Source of the DNA: Bacteroidales bacterium
GTDB lineage: Bacteria > Bacteroidota > Bacteroidia > Bacteroidales > FEN-979
Direction of reading: 5' to 3'
NCBI GenBank assembly: GCA_049520195.1
Contig: JBEKQA010000002.1
Coordinates: 1 to 44,628 of the forward strand
Length of the DNA: 44,628 nucleotides
The notes beneath the pieces are model-generated. The model did no database searches. It was not told where the DNA came from and saw only the letters and a list, made by a program, of their open reading frames with translations. Both the position numbers and the translations under genes were made by a program. Shown here in pieces: positions 1-44,628 of the stretch (its first letter is position 1; every line of letters starts with the position of its first letter).

Positions 1-294
1 CTCAAAAGGAACATCGTCTTCCATTTTCATCTGTGTTTGTGGCTTTAAATTTAACATCTTTTTGTAATTTAGCCTTTAAACACAGTCAAAGATCGTTTAC
101 ACAAAATTCCTCACAGTCCCCAAAACTTTTACAACGGGATTTTGAAAATGATAGAAAATTAACCTCAAATACTTCGACATGATTGATTGAACTCTAAATG
201 TTGGACAGTAATGCAGCTTTCAATTATTGAAATTAATTAAGCCATAGATTGACCCTTTTTATCAATAGAGGCAAATAGTAGATAAAATTCTCCC

Positions 295-474
295 TCAATA
301 ATTATCTTTCAAATATTGTTCTATAAATCTCAACTTTTCTTTGATAAATTCAACATCTTCTGGCTCTAAATCTAAATCGTAAGCTACTGATAATTTTTTT
401 CTAAACATTTTCTTAACTTCTATGATACTATCATACACCTCCTTAGGTGTCGCAGGGTACTGTTTCTTTGCCAT
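295..474 (-). CDS. small hypothetical protein (59 aa, below the cut-off of the supplied ORF track)
   Basis: Own minus-strand translation: MAKKQYPATPKEVYDSIIEVKKMFRKKLSVAYDLDLEPEDVEFIKEKLRFIEQYLKDNY*. Its ATG lies 4 nt after the stop of ORF 479..817, which suggests translational coupling. No domain recognised. Confidence 0.35.
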   Translation of the reverse strand: MAKKQYPATPKEVYDSIIEVKKMFRKKLSVAYDLDLEPEDVEFIKEKLRFIEQYLKDNY

Positions 475-478
475 AATT

Positions 479-817
479 TTAGTTGTTTAATACGACATAT
501 AAATAATATTTCTCTGATTTTGTCATTTCACCTCCACCAAATTGGTCGTTTTTACATTTTTCCGGATAAAGTTTTATAAATTTCTCAATAGTATTTTTCT
601 CTAAATCCTCAATTGTCTTTTCGTTTGGAGATGAACAGATCGGGATAATTTTAGCGAATTTATCCTTATAATCTGGCATTGATAATCTTTCATTTGGGGC
701 TTTACTAGTCATGCCAATTTTAAATTCTTTAACATCCTTGACGATGTTATCAATTTTATTAATTACATCTTTTGTATTCATAATAAGCATTTTTAATTCA
801 GTTAATATTCTAACCAT
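479..817 (-). CDS. hypothetical protein (112 aa; start may be an internal Met at residue 10 or 13)
   Basis: ORF track. Contains FKIGMTSKAPNERL ... GGGE ... YYLYVV, which is only loosely reminiscent of GIY-YIG/T5orf172-type motifs. No confident family assignment. Confidence 0.5.
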   Translation of the reverse strand: MVRILTELKMLIMNTKDVINKIDNIVKDVKEFKIGMTSKAPNERLSMPDYKDKFAKIIPICSSPNEKTIEDLEKNTIEKFIKLYPEKCKNDQFGGGEMTKSEKYYLYVVLNN

Positions 818-1130
818 TAAAAACTTTCTTGTAAAAATTCATTATTGCAAATATATTAAGGAAATATTACTCTTCCCAGCTGATCAGTTGATTAACATGA
901 TGAAAAATTAAACTGTTGTTTACACAATGTGATCCTTCTCTTCATCTACTTTTTGAGAAGTACTCTAAAGTCATATAAAATTATACCAAACTCATTGATT
1001 AGTGTAAGAAAAAAAAGTAATATTCCATTTTCCAGAGATCATAAGATCAAAAAGGAAAGAACCCTTGTTTCCGTGACTTTCCCAATTTTCAAAATTGAGA
1101 AACCAAGAATAAGGTAAGAAATCTATTGCA

Positions 1131-1460
1131 TCATTTGTTCTTTTCATACTTAAATGAATGAGCTTCTTTGGCAAGAGCGTTCATTTTTGACCGATATTCT
1201 GGTACAGTCAAATATGCCTGTAGAAGTTTATAAAGATCGACATCCCCCGCAGAACCACTCATAATATTTAACACGTCTGTAAAAACAACAACGGCGTTAT
1301 TTATATCGTTGATTGAAATTTTCTCAAGATCAGTACCTTTCCGCTCTTTATTCACTTTATCTACTAAAGGTTTCCCATCGGTTGATTGATATTGACTGAA
1401 CTGTGAAAGAAACTCAATGAGTTTTTCGTGCCTGACCTGTTTTTCTGGTTTTGCTGTCAT
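1131..1460 (-). CDS. hypothetical protein (109 aa)
   Basis: ORF track. Last gene of a tightly spaced minus-strand run (25-nt gap to the upstream gene). No motif recognised. Confidence 0.5.
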   Translation of the reverse strand: MTAKPEKQVRHEKLIEFLSQFSQYQSTDGKPLVDKVNKERKGTDLEKISINDINNAVVVFTDVLNIMSGSAGDVDLYKLLQAYLTVPEYRSKMNALAKEAHSFKYEKNK

Positions 1461-1485
1461 AGTTATACTTTATAATTGAAAGATG

Positions 1486-1827
1486 TCAAACAATACCTAT
1501 AATACTTAAAATCACTCCAAGAATTATTAAGAGCATGCCAGTATTAACATATTTTTTTTCAGCGTTATGTTTTTTAAATTCGAGTTCACCACCATCGTAA
1601 AAGGAACCATAAAATGGTGTTCTCAATGAAGAAATAACTATACCTAAAATGTTAAAATACAGCCCAATTGCTGAAATAATTTTAGAAGTAAGTAGGAAAT
1701 TTATTTTTAGTTCATTAATAAGAAATCCAATAATAATGAGAGTTCCAAGAATTAAAATTATCATATGAATTGGTGTCCATTTCACTTTTATTTCATTGTC
1801 TTTAGGGTATTTGGGTTCGATAGGCAT
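1486..1827 (-). CDS. small integral membrane protein, about 3 predicted TM helices
   Basis: Three hydrophobic stretches: IHMIILILGTLIIIGFLI, IISAIGLYFNILGIVISSL and GMLLIILGVILSIIGIV. 23-nt gap to the upstream gene. Confidence 0.6.
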   Translation of the reverse strand: MPIEPKYPKDNEIKVKWTPIHMIILILGTLIIIGFLINELKINFLLTSKIISAIGLYFNILGIVISSLRTPFYGSFYDGGELEFKKHNAEKKYVNTGMLLIILGVILSIIGIV

Positions 1828-1850
1828 AATCCATCTTAAAGCAAAAAGAG

Positions 1851-2402
1851 TTATTTCCTATTAATCAGATCTTTAAGGTCATTTAGAAACTTTGGATCAT
1901 TTTTAAGTTTAAATCTAATTTTTTCAACTAAAACACTATCTTGCTTGGTTGTACTAATATTATTGTCATTGATAAAACCTTTATGGTCGGGTTTCATCTG
2001 AATCCAAAGATTTATACCTATGCTAAATGCTGGAACGACTATGGCTACCACAATTGCAATTTTTGATAGTTTTTTCGAAGAATGAATTCCTTCAATGTTA
2101 TTGATCATGCTATCTCTTTGTAATTGTTTATCCTCTTCAATCGATTGAAAATATTTCACAATTCCAACTTTCGCTGCATTATATCCTTCTGGGGTCAATG
2201 CAATAGTATATTCCGAATTACCTAGATAATAAAGTAATCCAACTTGTTCTCTTAAAAACTCTTTGATGTAAGACCATTCAAATTCCTCATATCCTTTATT
2301 GTTCATTTCAGACGGATAATCGTCAAGTGAACTCTTACCCCCTTTTTTCTCAATGTATTTTAAGAGATAATCTGCAATCTCTCTTTGCCGTTCATTTAAC
2401 AT
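1851..2402 (-). CDS. hypothetical membrane-anchored protein (soluble N-terminal domain, possibly winged-helix-like, plus one TM helix)
   Basis: ORF track. Has a single TM segment, IAIVVAIVVPAFSIGINLWI. Its start overlaps the stop of the upstream gene by 11 nt. Confidence 0.6.
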   Translation of the reverse strand: MLNERQREIADYLLKYIEKKGGKSSLDDYPSEMNNKGYEEFEWSYIKEFLREQVGLLYYLGNSEYTIALTPEGYNAAKVGIVKYFQSIEEDKQLQRDSMINNIEGIHSSKKLSKIAIVVAIVVPAFSIGINLWIQMKPDHKGFINDNNISTTKQDSVLVEKIRFKLKNDPKFLNDLKDLINRK

Positions 2403-3081
2403 CCTTTTTATTTTTTAGATCTTCAATTTTCCAAAGTGAATAGTTCAATTTATACATTATTTTAAAAGCTTCACAGCACTGTTTTACTATATCTACAAAA
2501 TTGGTATCAGGTGTCCATATTATTTTAAATTCCCCTATAGAACCAACCTCATTGTGTTCCAGCATTCCCAAAAAGTACTTTCTAAATATTCTAAATATCA
2601 TACATTTATACCCATTAAATAGGTCTGAATATTTTTTTTGAATCTCCGTGCTAACAAACTCATATTCCTCATATTCAAAGCCGGGAAACTCAGATAAAAC
2701 AAATAGTTGCTTCCAGAATACATCACCCATATTCTTTAAATTCTGTGTTTGTCTCAAGTCAGTTTTTAAATAGACTCCTTTTCTACTCAAACCTAACATA
2801 AATTCTGTCTCAGTTTTTTGTGATTTAATAATTAACTCAGGCCCTTCAATATGAAGATAAAAATGACCAATATCCCATCTATCTTTGAATTTACCATATT
2901 TAATACAAAGTTCAGAGATCCCTGAAAACGTATTCACTACATTAAGGGTTATATTCTCTTGAAGGTCAGTAGAATGATCCACATCAGAATTCCAGATTCT
3001 TGTATACTCGTTAATTTGATCGACCCAAGTATCAAACTTGTTTGAATTTTCTTTAATAATTTTATTAAGGAGTGTATTCAT
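2392..3081 (-). CDS. hypothetical protein (229 aa from Met39 of the tracked ORF)
   Basis: ORF 2392..3195. The first 38 codons are low-complexity read-through, so the likely start is MNTLLNKIIKE at 3081. No motif recognised. First gene of the 4-gene minus-strand operon. Confidence 0.55.
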   Translation of the reverse strand: MNTLLNKIIKENSNKFDTWVDQINEYTRIWNSDVDHSTDLQENITLNVVNTFSGISELCIKYGKFKDRWDIGHFYLHIEGPELIIKSQKTETEFMLGLSRKGVYLKTDLRQTQNLKNMGDVFWKQLFVLSEFPGFEYEEYEFVSTEIQKKYSDLFNGYKCMIFRIFRKYFLGMLEHNEVGSIGEFKIIWTPDTNFVDIVKQCCEAFKIMYKLNYSLWKIEDLKNKKDVK

Positions 3082-3656
3082 AGTTTGACCATTCAGAATG
3101 ATAGACAAAACAAAATTAGAGCATTTAATAGATAACCGTGCTGTTTGTGTATAAATTGTAAAATGCCTACTTGTAAATAAAATTACAATAAACATTTAAA
3201 ACCCAGTTCACTTTACCTCAATGATTATTCAATTTAGGACTCACAAAGAAATCATTTCAGAATTACTTGATTTTCAATGTTGGAATTGATGTTTATTGGT
3301 TTAAATATGTAAAATTAAAAGAAAAATCAGGCCTTACATGGGAATGTTATTAACAGCAAAAAAACAGATACGCAGGATTTGTTGTGGCATATGGTTCATA
3401 AGTAGAAAATTGAAGAGAACTTAAATTCGCTAATTACCATGCCCTGTAAGATTCAACTATAAATCATAAACCTGACCGTATAATCTATTTTACCGAAGAG
3501 AACCCACAACCGTTGAATTTTCAATAATTTAGTACAGACAGGGATATCAAATCAAGACAGCGGCTTGGTTCGACTAATTGAAAATGAAACAACTTGCACC
3601 TTGAACCGAATCCGGGTTGAAGATAAAGTTGTGGGACATTCACCATGGTGATTTTT

Positions 3657-3707
3657 TACGTTAATTCCTGTTATACCTACGGTAATTACCAAAAGACATA
3701 CGGATAA
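3657..3707 (+). promoter_or_regulatory. three direct 9-bp boxes at exact 21-bp spacing (candidate LytTR binding array), 75 bp upstream of the LytTR regulator ATG
   Basis: TACGTTAAT at 3657, TACGGTAAT at 3678 and TACGGATAA at 3699. The whole ~64-bp module recurs at 7602..7652 with roughly 78% identity by hand alignment. Confidence 0.6.
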
Positions 3708-3773
3708 TAAGTTTAGTTTTTTGAAATGCCGATAATCTCTACCTTTATTCCACTTTTATTCAAAGAATACACT

Positions 3774-4550
3774 ATGGACAAAATAACGTGTGTCATAATT
3801 GATGATGAAAGAGTGGCACGAGAGACCTTTCGTGATATTATTGACCGATATATGACTGATCGATTAAATGTAATTGGTATGGCGGAATCGGTCAAAGAGG
3901 GTGTTGAATTGATTAAGAAATACCACCCTGATCTTGTATTTCTTGATATTGTGATGCCGAATGAGAGTGGTTTCAAACTCTTCGATTATTTCACCCAGTA
4001 TAATTTTGAAGTCATTTTTACGACCGGTTTCGAGCAGTACGCAATTGAGGCGATCAAATATGCTGCTTTGGACTATCTTCTTAAACCGATAAATTTTCTT
4101 GATCTTCGAGAATCTATTTCCCGTTACGAAAAGAAAAAATTGACCAATAGTAGTCAACAACGGATCGAGACTTTAATAACAAACCTGACTGTAGGGGTTG
4201 ATATCAATCAGAAGATAGCCTTTCCTACAATGGACGGGTATCAGATGGAGAAACTTAATGATATAACATATTGTGAAGGAAATGTGAATTATACCAATGT
4301 CTATACCTTTGATGGACGGATAATATTGGTCGCAAGATCTCTGAAAGAAGTTGAAGAACTCTTTTCCTGTCACTACTTCTATCGGATTCATAAATCCTAT
4401 TTGGTCAATCTGAACTATGTGAAATCATATTCCCGTAGTGAGAACGGGATTCATTTGGATAACGGACAGGAGCTTCCTGTATCCTTCAGAAATAATGATG
4501 AATTCTTACGTGTTTTGACAAAATGGAGAGAACAAACTAACAATAATTGA
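3774..4550 (+). CDS. LytTR-family two-component response regulator (REC + LytTR DNA-binding domain)
   Basis: Receiver motifs: MDKITCVIIDDE, PDLVFLDIVMP, LKP. The C-terminal region (FYRIHKSYLVNLNYV ... LPVSF) is typical of the LytTR domain. Start moved to Met17 of the tracked ORF. Confidence 0.9.
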   Translation: MDKITCVIIDDERVARETFRDIIDRYMTDRLNVIGMAESVKEGVELIKKYHPDLVFLDIVMPNESGFKLFDYFTQYNFEVIFTTGFEQYAIEAIKYAALDYLLKPINFLDLRESISRYEKKKLTNSSQQRIETLITNLTVGVDINQKIAFPTMDGYQMEKLNDITYCEGNVNYTNVYTFDGRIILVARSLKEVEELFSCHYFYRIHKSYLVNLNYVKSYSRSENGIHLDNGQELPVSFRNNDEFLRVLTKWREQTNNN

Positions 4551-7500
4551 GTAAAGGATTTCTCATCGGTCTTTTTGTTTCGCTCACCAGTCTTGCCTGG
4601 AGTCAACACTACTATTCCCGAAACTTCACCGTCAATGATGGTTTACCGTCCAACACAGTCAGGTGTATCTATAAAGACACCCAAGGCCGGATGTGGATTG
4701 GAACAGGAGCAGGTTTGTGTCTATTCGATGGAAAAAGTTTCCGGACTTTCGGGGTCAACAATGGCATGATTGGAGAAAGTGTTTTTTCAATCACCGAAGA
4801 TGATAATCAAAACCTCTGGATAGGATGTATGAAAGGAGGTATCTAAAAATATGATGGAAAAACGTTTATCAATTATTCAACCAAACAGGGGCTAGTCAAT
4901 GATAATGTCCGAGTGGTATGGTATTCCAAAAAGTTCCATCTGTTGTTTATCGGGACAGAAGATGGTTGTAGTGTGTTCGATGGTAAATTATTTGTTTCAT
5001 TAAGTGCAAAGGATTCAAAATCAAATGATTTACATGTGATGGGTTTTCTTGAGGGGGAAGATTACGTTTGTATCTATCCGTACGATCACAAACCATACTA
5101 CAAGTATTACCCTAAAACCCGGAAATTCATCGTTGTTAATGATTTTTATTATTTGACCCATAACACTTCGACTTCTCCACGGATTTATGCTGATGGTGAT
5201 ACAATTATAGGGAGTATACGGGAAGGGGTGAATATCCTGCACTATGGAATCAAACGATCCTTTAAAGAAATGGGACAAGTGTTCGATATAAAGCCAGATC
5301 AAACCGGTAATTTATGGATTGCCTGTTGGTCAGAAAACAAGTTTTCAAAGGATATGCCTGGCGGGTTATTTAAGTATGATGGGAAAGAGGTTATCAGGTA
5401 TAGTGAAAAGTTTGGCATTACTGATCCTACAGTTTGGAACTTGTATTATGATACTACCTTCAATATTTTGTGGGTTGGGACTCTTAACTCAGGAATGTAC
5501 AAAATACCACTACCTGCGTTTACGTGGTATGATAAGGATGATTTTGGTTTACAGGAATTGAATGTGACAGCATTGTTATCGGACAAAGATAATAATTTGT
5601 GGATCGGAACGAAGGGATTTTTGTTAATCCGACAACCGGATGGAAAGATTAAGATTTGTGATAATGGATTCATTAAAAGGATTATTGGATCATATCCACT
5701 TGAGTACGGATGCATCAAACAGGATCGAGTTGGAAACATCTATTCTTGTGTTTATCAATCTCCTTTATTAAAGTATTCACAGGTAAACAATTTCTCTAAA
5801 CCCCAGATTGTACGCATTAAACCAGCAGCGACCCAGTTTACATTTGATAACCAAGATACCGTTTTTTATTCTGACAGGTGGTGGGATGGTGTTTTTCATT
5901 GTTCCATTTCTCCGAAAATCACAGACGCTGTTTATTGGGGTTTTAAAGATAGAAACGCACCACCAGATGTCATAAAGATGATTTCTACTGGAGACATTAT
6001 TTGGTATATTAGTCAAACAGAAGGACTATTCCGTTCGTACCGAGGTCACATTGATTATTTACGGAAAAATGATTCCTCACTCCCACGCATAATCAACGAT
6101 ATTTGTTTTGATGGCCGTGGTAACATCATCATTGGAAGTAACACGGGCGAAATTATTATTGCCCGATATCAGGAGAATGGACTAAAGATCAGATATAGGT
6201 TACAACCGGGAAAAGAAATCATCGGGAATACCGTCAAATTTCTTATAGTGGATAAGGCTAACCATCTATTCATAGGAACAAACCTTGGATTAAACCGAAT
6301 TGATTTGAATACGTTAAACCACGAAAACAGGGTCAAATCTAATTTCTATGACAATGAGGTCGGATATTATGACTATTCTGGTAAGGTTGCAGGATGTGAC
6401 CGGGAGGGTAATATCTGGGTGGGTACTGATAGCCATCTGTTGAAAATTGACACAAAACTGTTGGACAAGTTATCCGCAGGGAAACCAAAAATAAAAATCA
6501 TTGGCTTAGAAGTGAATTATCAACCTGATTCAAATTTTAATTCCGATTATGTTAGAAACTTCTCACATAGTGATAATAATTTGATATTCCATTTTACAGC
6601 AACCAACTACCTGAATCCTAATCAAACTCTTTATCGTTATAAACTTGAAGGATTGGCCGACCACTGGTCGGAATATTCGACTGAAATTAAAGCCGTTTTA
6701 ACATCACTCAATTATGGTAAGTACCGGTTAATCGTTGAGGCATACAATCGAATGGATAATTCAAAAACGGGAAGTACGATTTACTCATTCCATATCAGAT
6801 TTCCTTGGTACTTGAATGGCTGGTTCATTACTGGAACATTGGTTTTTCTGATTCTAAGCATTTATTGGATAATCCGCCTCCGGATAAATCAAATTAAAAT
6901 ATCGGAACAGACAAAATCGGAATTCGCCCGTCAATTATCCACAATTGAAATGCGTGGATTACAATCCCAAATGAATCCCCATTTTATCTTTAATTCGATC
7001 AACTCTATACAGGGGTTTATTCTGAAAAACAAAGTGGATGACGCTATTGGTTATTTGCAAAACTTCTCCAAGATAATTCGTCAAACCCTTGATAACGCAA
7101 CGAAAGAGTATATTTCACTGGATGAAGAAATAGAATACATCAAATGGTATTTGAATCTCGAATTGATGAGATTTGATAATAAGTTTAAGGTTGAATTTCG
7201 TATACATGAAAATCTAAACCCACAGAATATTCAAATTCCCCCGATGATTATCCAACCTTATGTTGAAAACGCTGTCCGTCATGGATTATTCCACAAAGAA
7301 GATGGTGAAGGATTACTTTTAATAGACATTTCAATTGAAGGAGAGAACCTCAAGTGTGTTATCGAAGATAACGGTGTGGGTAGGAAAAAATCAAAAGAAA
7401 TTGATAGTTGGCGGGATCTCCAACATAAACCCCAATCCACACGGATAACCCAAGAAAGAATTGATCTTCTGAATAAATCCACTCAATCAGATAAATATAG

Positions 7501-7585
7501 GGTGACCATCAAAGACATTTGTAATCGAATCGGTGACGTAAAAGGCACTCAGGTTGAAATTATCCTTCCATTGAGAACCCCATAA
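4547..7585 (+). pseudogene. LytS/YehU-type sensor histidine kinase with N-terminal signal/TM, beta-propeller sensor repeats, a TM helix, and His_kinase + HATPase domains; interrupted by one in-frame TAA at 4844..4846
   Basis: ORFs 4547..4846 and 4913..7585 are in the same frame (both coordinates are 2 mod 3). Translation reads straight through: ...WIGCMKGGI*KYDGKTFINYSTKQGLVNDNVRVVWYSKK. Kinase hallmarks are NPHFIFNSINSI (LytS-type H-box), PMIIQPYVENAVRHG and DNGVG. The TTG start overlaps the regulator's stop (TTGA). Confidence 0.8.
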
Positions 7586-7601
7586 ATGAGTCCTTCCAAA
7601 A

Positions 7602-7652
7602 TACGTTAATTCCTTTTATACCTACGGTAATCGTCAAAAAGGGTACGTTAAA
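7602..7652 (+). promoter_or_regulatory. second copy of the three-box, 21-bp-spaced array, 73 bp upstream of the 7717 ATG
   Basis: TACGTTAAT at 7602, TACGGTAAT at 7623 and TACGTTAAA at 7644. Same order, orientation and distance to the start codon as the 3657 array. Confidence 0.6.
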
Positions 7653-7716
7653 TAAGTTAAGTTATTTATCCCGTTTTTCAATATTAATTTCACGACGAAA
7701 CTTAAAAAACGAAATC

Positions 7717-8457
7717 ATGAAAAATCCTCACATCTTCTGGATCGGATTCCATCAACGAAATCTAAAATGTTTTTTAGACCATTTTTCAAGAAGGTCGGTC
7801 TTTCTTCTTGGAATAATCCTCATTGTTCTAATATTTATTAGTTGTACCAGCAAGGAAAAAGGAATAAATGTTTTAGTTGGAGAATGGAATTATTCTGGCA
7901 TCCAAACCGAGCTGACCATAACTAAACAAGATACTACTGTAATAGGAATTTTGAATCAAACTTTACATGACAATATGCAAAGCCCATCAATAGAATATCC
8001 CGTTGGAAGTGTTCTATTTAAAGATATTAAAAAATTGTCTGATACAACTTTTATTGCTAAGGGGCTATACATAAAACCTGTATATAGAACAGAAGAAGTA
8101 TTTGTTCGTTCTTACTTTACTTTTCAAAAAGACCATTATGAAACTACAAAGGTTTTTGACCATAATGAAAATATTTACGTGGATTATAGATTAATGTTGA
8201 GAGTAAAACTTGAGAACATAAAATCAAAATTTATACGGTATGATGAACTCAATTGTATACCTTTTGTAGAAGGTCCTAGATGGACATTCTTTGGGAAATT
8301 ATCTCCGGAAGATAAAATATTTCTTGAACAAGAAATAAAAATAGTCAATGATTCCATAAGAATAGCCGATTCTACAGCCGTGAAGAAAGCCGAGCAAATA
8401 CGCCAAAAAGCCATCGATTCTCAAAAATCAAAGAGAGCACAGGAATTGTTAAAGTAA
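7717..8457 (+). CDS. putative lipoprotein, unknown function
   Basis: Hydrophobic segment ending in a lipobox-like LIFISC, followed by TSKEKG. No other motif recognised. Confidence 0.6.
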   Translation: MKNPHIFWIGFHQRNLKCFLDHFSRRSVFLLGIILIVLIFISCTSKEKGINVLVGEWNYSGIQTELTITKQDTTVIGILNQTLHDNMQSPSIEYPVGSVLFKDIKKLSDTTFIAKGLYIKPVYRTEEVFVRSYFTFQKDHYETTKVFDHNENIYVDYRLMLRVKLENIKSKFIRYDELNCIPFVEGPRWTFFGKLSPEDKIFLEQEIKIVNDSIRIADSTAVKKAEQIRQKAIDSQKSKRAQELLK

Positions 8458-8490
8458 TCATTTTTTCCCATAACCCAAAAGGATTGTATT

Positions 8491-10605
8491 ATGAAAAAAG
8501 TATACACTTGTTTTATGTTCTTTCTTTTCTTACCCGTTTTAATTATTGCACAACTCCAATCTGGTGATGAACACTGGAAACAATTTACTCAAATTAAAGA
8601 AGGTAAATATGTTTCCTCAATTGCTCATTCTGGGTCAGTTTATGCATGTTTTCAAGGAGAAACACCTACGACTTCAAATTCATATACAATTTATCAAATA
8701 TCTGAAAATGATGTTAAAGTGTATTCTCAAATTACACTTTCAGGTGATATTTATGGCCCGGGAGCTCAAATTACCTCAATGACATTTTTCAATAATGAAT
8801 TAATAGTAGCAGGAGTTTTTCAAAGAGTAAATGACAATTTAGCAAAAGGATGTGCAAGGTGGGATGGTGAGAATTGGAGAAGTCTTGGTTTAGGAATAGA
8901 AGGACTTGTCCTAAGTTGTGTTTCGTCAGAAAAAGAAGTCTTTTTCTATGGAATATTCGACAAAGCGGGGGGACAACCCGCACGAAGTTTTGTCAAATGG
9001 GATGGAAGTAGATGGTCAATACTGGCAAATATAAATTGTGATCAAGTCAAAATTGACTATAAAAAACCAATTTATAATGACTGGTATAACATAGGACGGT
9101 TGACCTTTTTTGATAATTATATTTATGCTGTTGGATGGATCGTGCATCCAATTCAGGGATACGACTATGTGTCAAAATGTAAGGATTCAAAATTCTTTAC
9201 TGGTCTTGTACGATATGTCATCTCAGAAAACAGATGGGAACAAGTTTTCCCATTTCAAAGGCCTTCCAGAGAAATTCCTAAGATTTATGGAATCAGTGCT
9301 TTTCTTGTTGTCGATAAATCTGTTTACATGGCGGGAATATTTGGAACAACAAAAGAAATCTCAATAAAAAAATTTGAAGATAATAAATGGACTTCTCTCG
9401 GAAATATTCAGGAACAAGGTACTGTCGAAAGTATAGTCTTTGTAAATGACGCTTTATATATTGGAGGCACATTCTCTGGAATAACAAATACTGTAGCTCA
9501 CAATATTGCAAAGTGGGATGGAACGAAATGGAATTCATTAGGTAGTGGTTTATCTGGAGGAATAAAAGGAGAAGTCCAAGTTGTAACAAAACCAAAACAC
9601 CCTGATGTACTGGAGTTCCCTCAAACTGATGTAGTAAAATGCCTTTATAATATAAATAATTCAATACTGACCCTCGGAAATTTTAACAAAGCAGGAGCAA
9701 TTTCGTCAAAGTATATCGCGGACTGGAATGAATCCGTTTCAATAGAAAAACCTAATTCTGATTCTTTATATAAGATCGCCGAAGAGAATTTCTATAATTC
9801 TAATGGGGCAAGTGCACTCGAGGAAATTAATCAAGCCATCGAAATGAATCCGAATAAACCAGAATGTTATTTATTGCGAGGAAGAATATATAGTAGCAAG
9901 TTAGAGAAATATGATGGCTCTAATGTACGTGATTTGGGAGCTGAAATTCAATCTATGATAAGGGAGTATATGAATAAAGCGGAAAATGATTTCAACACCG
10001 CAATTAAACTAAAACCTAATTGGGTCGAAGCATATATTCAAAGAGGATATTTGGGATATTTAGCATTGTCTAATCCATATCCATCCAAGATAAATGCTGA
10101 AGAAGATTTGGAAATGGCATCTCAATTGGATTCGGGAAACCCTTTCGCCTATTATTGTTTGGGCCTATATTATCGTAAGGAAAACTCTGAAAAAGCGGTA
10201 AGAAATTTCCAAGACGCTATAAAGTATTCTAAAACTCAGTTCATAACTGATTTGTCAAATTTTTATTTGGCTGAATACTACTTTCATAATGGGTCATTTC
10301 AGGAATCCATTAATTATATTAATGAGTTTCTTAAAAATGGTACTCAAGAAAATTGGTATTGGGCTAGGAGATATCGGGGGATGTCGAAATACAATTTGAA
10401 TGATTTTGATGGAGCACTTAAAGATTTTAATGACATATTATCCAAATTTCCTAATGATAAAGCGGTTGCTGATATTTATCGGTTCAAAGCTAGAATTTTG
10501 TTTAAAAAATCAGGAAACTTCAAGGACGCTTGTCCAGATATGAAAAAATCAAGTAACCTTGGAGACGAAGAGGCAACGAAATTCATGGAAGAAGTATGTA
10601 AATAA
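8491..10605 (+). CDS. secreted protein with N-terminal beta-propeller-like repeats and C-terminal TPR repeats
   Basis: Signal peptide MKKVYTCFMFFLFLPVLIIAQ. Recurrent blade-like motif hYhGGxF...A+WDGxxWxSLG (RWDGENWRSLG, KWDGSRWSIL, KFEDNKWTSLG, KWDGTKWNSLG). The C-terminal ~280 aa has TPR-like A/Y/N periodicity. Confidence 0.8.
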   Translation: MKKVYTCFMFFLFLPVLIIAQLQSGDEHWKQFTQIKEGKYVSSIAHSGSVYACFQGETPTTSNSYTIYQISENDVKVYSQITLSGDIYGPGAQITSMTFFNNELIVAGVFQRVNDNLAKGCARWDGENWRSLGLGIEGLVLSCVSSEKEVFFYGIFDKAGGQPARSFVKWDGSRWSILANINCDQVKIDYKKPIYNDWYNIGRLTFFDNYIYAVGWIVHPIQGYDYVSKCKDSKFFTGLVRYVISENRWEQVFPFQRPSREIPKIYGISAFLVVDKSVYMAGIFGTTKEISIKKFEDNKWTSLGNIQEQGTVESIVFVNDALYIGGTFSGITNTVAHNIAKWDGTKWNSLGSGLSGGIKGEVQVVTKPKHPDVLEFPQTDVVKCLYNINNSILTLGNFNKAGAISSKYIADWNESVSIEKPNSDSLYKIAEENFYNSNGASALEEINQAIEMNPNKPECYLLRGRIYSSKLEKYDGSNVRDLGAEIQSMIREYMNKAENDFNTAIKLKPNWVEAYIQRGYLGYLALSNPYPSKINAEEDLEMASQLDSGNPFAYYCLGLYYRKENSEKAVRNFQDAIKYSKTQFITDLSNFYLAEYYFHNGSFQESINYINEFLKNGTQENWYWARRYRGMSKYNLNDFDGALKDFNDILSKFPNDKAVADIYRFKARILFKKSGNFKDACPDMKKSSNLGDEEATKFMEEVCK

Positions 10606-10653
10606 CTAATAATGGTAAAAATGAGAACAAGTCTGATTATTTCCTTAATACTT
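10465..10653 (+). repeat. junction repeat copy A (intact 3' end of the TPR gene, its stop, and a truncated signal-peptide start)
   Basis: Aligns by eye over about 185 bp with 12318..12500 (roughly three-quarters identity). Its core, GAAATTCATGGARRAAGTATGTAAATAACTAWAAATG, also matches 11449..11488. Confidence 0.75.
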
Positions 10654-10686
10654 ACTTTTTTGTGCGGAATTGATTCATTTCATTGA
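10612..10686 (+). pseudogene. 24-codon remnant ORF encoding only a signal peptide (MVKMRTSLIISLILTFLCGIDSFH*)
   Basis: Nucleotide-homologous to the 5' end of gene 12468 (MKTKVIITLILLWLG...) but terminates after 24 codons. Confidence 0.45.
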
Positions 10687-10717
10687 TGGTATAAAATAAT
10701 CTATAAAACTTATAAAT

Positions 10718-11389
10718 ATGAAAAAATCAATTTTTCTGATAACCATTCTGATGGGGTTATCAATGGCAGTTAATTCTCAGAACCAACAACTTAAATCAGT
10801 TACAGGAACTTTTGTCAAAGCGAATGCTTTTGAAGCATCTTTCAACGTGATATTTGAGAATGAATCAGGTAAAGAAATCTCATTCTCAATAAACGGCGAT
10901 TATAAAATTAATGGGAAAAATATCATTAAATATGATCCAACACTTGTTGATCATAACAAACCCGGATTCTCTGGTGATGACGGTTATATAGCAAATCCTG
11001 AATTCGTCAATAAAAAAATGAAAGTGACATATAAATTAGTTAAAGTTTCGCAAGAGGAGAAGGATCGAGGAATTGAGGATTACGAACAAGTAGTCAAATT
11101 GGAATTGATTTCATCCGATCAAGGACAAACAGCATCTGCAACATGGATGGTAATTTTTGGTTCATTTAAAACCCAAAATGAAGCGATAAATTCACAGAAA
11201 CAGTTCATGACAAAGTATCAACTTCAAACCGAAGTGTTGAATTCTAACAATTTTCAAAATTTGACTAAGGATCTCTTTATTGTTGTCGGTGGGAAAAATC
11301 TGACAAATGTCTGTGCTAAACAACTTTTGGATAAGATAAAGGGGATGAAAATTGAGGGATATATAAAAGATGGAGGTTTGATGAAATAA
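10718..11389 (+). CDS. secreted protein with possible C-terminal SPOR-like (peptidoglycan-binding) domain
   Basis: Signal peptide MKKSIFLITILMGLSMAVNSQ. The C-terminal WMVIFGSFKTQNEAINSQKQF...LFIVVGGKNLTNVCAKQLLDKIK resembles the beta-alpha-beta-beta SPOR pattern. Weak, judged by eye only. Confidence 0.65.
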   Translation: MKKSIFLITILMGLSMAVNSQNQQLKSVTGTFVKANAFEASFNVIFENESGKEISFSINGDYKINGKNIIKYDPTLVDHNKPGFSGDDGYIANPEFVNKKMKVTYKLVKVSQEEKDRGIEDYEQVVKLELISSDQGQTASATWMVIFGSFKTQNEAINSQKQFMTKYQLQTEVLNSNNFQNLTKDLFIVVGGKNLTNVCAKQLLDKIKGMKIEGYIKDGGLMK

Positions 11390-11446
11390 TGGAGAAAATG
11401 GTCAAATTGATTATCATTAGTCCGGTGTAAGTTGAATACTATAATC

Positions 11447-11505
11447 TAAAGAAATTCATGGAGAAAGTATGTAAATAACTAAAAAATGAAAATTATGAAA
11501 ACAAT
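11447..11505 (+). repeat. junction repeat copy B (short fragment of the TPR gene 3' end, stop, and next gene start)
   Basis: AAAGAAATTCATGGAGAAAGTATGTAAATAACTAAAAAATG matches the last ~25 nt plus stop of gene 8491..10605 (KFMEEVCK*) and its downstream spacer. Confidence 0.7.
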
Positions 11506-12271
11506 TAGTCAAATTCTTGCAATAATCCTCCTTTTTATAGGGGTGTATTCTACAACTGGCCAAACAAAGTCTAATGTAAATACTAATAATACAGTCCAAA
11601 ATAATCTAGGGAAAGTCAATCTTTATGCTGGTATGAATTCTTTTGAAGGAATCTATGACAAATCTAAAGTGACCGAATTACAATTAAAAAACACATGGGA
11701 TTTAATTAATAATCTATCTAACTATACTGATCTTGAATCTCAACTTCGTTTAATGTACCTCAAACCCGAAAATTTAAAAAATATTAATACCGAGTCTTTA
11801 AAAAAAGAATATTCAGAAAAAATAAACCAATTAAAGAAATTAGATATTATCAAATCCATATTCTGGGAAGATCTTAGGGAGGATGTTTTAAAAGAGATCG
11901 AACAAGAATTTACATACACAGAAACTATCATTCAAAGTTTTAAGAATCCGGAAAAACTTAAACAGTATGATTCTTTAAATGTTTGTGCAAAATTCACTGA
12001 TGCTTTATTAAAGGGCGGCGAGCAATTATTGATAACATGGAAGGAATTGAACCAAGAACAACAAAAAAATAATGCTTGTCCTGAGTGTGTAATAAAGGAA
12101 TTTAATCAAAAGTATAATTCTCCTAATAAATTGGATTATGCTCGCATCGAAGTGGTTACCTTTGGCTGGGGAAATTGTATTACTTTAAAATCGTATGTTC
12201 CAGATTGGAAGTTACTTGATGCAGAATTCAGAAAAATCTTCATTAAGATTAACGACAACGCAGGAATTTAA
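11486..12271 (+). CDS. secreted hypothetical protein
   Basis: Signal peptide MKIMKTISQILAIILLFIGVYSTTGQ. No domain recognised. Confidence 0.65.
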   Translation: MKIMKTISQILAIILLFIGVYSTTGQTKSNVNTNNTVQNNLGKVNLYAGMNSFEGIYDKSKVTELQLKNTWDLINNLSNYTDLESQLRLMYLKPENLKNINTESLKKEYSEKINQLKKLDIIKSIFWEDLREDVLKEIEQEFTYTETIIQSFKNPEKLKQYDSLNVCAKFTDALLKGGEQLLITWKELNQEQQKNNACPECVIKEFNQKYNSPNKLDYARIEVVTFGWGNCITLKSYVPDWKLLDAEFRKIFIKINDNAGI

Positions 12272-12317
12272 GGATACATCATATATAACTTTTTATCATT
12301 AAATTTTTAATTGATAG

Positions 12318-12500
12318 GTTGCAAACATTTATCAATTCAGAGCTAAAATATTAATTACTCGGAAACTTCAAAGATGCTTATCCAGATATGAAAAAGACAG
12401 TTAACTTGAGGATTATAAGACACGAAATTCATAGAGGAACTATGTATATAACTTAAAAATTGTAAAAATGAAAACAAAAGTGATTATTACTTTAATACTC
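12318..12500 (+). repeat. junction repeat copy C (frame-broken copy of the last ~140 nt of the TPR gene, spacer, and 5' end of gene 12468)
   Basis: GGTTGCAAACATTTATCAATTCAGAGCTAAAATA...GGAAACTTCAAAGATGCTTATCCAGATATGAAAAAGACAGTTAACTTGAGG...GAAATTCATAGAGGAACTATGTATATAACTTAAAAATTGTAAAAATGAAAACAA aligns with 10465..10653. The copy no longer maintains the reading frame. Confidence 0.75.
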
Positions 12501-13109
12501 CTTTGGTTAGGAGTAGTTCCTTTTCAGGGACACACACAAAAACCAACATTAAGAGTATTTACACTTGATCAAAGTATTTTCTCTTGTGGTGATGCTGATG
12601 TTCTAATCGTACTTTTCTTTTCTTCGGATTCTGTGAAAGGAATCCAACAGACCTTTGGGGCAGAAGGAAACGAAATCTGTGCAGAACCTTCAGGTTGTTA
12701 TCTTGGGAAAGTTTCTCAGCAATCAATAACTGGAAGTTTCTTACCGGACTATTTCAATAACGTATTTAAATCCCCTTTGACATTCAAACTTACTCTTAAC
12801 AATAATATGCTTGATGTCTCAAAAAATAATGGCACAAAATATTCATTTATTGAAGCTGATACACAAGGATGGATGTATACTACTTCATCAATTAACTTAC
12901 GAGAAAAACCCTCCTCAAATTCAAAAATATTGACTAAAATACCAAAAGATCAAACAGTCTATCTTCTTGAATTTGGTTTCTATAGAACAATCGGAGATAA
13001 AAAAGGGTTTTGGACAAAAGTAAAATTTGGTGATCAGGAGGGATGGGTGTTTGGATCATATTTAATGCACACTGATTCAAATACTGGCGAAGAAGGAGTT
13101 GGTAATTGA
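12468..13109 (+). CDS. secreted protein with C-terminal bacterial SH3 (SH3b-like) domain
   Basis: Signal peptide MKTKVIITLILLWLGVVPFQGHTQ. The C-terminal INLREKPSSNSKILTKIPKDQTVYLLE...GFWTKVKFGDQEGWVFGSYL matches the SH3_3 pattern. Confidence 0.75.
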   Translation: MKTKVIITLILLWLGVVPFQGHTQKPTLRVFTLDQSIFSCGDADVLIVLFFSSDSVKGIQQTFGAEGNEICAEPSGCYLGKVSQQSITGSFLPDYFNNVFKSPLTFKLTLNNNMLDVSKNNGTKYSFIEADTQGWMYTTSSINLREKPSSNSKILTKIPKDQTVYLLEFGFYRTIGDKKGFWTKVKFGDQEGWVFGSYLMHTDSNTGEEGVGN

Positions 13110-13307
13110 ATTTTATCACTTTTATCGATTTTAAAGGACTCCACCATTTTCACATCAAGCACCTCAAGAAATATAACCAAACCCAAATCGTGATTTTAAA
13201 TATCTACGAATATCTTTCTATAATCATAGAAAAATCCTCCTGAAGTAATTCTCTCATTCTAACCAGTTTCGTTTTTTTTACCCATCTGCCACAATTAATT
13301 TTGTGGT

Positions 13308-15005
13308 ATGAAAAAGACACCGACTTTCAAACCTGCTTCTATCCTCGAGCATATAGAGTTTATAACAAACAAAGCCCGAGGATCATCTCTTACGGATGAT
13401 TTCATCAATGTAGTACAAGAATCAACACAGGCAGTAGGAGAATTCTTAGGTTGTGCACCGATAGAAGCACTTTATTTTTCAGTCATATGCAGTCTGAACT
13501 TCAGAGCACAGTATGTAGACATTGAGGATCTTTCTGATTTCTTCGAAGTTCACCCGATCAGTATTCTTCGAAATATTGAAGTGTTCTCTAATCTCGTTAA
13601 ACTCGGGCTGTTAAGAAAAGATATTGGGGAACGAAAGAGACGGAGAAGATGTCCCGACAGAATGAGTACTATAAAGCTTTACATACCACGCGAGGTTTTT
13701 AAGTCAGTTGTTGATGGAGTAAAACCAGAATTAACACCTAAAACTACAAAAGTAACAGCCTTTGATTTCTTGGGGATTGTTTCAGATTTGGTTGAAGAAC
13801 GAGATAATGAAATTATCTCCTTTGATGAAATGATGGAAGAAATCAATCAACTTTTTGTCGATAATCCAGAACTTGAATTGATCAAACATCTTGGGCAGTT
13901 GAATCTTGAAGCTGATGATCTTATTATTTTACTCTATGTCCTTTCCGAATATGTTACCTATGAACCAACTGTCGATTTGGCAAGAACCATTAGAGGACTT
14001 TTTGATGATGCGAATACTCAAATGGAGATTCGTCGCTCTTTTCTACAAGGGAAACATGAACTGATCAGAAAGAATCTTATTAAATTATCGGATGGTAATT
14101 TTAAATCTGATAAGACCATCGAACTCACCGAAAATGCAATCGATCTGCTAGTGCCGGAGAAGGAACTGTTTGTTAAGAAAGAAAGTCGGCAGGTGAATTT
14201 AATTCTCCCTAATGAAATTGATGAACGGAAACTTTACTTTTCTCCCGAATTGACTAAAAACGTTGACTTCCTTTATGAGGCCTTAAAACCGGCCAGATTC
14301 CGGGAAATTTCATCACGATTAATTGATAATGGTCTAAAAGGTGCGTGCACAATTTTACTTTATGGGAGGGCGGCAGGCACAGGGAAAACAGAACTCATCA
14401 AACAATTAGCTAAGACAACAAATAGACCATTAAAGATGGTTGTCATCTCTGAGCTTCGCTCTTACTGGTATGGGCAAAGTGAAAAAATTCTTAAGCAGCT
14501 GATGACTGATTATTATAACAGCGTTCAAAACAGTGAAGTTTCATCAATTTTGCTTTTTAACGAATGCAACTTCTCAACTCGTAAAACAAATGGGAATAAT
14601 TCCACGGATTCTACGGAAACAAACATTATCAACATTCTACTTCAGGAATTTGAAGATCTACATCCCAACAGCATTGTCTGTTGCACAACCAACATATGTG
14701 AATCACTCGATCCATCCTTCTCCCGCCGATTTTTAATGAAACTACATTTTGATGCACCATCAACAGAAGCAAAACTTCACATCTGGCTTGATCGTATTCC
14801 GACATTGAGCGAAAAAGAAGCGTGGGATTTAGCTGAAAAATTCAGCTTGACCGGTGGAGAAATCGATAACATTTGTAAGAAATACCATATGAATCAAATC
14901 CTTTATGGAAATTATCCCGGTCTTGAGGATATGGAAAGGTTTTGCAGGGAAGAAACACTGGTAAAAAACACTGCAAGGAAGAGGATTGGGTTCGTGAGTG
15001 GATAA
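13308..15005 (+). CDS. classic-clade AAA+ ATPase with a ~330-aa uncharacterised N-terminal region
   Basis: Walker A in LLYGRAAGTGKTELIK; YGQSEKILKQL; Walker B position ILLFNEC (N where D is usual); sensor-1/second region of homology CCTTNICESLDPSFSRRF. Confidence 0.85.
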   Translation: MKKTPTFKPASILEHIEFITNKARGSSLTDDFINVVQESTQAVGEFLGCAPIEALYFSVICSLNFRAQYVDIEDLSDFFEVHPISILRNIEVFSNLVKLGLLRKDIGERKRRRRCPDRMSTIKLYIPREVFKSVVDGVKPELTPKTTKVTAFDFLGIVSDLVEERDNEIISFDEMMEEINQLFVDNPELELIKHLGQLNLEADDLIILLYVLSEYVTYEPTVDLARTIRGLFDDANTQMEIRRSFLQGKHELIRKNLIKLSDGNFKSDKTIELTENAIDLLVPEKELFVKKESRQVNLILPNEIDERKLYFSPELTKNVDFLYEALKPARFREISSRLIDNGLKGACTILLYGRAAGTGKTELIKQLAKTTNRPLKMVVISELRSYWYGQSEKILKQLMTDYYNSVQNSEVSSILLFNECNFSTRKTNGNNSTDSTETNIINILLQEFEDLHPNSIVCCTTNICESLDPSFSRRFLMKLHFDAPSTEAKLHIWLDRIPTLSEKEAWDLAEKFSLTGGEIDNICKKYHMNQILYGNYPGLEDMERFCREETLVKNTARKRIGFVSG

Positions 15006-15144
15006 AAAACCTTATTGAAAAGATGACAGAATGACAGAAAAGGAATCGTCATAAATCACAGAAAAACAAATACATACAAATTTGGGTATTTGATAGTAAA
15101 TAATGGATAATAAACATTAGTTAAAACACCACTGTAAAAGAATT

Positions 15145-15723
15145 ATGAAAGTAGCAATCTACGCAAGGGTCAGTACTAAAACGAAAGGTCAGGATGTAGA
15201 GAACCAATTGATGGTTCTACGGGATTACTGCATTAAGATGGGTCATACAGTATACCAAGTATATACCGATCAAGAAAGTGGTAGTAAGTCAGACCGGCCT
15301 GCTTTCAATCAGCTTTTCTCTGATGCTGCAAAACGAAGATTTGACCTTTTACTTTTCTGGTCACTTGACCGATTCTCAAGAGAAGGCACTCGTAAAACTA
15401 TTTTCTTACTTCAACAACTCGATGATTATGGCGTACTTTACAAATCTTACAGCGAACAATACCTCGATTCAAGTGGGATTTTTAAAGATGTTATTATCTC
15501 AATCCTTGCAACACTGGCCAAGCAGGAACAGATACGATTATCGGAACGGGTTCGGGCAGGGTTAGAAAAAGCGAAATCAAAAGGGAGGATTGGCGGTCGT
15601 CCACACATTTCACAGGACACTATCAGCCAAATCGGCATTCTTGGTCAAAGAGGTCTCTCCCTTCGAAGCATCGGTAAGAGATTAAATGTGAATCATAGAA
15701 CGGTGGCTAAGTATTTGAGCTGA
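15145..15723 (+). CDS. small serine recombinase (resolvase/invertase family) with C-terminal HTH
   Basis: N-terminal MKVAIYARVSTKTKGQDVENQ (catalytic Ser motif), DRFSREG, and a C-terminal HTH-like GLSLRSIGKRLNVNHRTVAKYL. Confidence 0.9.
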   Translation: MKVAIYARVSTKTKGQDVENQLMVLRDYCIKMGHTVYQVYTDQESGSKSDRPAFNQLFSDAAKRRFDLLLFWSLDRFSREGTRKTIFLLQQLDDYGVLYKSYSEQYLDSSGIFKDVIISILATLAKQEQIRLSERVRAGLEKAKSKGRIGGRPHISQDTISQIGILGQRGLSLRSIGKRLNVNHRTVAKYLS

Positions 15724-15759
15724 TAACCACGGCCGATTCATAACCGCCGACCCATTTAG

Positions 15760-16233
15760 ATGCAAAATATTGGGGAGGGAGTGGTGAAACTATTTTTTTA
15801 TCTCACCGATTTTTCTTATATTAGTAATTATAATACCAATTTAGTGATTATGATACCAAGTAGAATTAGGAAAAGTAAAAAACAAATATTGTCTTTGTTT
15901 GAATACTTGAAAGAGTCTGGTGTTACCTGTGAAGTAGACCTTTATTATTTGGATGAAGATTTTAAACCGAATGGAAGGAAGGGTGTACACATCGACCTTA
16001 ATAAAATACCGATGAATATCATCAATGGAGAAGAAAACTATATTCTGTCAATAATTATTCATGATACATACAGTTTCGTTCTTGAAAATCATCGACCTCA
16101 GAGTAATGGAATTACTATTAATCAAATTGAACTGTTAATGGACGAGTGTTACGGAGAAGAAATTATTAACTATAAAAGATTGACAAGGTTGAATGATATC
16201 CTGAATGACCCCAATCCACACCCATTGATATAG
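15760..16233 (+). CDS. hypothetical protein (true start may be Met31 at 15850)
   Basis: ORF track only. The N-terminal 30 codons cover the tandem repeat and may be non-coding. Confidence 0.4.
   Translation: MQNIGEGVVKLFFYLTDFSYISNYNTNLVIMIPSRIRKSKKQILSLFEYLKESGVTCEVDLYYLDEDFKPNGRKGVHIDLNKIPMNIINGEENYILSIIIHDTYSFVLENHRPQSNGITINQIELLMDECYGEEIINYKRLTRLNDILNDPNPHPLI
15821..15860 (+). repeat. tandem 20-bp direct repeat (2 copies, 17/20 identical)
   Basis: TTAGTAATTATAATACCAAT / TTAGTGATTATGATACCAAG, about 100 bp downstream of the small recombinase stop. Confidence 0.6.
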
Positions 16234-16583
16234 ACACAAGGTCAAGGTGAGGTATCAGCAATCACCTATTCTTCCAAGATTTTCGAGTAATCGATGATAG
16301 AACCAAATTTATTCATGTTTTACAAGACAGTACCATACGTTTCAACCTTGCAATGTCAATGACCACATACAGCGGCCTGTTTTTGGCGATATTTCTTGAA
16401 ATATTCACCCGGTAGATTTTCAGTGTTTTTCTAAAACGCGTTTTTTTTCAACCAGCATTTTCAGATTTTTGTCTCTGAAAATAGTTAGATATTTTAAACT
16501 TTTTTTTCAATCCTTCATATATGTGGATATCCGACCTCGGTTAGATATTATTCCATCAGGGACAAAAAAGAATCCATGAATGA

Positions 16584-16761
16584 ATGTTTGAAAATGAAGA
16601 AAAAGATGTTTATGATGAATTATTCAAAGCCGCAAAGTTCACAAATGATGAATTAAAAAAATATCCGGTATGTAAGAATTTTACTGAAGAAGAATTAACG
16701 AGAATGTCAGACTTTCTGTTTGATTTAGGCATCATAGCCCAAAAAATAATGATCGAATGTA

Positions 16762-16769
<8 letters not shown>
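16584..16769 (+). CDS. small acidic hypothetical protein (61 aa) overlapping the large serine recombinase start by 8 nt
   Basis: ORF track. The ATGAATGA overlap with the downstream gene suggests coupling. No motif recognised. Confidence 0.4.
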
Positions 16770-18436
<1,667 letters not shown>

Positions 18437-18526
18437 CTATATTTTTATTTACCTTTGTTTTTTTCTTAAGGAGTGCAAAGATAGAATTTGTTTCAATGTT
18501 CTCCAAATTTTCATTTATTTAATCAT

Positions 18527-19417
18527 ATGACCCATAAAGCGGGATTTGTTTCGATTATTGGTAGTCCTAACGTCGGGAAATCTACACTGATGAATGTCCT
18601 GGTGGGAGAGAGGCTGTCAATTATTACTCATAAAGCCCAGACCACACGGCACAGAATAATGGGTATATTCAGCGGTGAAGACTTCCAGATTGTTTATTCT
18701 GATACCCCGGGCATCCTTAAACCCCATTACCTTTTACATAAGTCAATGATCTCTGCCATTTATTCTTCAATTGCAGATGCCGATATCATTCTTCTTGTCA
18801 CCGAAATCGGCGAAAAGTTTGCACATGAAGATGTTCTTCAGAAAATAAAGGAGGAAAAAAAGCCAGTCATCGTTATCATAAATAAAATTGACCTGGCCGA
18901 CCAGCCAAAAGTAGAAGCAACCATAGAAGAGTGGAAGCTTAAACTTAGCCAAGCGGATATCATCGCAATCTCTGCACTACACTGTTTCCAGACGGCAATG
19001 GTTTTTGATACTATCATCAAGCATCTGCCCGAATCACCTGAATATTTCCCGAAAGAAGAAATTACCGACCGCTCTCAGCGCTTTTTCGTTTCAGAGATAA
19101 TCCGCGAGAAGATCCTGCTGAACTTTTCACAGGAAATTCCTTATAGTGTTGAGGTTGTAGTTGATTCTTTTAAAGAAGAAGAGAGACTGACCCGGATCTC
19201 GGCTTACCTTTTTGTTGCCCGTGAATCTCAGAAAGCGATAATTCTCGGACACCAGGGCAAGGCGATCAAGAAGCTTGGAACTGAAGCCAGAAAAGATATC
19301 GAGGATTTTCTTGAGAAGCATATCTTCCTGGAGTTGAATGTCAAGGTTAGAAAAGACTGGCGCGATGACGTTAAAGAATTAAAAAGGTTTGGATATAGTC
19401 TGGATGAAAATCATTAA
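18527..19417 (+). CDS. era: GTPase Era
   Basis: G1 [10 protein letters not shown]3 DTPG, G4 NKID, and a C-terminal KH-like region. Start moved to Met14 ([12 protein letters not shown]). Confidence 0.9.
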
Positions 19418-19431
19418 CGGAAAGACCTCTT

Positions 19432-20757
19432 ATGAGTAATATTGTTGCTATAGTCGGACGACCTAATGTGGGGAAATCTACTTTTTTTAACAGATTGACA
19501 GGTGGGCGCAATGCAATTGTGGACCCTACAAGCGGGGTTACACGCGACCGGCATTACGGGAAATCGGATTGGAACGGTGTTGAATTTTCTGTGATCGATA
19601 CCGGTGGTTACGTCGATAATTCAGATGATGTCTTCGAAGGAGAGATAAAAAAGCAGGTCATGTTGGCCATAGAGGAATCTGATGTAATTCTCTTTATGGT
19701 CGATATAAAAGAAGGTGTTACGGGGATGGATGAAGATCTCTGCGTGATGCTAAGAAGGGCTAAAAAGCCGGTTTATCTAATTGCCAATAAAGCAGATAAC
19801 TACAAATTACTCGATGACATTCATGAATTTTATAAATTGGGCTTTGATAAACTTTTTGGCATCTCGGCTATGAGTGGAAGTGGTACCGGGGAATTACTCG
19901 ATGAAGTAGTAAAAGAATTACCCGATAAATATATTCCGGGAGAGGTATTGGAAAACGTTGAAGAATCCCCACTTCCAAAAATCGCCATTGTAGGCCGTCC
20001 CAATGCAGGGAAATCATCTTTGATAAATTTGCTCCTTGGGACCGATCGTACCATCGTAACGCCGGAACCAGGAACCACTCGTGATTCCACTCATTCTCAC
20101 TACAAATATTTTGATCTTGAATTTCAACTGATCGATACTGCCGGGATAAGGAAGAAATCAAAAGTATCCGAGAATATTGAGTTTTATTCTGTCATGCGTG
20201 CTATCCGGTCAATCGAATCCAGTGATGTCTGCATATTAATGGTCGATGCGGAAAGAGGATTTGAAGCCCAGGATCTGAATATTTTTTCATTGATCGAAAA
20301 GAATCATAAAGGGGTTGTGATCCTTGTCAATAAATGGGATTTGATTGAAAAGCAAACCAATACCCATAAGGATTTTGAAGAAGACATCAGGAACAAAATG
20401 GCACCATTTACAGATGTTCCGATTATATTTACCTCTGTCCTGACCAAACAAAGGGTTTACAAAGCGGTAGAAACTGCTGTTGACGTCTTTCGCAATCGTT
20501 CCAGGAAAATTACTACCTCTCAGCTAAATGATTTCTTTCTCCCACTGATCGGTGAAATGCCACCACCAGCCTGGAAAGGAAAATTCGTCAGGATCAAATT
20601 CGTCACCCAACTTCCCGGGCGCTATCCTGCCTTTGCCTTTTTCTGCAATTTGCCCCAATATATCAGGGAATCATATAAGAGATTTCTAGAGAATAAGTTA
20701 CGAGAAAAGTTTAATTTCACTGGTGTTCCGGTTGAAATGTACTTCAGGCAGAAATAA
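19432..20757 (+). CDS. der: ribosome-biogenesis GTPase Der (EngA), two tandem GTPase domains
   Basis: Two G1 motifs ([18 protein letters not shown]), two DTGG/DTAG and NKAD/NKWD motifs, and a KH-like C-terminus. Confidence 0.92.
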
Positions 20758-20760
20758 ATT

Positions 20761-21147
20761 ATGGAAGCTGGCGTTCGGATAGATAAATGGTTGTGGTGCA
20801 TAAGGGTTTTTAAAACCCGGAATCTGGCCACACAATCTTGCCGGTCAGGAAGGGTAAGGATCAGCGATCAACCTGTCAAGCCTTCAAGAGAAGTTAAACC
20901 TGGTGAGATCATTACAATAAATCTGGATTCCTTGAAGCGATCGGTAAAAGTTCTAGAGGTATTAGAAAACAGGGTAAGCGCCAGATTTGTGGAAAAATAT
21001 GCTGAGGACATGACCCCACCGGAAGAATATGAAAAGCTGAAGATGCGCAAAGATGGAACTTTTGGTTACCGTAACAGTGGCCTGGGCAGACCAACAAAAA
21101 AAGAACGAAGAGAAATTGAGATCCTGAAGAAATACCTTGGAGCATAA
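20761..21147 (+). CDS. S4-domain RNA-binding protein (Hsp15/HslR-like)
   Basis: RIDKWLWCIRVFKTRNLATQSCRSGRVRISDQPVKPS matches the S4 domain pattern. Confidence 0.75.
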   Translation: MEAGVRIDKWLWCIRVFKTRNLATQSCRSGRVRISDQPVKPSREVKPGEIITINLDSLKRSVKVLEVLENRVSARFVEKYAEDMTPPEEYEKLKMRKDGTFGYRNSGLGRPTKKERREIEILKKYLGA

Positions 21148-21164
21148 TATTTTTTTCTCTGTCA

Positions 21165-21944
21165 ATGAAGATACAAAGAAAGAAATTTCCCGATTTGAAT
21201 GATCTGGCGTTTTCCGGAAGGAACCGGGACTATGGCTCTTTTATCCTTCGTAAGAAATATCCCCGATCACTGCTTATCTCATTTATCCTTTCAATAGTTT
21301 CATTGCTCTTAATGACACTAATCCCATTCTTTGTTTACTATTTTCGTGGACCTGATTTGGATCTCAGCGCAGATGAATTGTTCTCAGTAGAATATACTTT
21401 TATCCCCTCCCCGGACGATGACCTGAGTTCTCTGGCAAAGTCACTTGCCAGACCTCAAGCACCTCCTGAAGAGGAAGTTCCGGAAGTCGTGGATTCAACT
21501 CCACCGGTACAAAAGGCCCCCGAAGAGGTGAAACAAGTAGAAAATACGGATATTAAAACCGATAGCTCCGGGACCTCTAAGGGGAATTCATCAGAGGGAA
21601 CAGGCTCTTCAGACGCAACAGGGATTTATACGACTTTGGATGTATATCCAAGATTCCCGGGGGGTACTCAGGCATTCCTTAACTTCCTACGGACTAATAT
21701 CAGGTACCCTTCAACTTCATTAAAATCCGGAATTCAGGGCGAAGTGATGGTGTTATTTATGGTTGAAGCAGATGGTTTAATAACAAATGTTTCTGTTAAC
21801 AAGGGCATTGGAAAAGAATGCGATGAAGAAGCAGCCCGGGTTATTAAAAGTATGCCTAGATGGGAACCGGGTAGAAGGTATGGGAAATGTGTCAGGGTGC
21901 TGGTGAGAATGCCAATCGTTTTCAGAATACCCGGAAGGAAATAA
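21165..21944 (+). CDS. energy transducer TonB-family protein
   Basis: N-terminal TM helix, Pro/Glu-rich linker (PQAPPEEEVPEVVDSTPPVQKAPEE), and a TonB_C-like end (YPRFPGG...GEVMVLFMVEADGLITNVSV...RMPIVF). Confidence 0.85.
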   Translation: MKIQRKKFPDLNDLAFSGRNRDYGSFILRKKYPRSLLISFILSIVSLLLMTLIPFFVYYFRGPDLDLSADELFSVEYTFIPSPDDDLSSLAKSLARPQAPPEEEVPEVVDSTPPVQKAPEEVKQVENTDIKTDSSGTSKGNSSEGTGSSDATGIYTTLDVYPRFPGGTQAFLNFLRTNIRYPSTSLKSGIQGEVMVLFMVEADGLITNVSVNKGIGKECDEEAARVIKSMPRWEPGRRYGKCVRVLVRMPIVFRIPGRK

Positions 21945-21970
21945 AAAAGGGGCTTAAGGCCCCTTTTTTA
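21943..21970. terminator. bidirectional rho-independent terminator between convergent genes
   Basis: AAAAAAGGGGCTTAAGGCCCCTTTTTTA: a GC stem flanked by an A-run and a T-run. Confidence 0.8.
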
Positions 21971-21990
21971 TTTATCAGGAATTAACCTGG

Positions 21991-22221
21991 TTATTTCTTT
22001 TCAGGAGCTTTTGTGTCTTTATTGTCAGCACCTTTTTTTGCGCAGCATCCTGCTTTCTGATCTTTAGTACAGGTCTTGGAGCAATTTTTCCCATCCTTCT
22101 TCATAGTCGTTTCTGACTTTGCAGGAGCGGCTTTTCCTTTATCCTGAGTTTGCGGTGTCTGGGCAAATATCAGACTTGCAAATAGTATGCATGTTGAAAA
22201 TAAAACAGCAACCTTTTTCAT
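21991..22221 (-). CDS. small secreted Lys/Cys-rich protein (76 aa from MKKVAVLF)
   Basis: Signal peptide MKKVAVLFSTCILFASLIFAQ. The mature part contains NCSKTCTKDQKAGCCAKKG. No family recognised. Confidence 0.55.
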   Translation of the reverse strand: MKKVAVLFSTCILFASLIFAQTPQTQDKGKAAPAKSETTMKKDGKNCSKTCTKDQKAGCCAKKGADNKDTKAPEKK

Positions 22222-22365
22222 ATTAATATGGTTTAAGTTAAAGTTATTTGAGTTAACGGCACAAAAGTACAGTTTTTTTATCAATGATCGGAAAGTAAAC
22301 CGTTAAAAATAGGTTAATATTTCATTTGTTACATATATTTCTTTTGAACTTAAACTCATAGTCAA

Positions 22366-22818
22366 TCATTCCCTGTTCTTTGAATCAATAATGATAGTTA
22401 CAGGACCGTCATTAAGGAGAGTGATTTTCATCATGGCCCCAAAAATTCCTGAAGGAACATGTTTCCCGAGACCCTTTTCCAGGTGCTTAAGGAATTCTTC
22501 ATAAACTGGGATGGCCTTCTCAGGTTTTGCTGCGTGTATGTAAGAAGGCCGGTTCCCTTTCCGGGTGCTGGCATGAAGTGTGAATTGACTGACTACCAGG
22601 AGGTCGCCACCAACATCGATGATCGACCTGTTCATTATGCCTTGCTGATCATCAAAAACCCTCAGATTGATGATCTTTCCGGATAACCATTCTACATCTT
22701 CAGTCGTATCTTCATCAACAATTCCTATCAGAACGAGCAATCCTGATCCGATCTTGCCTGTGATCATTCCATCTACTTCAACTTGCGCATTCGTAACCCT
22801 TTGAATAACTACCCGCAT
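22366..22818 (-). CDS. dtd: D-aminoacyl-tRNA deacylase
   Basis: MRVVIQRV... start, SQFTL motif and an end like GPVTIIIDS. Start moved to Met9 of the tracked ORF. Confidence 0.9.
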   Translation of the reverse strand: MRVVIQRVTNAQVEVDGMITGKIGSGLLVLIGIVDEDTTEDVEWLSGKIINLRVFDDQQGIMNRSIIDVGGDLLVVSQFTLHASTRKGNRPSYIHAAKPEKAIPVYEEFLKHLEKGLGKHVPSGIFGAMMKITLLNDGPVTIIIDSKNRE

Positions 22819-22964
22819 CTTTCTGAATATTTTGTATCTCAAAGGTAAGTAGTTTTGAAAAACCTGCTCATCAGAACTGATTTCTATATCTTATATCTTG
22901 CCGTCCAACTTGATTGGGCCTTCAACTTATAAACTATTATTGTAGTTTTGCAGAAAATTGATTC

Positions 22965-23678
22965 ATGACAAAGCTAAGCGTCAACATTAATAAAATTGCG
23001 ACTCTCCGCAATGCACGGGGAGGGAATCTGCCGGATGTTGTTAAAGTTGCTTTGGACTGTGAACGTTTTGGTGCAGAGGGTATTACTGTTCATCCCCGCC
23101 CGGACGAACGACATATCCGATATAAAGATGTTTATGATCTGAAACCATTACTCCAAACCGAATTCAATATAGAAGGCTATCCCTCTGAGAATTTTATTGA
23201 CCTTGTAACCAAAGTCAAACCGGCCCAGGTCACGCTGGTTCCGGATCCTCCCGGGGTTCTTACCTCAAATGCAGGCTGGGATACATTGAAAAATAAGGAA
23301 TTCCTGAAGGAGATAATTAAGGAGTTCAGAAGAAACAAGATCCGGACTTCAATTTTTGTTGATGCCGACCTTGAAATGATTGAACATGCTGCTGATACAG
23401 GAGCCGACCGCATCGAACTCTATACCGAGTCGTATGCTAAGAATTATCCTGCTGAACCTTCAATAGCAATTACTTCCTTTATCTCAGGCGCTATATTGGC
23501 TGGTAAACTCGGATTGGGTCTTAATGCAGGTCATGACCTGAATCTTGAGAACCTGCGCTATTTTTATCAGAATATTCCGGGCTTACTGGAGGTTTCTATA
23601 GGCCATGCGCTGATTTGCAATGCTTTGTATCTTGGCCTTGAAAATACAATCCAGCTTTATTCACGTCAACTTAAGTAA
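22965..23678 (+). CDS. pdxJ: pyridoxine 5'-phosphate synthase
   Basis: [29 protein letters not shown] and NAGHDLN are PdxJ hallmarks. Confidence 0.92.
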
Positions 23679-23710
23679 ACAGCGAAACAAGATAGAATGA
23701 CCTAAAGAAG

Positions 23711-24829
23711 ATGAAAAGATTTACTATCATACCACTCACTGCCTTACTGTTTTATGGTTTAATTTCTTTTGGTCAGAAGACAGCTTCTGACACTGAAAAA
23801 AGAGTAAAAAGGATTCACAGGAAAATACTTACAATAGATTCTCATGTAGATACTCCACAGCGCTTAATGGAGAATGGTTTTGATATTTCTAAACGACACG
23901 ATTCTTTATCAGATCATTCAAAACTTGATTTTCCAAGAATGAAAAAAGGAGGATTGGATGCCGCATTCTTTGCAGTCTTTGTTTCACAGGGAAAACGGAC
24001 GCCGGAAGGTAACTTTCAGGCAAAAAAGAGAGCAGACGATCTCTTCGATTCGATTTATGCTGTCCTTGAAAGATTTCCCGGAGAAGCGGGCCTGGCAATT
24101 TCGCCTTCTGATGCTTATAAATTGAAAAAACATGGCAAACGAGCTATCTTTATCGGGATGGAGAATGGCTATCCAATCGGGGACGATCTTTCTCTGATTC
24201 AGGCTTTCTATTCCAAAGGAGCGAGGTATATCACCTTATGTCATACACGCAACAATGACATTTGTGACTCTTCAACAGATACGATAGAGAACAATGGACT
24301 CAGCACATTTGGCAGAAGTGTCGTGATATTCATGAATCAGACTGGCATGATGATCGATGTTTCGCACATCTCAGACAAGTCTTTTTACGATGTCATTGAA
24401 TTATCAAAGGCACCGGTGATTGCATCACATTCCTGTGCCCGGGCTTTATGCGATAAACCCCGGAATATGGATGATGACATGCTTCGTGCTTTGGCAAAGA
24501 ATGGTGGAGTGATCCAGGTGTGTATCCTGGCGGCTTATGTAAAGAAAGACAACCCGGCTTCAGCTACAATCTCTGATGTGGCCGATCATATTGATCATAT
24601 CGTAAAGATTGCCGGTATAGATCATGTTGGCATAGGAACCGATTTTGATGGGGGAGGAGGCGTATTAGGCTGCTCAGACGTAAGCCAGATGAAGAACATT
24701 ACACTTGAACTGGTGAAACGGGGCTACTCAGATAGAGATATACGTAAGATTTGGGGAGGTAATCTGATGAGAGTCATGTCAAAAGTGAAAAGGATTGCAA
24801 TGAAAATAAATCCCCCGTGTCATTGTTAA
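23711..24829 (+). CDS. membrane dipeptidase (peptidase family M19), secreted or lipid-anchored
   Basis: Signal peptide, then IDSHVDTP, DVSH, ASHS and GTDFDGGGG motifs. Confidence 0.85.
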   Translation: MKRFTIIPLTALLFYGLISFGQKTASDTEKRVKRIHRKILTIDSHVDTPQRLMENGFDISKRHDSLSDHSKLDFPRMKKGGLDAAFFAVFVSQGKRTPEGNFQAKKRADDLFDSIYAVLERFPGEAGLAISPSDAYKLKKHGKRAIFIGMENGYPIGDDLSLIQAFYSKGARYITLCHTRNNDICDSSTDTIENNGLSTFGRSVVIFMNQTGMMIDVSHISDKSFYDVIELSKAPVIASHSCARALCDKPRNMDDDMLRALAKNGGVIQVCILAAYVKKDNPASATISDVADHIDHIVKIAGIDHVGIGTDFDGGGGVLGCSDVSQMKNITLELVKRGYSDRDIRKIWGGNLMRVMSKVKRIAMKINPPCHC

Positions 24830-24873
24830 TAGGTATTATTGCCGTTAAGGAAGTATAATTTTTATGGAGAGTC

Positions 24874-25812
24874 ATGACAACTGATTTTATAAAAGCCATT
24901 AAGAACCAAGATCTTAAGGCTGTACGCCATGCACCTAAAAGCGATCTTCACAATCATGCTATGATGGGAGGGAAGCTGAAGAGCATGGAGAAATTTTTAG
25001 GAAACAAACTGGAGAAATTTAAAAATGGAAGTCAGGGCGTAATGGGTATTAATTATTGGCTTGAAAATGTTTATCGTCCGCTTTTTAACATTCCGGGAGC
25101 CTTTAAAGCTGCGGTTGATGCTGCTTTTATACAGGCTAAGTCAGACGGTGTGTCAATTCTCGAAATGAGCGTAGATGCTTTTATGGCGAGGTTATTTAAC
25201 ATTAAACCGGAAGAGGTTGCCTCGACATTGACCGCATCACACAAGGCCATCGCTCCTGAGATAGATTTTCGTCCCGAGCTTGGATTCTCAAGGGCTCTCC
25301 CGCTCCGGACAATTCTTCCTTGCGTTGAACCCTTTCTGGAAATGAATTATTTTCGATCCATAGATATTTACGATATTGAAGATGCCCAGCCGGTTGAGAA
25401 TTTTAAAGAACTTTACAGGTTTGCCAAACATCAGGGGATTAAGTGCAAGGCCCATGCGGGTGAATTTGGCGATGCTGAATCTGTAAGAAAAGCCGTTGAA
25501 GTTCTTGGCCTTGATGAAGTTCAGCACGGAATTGGTGCAGCAGATTCGCCAGAGGTCATGAAATGGTTATCAGCCAATAGGATTTCGCTGAATGTTTGTC
25601 CTGCAAGCAATATCGCCCTTAAAAGAGTAAAATTGTATCAGGTCCATCCTATCCGTATCCTCTTTGATCATGGCGTGAATGTCACAGTCAATACTGATGA
25701 TGTGATGCTGTTCAATGTCGGGAACTCAGAACAATATTTAAAATTATACACTTCAAAACTATTCAGCGCTGAGGAATTGGATACAATTCGCAAAAACGGA
25801 CTCGGGAACTAA
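24874..25812 (+). CDS. adenosine deaminase-family amidohydrolase
   Basis: DLHNH metal motif, KAHAGEFG, and VNTDD near the C-terminus. Confidence 0.8.
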   Translation: MTTDFIKAIKNQDLKAVRHAPKSDLHNHAMMGGKLKSMEKFLGNKLEKFKNGSQGVMGINYWLENVYRPLFNIPGAFKAAVDAAFIQAKSDGVSILEMSVDAFMARLFNIKPEEVASTLTASHKAIAPEIDFRPELGFSRALPLRTILPCVEPFLEMNYFRSIDIYDIEDAQPVENFKELYRFAKHQGIKCKAHAGEFGDAESVRKAVEVLGLDEVQHGIGAADSPEVMKWLSANRISLNVCPASNIALKRVKLYQVHPIRILFDHGVNVTVNTDDVMLFNVGNSEQYLKLYTSKLFSAEELDTIRKNGLGN

Positions 25813-25820
25813 AAAGGTTA

Positions 25821-26309
25821 TCAAAACCTTTTGACATAGATTATTCTCCCGTCACCCGGCTTGTAATAATCGTCAATCACAGCATCCTTGCTATAACCAT
25901 TCTTTTCGTAGAATAACCGGGTCGGTAAATACTTTTCGAGGGTCGAAGTCTCAGCAATAATATAACGAGCTCCTTTATCCTTCACTTTGTTGTGAGTTTC
26001 TGCAAGAAGCTGTTTTCCAATTCCTGTTCCGCGCATCGTATTATGTGTTGCGATCCAGTAAAGATCGTATCCCGCATCTGTTCCGGCAATATGTCCATAG
26101 CAACTATAAGCAACTGTTTTACCGTCAACTTCTGCAAAAATGAATTGATAGGAACTCTTATCACCTTCCATAACGGAATCCTCAACCAATTCGACTGCTA
26201 CAGGCACTTCAAAATCATAGAAAAATCCCGTAGAAATAACTATTTCCCTGACGTTCTCAATATCCTCATAAGTCGGGGTTGTCCTGAATTTAATCCTGTT
26301 TAATTCCAT
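25821..26309 (-). CDS. GNAT-family N-acetyltransferase
   Basis: Acetyl-CoA-binding motif A, MRGTGIGKQLL. Size is typical for the family (162 aa). Confidence 0.85.
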   Translation of the reverse strand: MELNRIKFRTTPTYEDIENVREIVISTGFFYDFEVPVAVELVEDSVMEGDKSSYQFIFAEVDGKTVAYSCYGHIAGTDAGYDLYWIATHNTMRGTGIGKQLLAETHNKVKDKGARYIIAETSTLEKYLPTRLFYEKNGYSKDAVIDDYYKPGDGRIIYVKRF

Positions 26310-26337
26310 TTTGCTTAAAACTTAGAATGCAAATGTA

Positions 26338-27318
26338 CTAAGGTTTCATGGCTTCTTCAACGATCATTCGGATCACATCGACAAATTTATAACCCGCCTT
26401 TTGTGTTGCTGCGATGAAGCCTCCCGATTCTGAAATGCAGGGATTCAGGTTAAGATCAATCACCATAGGAACCCGGTCGGCAGCCATTCTGAAATCAATC
26501 CTGACATATCCTTTGAACCCAAAGCTATTCCAGCATTTCTTACATATTCTTTCAATTTCTTCCTTGATATCTTTATCTTTTGAATCTAATTTAAAAGTCC
26601 GTCGTGTGTGTGTGTACTCGAAGGAATCTTCTTTCCATTTTGCAGTATAGCCCATGATTCTTGGTTTTCCTTCCGGATAATCCACGAAGGTCATCTCCGC
26701 AATGGGAAGTACCAATGGCCCTTCTTTAGTTCCGATAATTGAAACGTTGAATTCCCGTCCCTCAATAAACTCTTCTATAAAATAGTAATGCTTGTCTTTC
26801 TTTGCTATTTTTTTTATGAATTCCTTATCTGAACTGTCAAAGACACTGTCCTCATCGAGCCCTAAAGAACCCTCTTCCCAGGTTGGTTTAAGGATATATT
26901 TCTTTCCTTTCTTTAACTTGGTTATCTGATCCATAGTAAACCAGGGCGGTGTCTTGATACCTAACCTGGTAATTTGTTGCTTGGCGATAACTTTATTTGC
27001 AGCAAAAAATAGCGGAATTAAGGGATTCCCGGAGAAAGGGACATTAAGATGCATAAGAATTGCGGCAGGCATATATGCAAATTCGCCTTTATTGTCAAGG
27101 GTCTCTGCAAGATTGAAAACAAAGTCGGGATTGATATTCTGAATTTCCTTGATGGCCTTATGAAGATTAAGATTCATCTGGTACTCTTTGACTTTGTATT
27201 TAAGCTGTATTAAAGCTTTTGAAACGATCCTGACCTGATCAAGAACATCCAACTCATCATCTTTTGGATGGGCCGATATTTTATTATACAGGATTAATGC
27301 AATCTTGCTCATAAGCAT
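26338..27318 (-). CDS. ATP-grasp ligase, D-Ala-D-Ala ligase-like (copy 2)
   Basis: About 325 aa with Ddl-like architecture: a pre-ATP-grasp N-domain; KPTWEEGSLGL; EEFIEGREFNVSI; RIDFRM...VIDLNLNP. The start could be Met3 (27312). Confidence 0.8.
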   Translation of the reverse strand: MLMSKIALILYNKISAHPKDDELDVLDQVRIVSKALIQLKYKVKEYQMNLNLHKAIKEIQNINPDFVFNLAETLDNKGEFAYMPAAILMHLNVPFSGNPLIPLFFAANKVIAKQQITRLGIKTPPWFTMDQITKLKKGKKYILKPTWEEGSLGLDEDSVFDSSDKEFIKKIAKKDKHYYFIEEFIEGREFNVSIIGTKEGPLVLPIAEMTFVDYPEGKPRIMGYTAKWKEDSFEYTHTRRTFKLDSKDKDIKEEIERICKKCWNSFGFKGYVRIDFRMAADRVPMVIDLNLNPCISESGGFIAATQKAGYKFVDVIRMIVEEAMKP

Positions 27319-27455
27319 GAATTTTAAGATTGAATAGTGAAAGACCCGGTGGAGTTAATCTTACAAGTTTGAAGAATACAGCGAATATAATAAATACTCT
27401 CTGACTGCTGTAATTTTTTTAGCCTTCCTTTGCAAATTATTATTCACAGTCAGGC

Positions 27456-28439
27456 CTAACTTCTAAGATGTACTCTTTTTATTGCCGAATCAATAATCGT
27501 CTTAATAATGAAAGAATAATCGTAGCCGTTCATTCTGGCCAGGATCGGTAAATCGGAAGTAATATCATTTAATCCTGCCAATGGGTTTATCTCAATGAAG
27601 TTGGGTATCCCATTTGCATCTAGCCTGACATCTATCCGGCCTCCATCGCGGCATCCCAATGCTTTCCATGCCCTTAAGGCCATCTCACAGCAGGAACTCA
27701 TGATCTCCGGTTCAGGGAGTGCATAGTCTATGTATTGCTCGTAATTTGTTTTCAGATCGTACGAATAGACACTTTCCTGAGCATTGCTTCTGAACAAGAC
27801 TTCCATTGCCCCCACTGAGAAACTTTCTTCTCCCGTACCCAAAACACCGACGGTGAATTCTCTTCCAGGAAGATAGGTCTCAACAATAAGCGGAAAGATA
27901 TTTTCTTTCCATCTATCTGCACATGTGGCTTTTAGATCTTCAAGGTTATTGACTTTTGAATTATATCCGATCCCCTTGCCGGAACCTTCAGCATTTGGCT
28001 TGATGAAAAGCGGATACGGAAGGCCGATCTTTTTAATATCATTTGCAGACTCAAGAACGATAAAATCGGGAGTGGGAATACCGCAATCACGGATTACATG
28101 TTTCGTCATCCCTTTGTGGAGAGTCAGAGCCAAGACGAGAGGATCGGAAAACGTATAGGGAATTGAGTATGCATCAAGGATTGCAGGAACCTGTGCTTCG
28201 CGGCCGATACCGTAGAGCCCTTCACTGATATTGAACACAAGATCCCAATGTTTGCCTTCAACAAGGCTTTTAGTCAGGTTCAATATATGCCCGATACGCT
28301 CGGTAGAATGCCCGAGGAAATGTAATTCTCGCTCAATGGCTTCTACTGTACTTTCTTTATCAAATTCTGCTGTTTCTTCTTCTGAAAACCCTTCTTTCAG
28401 ATAATCTGATCGAAGATCATAGGTGAGGCCGATTCGCAT
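27456..28439 (-). CDS. ATP-grasp ligase, D-Ala-D-Ala ligase-like (copy 1)
   Basis: FIKPNAEGSGKGI, VETYLPGREFTVGVLG and RIDVRLDANGIPNFIEINPLAG. The start lies 3 nt after the kamA-like stop. Confidence 0.85.
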   Translation of the reverse strand: MRIGLTYDLRSDYLKEGFSEEETAEFDKESTVEAIERELHFLGHSTERIGHILNLTKSLVEGKHWDLVFNISEGLYGIGREAQVPAILDAYSIPYTFSDPLVLALTLHKGMTKHVIRDCGIPTPDFIVLESANDIKKIGLPYPLFIKPNAEGSGKGIGYNSKVNNLEDLKATCADRWKENIFPLIVETYLPGREFTVGVLGTGEESFSVGAMEVLFRSNAQESVYSYDLKTNYEQYIDYALPEPEIMSSCCEMALRAWKALGCRDGGRIDVRLDANGIPNFIEINPLAGLNDITSDLPILARMNGYDYSFIIKTIIDSAIKRVHLRS

Positions 28440-28442
28440 AGA

Positions 28443-29714
28443 TTATTCCTTGAAATCAGGATACCTGAAGATATTGTTCTCGTAATTTCTTAGCAAAACA
28501 TAATCTTCATCACGTCCCTGGTAATAATCAGGTAATAAAGGTATCTTACCTCCACCCCCGGGTGCATCAATCACGTATTGTGGTATAGCATATCCTGTTG
28601 TATGTCCTCTCAGACCATCAATAATCTCGAGACCTTTTGCAACGGGTGTACGGAAATGAGCTGAGCCGAGAATAGGATCACATTGATATAGGTAATAAGG
28701 TCTGACTCTGATTTTCAATAATCCTTGCATCAATTTCTTCATGATGGCTACGTCATCGTTGATTCCCTTCAGTAATACAGTTTGGCTTCCAAGTGGAATT
28801 CCTGCATTGGCAAGCCTTTCACAAGCCTCTTTGACTTCTGAGGTGAGTTCGTCGGGATGTGTGAAATGAATGCTGATGAAGAGAGGATGATACTTTCTAA
28901 GGATATTGACGAGTGAACGTGTAATCCTCTGTGGTAATACGGCCGGTACTTTAGTGCCGATACGAATGATCTCAACATGTGAGATCGCCCTCAATCTTGA
29001 AAGCAGGTAATCAATGTGTGGATCGGGCATCGTAAGAGGATCGCCTCCTGATACCAGCACATCACGTATTTCTGGATGGCTTTCAATGTATTTAAATGCA
29101 GGCTCCCATGCCTTGGTCCCAACATGGCACTTATCCTTGGCAACCATATGCGAACGGGTACAGTAACGGCAATAGGTTGAGCAGAATCCTGTAGCAAGGA
29201 AGAGAACCCTATCCGGATACCGATGTACTATATTAGGAACCGGGCTGTTATGCTCCTCAGATAAAGGATCCGATGCTTCACCCGGACTGGTAAAGAATTC
29301 ATCTATCACAGGAACAACACATTTTCGCAAAGCCTGATCAGGATTATCCTTTTCCAGTAAACTCAGATAATATGGAGTTATACTTACCGGTAAAGTGTTG
29401 TTGATTTCAGCGGCAGGTCTTATCTCATTATCAGAAAGATTGATGAATCGTGAAAGCTGGTCAATCGTGCGAACGCTATTCTTTAACTGCCAGCGCCAGT
29501 TAGTCCAGTCCTTCTCTGTGGCTTCTGGAAAGTATTGCTTAATAAAGTCTAAGGAACGTGGGCTCAGATTTGTTTTATCTCGATCGAGCCGGTCTTGGAT
29601 GAATTCTCTTAATATCTGTTCTTCACTTATGAAACATTTTGTACTTGGAGGCTCTTCTTCTTCATTGAGCTCTGCGTGGGTCACTTCCGTTTTTTCGTTG
29701 TGAAGTCTTTCCAT
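28443..29714 (-). CDS. KamA-family radical SAM aminomutase (lysine 2,3-aminomutase-like)
   Basis: Radical-SAM cluster motif CSTYCRYCTRS, SGGDPL, and the family hallmark RPYYLYQCDPILGSAHFRTP. Confidence 0.9.
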   Translation of the reverse strand: MERLHNEKTEVTHAELNEEEEPPSTKCFISEEQILREFIQDRLDRDKTNLSPRSLDFIKQYFPEATEKDWTNWRWQLKNSVRTIDQLSRFINLSDNEIRPAAEINNTLPVSITPYYLSLLEKDNPDQALRKCVVPVIDEFFTSPGEASDPLSEEHNSPVPNIVHRYPDRVLFLATGFCSTYCRYCTRSHMVAKDKCHVGTKAWEPAFKYIESHPEIRDVLVSGGDPLTMPDPHIDYLLSRLRAISHVEIIRIGTKVPAVLPQRITRSLVNILRKYHPLFISIHFTHPDELTSEVKEACERLANAGIPLGSQTVLLKGINDDVAIMKKLMQGLLKIRVRPYYLYQCDPILGSAHFRTPVAKGLEIIDGLRGHTTGYAIPQYVIDAPGGGGKIPLLPDYYQGRDEDYVLLRNYENNIFRYPDFKE

Positions 29715-29880
29715 TTCAGTTTTAAGGTTACTAAAAACCGGCTTTCCCTGCCCTGCAGCCCTGAATGTTGTTCCATGGTGTAAAACATTGATAATCCGAT
29801 TTTTAAATTAATAATTCATTGAATGAATTTGCCGAAATTTATCCGCAAATTTCATCATGCAAATAGGTACATTTTTTTAG

Positions 29881-29888
29881 TACATTTG
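29881..29888 (+). promoter_or_regulatory. possible Bacteroidota -7 promoter element (TAnnTTTG) for the hydrolase gene
   Basis: TACATTTG lies 63 bp upstream of the 29951 ATG. A single-motif match only. Confidence 0.25.
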
Positions 29889-29950
29889 ACAAAGGTACAA
29901 ACTTATTTTTCAACAAAATATTGTTAATAAAATTATATTTCTGAACGCGC

Positions 29951-30721
29951 ATGAAATTATTTTTTAGGCACATGGGACAAGGGAATCCGGTGATCATATT
30001 ACATGGATTACTAGGACTTTCAGACAATTGGGTCTCATTTGGACGGCAACTTTCAACTGATTTCGAAATATTCATACCTGATCTTCGCAACCATGGCCAA
30101 TCTCCACACGATCCCGTGTTTAATTTCCCATCTCTTGTTAAAGATCTGTTGGATTTTATTAACGACCTAGGGTTGAAAAGGCTGAATCTTATTGGTCACT
30201 CACTTGGAGGAAAAACCGCAATGTCATTTGCCCTTGAGTACCCGGATAGAATAAATAAACTTGTTGTCGTAGATATCGCTCCCCGCAAATATCCTTCTAA
30301 TCTTGAACATGAATTGCTGATTGATGCTATGCTTAAAGTTGATCTTACCTTGGCACACTCACGATCAGATATTGAAAAGCAGCTTGAACCCAATGTTCAC
30401 AGTTCAAGATTGAGGCAATTTTTATTAAAGAGTGTTTATTGGAAAGATAAGCAATCACTGGGGTGGCGAATTAACCTACCTGTTTTAAAAGATTCACTTC
30501 CATTCATAATGGAGGAAATCAGCCCTAATAAGAAGTTGCAGAATCCTGTTTTGTTCGTTCGTGGAGGTCAGTCTGATTATATAACGGATAATGATGTTCC
30601 TGAAATTCTAAGGCTATTTCCGCTATGTACCATAAAAACCCTTGAAAACGCTTCCCACTGGGTACACGCCGATGTGCCCTTTGAATTCTATTCAGTGGTG
30701 CATGATTTTCTGATTTCCTGA
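29951..30721 (+). CDS. alpha/beta-fold hydrolase
   Basis: HG oxyanion-type motif (VIILHGLLG), nucleophile elbow GHSLGG, and C-terminal ASHWVHAD (catalytic His). Confidence 0.85.
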   Translation: MKLFFRHMGQGNPVIILHGLLGLSDNWVSFGRQLSTDFEIFIPDLRNHGQSPHDPVFNFPSLVKDLLDFINDLGLKRLNLIGHSLGGKTAMSFALEYPDRINKLVVVDIAPRKYPSNLEHELLIDAMLKVDLTLAHSRSDIEKQLEPNVHSSRLRQFLLKSVYWKDKQSLGWRINLPVLKDSLPFIMEEISPNKKLQNPVLFVRGGQSDYITDNDVPEILRLFPLCTIKTLENASHWVHADVPFEFYSVVHDFLIS

Positions 30722-31663
30722 TCAGTACCTTTCTACATCAATCGATGACACTGCAGTTTTAATCATGATATAGATCCTGGTCTTGTTGCCCTTGAAGTTG
30801 GATGTCTGATAAACATGGTTCCCTTTATTCTCAAAGCCTTCCAGGTTCTTGCTGACGAGGAATGATTCAGAGGTAACCTGGCAGCCTGATGTCTTTGGGA
30901 CATAGACATGTATCGAGGAAGCACCGGCATTGAACTCCATGAAAGTCTCCGGATTTCTATCTCCTAACTTCACAGTCATTGATGTTGCCCCGGCTTCAAA
31001 CTTTGCTGTATCAATTTTATACTCACTCAAATCAAAGTTTGCATCAGCAGCGCCAATATTCAGGTTAAGTGTCCAGACAGGTTTTGTATTCAGTTTTATG
31101 GTTACTTCATTTTTCCTGATATTGTGCCTTGAGGTTCCTTCTTTTAGTGTCAGAGAGATTTTTTTATCCTTGCCTTGGTCTTTTGTTGTCAATTCATAAT
31201 TTCCGATATCCCCGCTTTTGTTAAAGGAGAGAAATTCCGAAGTTCCTTCGTTTATCTTAAAATTGCCGGCAGCAGCATCCAGGCTCAAAATTCCTTTAGT
31301 TGCTATTGAATCGAATGGAACGGAAAGATTCTGATCACTGAAGGTTTTGGTATTCGTATCATTATCTTCATCATCCCATTCCCATCTGAAAGAATGATCG
31401 GGATGATGAAAATGCCAGTACCAGGGACGTCCCTCTGGCATATGGTTTATAAAAAGGAACATACTGACCAGTACAAGGCCCAAAAGAACATATTTCACGA
31501 TATCTTTTACGGGTAGAATGGTAATTCCCCAGAGTAAAAGGATGACAGGCCATAATCTCCAGAATGAATACCAGCTGAAATGTATGATCCCCAGATTGTT
31601 CAAAATGAAAAGCATTCCAATCGCGATAAGGATCAATCCCCAAAATAAATGTTTGTATTTCAT
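30722..31663 (-). CDS. membrane protein with LiaF/LiaI-like TM region and beta-rich C-terminal (toast-rack/DUF4097-like) domain
   Basis: N-terminal TM helices with repeated W-rich loops. The C-terminal half alternates beta-strand-like segments. It sits next to a PspC-domain gene. Confidence 0.6.
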   Translation of the reverse strand: MKYKHLFWGLILIAIGMLFILNNLGIIHFSWYSFWRLWPVILLLWGITILPVKDIVKYVLLGLVLVSMFLFINHMPEGRPWYWHFHHPDHSFRWEWDDEDNDTNTKTFSDQNLSVPFDSIATKGILSLDAAAGNFKINEGTSEFLSFNKSGDIGNYELTTKDQGKDKKISLTLKEGTSRHNIRKNEVTIKLNTKPVWTLNLNIGAADANFDLSEYKIDTAKFEAGATSMTVKLGDRNPETFMEFNAGASSIHVYVPKTSGCQVTSESFLVSKNLEGFENKGNHVYQTSNFKGNKTRIYIMIKTAVSSIDVERY

Positions 31664-31738
31664 GAGTTATCTAATTTACGGATTTAAATAAACATTTCTT
31701 GTGTACAGAAAAATGTCTGCATTTACCAGGAAAAGAAA

Positions 31739-32221
31739 TTATGGATTGTTTCTTCTTCCCGAAAAATTATTGATCAATAGGCCAATACCTATAGCGACAA
31801 GAATAAGCGGCCATAAGTCCGAGAAACTGACACGTGGAATAAATTCATCCGCCAGGAATAAAGCGCCAAGGGTGATCAATACCAACCCACCGATAAGATT
31901 TCCGCGATCCTTGTGACGTCGTGGAGGATAGGGGTAAGGCTCATTTTTTGGCTTTTCCTGTGTGCCCAGGGGTTCTTCATTTGAAGATTGCTTGTTTTCC
32001 ATATTTGGGGAATTTTGAAATTGTGAAAAATCAATTGGCTTTTCAGGTGTGATGATCCAGAGAATGATGTAAGCCAGAACACCACCTCCTGCCGCAATTA
32101 CTAGTACAACAAATAAAAGTCGAACAAGGATGGGATCAATATTAAAATATTCTGCAAGTCCGCCGCAGACTCCTGCAAACACTTTCTCGGTTCGGCTCCG
32201 GTAAAATCGTTTTGGTTCCAT
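31739..32221 (-). CDS. PspC-domain membrane protein
   Basis: FYRSRTEKVFAGVCGGLAEYFNIDPILVRLLFVVL is the PspC domain signature. Additional C-terminal TM helices are present. Confidence 0.85.
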   Translation of the reverse strand: MEPKRFYRSRTEKVFAGVCGGLAEYFNIDPILVRLLFVVLVIAAGGGVLAYIILWIITPEKPIDFSQFQNSPNMENKQSSNEEPLGTQEKPKNEPYPYPPRRHKDRGNLIGGLVLITLGALFLADEFIPRVSFSDLWPLILVAIGIGLLINNFSGRRNNP

Positions 32222-32293
32222 AGGGTATAAATGTTGTTTTTAATCGGTTATTAGACGACAGGGTGATTCCAAAGTTACATCCTTAGTTGTTTT

Positions 32294-33118
32294 TTATGAG
32301 ACCGTTTCTTCTTTCTTCCTGTAAACCCTTTTCGACAATTGTACGCTAATTTCATAAAGTGCATAAAGTGGCACGGATACTACAAGCTGTGTAAATGCAT
32401 CCGGACTGGGCGTAATCAACCCTGCAATAAGAAGGATTAAAACAATAGTATGCTTCCGGTATTTTGACATAAATGAGGGACTCAGGATGCCAATCTTGGT
32501 CAGAACAACCACCACCACCGGGAATTCGAAAATAAGCCCCATTAGCAAAGTCATTGTCGTTACTGCACTTACGTAAGAATCAAGGGCGATCTGATTGGCT
32601 ACCGATTCACTCACCTGGTAATTCCCCAGGAAATTGACCATCAGGGGAACTGCCAGAAAATAGCTGAAAAGTACTCCTGAAATAAATAAGGAAGATATAA
32701 CCAAAACGGCACCACGCGTATTTTTCCGTTCTGTTTCAGTCAGTCCCGGTTTGACAAATCTCCAGAACTCCCAGATTATATAAGGTGAAGCAACTATAAA
32801 ACCTGCAATGAATGACGTCGTCATATGTGCCATAAACTGACCCGCCAGGCTTATATTGATGATGTGAAGAGATGAAGTATCCAGGCATAACGAGTTAACT
32901 CCAAAGAATTTTCCGATTTTGCACAAAACCCGGTAAGTGATAAAATCTGAGTTCTTGGGACCCAGGATAATAATATCAAAAAGAATATGTTTGAAACTGA
33001 AAGCAACAATAGATAATATTACAAATGCAATAATACCATGAATGAGAACGCTCCTGAATTCATCCAGGTGCTCCCAGAATGTCATTTCCGTTTTACTTTC
33101 TCTGTTTTTCCTGCTCAT
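32294..33118 (-). CDS. tatC: twin-arginine translocase subunit TatC
   Basis: MTFWEHLDEFRSVLI start motif and six TM segments. Confidence 0.9.
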   Translation of the reverse strand: MSRKNRESKTEMTFWEHLDEFRSVLIHGIIAFVILSIVAFSFKHILFDIIILGPKNSDFITYRVLCKIGKFFGVNSLCLDTSSLHIINISLAGQFMAHMTTSFIAGFIVASPYIIWEFWRFVKPGLTETERKNTRGAVLVISSLFISGVLFSYFLAVPLMVNFLGNYQVSESVANQIALDSYVSAVTTMTLLMGLIFEFPVVVVVLTKIGILSPSFMSKYRKHTIVLILLIAGLITPSPDAFTQLVVSVPLYALYEISVQLSKRVYRKKEETVS

Positions 33119-33278
33119 CTTCTTTCAGCAAACAAATATAAAGATAATATGGCTGTAATGATTTCAAAAATTTGTCTGAGATAAATCAGATACCCGTTTC
33201 TAAAATATTGAATATTTTAAATATGTTTATCTTTGTAACTCATCAAATCTTTTAATTAAAAACCTAAAACTACTCTGA

Positions 33279-33674
33279 ATGGATATGGAAATAACTTTTG
33301 CCGGATATAAAAAAATCAACGCCAATATTAACGGACATATAATTAAAACGGATCAGCCGGTGACCTCCGGTGGAGAAAATTCAGCACCGTCACCGTATGA
33401 TCTGTTCCTGGCTTCTATCGGAACATGCGCAGGTATTTATGTCAAATCATTCTGTGACAACCGCAATCTTCCTACTGAAAACATTAAATTGATTCAGTCA
33501 CTCGAATTTACTGCAGAATCAAAATTACCTTCGAAAATCAGTTTAAAAATAGTGTTACCTGCTGATTTTCCAGAAAAGTACAGGGATGCACTTGTAAATG
33601 TTGCCGAACTCTGTGCTGTTAAACGTACCATCGCCAATCCGCCGGCATTTGATATTCATTGGGCAACGGTTTAA
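33279..33674 (+). CDS. OsmC-family protein
   Basis: About 130 aa with the APSPYDLFLASIGTCAG and AELCAVKRT Cys-containing motifs of OsmC/Ohr-like proteins. Confidence 0.75.
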   Translation: MDMEITFAGYKKINANINGHIIKTDQPVTSGGENSAPSPYDLFLASIGTCAGIYVKSFCDNRNLPTENIKLIQSLEFTAESKLPSKISLKIVLPADFPEKYRDALVNVAELCAVKRTIANPPAFDIHWATV

Positions 33675-33978
33675 AATGATATTTTACCCTTTTCACATTT
33701 GTAACTTCTTAATATTTTCAGTGAACAGTGACTCCAGTATTAACATTTTAATTACAGAACGATATATTAACTTATTGAATTTTAATAAGTAATAATATTT
33801 TGTCGCAAAAATCATTTTTCTAACAAGCTGATAATAAGCAGATAATGAAAATATACTGTGAAAACATTATTTTTAAATACCTGATAATTAGTGTTTAATG
33901 ATAAAATAATGCAAATTTGCGCAAATTCCTGATTTTTAACTATCTGATAATAAACAATTAACCCTTTATTCTTCCTCC

Positions 33979-34023
33979 CTTCCTATAACTTCCTATAGAC
34001 TTTCTATAGACTTTGTATACCCG
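33979..34023. repeat. about 4 tandem copies of a ~11-bp unit (CTTCCTATAA / CTTCCTATAGA / CTTTCTATAGA / CTTTGTATACC)
   Basis: Read directly from the convergent intergenic region 33675..34105. Confidence 0.6.
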
Positions 34024-34105
34024 TTGTTCGCTCTTCCTTCGCTCAGGGTATACTCATAGACTATTCAAACCCTTCCTCAGATTTTAAAATTGTTGTTCTT
34101 CTGGC

Positions 34106-34609
34106 CTAGGTAAATATGATCTGTGTCTGAAGTCCGCCACATAACGAATAAAAATCTCCGACAGTCAGGACTTCTTTAACACCTTCCCAAAGATCTTCTT
34201 TCTTGAGCTTAAACATATCCATCGCAAGTTTACAGGCGTAAACATTACCTCCACCGGCTTCTATCATTTCTAAAAATTCCTTCACGCCTGGAATATCCAG
34301 CTTTTCCATCTGACCTTTCATCATTGCTGATACACCCGCCTCAACTCCTGGCAACATTCCAAGAATAGATGGGAAAGGTAACCCGCCGGGCATTCGCATG
34401 GCCGGGTTTCCAACAGTTCCGGTATGAAGTTTATTCATTTGTTTTTTTGTGATCGCATCAAGACCAAAAAACGTAAAAAAAACATTGGTTTCAATGCCTT
34501 CCATTACGGCGCCATTCGCTAAAACAAGCGTTGCGTAAACATCTTCTATTGTGCCTTTTGCGCATATGATACAAACCTTTTTTAAAGGGAATTCTTCTTT
34601 GGTTGTCAT
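34106..34609 (-). CDS. DsrE/DsrF-like family sulfur-relay protein
   Basis: KKVCIICAKGTIEDVYATLVLANGAVMEG...FFTFFG is typical of the DsrE-like fold. Gene context is with TusE/DsrC. Confidence 0.7.
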   Translation of the reverse strand: MTTKEEFPLKKVCIICAKGTIEDVYATLVLANGAVMEGIETNVFFTFFGLDAITKKQMNKLHTGTVGNPAMRMPGGLPFPSILGMLPGVEAGVSAMMKGQMEKLDIPGVKEFLEMIEAGGGNVYACKLAMDMFKLKKEDLWEGVKEVLTVGDFYSLCGGLQTQIIFT

Positions 34610-34665
34610 TTTTGATTGAATTAAATTGTGAGTTTTAGTTCTATTTTAATTTGTAAATCAGGATG

Positions 34666-34977
34666 TTAAACACAACTTGCGGGTTTTGGAATACCTGCGA
34701 TCTTAGCAGCTTTCTTCATGGGGGCTCCCGGAAAAAGGCCATAAAATCCTTTTATATCCACAATCCCTGAATTCCCTACTGCCCTGATTGTCAAAGTCTC
34801 CCCTTTTTTGTGCTTCTCTCTTAAATAATCAAGAATAGCGAAATGCTTCTCCGTAAGCTCTAATCCTTCTTCTTTCGCTATTTCTATTGCAATTTCCTTA
34901 GTCCATTGTGAAGAATCGGTCATGTATCCTTCATCATTTACATTGACGGTTACGCCAGCTATTACTTTCTGTCCCAT
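34666..34977 (-). CDS. TusE/DsrC/DsvC-family sulfur relay protein
   Basis: Size is typical (103 aa). DEGYMTDSSQWTKEIA is present, with the characteristic C-terminal GIPKPASCV (penultimate Cys). Confidence 0.85.
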   Translation of the reverse strand: MGQKVIAGVTVNVNDEGYMTDSSQWTKEIAIEIAKEEGLELTEKHFAILDYLREKHKKGETLTIRAVGNSGIVDIKGFYGLFPGAPMKKAAKIAGIPKPASCV

Positions 34978-35072
34978 AAGAATAACTTTTTAGATTTACT
35001 GTTTAAGTTGAATTTAAAGATTTTTTATTTTTTTACTTTTTAATTCCATCTCTCTAATACATCTGTCCGCTC

Positions 35073-35104
35073 TTCCGCCATTTCACGATTCCGCCATTTC
35101 GCTA
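35073..35104. repeat. tandem 16-bp repeat x2 (TTCCGCCATTTCACGA / TTCCGCCATTTCGCTA)
   Basis: Read directly. 14/16 identical. Overlaps the stop codon of gene 35102..35764. Confidence 0.6.
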
Positions 35105-35764
35105 TCTCGCTATTTCCTTCATTACCTTTAGCGAGTATGAAATGGATTTTCTCACTTCTTTTGAATTAAGCTGACGCACGATTCGCCACATGGAAAGTAC
35201 CTCTTTTTCATCCTCCATTTTAACATTTGAAATTACCTTCGTGATTTTATTTAGGGTTGCCAGAAACTCTGGATCTGAAAGATTTCGTACAATTCTGGCT
35301 ATATTGTCAAGGTTATTTTCAACTTTCTGCAGATCTTCTGCAGGAAATACCTCAACCCATTTAGTTAATAATCTGGTAAGCAGGCGGATATATTCAAAGT
35401 AACCTTTCTGATCAAGTTCATTCATTTTGTTCACTGCGTCAAGCCCAACCTGGTGCAGAATAGGGGTGACATCCTTTGCAAAATCTTTTGCACTTTCAAG
35501 CATTTCGATCAACTCGTGAAAAGTGTCCACATTTTGCAGTACCCTGATGATCAGAGAGACGAACCCATCGTAATCAAGTTCAACCTGTGCTTTATCCAAT
35601 AGCACCACACTATTCTTAAATGCATCCTTTGCGACCAATGAAACATCAGTGACTAAATCATCGATTTCCTCCCTTTTTCTATGCTGTTCTTCAACGAATT
35701 CCAATAAACGGTCTATCTTCCTGTCAAGAAGTTGGATCTGTTCTTTTATCATTGCTTCTTCCAT
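35102..35764 (-). CDS. DUF1641-like helical protein
   Basis: Helical, acidic 220-aa protein immediately downstream (8-nt gap) of the SQR-like flavoprotein. The assignment rests on this recurrent pairing and overall character, not on a strict motif. Confidence 0.55.
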   Translation of the reverse strand: MEEAMIKEQIQLLDRKIDRLLEFVEEQHRKREEIDDLVTDVSLVAKDAFKNSVVLLDKAQVELDYDGFVSLIIRVLQNVDTFHELIEMLESAKDFAKDVTPILHQVGLDAVNKMNELDQKGYFEYIRLLTRLLTKWVEVFPAEDLQKVENNLDNIARIVRNLSDPEFLATLNKITKVISNVKMEDEKEVLSMWRIVRQLNSKEVRKSISYSLKVMKEIAR

Positions 35765-35772
35765 AGTCTCAT

Positions 35773-37002
35773 TTACATTTTTTTACCTGCCATAGTCATT
35801 TTTGAATCAATTGGCATCTCCTTGCCTTTCAATAGAATATGCCAGTAAATCCAACGGAACATTAATTTCCCGTAATGATTGGCCCGGGTTTCTTTTAACA
35901 GTCCGAATGGACCGATTCCTGGGAATGGAAAGAATCCCGGCAATGGCTCTGTATCATAATTGAAATCGATCAAAGCACCTTTCCCGAATCCTGTTTCGAT
36001 GTAACAATTTGAATGACCGTCAGAAGATGCAGTAAATGGCCGGTTTTCAATTGCGCACATAATATTTTCTGTTAAAACATCTGCTTGGAAATGAACAACT
36101 GATCCCGCTTTTGAGGTCGGGAAATTTCCTGCATCGCCGATCACAAAAATATTCGGGAAAAGATCTGACTGCAAAGTAAATTTATTGGCCTTCACATAAT
36201 CCATATCATCACCTAATCCGCTTCTTCCGATAACTGGATCTCCTTTATGTACAGGAATTGTGACAAGACAATCATATGCTATCTCTCTTTCATCATAAGA
36301 AATGAGTACCTTCCTGCTTTCATCAACCTTCTCAAGATAGAAATCAGGAACGATATGAATGTTTTTATCTTCGAGCATATTTCCCAGGACTTTCGATGCT
36401 CTGGGTTTTGTAAATGCGCCTGACATTGGGGTCACATAAGTGATATTCACTTTATTTCGTAAGCCTCTTTCTACGAAAAATGCATCAGCGAACATCACGA
36501 ATTCCAAAGGAGCAACAGGGCATTTGATGGGTATTTCCGCAATATTGAGTACCAATTCACCTCCCTGCCAGGTCTTGAAGAAATCAGCCAATGCAATGGC
36601 TCCTTCAATAGAATAGAAATCGAAAATATTTTTATGCCAACATTCGCCTTTCAAACCAGGTGTTTCTTCAGGAAAAGTCTTGCAACCTGTTGCAATAATG
36701 AGAAAATCGTATTTCAATGAAACTCCGTCTTTAAGAATGACATGATTATCCAGGGCATCAATCTTTTCAATTTCTTCAAAAACAACATTTACTCCCAATG
36801 GAAGAAAACTTGTCTTAGGTTTAATGACATCTGCTTTGATATACATCCCAAATGGTATGAATAGAAATCCTGGTTGATAATAATGTGTTTTATTCTGATC
36901 AACAATGGTAATATTCCATTCCTCACGGGATAAAAGCTTCCGTAATTTATTAGCCATGATAGTGCCACCGGTTCCGGCGCCGAGAATCAATATTTTATTC
37001 AT
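35773..37002 (-). CDS. NAD(P)/FAD-dependent oxidoreductase, sulfide:quinone oxidoreductase-like
   Basis: N-terminal Rossmann motif KILILGAGTGGT, the IKCPVAPLEF Cys motif, and a second dinucleotide motif VIGDAG. Confidence 0.8.
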   Translation of the reverse strand: MNKILILGAGTGGTIMANKLRKLLSREEWNITIVDQNKTHYYQPGFLFIPFGMYIKADVIKPKTSFLPLGVNVVFEEIEKIDALDNHVILKDGVSLKYDFLIIATGCKTFPEETPGLKGECWHKNIFDFYSIEGAIALADFFKTWQGGELVLNIAEIPIKCPVAPLEFVMFADAFFVERGLRNKVNITYVTPMSGAFTKPRASKVLGNMLEDKNIHIVPDFYLEKVDESRKVLISYDEREIAYDCLVTIPVHKGDPVIGRSGLGDDMDYVKANKFTLQSDLFPNIFVIGDAGNFPTSKAGSVVHFQADVLTENIMCAIENRPFTASSDGHSNCYIETGFGKGALIDFNYDTEPLPGFFPFPGIGPFGLLKETRANHYGKLMFRWIYWHILLKGKEMPIDSKMTMAGKKM

Positions 37003-37188
37003 CTGATATAAGAAAGTTAATTGTTAAATTTTTAACAAATGTAAATATAAATATTATTCGATATGAGGAAAGAATAAAAAAAAGTTTGGAAGGAATTGGT
37101 TAATCAGATTAACAGGAAATAAACTCCTGAAGTAGAATGAAATACTTTGGAATCAAAACAGATTCTGTATTCAAAAATTCAGATAAAA

Positions 37189-37449
37189 TCAGCCGGCTGG
37201 AGTTTTATCTTTACCCGGATCATCCTTCTTTTCTTCAGTTTTTTCCGGTTCTTTCTTCCCGTTGTCATGGATCTCGTCTTCAATCCCCTTCAAACCTTCT
37301 TTAAATCCTCTGACACCTTTCCCTATACCTTTCATGAGTTCGGGAATTTTTGAGCCGCCAAAAAGTAAAAGAACCACAAAAGCAATGAGTAGTATCTCCT
37401 GGGTCCCAAGGCCTCCTATTAATCCGGCAATTATAAATAGATTATGCAT
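37189..37449 (-). CDS. tatA: twin-arginine translocase TatA/E-family protein
   Basis: [33 protein letters not shown] is the TatA TM plus amphipathic helix signature. Confidence 0.9.
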
Positions 37450-37512
37450 TGAATTCAGTTTTATGATTTAGAAAAGATGCACAAAGTTACTAAATAGTTC
37501 GAATATAATTTC

Positions 37513-38745
37513 TTATTTACTTCTGAATAATAAACAAGCATCTCCGTAACTCAAAAATCGGAAATCGTGCGCAAGAGCATGTTGGTATAAATTCTTCCAC
37601 TCAGGTCCTATGAAAGCCGCCACCAATAACAATAAGGTGCTCTGAGGCATGTGAAAATTCGTCACCATGCCATCAACGATTTTAAAATGATATCCTGGAA
37701 CGATCATAAGGGCTGTCTGGCCGGTAAATCTATCTTTGCAGTTTCGTTCAAGGTAGTCTGCCAATGCGCATAAAGCCTCTGAATAAGTTATATCCTTATC
37801 ATAGCTTGGATTATATGGATCCCATTGGTGGATTTCTGGTGGCTTCTTTTCTCCGTCAACCAAAATTTTTACACCAAGCCAGTAAAGACTTTCAAGTGTC
37901 CGGACAGAAGTGGTTCCGATAGCAAAAACCAGCCTGCTTTTGATATCGGCAAAATCCCTTATAGTCGAAACCTCAACGCTGATTTGTTCTGAATGCATGA
38001 GATGCTTACTGGCATCTTCTTCACTTACCGGCCTGAAAGTGCCAAGCCCGACATGCAAGGTCAGATTTTTAAAGGTGATATTTTTTTTCTTCAGGATTTC
38101 CAGCGTCTTATCAGTAAAATGCAGACCCGCGGTTGGAGCCGCAACCGAGCCTTCATTCCTTGCATAGATGGTCTGATAGCGACTGCTGTCAATAGATGTA
38201 GAAGCTCGTGTGATGTAAGGAGGCAGGGGCACCATTCCCGCCAGCTCCAGGATTTCTGAAAAAGATAACACTGAAGGTTCCCACTGAAAGTGAATCGAAA
38301 AACATCCATCTTCCAGGATTTCCTTTTTTTCAGCCAGTAAAATATATTTCTTGTTATCTGATTCAACCGATTTCTCAAGAACCTCATCTTTCCAGCGTTT
38401 TACATTCCCGACAAGACATTTCCATGTGCAAGACCCCGTTTGTGCAAACGAAGCTTTAATCTCGGTAACAGGCAACAAAGGCTCCAGACAGAAAATTTCA
38501 ATAGTGGCTCCTGTGCTTTTTGAAAATATCAACCGTGCATGGATCACCTTACTGTCATTAAATACCAGGATACTCTTTTCCGGTAATTCTTCTCCAATAT
38601 TTGCAAATATTGTCTCGGAGATCTTACCTTCCTTCCACATCAGCACTTTTGATTCGTCACGCTGTTCCAGTGGGAACTGGGCAATCCGGGATGTCGGGAG
38701 AGGATAGTCATAATCTTTGATCAGAATTTTGCCGGGAATTGCCAT
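37513..38745 (-). CDS. queA: S-adenosylmethionine:tRNA ribosyltransferase-isomerase
   Basis: YDYPLP, LPPYI, YQTIYA, GSVAAPTAGLHFT and GTTSVRTLES motifs. Confidence 0.9.
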   Translation of the reverse strand: MAIPGKILIKDYDYPLPTSRIAQFPLEQRDESKVLMWKEGKISETIFANIGEELPEKSILVFNDSKVIHARLIFSKSTGATIEIFCLEPLLPVTEIKASFAQTGSCTWKCLVGNVKRWKDEVLEKSVESDNKKYILLAEKKEILEDGCFSIHFQWEPSVLSFSEILELAGMVPLPPYITRASTSIDSSRYQTIYARNEGSVAAPTAGLHFTDKTLEILKKKNITFKNLTLHVGLGTFRPVSEEDASKHLMHSEQISVEVSTIRDFADIKSRLVFAIGTTSVRTLESLYWLGVKILVDGEKKPPEIHQWDPYNPSYDKDITYSEALCALADYLERNCKDRFTGQTALMIVPGYHFKIVDGMVTNFHMPQSTLLLLVAAFIGPEWKNLYQHALAHDFRFLSYGDACLLFRSK

Positions 38746-38794
38746 GACACTATTTTTTGCAAAGATAGAAGTTTGGGTGCATCTCAGTCCTGTA

Positions 38795-38829
38795 ACAAAA
38801 AACCCCTTCCTGATGACAGGGAAGGGGTT
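38795..38829 (-). terminator. rho-independent terminator downstream of the porin gene
   Basis: On the minus strand: AACCCCTTCC-CTGTCATCA-GGAAGGGGTT followed by TTTTTTG. Confidence 0.8.
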
Positions 38830-38848
38830 CTGGATACTAAAATTTTTC

Positions 38849-40291
38849 CTATTTCTTTTCTGAAGAAAAGAAGGTAGGTTTATAAGTGATCATTAGATAT
38901 GCGTACTGTCCAAGTCTGCCTGTTCCGGGTTTAAGTCCATCAAGGATTTCTCTGGTATCCGATTTCATATAGAAACAGTAGGCAGCATTCAGCTCTAAGT
39001 TTGAAGTCGGTTTATAAAGGAACATTACGTCTAATTCTGACCCGAGATTAGTACTTACTGACTGATAAGGCAGATCGGTCTTTTTTACAACTTTTGCCGG
39101 AAGATAGCCGTAGGGAAGACTGAACCAGCGGTATGTGGCCTCAATCGAAGTCTTTTCTGACATATTGACTGTTGCCCTTCCATAAAGATCATTTAACCCA
39201 TTATGTAATGCATCCTGTCCAAGATATGTGGAATAAAGGTCCATATATCCGTAAAAGCTGTGCTTGGTAGCAAATGGTGTAGCAAATCCATGAAGATTTT
39301 TTTTCAGGTCAGTTGTATCAGAGGCATTATTTCCGCTCATTTGCTCATATCCAACCAAAAGTGTCAATGGCTTTACTACCTTGTAAGAAATCCATCCGCC
39401 AACGAAATAAGCACTTATATTACGACTGTCTTTATAATGTCCGAATTGATAAAACCCGTTAGCAAAAATATTGAGGTTATTCCAGTTAAATCCAACTGTA
39501 CCACCAGCAGTTCCACGTGAATAAATAGTGAGATCATGAGTCAAAGTACCTGTGGTAGCGGCCGTCTTTGTGGTGAATGAACCAACAGTGTCAGTGCCGC
39601 TCATAACCCAAGTGATCGTTGTCTTCCCGGGAATTGTATAGGTCGTATTTGCTTTCTGGTAAGCATCAAGTATACCAAGTACGGATATTACAAGCTTATT
39701 GTTGAAAAACTTCCCTTGGTCATATATGTAGCTCATGTACTTATAATTTTTCAGAAGATAATCACTAAGATACGGAGTCGCAGCAGGTGCTGCATTATTT
39801 ATCGCAAAACCATAAATTCCCTGATAATTTGCCTTTGGAACTTGCCACTCAAGGTTAACCAGGTCGTGAGTAGCGCCGTATTCTGTCCAATTTGATAACC
39901 CGAAAATCCTGCTATCATCATAAGCTAATCCTACTCTACCGACTCTTACATCGAAGTTCTTTGTGAAGTTATAACGTAACCACGCTTCATAGATATTAAT
40001 GGTATTTTTGGTGATAGTGTCCGATCCGAAATTATTTTCACCGAACACATAAGCTTGTTGAATAGAGAAATGGGTCTGGATTTTATCAGTCTTATAATCA
40101 AAGATGATTCTGTTCCTGCCAAGAATTGTTCCGTAACCTTTCATGGTGGAGTCACCGATCTTTTCATAACCGTTCCGGTACTCGGCACGGGGACGAAATT
40201 CACCAGAAATGGTGAATTGAGCGGTTGCACTGTTTGCTGCAGTAAATGCAATAATGAAAACACAAAATGCTTTCGTAAAGATTGTTCTCAT
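38849..40291 (-). CDS. outer-membrane beta-barrel protein (porin-like)
   Basis: Signal peptide MRTIFTKAFCVFIIAFTAANSATAQ. Alternating aromatic/hydrophilic beta-strand pattern throughout, rich in Y/G/T/N. Confidence 0.7.
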   Translation of the reverse strand: MRTIFTKAFCVFIIAFTAANSATAQFTISGEFRPRAEYRNGYEKIGDSTMKGYGTILGRNRIIFDYKTDKIQTHFSIQQAYVFGENNFGSDTITKNTINIYEAWLRYNFTKNFDVRVGRVGLAYDDSRIFGLSNWTEYGATHDLVNLEWQVPKANYQGIYGFAINNAAPAATPYLSDYLLKNYKYMSYIYDQGKFFNNKLVISVLGILDAYQKANTTYTIPGKTTITWVMSGTDTVGSFTTKTAATTGTLTHDLTIYSRGTAGGTVGFNWNNLNIFANGFYQFGHYKDSRNISAYFVGGWISYKVVKPLTLLVGYEQMSGNNASDTTDLKKNLHGFATPFATKHSFYGYMDLYSTYLGQDALHNGLNDLYGRATVNMSEKTSIEATYRWFSLPYGYLPAKVVKKTDLPYQSVSTNLGSELDVMFLYKPTSNLELNAAYCFYMKSDTREILDGLKPGTGRLGQYAYLMITYKPTFFSSEKK

Positions 40292-40422
40292 GTTTTTTTA
40301 ATTTGGTTAGTAAATAGGTGACGCGAATTTAATAAAGTTCCTGATTCGATATGCTAAAAATTGCATATCGGTAATTACAAATTTTTAGGTACTTTTACAT
40401 TTTTATTTTATTTCCCCAGAAA

Positions 40423-41154
40423 ATGAAAAAATACATACCCAATATCTTGACGACATTGAACCTTATTAGTGGATTGATTTCCATATCCTTGGTTCTTCAA
40501 TATCACTTAGTATGGGCTTCGGGTTTCATTTTTGTAGGGGCAGGTTTTGACTACCTCGATGGCACTGCGGCGAGATTGCTGAAAGCTTACTCTGAATTGG
40601 GGAAACAGCTTGATTCATTGGCTGACCTTGTTTCCTTTGGTGTTGCACCCGGGTTAATTGTATTTCAATTGTTGTCCTTTCATTGCACGAATGGTTGTAA
40701 TATCCTGGAGCGCTGGAATATAATTCCCTATCTTGCTCTACTGATTCCCGTTTGCTCTGCCTTACGGTTGGCTAAATTCAACATCGATCTTCGACAGGAA
40801 GTAAATTTTATTGGATTGCCAACTCCTGCCAATGCAATCTTTTTTGCTTCTATCCCCATGATTCTCCAAATCCAGGACAGGATTCATACTTTTATTCAAC
40901 TGGATTTCATGGTGGTCTTGTTTTCAGATCCTCGTATCTTGGCAGCCCTTAGCGTTTTCTTCTCCTATCTGCTGATCTCTGATTTTCGGATGTTTTCTAT
41001 GAAGTTTAAATCCGTATCATGGAAAGAGAATCAATATCGGTATGTATTCCTGATCCTCTCACTTATCCTTCTGCTGATCTTTTCAATTAGCGCTGTTCCA
41101 ATGGCAATTCTTGCATACCTTCTTTTATCGGTAGTATACCAGAAGAAAATCTGA
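40423..41154 (+). CDS. pssA: CDP-alcohol phosphatidyltransferase, phosphatidylserine synthase-like
   Basis: DYLDGTAARLLKAYSELGKQLDSLADLVSFGVAP matches D-x2-DG-x2-AR-x8-G-x3-D-x3-D. Multi-TM protein. Confidence 0.8.
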   Translation: MKKYIPNILTTLNLISGLISISLVLQYHLVWASGFIFVGAGFDYLDGTAARLLKAYSELGKQLDSLADLVSFGVAPGLIVFQLLSFHCTNGCNILERWNIIPYLALLIPVCSALRLAKFNIDLRQEVNFIGLPTPANAIFFASIPMILQIQDRIHTFIQLDFMVVLFSDPRILAALSVFFSYLLISDFRMFSMKFKSVSWKENQYRYVFLILSLILLLIFSISAVPMAILAYLLLSVVYQKKI

Positions 41155-41183
41155 AGGAAGAACTTTAACTTTTTAATTACGAC

Positions 41184-41906
41184 CTACCTCAATTCAAAGT
41201 TTTGACCGAGGTATACTTTACGGACATGTGGATCTTCTGCAAGTTCCTGTGATGTACCTGCCATCAGAATGGATCCTTCGAACAAAAGGTACGACCGGTC
41301 AGTTATGGTGAGGGTCTCATGCACATTATGATCGGTGATCAGAACACCGATATTTTTATTTTTCAGCTTCCGCACAATATTCTGAATATCCTCCACAGCA
41401 ATAGGATCTATTCCTGCAAAAGGCTCATCAAGAAGAATAAATTTAGGATCAACAGCCAAGCATCTGGCAATTTCTGTTCTCCGCCTTTCTCCACCTGAAA
41501 GCTGAATTCCCTGGCTTTTCCTGACGTTCTGCAGACCGAATTCATCGAGAAGGCTTTCCATCCGTTCCTTTTGCTGAATTTTCGTTAGTTCCGTAAATTC
41601 AAGTATTGCCCGAATGTTATCTTCAACAGTTAACTTCCTGAAAACGGAGGGTTCCTGTGCCAGGTAACCAATCCCCCTCTGAGCCCTGCGGTACATTGGT
41701 TCATTAGTAATATCCTGGTCATCAAGAAAGACATTACCGGAAAATGGTTTAATTAATCCTACAATGATGTAAAAAGATGTCGTTTTACCTGCCCCGTTTG
41801 GTCCGAGCAAACCCACAATCTCACCTTGCTTTACTTGCACGGAAACCTCGTTTACAACGGTGCGTTTGCGATACTTCTTGACTATCTTTTCAGTTCTGAG
41901 CAACAT
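41184..41906 (-). CDS. lptB: LPS export ABC transporter ATP-binding protein
   Basis: Walker [10 protein letters not shown], signature LSGGERRR, Walker [13 protein letters not shown]. 240 aa, with the LptB-typical end. Confidence 0.9.
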
Positions 41907-41968
41907 CAGAGATATTGTTATTATAGTTTAAAATCCGGCGGTTCAAAATTATCAATAAAATCAACACC

Positions 41969-44500
41969 TCAGAATGTAAAATTCAGCGAAACAAAAATAC
42001 CGAATTTTGCAACATTGGGATTTTCAGAATCATGGAGGTGTGTCAACCGCCAGACAGCATCCACACGAATAAACTTGAATATATTCTCAATCCCGGCACT
42101 TGCCTCCCAGTAAGGAGTTGCACCAAGGGAATGCATTAAATCTGGAAATTTTGAATATCCCTGGTTCTGAGAGGTAAGCGTTCCATAAATTACACGGGTT
42201 GAAGCTACTTCTCTCCATTTTAATTTGCGAAGCAGGGGTATCCTGTTGAAAAGCAAACCATCGAAATGATGTGTATAATAGATATTTATATATTCATCAC
42301 TTATGAATTCGTAATAATTCATGAGGTTTGACGCAAGTTCATCCCATAGAAATGTCTGGTTTCCATCATGAATCTTCAACAAAGGATAAGGTAATGTCCC
42401 CCAGATTTTTCCGCATTCAATCATATATTTTGACCAGCCAATAGTTGCAAAATTGAACCATTGAGAAATGCTCAGATTCAACTTGTGATATTCATAATCG
42501 CTGTTAAAGAGCTTCGGGATTCCATATGCATAATTTAATTGTATGATCGGGTAACTGGAACTAAGTGTGAGTCTGTAAAAATCTGTTGATATAAATCGTT
42601 CCTTGAACGACAATCTGATTCCTAAATTAATCTCTGAAGTGGATATGGTTTTCTTGGAAACGGTATCATTCTTCCATGGATAGATAGTAAAAGCCTTGGC
42701 TCCTGAAGGAAAAACTTCGCGGTGCGTAAATTGGATTGTATTGATAAGACCGTTAAACCATTCATGTTCATAACCGCCCTTGTACTCGGTCACCATCGAT
42801 AATTTATTATTGGCCCCCCTGTGTAACAGTGAGTTGAGAATATTATCCGTAGCAAAAGCATTGGGACTCATCCCCAACTGTTCAACATCATTCTTGAATG
42901 ATAATGTAAGATCTCTTCGGGGATTCTTGTTGAACATATAGATCATATCCGCACCCGCCTTATAGGTCAGGTCTTTAAGTCCATATGCCACATATCCTTC
43001 AAGCTGTAGCTTATGACTGAATCCATCTCCGGTTCTTGCACCAAGCCGTAAACGCCCACCCTCAATGTTATTATAACTAAAGGTGTAGAAATAAGGCCCT
43101 ATCTCCCAATTCCCCCAGGTAAGGTAACCTGTAATGATCCCGTATATGATATCCCTGTATGTTCTGAATAGTGGAATGGTCTTTACAGAGTCGACCATCT
43201 TGTAAATTCCTTTTTCCGTTTTGGAAAGTTTCTCTGGTCGCTGTTCCTGCCAGAATTCATTGTCTTTATCTGATGCCTTTGGTTCTATAAAAACATCCGT
43301 TGGGATCGAGAAGAATTTTTTATTTTCCGGAATATCGAACTGAAAATCAGAATAGATCGTGGTTTTATGTCCAAAAAAACCAATTACCTTCTTTGACTGT
43401 TGTATGATATTGAAATCGACAACCAGATGATCCTTAGTCTTCATCCAGAATTTTCCATCAGTCCACTGATATTCTTGTTGAATTGCTAAATCGTTGACGA
43501 AGTTGATATTTGCGTCCGTTGCAATGCGCATCTCTATCTTCTTGATTGCAAATGAAGTATCGTTGACCCAGAAATTACCGGTGAAAGTCAGCTCCTGCTT
43601 ACGTTTGGGTTTAAACATAATATGATAACACCACTTATTCCCAATGAAAGCACTATCGACAAGGTAATAATGATAATAATCAGTACCTGTTGATGAGATT
43701 GGGCAAACAAAATACTTCTCAAATAAGGTTATATAATCTTTATAAACATCAATTTCCTCAGAAAGATTTCCAAGAAACTGGGAAACGCTTTCATTTTCTA
43801 TTCCGGAAACCTTAGAACCGATAATAATCTCTCTTCTTGATTTTGGGTTTTTACGGAAATAAATATCCGAAGTAGTTTCCGTTAGGAAAATTGGTAGGAA
43901 CGATTTTCCAGACAGAGTTGAGGTATCTATATAATTAAAGACAAATTCGAAGGGTTTTAGAATTTTACTGTTCTTAAATTTTTCAGTAATATTATTTGCA
44001 TCGATCTCGATCTTGGTATAAGCATGATATTGATAAGATCCGAAGGCTTGAAGGCTGTTTTTATCCCTGTTTTGAATTATTTTGTTAAGAATTACCTCAG
44101 CAGGATTACCTGTGTAATGAATGGTAACTTCGGGAAGCAGGATTTTATTCTCTGCCATCTGAAAATCAAGGGTTTGGAACTGGTGTTTCAGGATCTTTTT
44201 AGTTATAGTCTTATATCCCATCAGTGAAAAACGAATGGAATCGCCATTCGTATTTACTTCTAGAGCATATCTTCCTTCGAAATCAGTGAGAGTGCCATCT
44301 GTTGTTCCGGGAATGATTATATTGACAAATGGCAGCGGCTGACCTGTTGCAGAGTCCTTAATATTTCCCATTATCTTGGTTAGCTGTGAGAATGCGGAAA
44401 ATGGGAAAAACAACAGAAAAGATCCCAATATCACTCTTAGGAATGGTGTCCGGAAAATGATCAATAAAATCTCGTGGCGTTTGTCCTTTGCATATATCAT
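41969..44500 (-). CDS. CarboxypepD_reg-like domain protein of the DUF5686-like outer-membrane family
   Basis: Start reset to Met40 of the tracked ORF (MIYAKDKRHE...), 10 nt after the upstream gene's stop. The N-terminal GNIKDSATGQPLPFVNIIIPGTTDGTLTDFEGRYAL matches the carboxypeptidase-regulatory-like fold. The large C-terminal part is beta-rich. Confidence 0.7.
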   Translation of the reverse strand: MIYAKDKRHEILLIIFRTPFLRVILGSFLLFFPFSAFSQLTKIMGNIKDSATGQPLPFVNIIIPGTTDGTLTDFEGRYALEVNTNGDSIRFSLMGYKTITKKILKHQFQTLDFQMAENKILLPEVTIHYTGNPAEVILNKIIQNRDKNSLQAFGSYQYHAYTKIEIDANNITEKFKNSKILKPFEFVFNYIDTSTLSGKSFLPIFLTETTSDIYFRKNPKSRREIIIGSKVSGIENESVSQFLGNLSEEIDVYKDYITLFEKYFVCPISSTGTDYYHYYLVDSAFIGNKWCYHIMFKPKRKQELTFTGNFWVNDTSFAIKKIEMRIATDANINFVNDLAIQQEYQWTDGKFWMKTKDHLVVDFNIIQQSKKVIGFFGHKTTIYSDFQFDIPENKKFFSIPTDVFIEPKASDKDNEFWQEQRPEKLSKTEKGIYKMVDSVKTIPLFRTYRDIIYGIITGYLTWGNWEIGPYFYTFSYNNIEGGRLRLGARTGDGFSHKLQLEGYVAYGLKDLTYKAGADMIYMFNKNPRRDLTLSFKNDVEQLGMSPNAFATDNILNSLLHRGANNKLSMVTEYKGGYEHEWFNGLINTIQFTHREVFPSGAKAFTIYPWKNDTVSKKTISTSEINLGIRLSFKERFISTDFYRLTLSSSYPIIQLNYAYGIPKLFNSDYEYHKLNLSISQWFNFATIGWSKYMIECGKIWGTLPYPLLKIHDGNQTFLWDELASNLMNYYEFISDEYINIYYTHHFDGLLFNRIPLLRKLKWREVASTRVIYGTLTSQNQGYSKFPDLMHSLGATPYWEASAGIENIFKFIRVDAVWRLTHLHDSENPNVAKFGIFVSLNFTF

Positions 44501-44510
44501 CGTACAATGA

Positions 44511-44628
44511 TCAGATGATTCCTTCCTTGAGTATATCATGAAGATGTAACACTCCGAGGTACCTATCCTTATCTGTAACGAGCAATTGGGTAATATTATT
44601 TTTCCGCATAACGGCAAGCGCGTTAACG
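44511..44628 (-). CDS. 3' end (38 codons) of a CBS-domain protein, KpsF/GutQ (arabinose-5-phosphate isomerase)-like; truncated by the window edge
   Basis: Own translation: VNALAVMRKNNITQLLVTDKDRYLGVLHLHDILKEGII*. This is typical of the C-terminal CBS domain of KdsD-type isomerases, and lptB lies nearby. Confidence 0.5.
   Translation of the reverse strand, partial: VNALAVMRKNNITQLLVTDKDRYLGVLHLHDILKEGII

What the first reader, a model, noticed from the sequence alone, without database searches (positions are those of the whole stretch)
10465..12500. Cassette-like gene array: three copies of a junction sequence, including decayed copies of a neighbouring gene's 3' and 5' ends
What the sequence shows:
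- The last ~140 nt of the TPR-protein gene (8491..10605), its stop, the spacer and the first ~40 nt of a signal-peptide ORF recur at 12318..12500 (about 185 bp, roughly three-quarters identical by eye).
- At 12318..12500 the coding part is frame-broken, and the signal-peptide part is the real 5' end of gene 12468.
- In copy A the signal-peptide part is a 24-codon stump (10612..10686).
- A shorter copy of the core, GAAATTCATGGARRAAGTATGTAAATAACTAWAAATG, sits in front of gene 11486.

Each gene in this run is therefore preceded by the same end-of-gene/start-of-gene junction.

Inference: genes 10718..12271 were inserted, or the array expanded, by recombination at this junction. This is a cassette-exchange architecture reminiscent of integron-like or recombinase-associated gene arrays, and it lies in an island that carries two serine recombinases.
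Basis: seen in the sequence. Interest (0 to 1): 0.65.

Follow-up and report, generated by a model that had tools for sequence, protein, structure and literature searches.

The report
Recombination scars at an operon's variable end
Two extra secreted-protein genes were spliced in between a TPR-protein gene and its usual SH3-domain neighbour on a mobile island of an uncultured peat Bacteroidales bacterium, leaving decayed copies of the gene-end/gene-start junction; this looks like ordinary recombination scarring at a gene-turnover hot spot, not an integron-like cassette machine.

Summary
The repeat is real. Copy A (10430/10464-10652) and copy C (12285/12317-12499) align at 76% over 190 columns. 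Copy B (11429-11534) shares an exact 31-nt core with A.

- C is a frame-broken 55-codon 3' end of a TPR gene fused to the true start of SH3 gene 12468.
- B keeps only 12-16 codons of the TPR end.
- A carries a truncated signal-peptide stump.

In sister loci from other metagenomes, the TPR gene is followed directly by the SH3-type gene. Genes 10718 and 11486 are therefore additions. DNA homology to the closest sister locus stops exactly at the TPR stop codon, so the junction is the edge of a conserved module (LytTR regulator, kinase, g7717, TPR).

Scars of the same kind occur in L002 (a 10-codon TPR-end remnant before its g10718-like gene) and in L006 (a 175-bp duplication flanking a g10718-like gene).

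Nothing supports a dedicated cassette system:
- the remnant lengths differ;
- there is no hairpin or dyad symmetry;
- the island has no tyrosine recombinase;
- exact identity runs are at most 18 nt;
- contigs from several peat samples show one fixed arrangement.

Best reading: homology-anchored insertion or displacement scars. Interest is modest.

The parts
8491..10605 (+). Intact 704-aa secreted beta-propeller plus TPR protein gene. It is the last gene of the conserved module (LytTR regulator, sensor kinase, g7717, TPR).
   Evidence: Pfam TPR hits. Orthologues at 50-71% identity sit in the same gene order in L002-L005. DNA homology to L002 ends at 10605.
10430..10605 (+). Copy A, coding part: the functional 3' end of the TPR gene (...VADIYRFKARILFKKSGNFKDACPDMKKSSNLGDEEATKFMEEVCK*).
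   Evidence: Alignments with copy C. nhmmer profile of TPR 3' ends.
10606..10686 (+). Copy A, spacer plus truncated signal-peptide stump. The ORF is 10612-10686, the homologous ATG is at 10621, and homology to gene 12468's start ends at about 10652.
   Evidence: MRTSLIISLILTFL versus MKTKVIITLILLWL.
10690..11390 (+). g10718 unit: a 223-aa secreted protein of unknown function plus 28 nt of leader. This is the extent of DNA homology to the g10718-like genes of L006-L009.
   Evidence: 77% nt identity for 10690-11390 versus L006 1236-1937. 74% aa identity to the L006 type but only 53% to L002's copy. AF2 model at pLDDT 73 with no PDB match.
11385..11414 (+). Possible fourth, partial junction copy: spacer plus the first codons of a signal peptide (MEKMVKLIII...), directly after the stop of g10718. 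Weak.
   Evidence: Alignment to 10608-10640, score 25. About 1% of shuffles reach it.
11429..11478 (+). Copy B, TPR 3'-end remnant of 12-16 codons (YNLKKFMEKVCK*).
   Evidence: Exact 31-nt core. blastn to L002's TPR end at 78% over 50 nt. nhmmer and tblastn.
11479..12271 (+). Spacer and g11486, a 258/261-aa secreted protein that is almost an orphan. Its start region (to about 11534) resembles that of copy C.
   Evidence: Only one distant homologue, at 25% identity, among 5.8 billion clusters.
12285..12451 (+). Copy C, frame-broken remnant of about 55 codons from a diverged TPR gene's 3' end.
   Evidence: (E 5e-17).
12452..13109 (+). Spacer and gene 12468, a 213-aa secreted SH3_3-domain protein. 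This is the gene type that normally follows the TPR gene directly.
   Evidence: Pfam SH3_3, 1.6e-10. Homologues lie directly after TPR in L003, L005, L002 and the P0003 locus.
15145..15723 (+). Small serine recombinase (resolvase/invertase type), 80% identical to the one in L002. It marks the far end of the variable cargo region.
16762..18405 (+). Large serine recombinase at the right end of the island. Synteny with relatives begins at era (18431).

Best explanation
The three junction copies are scars of homology-anchored gene gain at the downstream edge of a conserved operon module. The module is a LytTR response regulator, a propeller sensor kinase, g7717 and a beta-propeller/TPR protein. 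It is carried on a family of mobile islands in peat and wetland Bacteroidales.

The ancestral state is the TPR gene followed within 15-70 nt by a fast-evolving secreted SH3-domain gene.

Inferred mechanism. DNA from sister elements entered by recombination anchored in the conserved module or in the junction itself. The other end joined imprecisely. Each event left a stub of the displaced TPR 3' end of a different length (C about 55 codons, B 12-16 codons) in front of the gene that used to follow it. Copy A likewise kept a 5' stub of a displaced SH3-type gene.

Net result: about 1.85 kb carrying g10718 and g11486 now sits between TPR and SH3 gene 12468. All genes point the same way and no terminator was detected, so they are probably co-transcribed from the g7717 promoter.

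The copies are now too diverged to recombine efficiently, and the arrangement is fixed in the sampled population.

Shown: the repeats, their pseudogene nature, the direct TPR-SH3 adjacency in relatives, the homology break at the TPR stop codon, independent scars of the same kind elsewhere, and the absence of site-specific hallmarks. Inferred: the order of events and the recombination mechanism.
For: - Repeats are real and far above chance.
- C is a frame-broken TPR end and B a shorter one.
- TPR is directly followed by an SH3-type gene in L003, L005, L002 and the P0003 locus.
- The 79% DNA homology between window and L002 stops at the TPR stop codon, 10605.
- Content between TPR and the resolvase differs in every locus with enough sequence: window, L002 and L004.
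- L002 has its own 10-codon TPR-end remnant (5998-6028). It abuts the shortened end of its SH3 gene and lies 27 nt before its g10718-like gene.
- The L006/L007 g10718-like gene is flanked by a 175-bp, 85% duplication of the neighbouring gene's start.
- g10718 is closer to the L006 type (74% aa) than to L002's copy (53%). Flanking genes are 71-80% identical to L002's, which points to separate acquisition.
- L004 has an unrelated 203-aa gene behind a 28-nt initiation block that is 96% identical to copy C, so a breakpoint lies inside the signal-peptide region.
- Longest exact identity is 15 nt for A-C, 18 nt for A-B and 11 nt for B-C.
- Contigs from runs X1, X2, X5 and X7 span the junctions without mismatches or joints.
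Against: - Only six or seven related loci exist in the databases searched, and three of them end soon after the junction. The ancestral state rests on few cases.
- Sister modules are only 65-79% identical at the DNA level. That is poor substrate for RecA, so closer, unsampled donors must be assumed.
- Two independent short remnants (B and L002's) both keep roughly the last 10-16 codons. g10718-like genes sit behind a truncated gene fragment in all three mobile contexts. This regularity is more than a purely random-endpoint model predicts.
- Codon-position analysis of A versus C (12/8/17 differences at positions 1/2/3) cannot tell an imported allele from in-situ decay.
- Only assembled contigs were available, not raw or long reads, so rare rearrangements cannot be excluded.
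Confidence: 0.55

Rival explanations
1. Active cassette system. Promoterless gene circles that carry a copy of the junction integrate by a single Campbell-type crossover in the junction and excise the same way. The crossover would be catalysed by RecA or by one of the island's serine recombinases, so downstream secreted-protein genes are swapped among sister elements.
For: - A single crossover in the spacer would explain in one step why A has an intact TPR end with a dead signal-peptide start, while C has a dead TPR end with a live start.
- The same polarity is seen in L006: truncated copy, inserted gene, intact copy.
- A short core precedes a downstream gene in the independent locus L002.
- Two serine recombinases are nearby.
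Against: - Remnant lengths differ: 55, 12-16 and 10 codons.
- No dyad symmetry or hairpin.
- No other core copies in the window, for instance near the recombinase genes.
- Identity runs of at most 18 nt.
- No joints or variant orders in eight peat runs.
- The core was not found in the metagenome contig collection.
Confidence: 0.17
2. In-situ tandem duplication. The segment made of the TPR 3' end plus the SH3 gene was duplicated locally. The copies then diverged, and parts were deleted or overwritten by unrelated genes.
For: - Direct repeats in the same orientation, 1.85 kb apart.
- Differences between A and C are spread over all codon positions, as expected for neutral decay of one copy.
Against: - g10718 and g11486 are unrelated to the SH3 gene and to each other.
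- g10718 has closer relatives in other elements than in the sister locus.
- C is as far from A (76%) as from the TPR ends of distant loci (74-76%), which fits an imported allele.
- Several extra replacement steps are needed.
Confidence: 0.13
3. The short core is kept by selection because it works as an expression signal. It would combine stop codons in all three frames with an A-rich initiation region, giving termination and re-initiation (translational coupling) for each downstream gene. This does not exclude the other models.
For: - In A and B the 18 nt AAGTATGTAAATAACTAA contains stops in all three frames just before the next ATG (read directly from the sequence).
- A-B identity is 31/33 in the core, although everything upstream of it is lost.
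- The spacer plus start is better conserved between A and C (81%) than the coding part (75%).
- A 28-nt initiation block is 96% identical between C and the distant locus L004.
Against: - Copy C has stops in only two frames.
- L002, L003 and L005 have different spacers.
- nhmmer finds no core in front of other genes of the related loci.
- AT-rich DNA makes such stop clusters easily.
Confidence: 0.15

Closest known systems
[quoted passage not shown] 2011, PMC3150448)
   Same: A full-length gene is followed by small genes, each preceded by a non-translatable 3' fragment of the main gene. The fragments keep varying amounts of upstream homology. Modules appear to be exchanged between strains, and the mechanism is unknown.
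   Different: - The main gene here is not a polymorphic toxin. Its C-terminus is conserved between loci and it has no toxin domain or VENN/PxxxxDPxGL-type demarcation.
- The variable part is the downstream gene only.
- The downstream genes show no immunity-family hits.
- There are only two remnants.
Target-gene end duplication by integrating elements, e.g. e14 in E. coli icd with the displaced icdC pseudogene (PMC13626634 and references therein)
   Same: An intact gene end lies on one side of the inserted DNA, and a displaced, homologous C-terminal pseudogene fragment lies on the other side, next to the original downstream sequence.
   Different: - The 1.85-kb insert here encodes no recombinase.
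- No excision was seen.
- A second, internal remnant (B) is present.
- The duplicated unit spans a gene end, a spacer and the next gene's start.
Integrons and the integron-like rAID-1 immunity-gene arrays of Bacteroidales (Ross et al., bioRxiv 10.1101/471110)
   Same: A same-orientation array of small genes with a repeated sequence at gene boundaries, in low-GC, horizontally acquired DNA of a Bacteroidales genome.
   Different: - No IntI or XerD-type tyrosine recombinase.
- No attC-like hairpins.
- The repeats derive from a neighbouring coding sequence and differ in length.
- There are three copies rather than tens.
- No immunity-gene homology.

Membership tests
Integron | Adjacent IntI-type tyrosine recombinase with attI | tested here: not met
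   Pfam scans of 17 island ORFs find only two serine recombinases (Resolvase; Resolvase plus Recombinase) and no Phage_integrase hit.
Integron | attC at each cassette boundary: an imperfect inverted repeat that folds as a single-strand hairpin | tested here: not met
   DNA folding of all three junctions on both strands gives z-scores from -1.0 to +1.3. No inverted repeat with a 6-nt seed in any core.
Integron | Recombination site of fixed extent at every cassette boundary | tested here: not met
   TPR-end remnants span about 55 codons (C), 12-16 codons (B) and about 10 codons (L002).
Integron | Promoterless cassettes in one orientation | tested here: inconclusive
   All genes from 7717 to 15005 are on the + strand. 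No convincing terminator lies between them, and promoter-like hits are at the shuffle level. No transcript data were available.
rAID-1 (recombinase-associated acquired interbacterial defence) | Conserved XerD-family tyrosine recombinase at the head of the array | tested here: not met
   The definition is taken from bioRxiv 10.1101/471110.
rAID-1 (recombinase-associated acquired interbacterial defence) | Array genes are orphan immunity-gene homologues | tested here: not met
   g10718 and g11486 have no hits in Pfam, NCBIfam or PADLOC. g12468 hits only SH3_3. The g10718 model has no PDB match.
rAID-1 (recombinase-associated acquired interbacterial defence) | Repetitive intergenic sequences and skewed GC content | tested here: inconclusive
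   There are three boundary repeats, but they derive from coding sequence. GC is 0.30-0.32 here against about 0.40-0.43 in the core genome.
CDI/Rhs orphan module array | 3' fragments of the main gene, of varying length, precede each downstream small gene | tested here: met
   Copies B and C. Compared with the description in PMC3150448.
CDI/Rhs orphan module array | Main gene encodes a polymorphic toxin whose variable C-terminus follows a conserved demarcation motif | tested here: not met
   The C-terminal 50 residues are conserved in all six orthologues. Only TPR domains are found.
e14-type integrative element with target-gene end duplication | Intact gene end and displaced homologous pseudo-end flank the insert | tested here: met
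   Copy A is intact and copy C is frame-broken. Compared with the icd/icdC description in PMC13626634.
e14-type integrative element with target-gene end duplication | Insert encodes its own integrase and excises | tested here: not met
   No recombinase lies between 10653 and 12284. No joints in eight metagenome runs, though only contigs were available.
Invertase shufflon / invertible cassette | Inverted repeats flanking the segments | tested here: not met
   The junction copies are all direct repeats. The only notable inverted repeat, 17 nt at 10924/13051, lies inside two coding regions and is only marginally unusual.

The most novel reading that the evidence does not exclude
The junction (conserved TPR 3' end, stop cluster, A-rich initiation block and start of a signal peptide) might be a dedicated docking site. 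Promoterless secreted-protein genes would be inserted there and swapped among a family of Bacteroidales mobile islands. The recombinase would be a serine recombinase or RecA rather than an integron integrase. g10718-type genes would be recurrent passengers, each time duplicating 170-220 bp of the target.
Probability: 0.1. Interest if true: 0.65.

Novelty: new member of a known kind. Interest (0 to 1): 0.3.

Why it matters
If the best reading holds, this is a clean, small example of how accessory genes are added at the edge of a conserved operon module on a mobile island. The leftover gene-end stubs record the order of events. That helps with annotation: the stubs are pseudogene fragments, not small genes. 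It also helps trace exchange between uncultured peat Bacteroidales.

It would matter more only if the junction proved to be an active docking site. That would be a cassette system without a tyrosine integrase.

Tried and rejected
- Scans for relatives. TPR orthologues were sought in the metagenome, GTDB genome and IMG/VR contig collections, and nothing related was found. An exact degenerate core search in metagenome contigs gave 0 hits. The plasmid collection gave only generic TPR hits and nothing for g10718.
- Transcription and long reads. No RNA runs and no Nanopore runs hold the region, so co-transcription and rare rearrangements could not be tested.
- Apparent loose ends. The loose ends at 11466, 12449 and 12461 looked at first like variant junctions. 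A closer look showed cross-matches of copy A on copy C and short spurious matches, so they were rejected.
- Deletion remnant idea. I tested whether the tail of stump A (10653-10717) matches the 3' end of an SH3 gene or L002's intergenic region, as a simple internal deletion would predict. There was no significant similarity.
- Function of the inserted genes. Pfam at relaxed thresholds, NCBIfam and PADLOC gave nothing for g10718 and g11486. The AF2 model of g10718 (pLDDT 73) has no PDB match with E <= 0.001. My impression that its C-terminal half looks SPOR-like remains untested.
- Codon-position analysis of A versus C was uninformative.
- A search of the intergenic segments for remnants of other module genes found only the TPR-end pieces.


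Full report
**Observation**

The region was read directly and its ORFs listed.

- A versus C. blastn of the window against itself gives 10464-10652 versus 12317-12499 at 76.3% over 190 columns (E 3e-29). A gapped local alignment extends this weakly to 10430/12285. The score is 153, against a maximum of 34 in 500 shuffles.
- The core. GAAATTCATGGARRAAGTATGTAAATAACTA is present exactly at 10578 and 11451, with none expected by chance.
- Copy C is a pseudogene. Its translation shows the pieces VANIYQFRAKIL, GNFKDAYPDMKKTVNL and TKFIEELC in three different frames. Relative to A it has two 4-nt and three 1-nt deletions. It is a decayed 3' end of a TPR gene, about 55 codons long, followed by the true start of gene 12468.
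- Copy A. The TPR end is the functional end of gene 8491-10605. It is followed by a stump ORF (10612-10686) whose homologous ATG is at 10621. Homology to 12468 stops near 10652.
- Copy B keeps YNLKKFMEKVCK* (about 11429/11440-11478) and a start region like that of C.
- A possible fourth fragment lies directly after the stop of g10718 (11385-11414). It resembles the spacer plus the first signal-peptide codons, but the match is marginal (about 1% of shuffles reach it).

**Context**

- Genes from 3726 to 13109: a LytTR response regulator, a Reg_prop/Y_Y_Y histidine kinase, g7717 (unknown), the beta-propeller/TPR protein, g10718 and g11486 (no family), and an SH3_3 protein (12468).
- After these come an AAA ATPase, a small serine recombinase (15145) and a large serine recombinase (16762).
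- GC is 0.29-0.38 up to about 18.4 kb and 0.40-0.43 beyond.
- The nearest genomes are uncultured Prolixibacteraceae/Bacteroidales MAGs, with Der 86-87% identical. Synteny with them begins at era (18431), and nothing upstream matches.
- Positions 1-18430 are therefore an accessory island with the large serine recombinase at its right end.
- The sequence comes from peat metagenomes.

**Comparative evidence**

The TPR protein has only six or seven orthologues among 5.8 billion clusters. Their contigs share the order kinase, g7717-like, TPR.

- In L003, L005 and the P0003 locus, the TPR gene is followed within 15-33 nt by an SH3-type gene. In L002 the gap is 70 nt.
- L004 has an unrelated 203-aa gene at that place. 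Its 28-nt initiation block is nevertheless 96% identical to that of copy C.
- DNA homology between the window and L002 (79%) runs from 7835 to exactly 10605, the TPR stop codon, and then ceases.
- The content between TPR and the resolvase differs in every locus long enough to show it:
  - window: stump, g10718, g11486, SH3, AAA;
  - L002: SH3, g10718-like;
  - L004: 203-aa gene, DUF6591 and several defence-type genes.

The junction is thus the boundary between a conserved module and a variable cargo region. Genes 10718 and 11486 are additions.

**Independent scars of the same kind**

- L002 carries AGGAAATTTGTAGAAGAAGTATGTAAGTAA (RKFVEEVCK*) at 5998-6028. This sits immediately after a shortened SH3 gene and 27 nt before its g10718-like gene.
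- In L006/L007, a g10718-like gene (74% aa identity to the window's) lies between two copies of a 175-bp segment at 85% identity. The segment consists of the upstream region and the first 37 codons or so of the next gene. The upstream copy is truncated.
- The window's g10718 is closer to that L006 type than to L002's copy (53%). Its neighbours are 71-80% identical to L002's. DNA homology covers only 10690-11390. The gene was therefore acquired separately.
- In chromosomal contexts (L010, L012) the family shows no such scars.

**Tests of a dedicated cassette system**

- Remnant lengths differ: about 55, 12-16 and about 10 codons.
- None of the junctions folds better than shuffles on either strand, and none has dyad symmetry.
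- No tyrosine recombinase is present in the island.
- No further core copies exist in the window or in the metagenome contig collection.
- The longest exact identities are 15 nt (A-C), 18 nt (A-B) and 11 nt (B-C). From general knowledge of RecA substrate requirements (roughly 20-30 bp), not tested here, this is short for efficient homologous recombination.
- Assembled contigs from eight peat runs cover the region. Error-free contigs span B (X2 11052-12429, X7 11396-11546), the g11486-to-C boundary (X5 12245-12414) and A (X2 10585-11054, X4 10502-10732). No joints were seen.
- Only contigs, not reads, could be examined. No RNA or long-read runs were available.

**Interpretation**

The best-supported reading is that these are scars of homology-anchored gene gain or displacement at a module boundary. 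Incoming DNA from sister elements recombined in or next to the conserved module and joined imprecisely at the other end. This left stubs of the displaced TPR end, and in A a stub of a displaced SH3-type gene.

The closest analogues in anatomy are:
- the orphan modules behind CDI/Rhs loci, whose fragments 'retain varying amounts' of upstream sequence (PMC3150448);
- the icd/icdC pair flanking e14 (PMC13626634).

Membership in either family fails on defining features. There is no polymorphic toxin, and the insert has no integrase. The integron and rAID-1 comparison (bioRxiv 10.1101/471110) fails on the recombinase and on site structure.

A Campbell-type insertion of a circle carrying its own decayed junction copy would explain the A/C polarity in one step, and it remains possible. 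So does some selection on the short core as a stop cluster plus initiation region.

The recurrence of g10718-type genes behind truncated gene fragments in three mobile contexts is the one regularity that the scar model does not fully explain.

**Verdict**

The insertion inference is supported and the integron-like mechanism is not. This is a further example of a known kind of recombination scar. Interest is modest.

Noticed in passing
window 4845 (within 4547-7585): The sensor histidine kinase is interrupted by an in-frame TAA in the window. The otherwise identical contig L001 (1 difference in 11.8 kb) has TCA (Ser) there. This is either a nonsense polymorphism in the population or an assembly error.
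   Followed up: yes
window 3657-3722 and 7602-7667; L002 2392-2457: A 66-nt direct repeat (80%) lies just upstream of the response-regulator gene and just upstream of g7717. It is also conserved upstream of the g7717-like gene of L002. It is probably a shared promoter or LytTR operator, which would make g7717-TPR and the downstream genes a regulon of the adjacent two-component system.
   Followed up: partly
L006 827-997 and 2045-2215 (same in L007): A g10718-like gene is flanked by a 175-bp, 85%-identical direct duplication of the neighbouring 74-aa gene's upstream region and first 37 codons or so. The upstream copy is a truncated 52-aa ORF. The anatomy matches window copies A and C.
   Followed up: partly
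L002 5998-6028: A 10-codon remnant of a TPR 3' end (RKFVEEVCK*) lies directly after the stop of a C-terminally shortened SH3 gene and 27 nt before the g10718-like gene.
   Followed up: yes
L004 4759-4785 vs window 12449-12476: A 28-nt initiation block (TAACTAAAAATTGTAAAAATGAAAACA) is 96% identical between two loci whose TPR proteins are only 50% identical. The mature downstream proteins are unrelated.
   Followed up: partly
window 10924-10940 and 13051-13067: A perfect 17-nt inverted repeat lies inside g10718 and inside SH3 gene 12468. Repeats of 17 nt or more occurred in about 3% of Markov-simulated regions. It is probably chance.
   Followed up: partly
window 13308-15005; L006 3379-5076: The 565-aa AAA ATPase resembles the anti-phage ATPase IetA/IteA, but far below the family cut-off. 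A 36%-identical homologue sits in the L006 element next to an ADP-ribosylglycohydrolase and a ParB/MT-A70 gene. The L004 cargo region holds GAPS4 defence genes.
   Followed up: no
window 18431 onward; window 1-18430: Synteny with the closest MAGs (Prolixibacteraceae/Bacteroidales, Der 86-87% identical) starts at era. Everything to the left is low-GC island DNA, and the large serine recombinase is its last gene. The left end of the island lies outside the window.
   Followed up: partly
window 15145-15723 vs L002 6817-7392: The small serine recombinase is 80% identical between the two loci but lies in opposite orientation relative to the TPR module. This suggests an inversion or a different assembly of the cargo region.
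   Followed up: no
window 11804-11809: Contig L001 and the X1 unitigs all break here, inside g11486 next to an A-rich run, whereas an X2 contig crosses it. This is most likely a coverage or homopolymer assembly break, not a structural variant.
   Followed up: partly
window 21939-21973: A 35-nt near-perfect palindrome (91%) lies at the end of gene 21165-21944. It is probably a bidirectional terminator.
   Followed up: no

Follow-up and report, generated by a model that had tools for sequence, protein, structure and literature searches.

What could a lysine 2,3-aminomutase homologue make in the company of two ATP-grasp ligases and an acetyltransferase? The question is raised by four co-directional minus-strand genes in a Bacteroidales contig, of which we analysed a stretch of 44,628 nucleotides (hereafter, the window). 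The original prediction read these genes as a pathway for a beta-lysine-derived amide or peptide. Its coordinates, lengths and spacings were all exact, and its domain calls (KamA family, two Ddl-like ATP-grasp ligases, GNAT) were borne out by Pfam and NCBIfam. The operon is laid out as follows.

29715..29950, no strand: divergent intergenic stretch ahead of kamA, the probable promoter region of the operon
28443-29714, minus strand: KamA, 423 aa, with motifs CSTYCRYC and RPYYLYQCD
27456-28439, minus strand: AG1 (ATP-grasp), 327 aa, starting 3 nt past the KamA stop
26338-27318, minus strand: AG2 (ATP-grasp), 326 aa, preceded by a 137-bp gap
25821-26309, minus strand: GNAT, 162 aa, preceded by a 28-bp gap

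A motif scan of the intergenic region upstream of kamA found two copies of TAnnTTTG on the minus strand (29890-29905) and one on the plus strand (29881-29888), the latter facing an alpha/beta-hydrolase gene. We take these motifs to be putative Bacteroidota -7 boxes. The same region matched no Rfam family, and no convincing terminator or sigma-70 signal exceeded shuffled background within the operon.

Predicted functions of the cassette proteins

KamA is predicted to be an L-lysine 2,3-aminomutase, that is, a beta-lysine synthase. It has LAM_C and Radical_SAM domains (Pfam/NCBIfam) and scored above the cut-off of the NCBIfam "KamA family" model (TIGR00238; 374 bits, cut-off 199). Among the AblA, EpmB, Glu and Arg mutase models, the top score was to AblA (473 bits, cut-off 525), followed by Glu-2,3-AM (440 bits, cut-off 650), Arg-2,3-AM (389 bits, cut-off 600) and EpmB (258 bits, cut-off 369). 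As had been supposed, then, KamA is not of the EpmB type, and no epmA-like gene is kept nearby. Residues 60-419 matched the Clostridium LAM structure, PDB 2a5h (phmmer, E = 1.7e-128), relative to which KamA carries an acidic N-terminal extension of ~55 aa. In 2a5h numbering, the window protein keeps CxxxCxxC (C125/C129/C132), R134, D293, D330 and K337, as do 107-108 of 108 cassette KamA proteins. Following LAM structures, we take the cysteines to be the Fe-S ligands, K337 the PLP lysine and the two Asp residues (D293 and D330) lysine-binding. Conservation of these catalytic and lysine-binding residues points strongly to conversion of L-lysine to beta-lysine.

Both ligases matched Dala_Dala_lig_C in Pfam (AG1, E = 2e-27; AG2, E = 9e-16), and AG2 also matched ATP-grasp_3 (E = 3e-11). 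Their NCBIfam matches (all 18 for AG2, the best 25 of 37 for AG1) were Ddl-type and generic ATP-grasp models only, with no Ngg-type model among them. AG1 shares 28.5% identity with E. coli DdlB and 25% with AG2, so the earlier description of the two as paralogous holds only as a distant relation, AG1 being slightly closer to DdlB. AG1 is the best-conserved ligase in the cassette, with 55-60% identity among phyla in an orthologue comparison of the matches listed. The top Foldseek matches of an AlphaFold2 model of AG2 (pLDDT 83.8) were DdlB structures (TM 0.76-0.80, 16-20% identity).

When aligned to E. coli DdlB, both ligases retain K97, K144, E180, E187, K215, R255, D257, E/D270 and N272, while the substrate positions have diverged. 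AG1 keeps the ATP, Mg and catalytic residues together with E15, E68, S/T150 and S281, but Y216 has been deleted and Asp takes the place of L282 in 75 of 77 orthologues. AG2 retains the ATP/Mg residues and has lost the acidic residues with which Ddl binds D-Ala1, E15 being replaced by H/N/K/T and E68 by L/F; in addition, L282 is Gly, and Trp at Y216 and Cys at G276 are invariant. We note that residue roles rest on this alignment and on published Ddl and LAM structures rather than on a ligand-bound model, and that we presume the roles assigned in those structures to carry over to the AG1, AG2 and KamA positions. Judged by sequence, AG1 and AG2 are not true Ddl enzymes, as originally suspected: the Ddl fold is kept, scores against the Ddl model lie far under its cut-off of 243 bits (AG1, 148; AG2, 96) and the substrate sites are remodelled. 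AG1 is predicted to take beta-lysine directly as a substrate. Its conserved Asp at Ddl Leu282, in the second-substrate side-chain pocket, fits a cationic (beta-)lysine partner. AG2 is predicted to be a divergent Ddl-fold ligase for a second amide-bond-forming step; the loss of its amine-binding acidic residues and a wider, more hydrophobic pocket suggest a substrate without a free alpha-amine.

The small GNAT is a predicted cassette-specific N-acetyltransferase. It matched Acetyltransf_7 (E = 4.5e-12) and Acetyltransf_1 in Pfam, contains an acetyl-CoA-type R-G-x-G-x-G motif (MRGTGIGKQ) and had no match to AblB (TIGR03827) in NCBIfam, where its top named match was RimI (E = 2.6e-10; 40 bits, cut-off 86). 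The nearest solved structure was 2r7h (E = 1.6e-36), a structural-genomics entry titled only "putative D-alanine N-acetyltransferase", a name that appears to be annotation by context rather than a tested activity. In many phyla, a GNAT-HDAC deacetylase that is absent from the window forms a fifth cassette member, which suggests that acetylation may be only temporary, for protection or regulation, with the finished product lacking the acetyl.

Conservation, distribution and gene fusions

The expectation that these genes are conserved neighbours was upheld across at least a dozen phyla, as judged from the labels of the genome records. Among AG1-seeded loci, KamA lay upstream of AG1 in 67 of 75, AG2 downstream of AG1 in 71 of 73 and GNAT downstream of AG2 in 63 of 67; all four genes occurred in the same order in 55 of the 66 loci with complete flanks. 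This arrangement is far beyond chance, and gene fusions reinforce it. KamA and AG1 form single polypeptides in two proteins (P0383, P0493), AG1-AG2 fusions make up at least 11 clusters at 50% identity (including P0361), and AG2 is fused to GNAT in two loci (L057, L074). A 749-aa ORF from our own ORF calling in L085 is probably a GNAT-HDAC-GNAT fusion, judging from its length alone. These fusion proteins (KamA-AG1, AG1-AG2 and AG2-GNAT) chain the pathway steps together, and those of KamA with AG1 suggest that newly made beta-lysine is ligated immediately.

Record titles of ligase-bearing loci included Bacteroidales, Ignavibacteriales, Calditrichota, Desulfobacterota, Bdellovibrionota, Acidobacteriota, Planctomycetota, Spirochaetia, Gammaproteobacteria, Gemmatimonadota, Chloroflexota and Nitrospinota. 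Four-gene loci were labelled Bacteroidota, Ignavibacteriota, Desulfobacterota, Planctomycetota, Acidobacteriota and Gammaproteobacteria, among others. The cassette recurs in anaerobic bacteria and is sporadic, occurring in at least 584 of about 185,000 species genomes. The nearest relatives among the matches listed came from freshwater, fen and peat metagenomes, an origin that lends no weight to a salt-specific osmolyte. Eight of 75 AG1-seeded loci lacked kamA upstream and kept AG1-AG2-GNAT, three of them (L027, L034, L046) with short N-terminal kamA remnants. Either beta-lysine need not be supplied in cis or an alternative substrate can be used.

Across 160 loci, KamA, AG1, AG2, GNAT and GNAT-HDAC were the only conserved families. 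Beside the cassette in these loci we found no conserved transporter, target protein, defence signature or riboswitch, no universally linked exporter, importer or regulator, and no further conserved biosynthetic or resistance genes. Some Desulfobacterota have NtrC-type sigma-54 regulators, as well as TGGCAC-N5-TTGC sites, ahead of the cassette. We found no description of the cassette in the literature covered, the survey of Iyer et al. 2009 lying outside that scope, and databases give its proteins generic names only.

Known systems and alternative explanations

The AblA/AblB system likewise places a lysine 2,3-aminomutase gene next to a GNAT gene, and AblA is the model that the cassette KamA, with all lysine-binding residues kept, scores best on. 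However, this KamA falls below the AblA cut-off, the cassette GNAT is smaller and of another family, two ATP-grasp ligases lie between kamA and GNAT and are elsewhere fused to both, and many lineages add a deacetylase. Dedicated kamA genes also provide beta-lysine for amide-linked antibiotics such as streptothricin, negamycin and viomycin, and in streptothricin self-resistance a GNAT acetylates the beta-lysine amine. Those products come from actinomycetes, in which large clusters include NRPS or other tailoring genes, whereas the cassette is compact (4-5 genes) and found in anaerobes of many phyla. For negamycin, kamA2 supplies the beta-lysine (bioRxiv 10.1101/2025.07.31.667836).

Two distinct ATP-grasp sites, often in one polypeptide, recall cyanophycin synthetase, which has two ligase activities in one protein, and beta-lysine, with two amines and one carboxylate, can polymerise. 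The product could be an oligomer or polymer of beta-lysine, or an alternating, cyanophycin-like co-polymer, serving as a nitrogen reserve or polycation whose charge or chain ends are set by (de)acetylation; the sigma-54 regulators and sites in Desulfobacterota would suit nitrogen control. We consider a polymer unlikely. The AG1 profile does match cyanophycin synthase ATP-grasp domains, but weakly (E about 1e-6 to 1e-7) and as a generic ATP-grasp likeness; dipeptide-forming Ddl is far closer to the AG profiles (E about 1e-40). The enzymes are of compact Ddl size with no primer-binding or Mur-ligase-like domain, and no cyanophycinase-like depolymerase was conserved in the 160 loci. Catabolism, salvage or detoxification of beta-lysine or another diamino acid through (de)acetylation would account for the acetyltransferase and GNAT-HDAC that accompany kamA in many lineages, much as the Bacillus subtilis kamA operon carries an acetyltransferase and a deacetylase, and for the lineages without kamA. 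This is very unlikely, as two ATP-consuming amide ligases are unexpected in degradation and KamA-AG1 fusions imply immediate ligation. Fermentation partners had been reported missing, and indeed no aminotransferase, CoA-transferase, dehydrogenase, thiolase or kamDE/kdd/kce/kal was conserved in the window or the 160 loci.

Attachment of beta-lysine or a beta-lysyl peptide to EF-P or a ribosomal protein, with GNAT acetylating protein, is improbable. Its appeal lies in EpmB, a KamA homologue that supplies EF-P beta-lysylation, in RimK, an ATP-grasp enzyme that extends ribosomal protein S6, and in the RimI match of GNAT. In EpmB/EpmA, too, a KamA-family mutase feeds beta-lysine to an ATP-dependent ligase, but EpmA is a lysyl-tRNA-synthetase paralogue acting on protein and EpmB gives the (R)-isomer. 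The cassette KamA scores with AblA/LAM models and not with EpmB, its ligases are Ddl-type rather than RimK-type, and the RimI score is under half of the cut-off. Across the 160 loci, the surroundings of the cassette showed no conserved efp or epmA and no further candidate for a target gene, and the patchy, HGT-like distribution is unlike that of a core translation-factor modification. Moreover, Bacteroidota EF-P is reported to act without modification (PMC12856214). Still less probable, and in our judgement highly so, is a cell-wall role in which AG1 and AG2 are alternative D-Ala-D-X or side-chain ligases and GNAT a D-alanine N-acetyltransferase. The nearest solved ligase structures and the database names are all D-Ala-D-Ala ligase, the title of 2r7h agrees, and fold and ATP/Mg/acyl-phosphate catalytic residues are shared with Ddl and Van (D-Ala-D-Lac/D-Ser) enzymes. 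Yet both ligases fall far under all Ddl and Van model cut-offs (40-60% of those for Ddl), their substrate-site residues are altered as described above, and the 2r7h name appears contextual. They sit by a lysine aminomutase, a linkage and fusion that fit no known role in peptidoglycan synthesis, and no vanH, vanX, mur or dcw genes adjoin the cassette in the window or 160 loci. Ddl is, to our knowledge, universal, whereas the cassette is sporadic.

Proposed pathway and role

The beta-lysine amide or peptide pathway of the original prediction is supported, as all of its refutation tests that could be run in silico were favourable; fusion proteins and invariant lysine-binding residues add new and independent support. 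We put at roughly 60% the probability that this is a self-contained, horizontally mobile operon making a small, N-acetylated amide or oligopeptide that contains beta-lysine and two amide bonds. Within this pathway we infer the product, ligation partners, step order and physiological role, as well as the reaction steps of AG1, AG2 and GNAT. KamA would convert L-lysine to beta-lysine. AG1, translationally coupled (elsewhere fused) to KamA and retaining the site at which Ddl binds a free amino group, would use ATP to form an acyl-phosphate and then the first amide bond involving beta-lysine. AG2 would form the second bond on, for example, the product of AG1 or an intermediate that is already N-acetylated, and the small GNAT would N-acetylate one amine with acetyl-CoA. 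In many other phyla GNAT-HDAC could probably remove the acetyl, whether in a protection-deprotection cycle or in turnover.

The weakest part of this model is its physiological role, most likely that of a cytoplasmic stress or nitrogen-related solute. In NAGGN (N-acetylglutaminylglutamine amide; Ngg/AsnO) synthesis, one enzyme performs N-acetylation and ATP-dependent peptide-bond formation, giving a small N-acetylated peptide solute non-ribosomally (PMC8070244). AG2-GNAT fusions mirror the Ngg architecture, but Ngg uses glutamine and one ligase domain where the cassette would use beta-lysine and two ligases, and the partner is an AsnO amidotransferase rather than a radical-SAM mutase. GshA/GshB and GshF, the last with a Ddl-like ATP-grasp domain, similarly make a small cytoplasmic peptide by two successive ATP-dependent ligations. 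AG1 and AG2 profiles match the ATP-grasp domains of GshAB and glutathione synthase weakly; in contrast to glutathione synthesis, the cassette ligases are only remotely related and include no gamma-glutamyl-cysteine ligase domain, a radical-SAM mutase would make the building block, and there would be an additional acetylation. By analogy, the logic of the predicted beta-lysine pathway would resemble that of glutathione or NAGGN synthesis.

Gene layout and conservation of the cassette

The four genes are co-directional on the minus strand, and their motifs and spacings agree exactly with the original prediction, whose domain calls (KamA, two ATP-grasp ligases and a GNAT) were upheld by Pfam and NCBIfam profile searches.

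Features of the cassette and its surroundings
28443-29714 (-), KamA, a KamA-family radical-SAM/PLP aminomutase, 423 aa, with CSTYCRYC and RPYYLYQCD
27456-28439 (-), AG1, a Ddl-fold ATP-grasp ligase, 327 aa, starting 3 nt past the kamA stop
26338-27318 (-), AG2, a Ddl-fold ATP-grasp ligase, 326 aa, 137 bp past AG1
25821-26309 (-), GNAT, a small N-acetyltransferase, 162 aa, 28 bp past AG2
29715-29950, divergent intergenic region, 236 bp, from which the operon is probably read
29951-30721, alpha/beta-hydrolase, divergent from the cassette; flanking block, AG1-seeded loci
30722-31663, LiaF-like membrane protein; flanking block
31739-32221, PspC; flanking block
32294-33118, TatC; flanking block
34106-34609 (-), DsrE-like protein (by eye)
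34666-34977 (-), TusA/DsrC-like small protein (by eye)
35773-37002 (-), sulfide:quinone-reductase-like flavoprotein (by eye)

The cassette genes look like one operon, given their uniform base composition (GC 0.40-0.42, flat over cassette and flanks), the lack of any Rfam match at E <= 1 across window 25000-30500 and internal promoter and terminator counts that did not exceed shuffled background. In nine diverse loci, Rfam at gathering thresholds returned a single tRNA and nothing else, and these empty searches of window and loci speak against a riboswitch or leader RNA. The 137-bp gap between AG1 and AG2 varies in length among other loci and contains nothing recognisable. TAnnTTTG motifs, which we take to be Bacteroidota -7 boxes, occur on both strands of the divergent intergenic region. 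Origin as a foreign island is countered by the flat GC and by the lack of an integrase, as judged by eye, among flanking ORF translations, and an anti-phage defence reading was dropped when none of the four proteins matched a PADLOC defence model. Elsewhere in the window, GC falls to 0.30-0.31 at 1-3200 and 10000-13100, compared with about 0.40 in the remainder. Low-GC-stretch ORFs at 1851-2402, 2392-3195, 7717-8457, 10718-11389 and 11486-12271 had no Pfam match, and these adjoin a LytTR response regulator and a Y_Y_Y/Reg_prop histidine kinase (3726-7585). The minus-strand genes at 34106-37002 resemble, by eye, a sulfur-handling set.

Searching species-representative genomes with AG1 yielded at least 584 confirmed loci, and synteny was counted in the best 80 of these, where flanking sequence sufficed. 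In this set, kamA lay directly upstream of AG1 in 67/75 loci, AG2 directly downstream in 71/73 and GNAT next after AG2 in 63/67. All four genes occurred together in 55 of 66 loci, in line with the conservation as neighbours on which the original prediction depended. Complete genomes that bear the cassette include OY759717.1. The AG1-seeded genomes are labelled Bacteroidales, Ignavibacteriales, Calditrichota, several Desulfobacterota, Bdellovibrionota, Aminicenantes, Competibacteraceae and others, and AG1 identity across these groups was still 55-60%. A second scan, seeded with 2r7h, the PDB structure closest to the cassette GNAT, added genomes labelled Planctomycetota, Woeseia, Spirochaetia, Thermoanaerobaculia, Gemmatimonadota, Chloroflexota, Nitrospinota and Riflemargulisbacteria. 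It also recovered a divergent second arrangement, AG1'-AG2'-GNAT-KamA', in Ignavibacteria, other Bacteroidota and Gemmatimonadales (loci L120, L123, L128, L131, L132, L136, L142, L143, L146, L147, L149, L152, L155 and L158). In this version, KamA' has a reduced length of ~350-385 aa, and AG1' shares only 31-39% identity with AG1 of the window.

When 2103 ORFs from 160 loci were clustered, the only broadly shared families were KamA, the ATP-grasp ligases, GNAT and GNAT-HDAC, the product of a fifth gene found in other genomes. TatC, PspC, the LiaF-like protein and the alpha/beta-hydrolase were rejected as accessory genes, their synteny being confined to the AG1-seeded set, mostly Bacteroidales. 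This flanking block (window 29951-33118) is present in L001-L071 and L161 but absent from 2r7h-seeded loci of other phyla, and we therefore treat it as lineage synteny; the divergent alpha/beta-hydrolase could be functionally tied to the cassette. RecG, GpsA, PlsY and DnaG-like neighbours in Ignavibacteria, identified by eye, were set aside as housekeeping synteny.

The cassette is somewhat plastic, a point that weighs against the proposed pathway: kamA was missing upstream of an intact AG1-AG2-GNAT in 8/75 AG1-seeded loci, and L029 and L064 carry kamA-AG1 without AG2 or GNAT. In some Bacteroidales lineages, N-terminal kamA remnants of 110-157 aa persist (L027:3740-4213, L034:5607-5996 and L046:5438-5770). 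These three of the eight kamA-less loci keep an acidic E/D-E-P-P-S motif ('EDDEPPS'-type), as does the N-terminal extension of KamA in the window, which carries EEEEPPS at residues about 18-24.

Predicted specificities of the four enzymes

KamA aligned over 360 residues with lysine 2,3-aminomutase of Clostridium subterminale (2a5h; E = 1.7e-128) and contains the Pfam domains Radical_SAM and LAM_C. The only curated model it passed was that of the KamA family (TIGR00238; 374 bits, cut-off 199). Scores fell below cut-off for AblA (TIGR03820 equivalog; 472.8 against 525.4 bits), glutamate 2,3-aminomutase (440 against 650), arginine 2,3-aminomutase (389 against 600) and EpmB (258 against 369), so AblA is the nearest named subfamily, yet KamA is not a member by the NCBI criterion. 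In published structures (2a5h numbering), Arg134 contacts the carboxylate of lysine, Asp293 and Asp330 contact its epsilon-ammonium group, and Lys337 holds PLP. Both epsilon-ammonium aspartates are replaced in glutamate 2,3-aminomutase. Among cassette KamA proteins, R134 was invariant (108/108) and D293 and D330 were present in 107/108, the window included, where equivalents of C125, C129, C132 and K337 are also found; taken together, the Fe-S cysteines and the lysine-binding and PLP residues were conserved in 107-108 of 108. Since the lysine-site residues are conserved and scores on the AblA, glutamate, arginine and EpmB models are below cut-off, KamA is predicted to be a lysine-type mutase forming its own subfamily, and on its sequence it is clearly not EpmB-like. 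EpmB kinship had been named as a point against the original prediction; in addition to the low EpmB score, no epmA- or efp-like family was among those conserved around the cassette in 160 loci. The statement that fermentation partners are missing also stood, as kamDE, kdd, kce and kal were absent around the cassette in the window and from the conserved families of the 160 loci.

AG1 and AG2, which share 25% identity, scored well below the cut-offs of two Ddl models: 148.2 and 95.8 bits, respectively, on NF002378 (cut-off 243) and 120.5 and 74.7 bits on TIGR01205 (cut-off 245.65). Orthologues of AG1 (77) and AG2 (60) were aligned to DdlB of E. coli, and in the reference sequence used all numbered residues checked bore the expected letters, supporting its correctness. 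Equivalents of K97, K144, E180, E187, K215, R255, D257, E/D270 and N272 were invariant in both alignments, across 77 AG1 and 60 AG2 sequences, and both proteins belong, on these sequences, to the ATP-grasp superfamily as putative acyl-phosphate-forming carboxylate-amine ligases. In published structures, the D-Ala1 site of DdlB is Glu15-Ser150-Tyr216 and its D-Ala2 site Ser281-Leu282; neither ligase retains this combined pattern.

DdlB substrate-site positions in AG1 and AG2
E15: kept in AG1; H/N/K/T in AG2
E68: kept in AG1; L/F in AG2
S150: S/T in AG1; G/A in AG2
Y216: deleted in AG1; invariant Trp in AG2
G276: kept in AG1; invariant Cys in AG2
S281: kept in AG1; G/S/A in AG2
L282: Asp in 75/77 AG1 (Asp296 in AG1 numbering); Gly in AG2

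Both proteins thus appear to have the Ddl fold without being Ddl, and the concern attached to the original prediction, that they might be the organism's only genuine ddl genes, is countered by the low NF002378 scores and altered D-Ala sites. The first substrate of AG1 probably keeps a free amine and the second probably bears a cationic side chain. The AG2 pocket appears larger and more hydrophobic, as would suit a carboxylate donor lacking a free alpha-amine. AG2 modelled with AlphaFold2 from database homologues (pLDDT 83.8) superposed on DdlB structures with TM 0.76-0.80 at 16-20% identity. When profiles of the two ligase families were searched against PDB, the matches were all Ddl/Van or generic ATP-grasp proteins, and no closer characterised ligase was among them. 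We note a separate set of ~580-720-aa database proteins with two tandem Ddl-like domains (clusters P0385, P0388, P0391, P0404, P0415 and P0424), both domains of which are nearer AG1 (26-39% identity) than AG2.

The GNAT exceeded cut-offs for Pfam Acetyltransf_7, Acetyltransf_1 and Acetyltransf_10, and its RGTGIG corresponds to the acetyl-CoA-binding R/Q-x-x-G-x-G/A motif. It is not RimI by the equivalog criterion (40.5 bits, cut-off 86.4). No AblB-type family was among its NCBIfam matches at E <= 0.01, a result that holds if the library searched includes TIGR03827, presumably the AblB model. Two ligase genes separate kamA from GNAT, and there is no two-gene ablAB arrangement. One close solved relative, 2r7h (E = 1.6e-36), is itself a GNAT named only as a 'putative D-alanine N-acetyltransferase', which we read as annotation by gene context. 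The 2r7h protein comes from Desulfovibrio (Oleidesulfovibrio) alaskensis G20, a cultivable carrier, and its nearest match among the genomes scanned was an Oleidesulfovibrio MAG (L081).

Gene fusions, the fifth gene and a proposed pathway

An exhaustive phmmer search over 1.84 billion representatives gave 652 clusters at E <= 1e-30, and fusions were scored among the best matches. These included at least 11 single polypeptides with AG1 followed by AG2 and at least two KamA-AG1 fusions (P0383, 746 aa; P0493, 784 aa). AG2-GNAT fusions were found in loci L057 and L074, and a 749-aa ORF of L085, from our own ORF calling and judged by its length, probably joins GNAT-HDAC to the small GNAT. The fusions link each step to its successor and, together with the 3-nt kamA-AG1 junction, argue that AG1 would take newly made beta-lysine.

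The fifth gene product (~580 aa) has a GNAT-like domain at its N terminus and a histone-deacetylase/acetylpolyamine-amidohydrolase domain at its C terminus (PF00850, E = 4.5e-76), and its sequence shows the catalytic motifs HH, D-x-H and EGGY. Its gene occurs in 25 loci, mainly of Desulfobacterota, Planctomycetota, Ignavibacteriales and Calditrichota, and lies between AG2 and GNAT, past GNAT or ahead of AG1 (for example L040:7999-9741, L027:4206-5999, L081:10688-12424 and about 22 further loci). No copy is present in the window organism within 44.6 kb.

In the pathway we propose, KamA would convert L-lysine into beta-lysine, an activity predicted from its conserved residues, and AG1 would make the first amide bond. 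GNAT acetylation and a second amide bond made by AG2 would follow in either order; the AG2-GNAT fusions suggest that these steps are adjacent. In many lineages, the HDAC domain would then strip the acetyl group. By analogy, this scheme follows the logic of small-peptide solute synthesis. AblAB offers a precedent for an acetylated beta-lysine solute. NAGGN synthesis offers one for a small-peptide solute: there a single enzyme, Ngg, carries out the N-acetylation of glutamine as well as peptide-bond formation (PMC8070244).

The nearest relatives come from freshwater, fen and peat, sources that do not point to a salt role. In three Desulfobacterota loci, a near-consensus TGGCAC-N5-TTGC element (one mismatch) lies upstream of kamA (L081:~6400, L085:~4350 and L087:~4080), and NtrC-type sigma-54 activator genes were seen by eye beside the cassette in L081 (4799-6220), L107 (3590-5263) and L160 (3977-5026). 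These sites and activators hint that nitrogen or stress may control the cassette, in Desulfobacterota only; nothing similar was found in the window.

Alternative readings and significance

The boldest reading that we consider, to which we give a probability of about 40%, is that the cassette makes a previously unrecognised, widespread class of bacterial metabolite: an acetylated beta-lysine pseudo-tripeptide or short oligomer assembled by two Ddl-derived ligases. On this reading, anaerobes from a dozen or more phyla would use it as a general protectant in the cytoplasm or as a buffer of nitrogen, with a reversible GNAT versus GNAT-HDAC acetyl switch setting its charge or turnover. A polymer in place of a discrete small peptide is unlikely, as the enzymes most resemble a ligase that makes dipeptides, and no depolymerase gene accompanies them. 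A role for AG1 and AG2 in the cell wall is the least probable of the readings considered, given their sub-threshold Ddl scores, altered D-Ala sites, genomic context and sporadic distribution.

It is also improbable that the enzymes modify a protein in the manner of EpmAB, RimK or RimI: KamA is not of the EpmB type, the ligases are of the Ddl and not the RimK type, and no target gene is conserved. Moreover, Bacteroidota EF-P is reported to function without modification (PMC12856214). Catabolism of beta-lysine seems slightly less plausible still, since the downstream enzymes are missing and two ATP would be wasted. The cassette joins known enzyme families to an already known building block, in a combination that is conserved widely and so far uncharacterised. 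We found no account of it in the full-text literature searched, and an earlier in-silico mention is possible; NCBIfam has no cassette-specific model. Homologues go by unspecific or misleading names in public databases ('D-alanine-D-alanine ligase', 'ATP-grasp domain-containing protein', 'RimI-like', 'D-alanine N-acetyltransferase'), and this systematic mis-annotation would be corrected if the proposal is true.

The small cassette and its fusions make the system amenable to heterologous expression, and beta-amino-acid ligases of this sort would be useful in biocatalysis. If the proposal holds, AG1 and AG2 would represent two new substrate specificities inside the Ddl branch of the ATP-grasp superfamily. 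Four roles of beta-lysine are known in bacteria and archaea: intermediate of fermentation, precursor of osmolytes, modifier of EF-P and building block of antibiotics. ATP-grasp ligation into a small peptide, encoded by a compact cassette in hundreds of species, would be a fifth use, and would add a new small-molecule pathway to the physiology of anaerobes that abound in sediments, peat, lakes and digesters and are for the most part uncultured.
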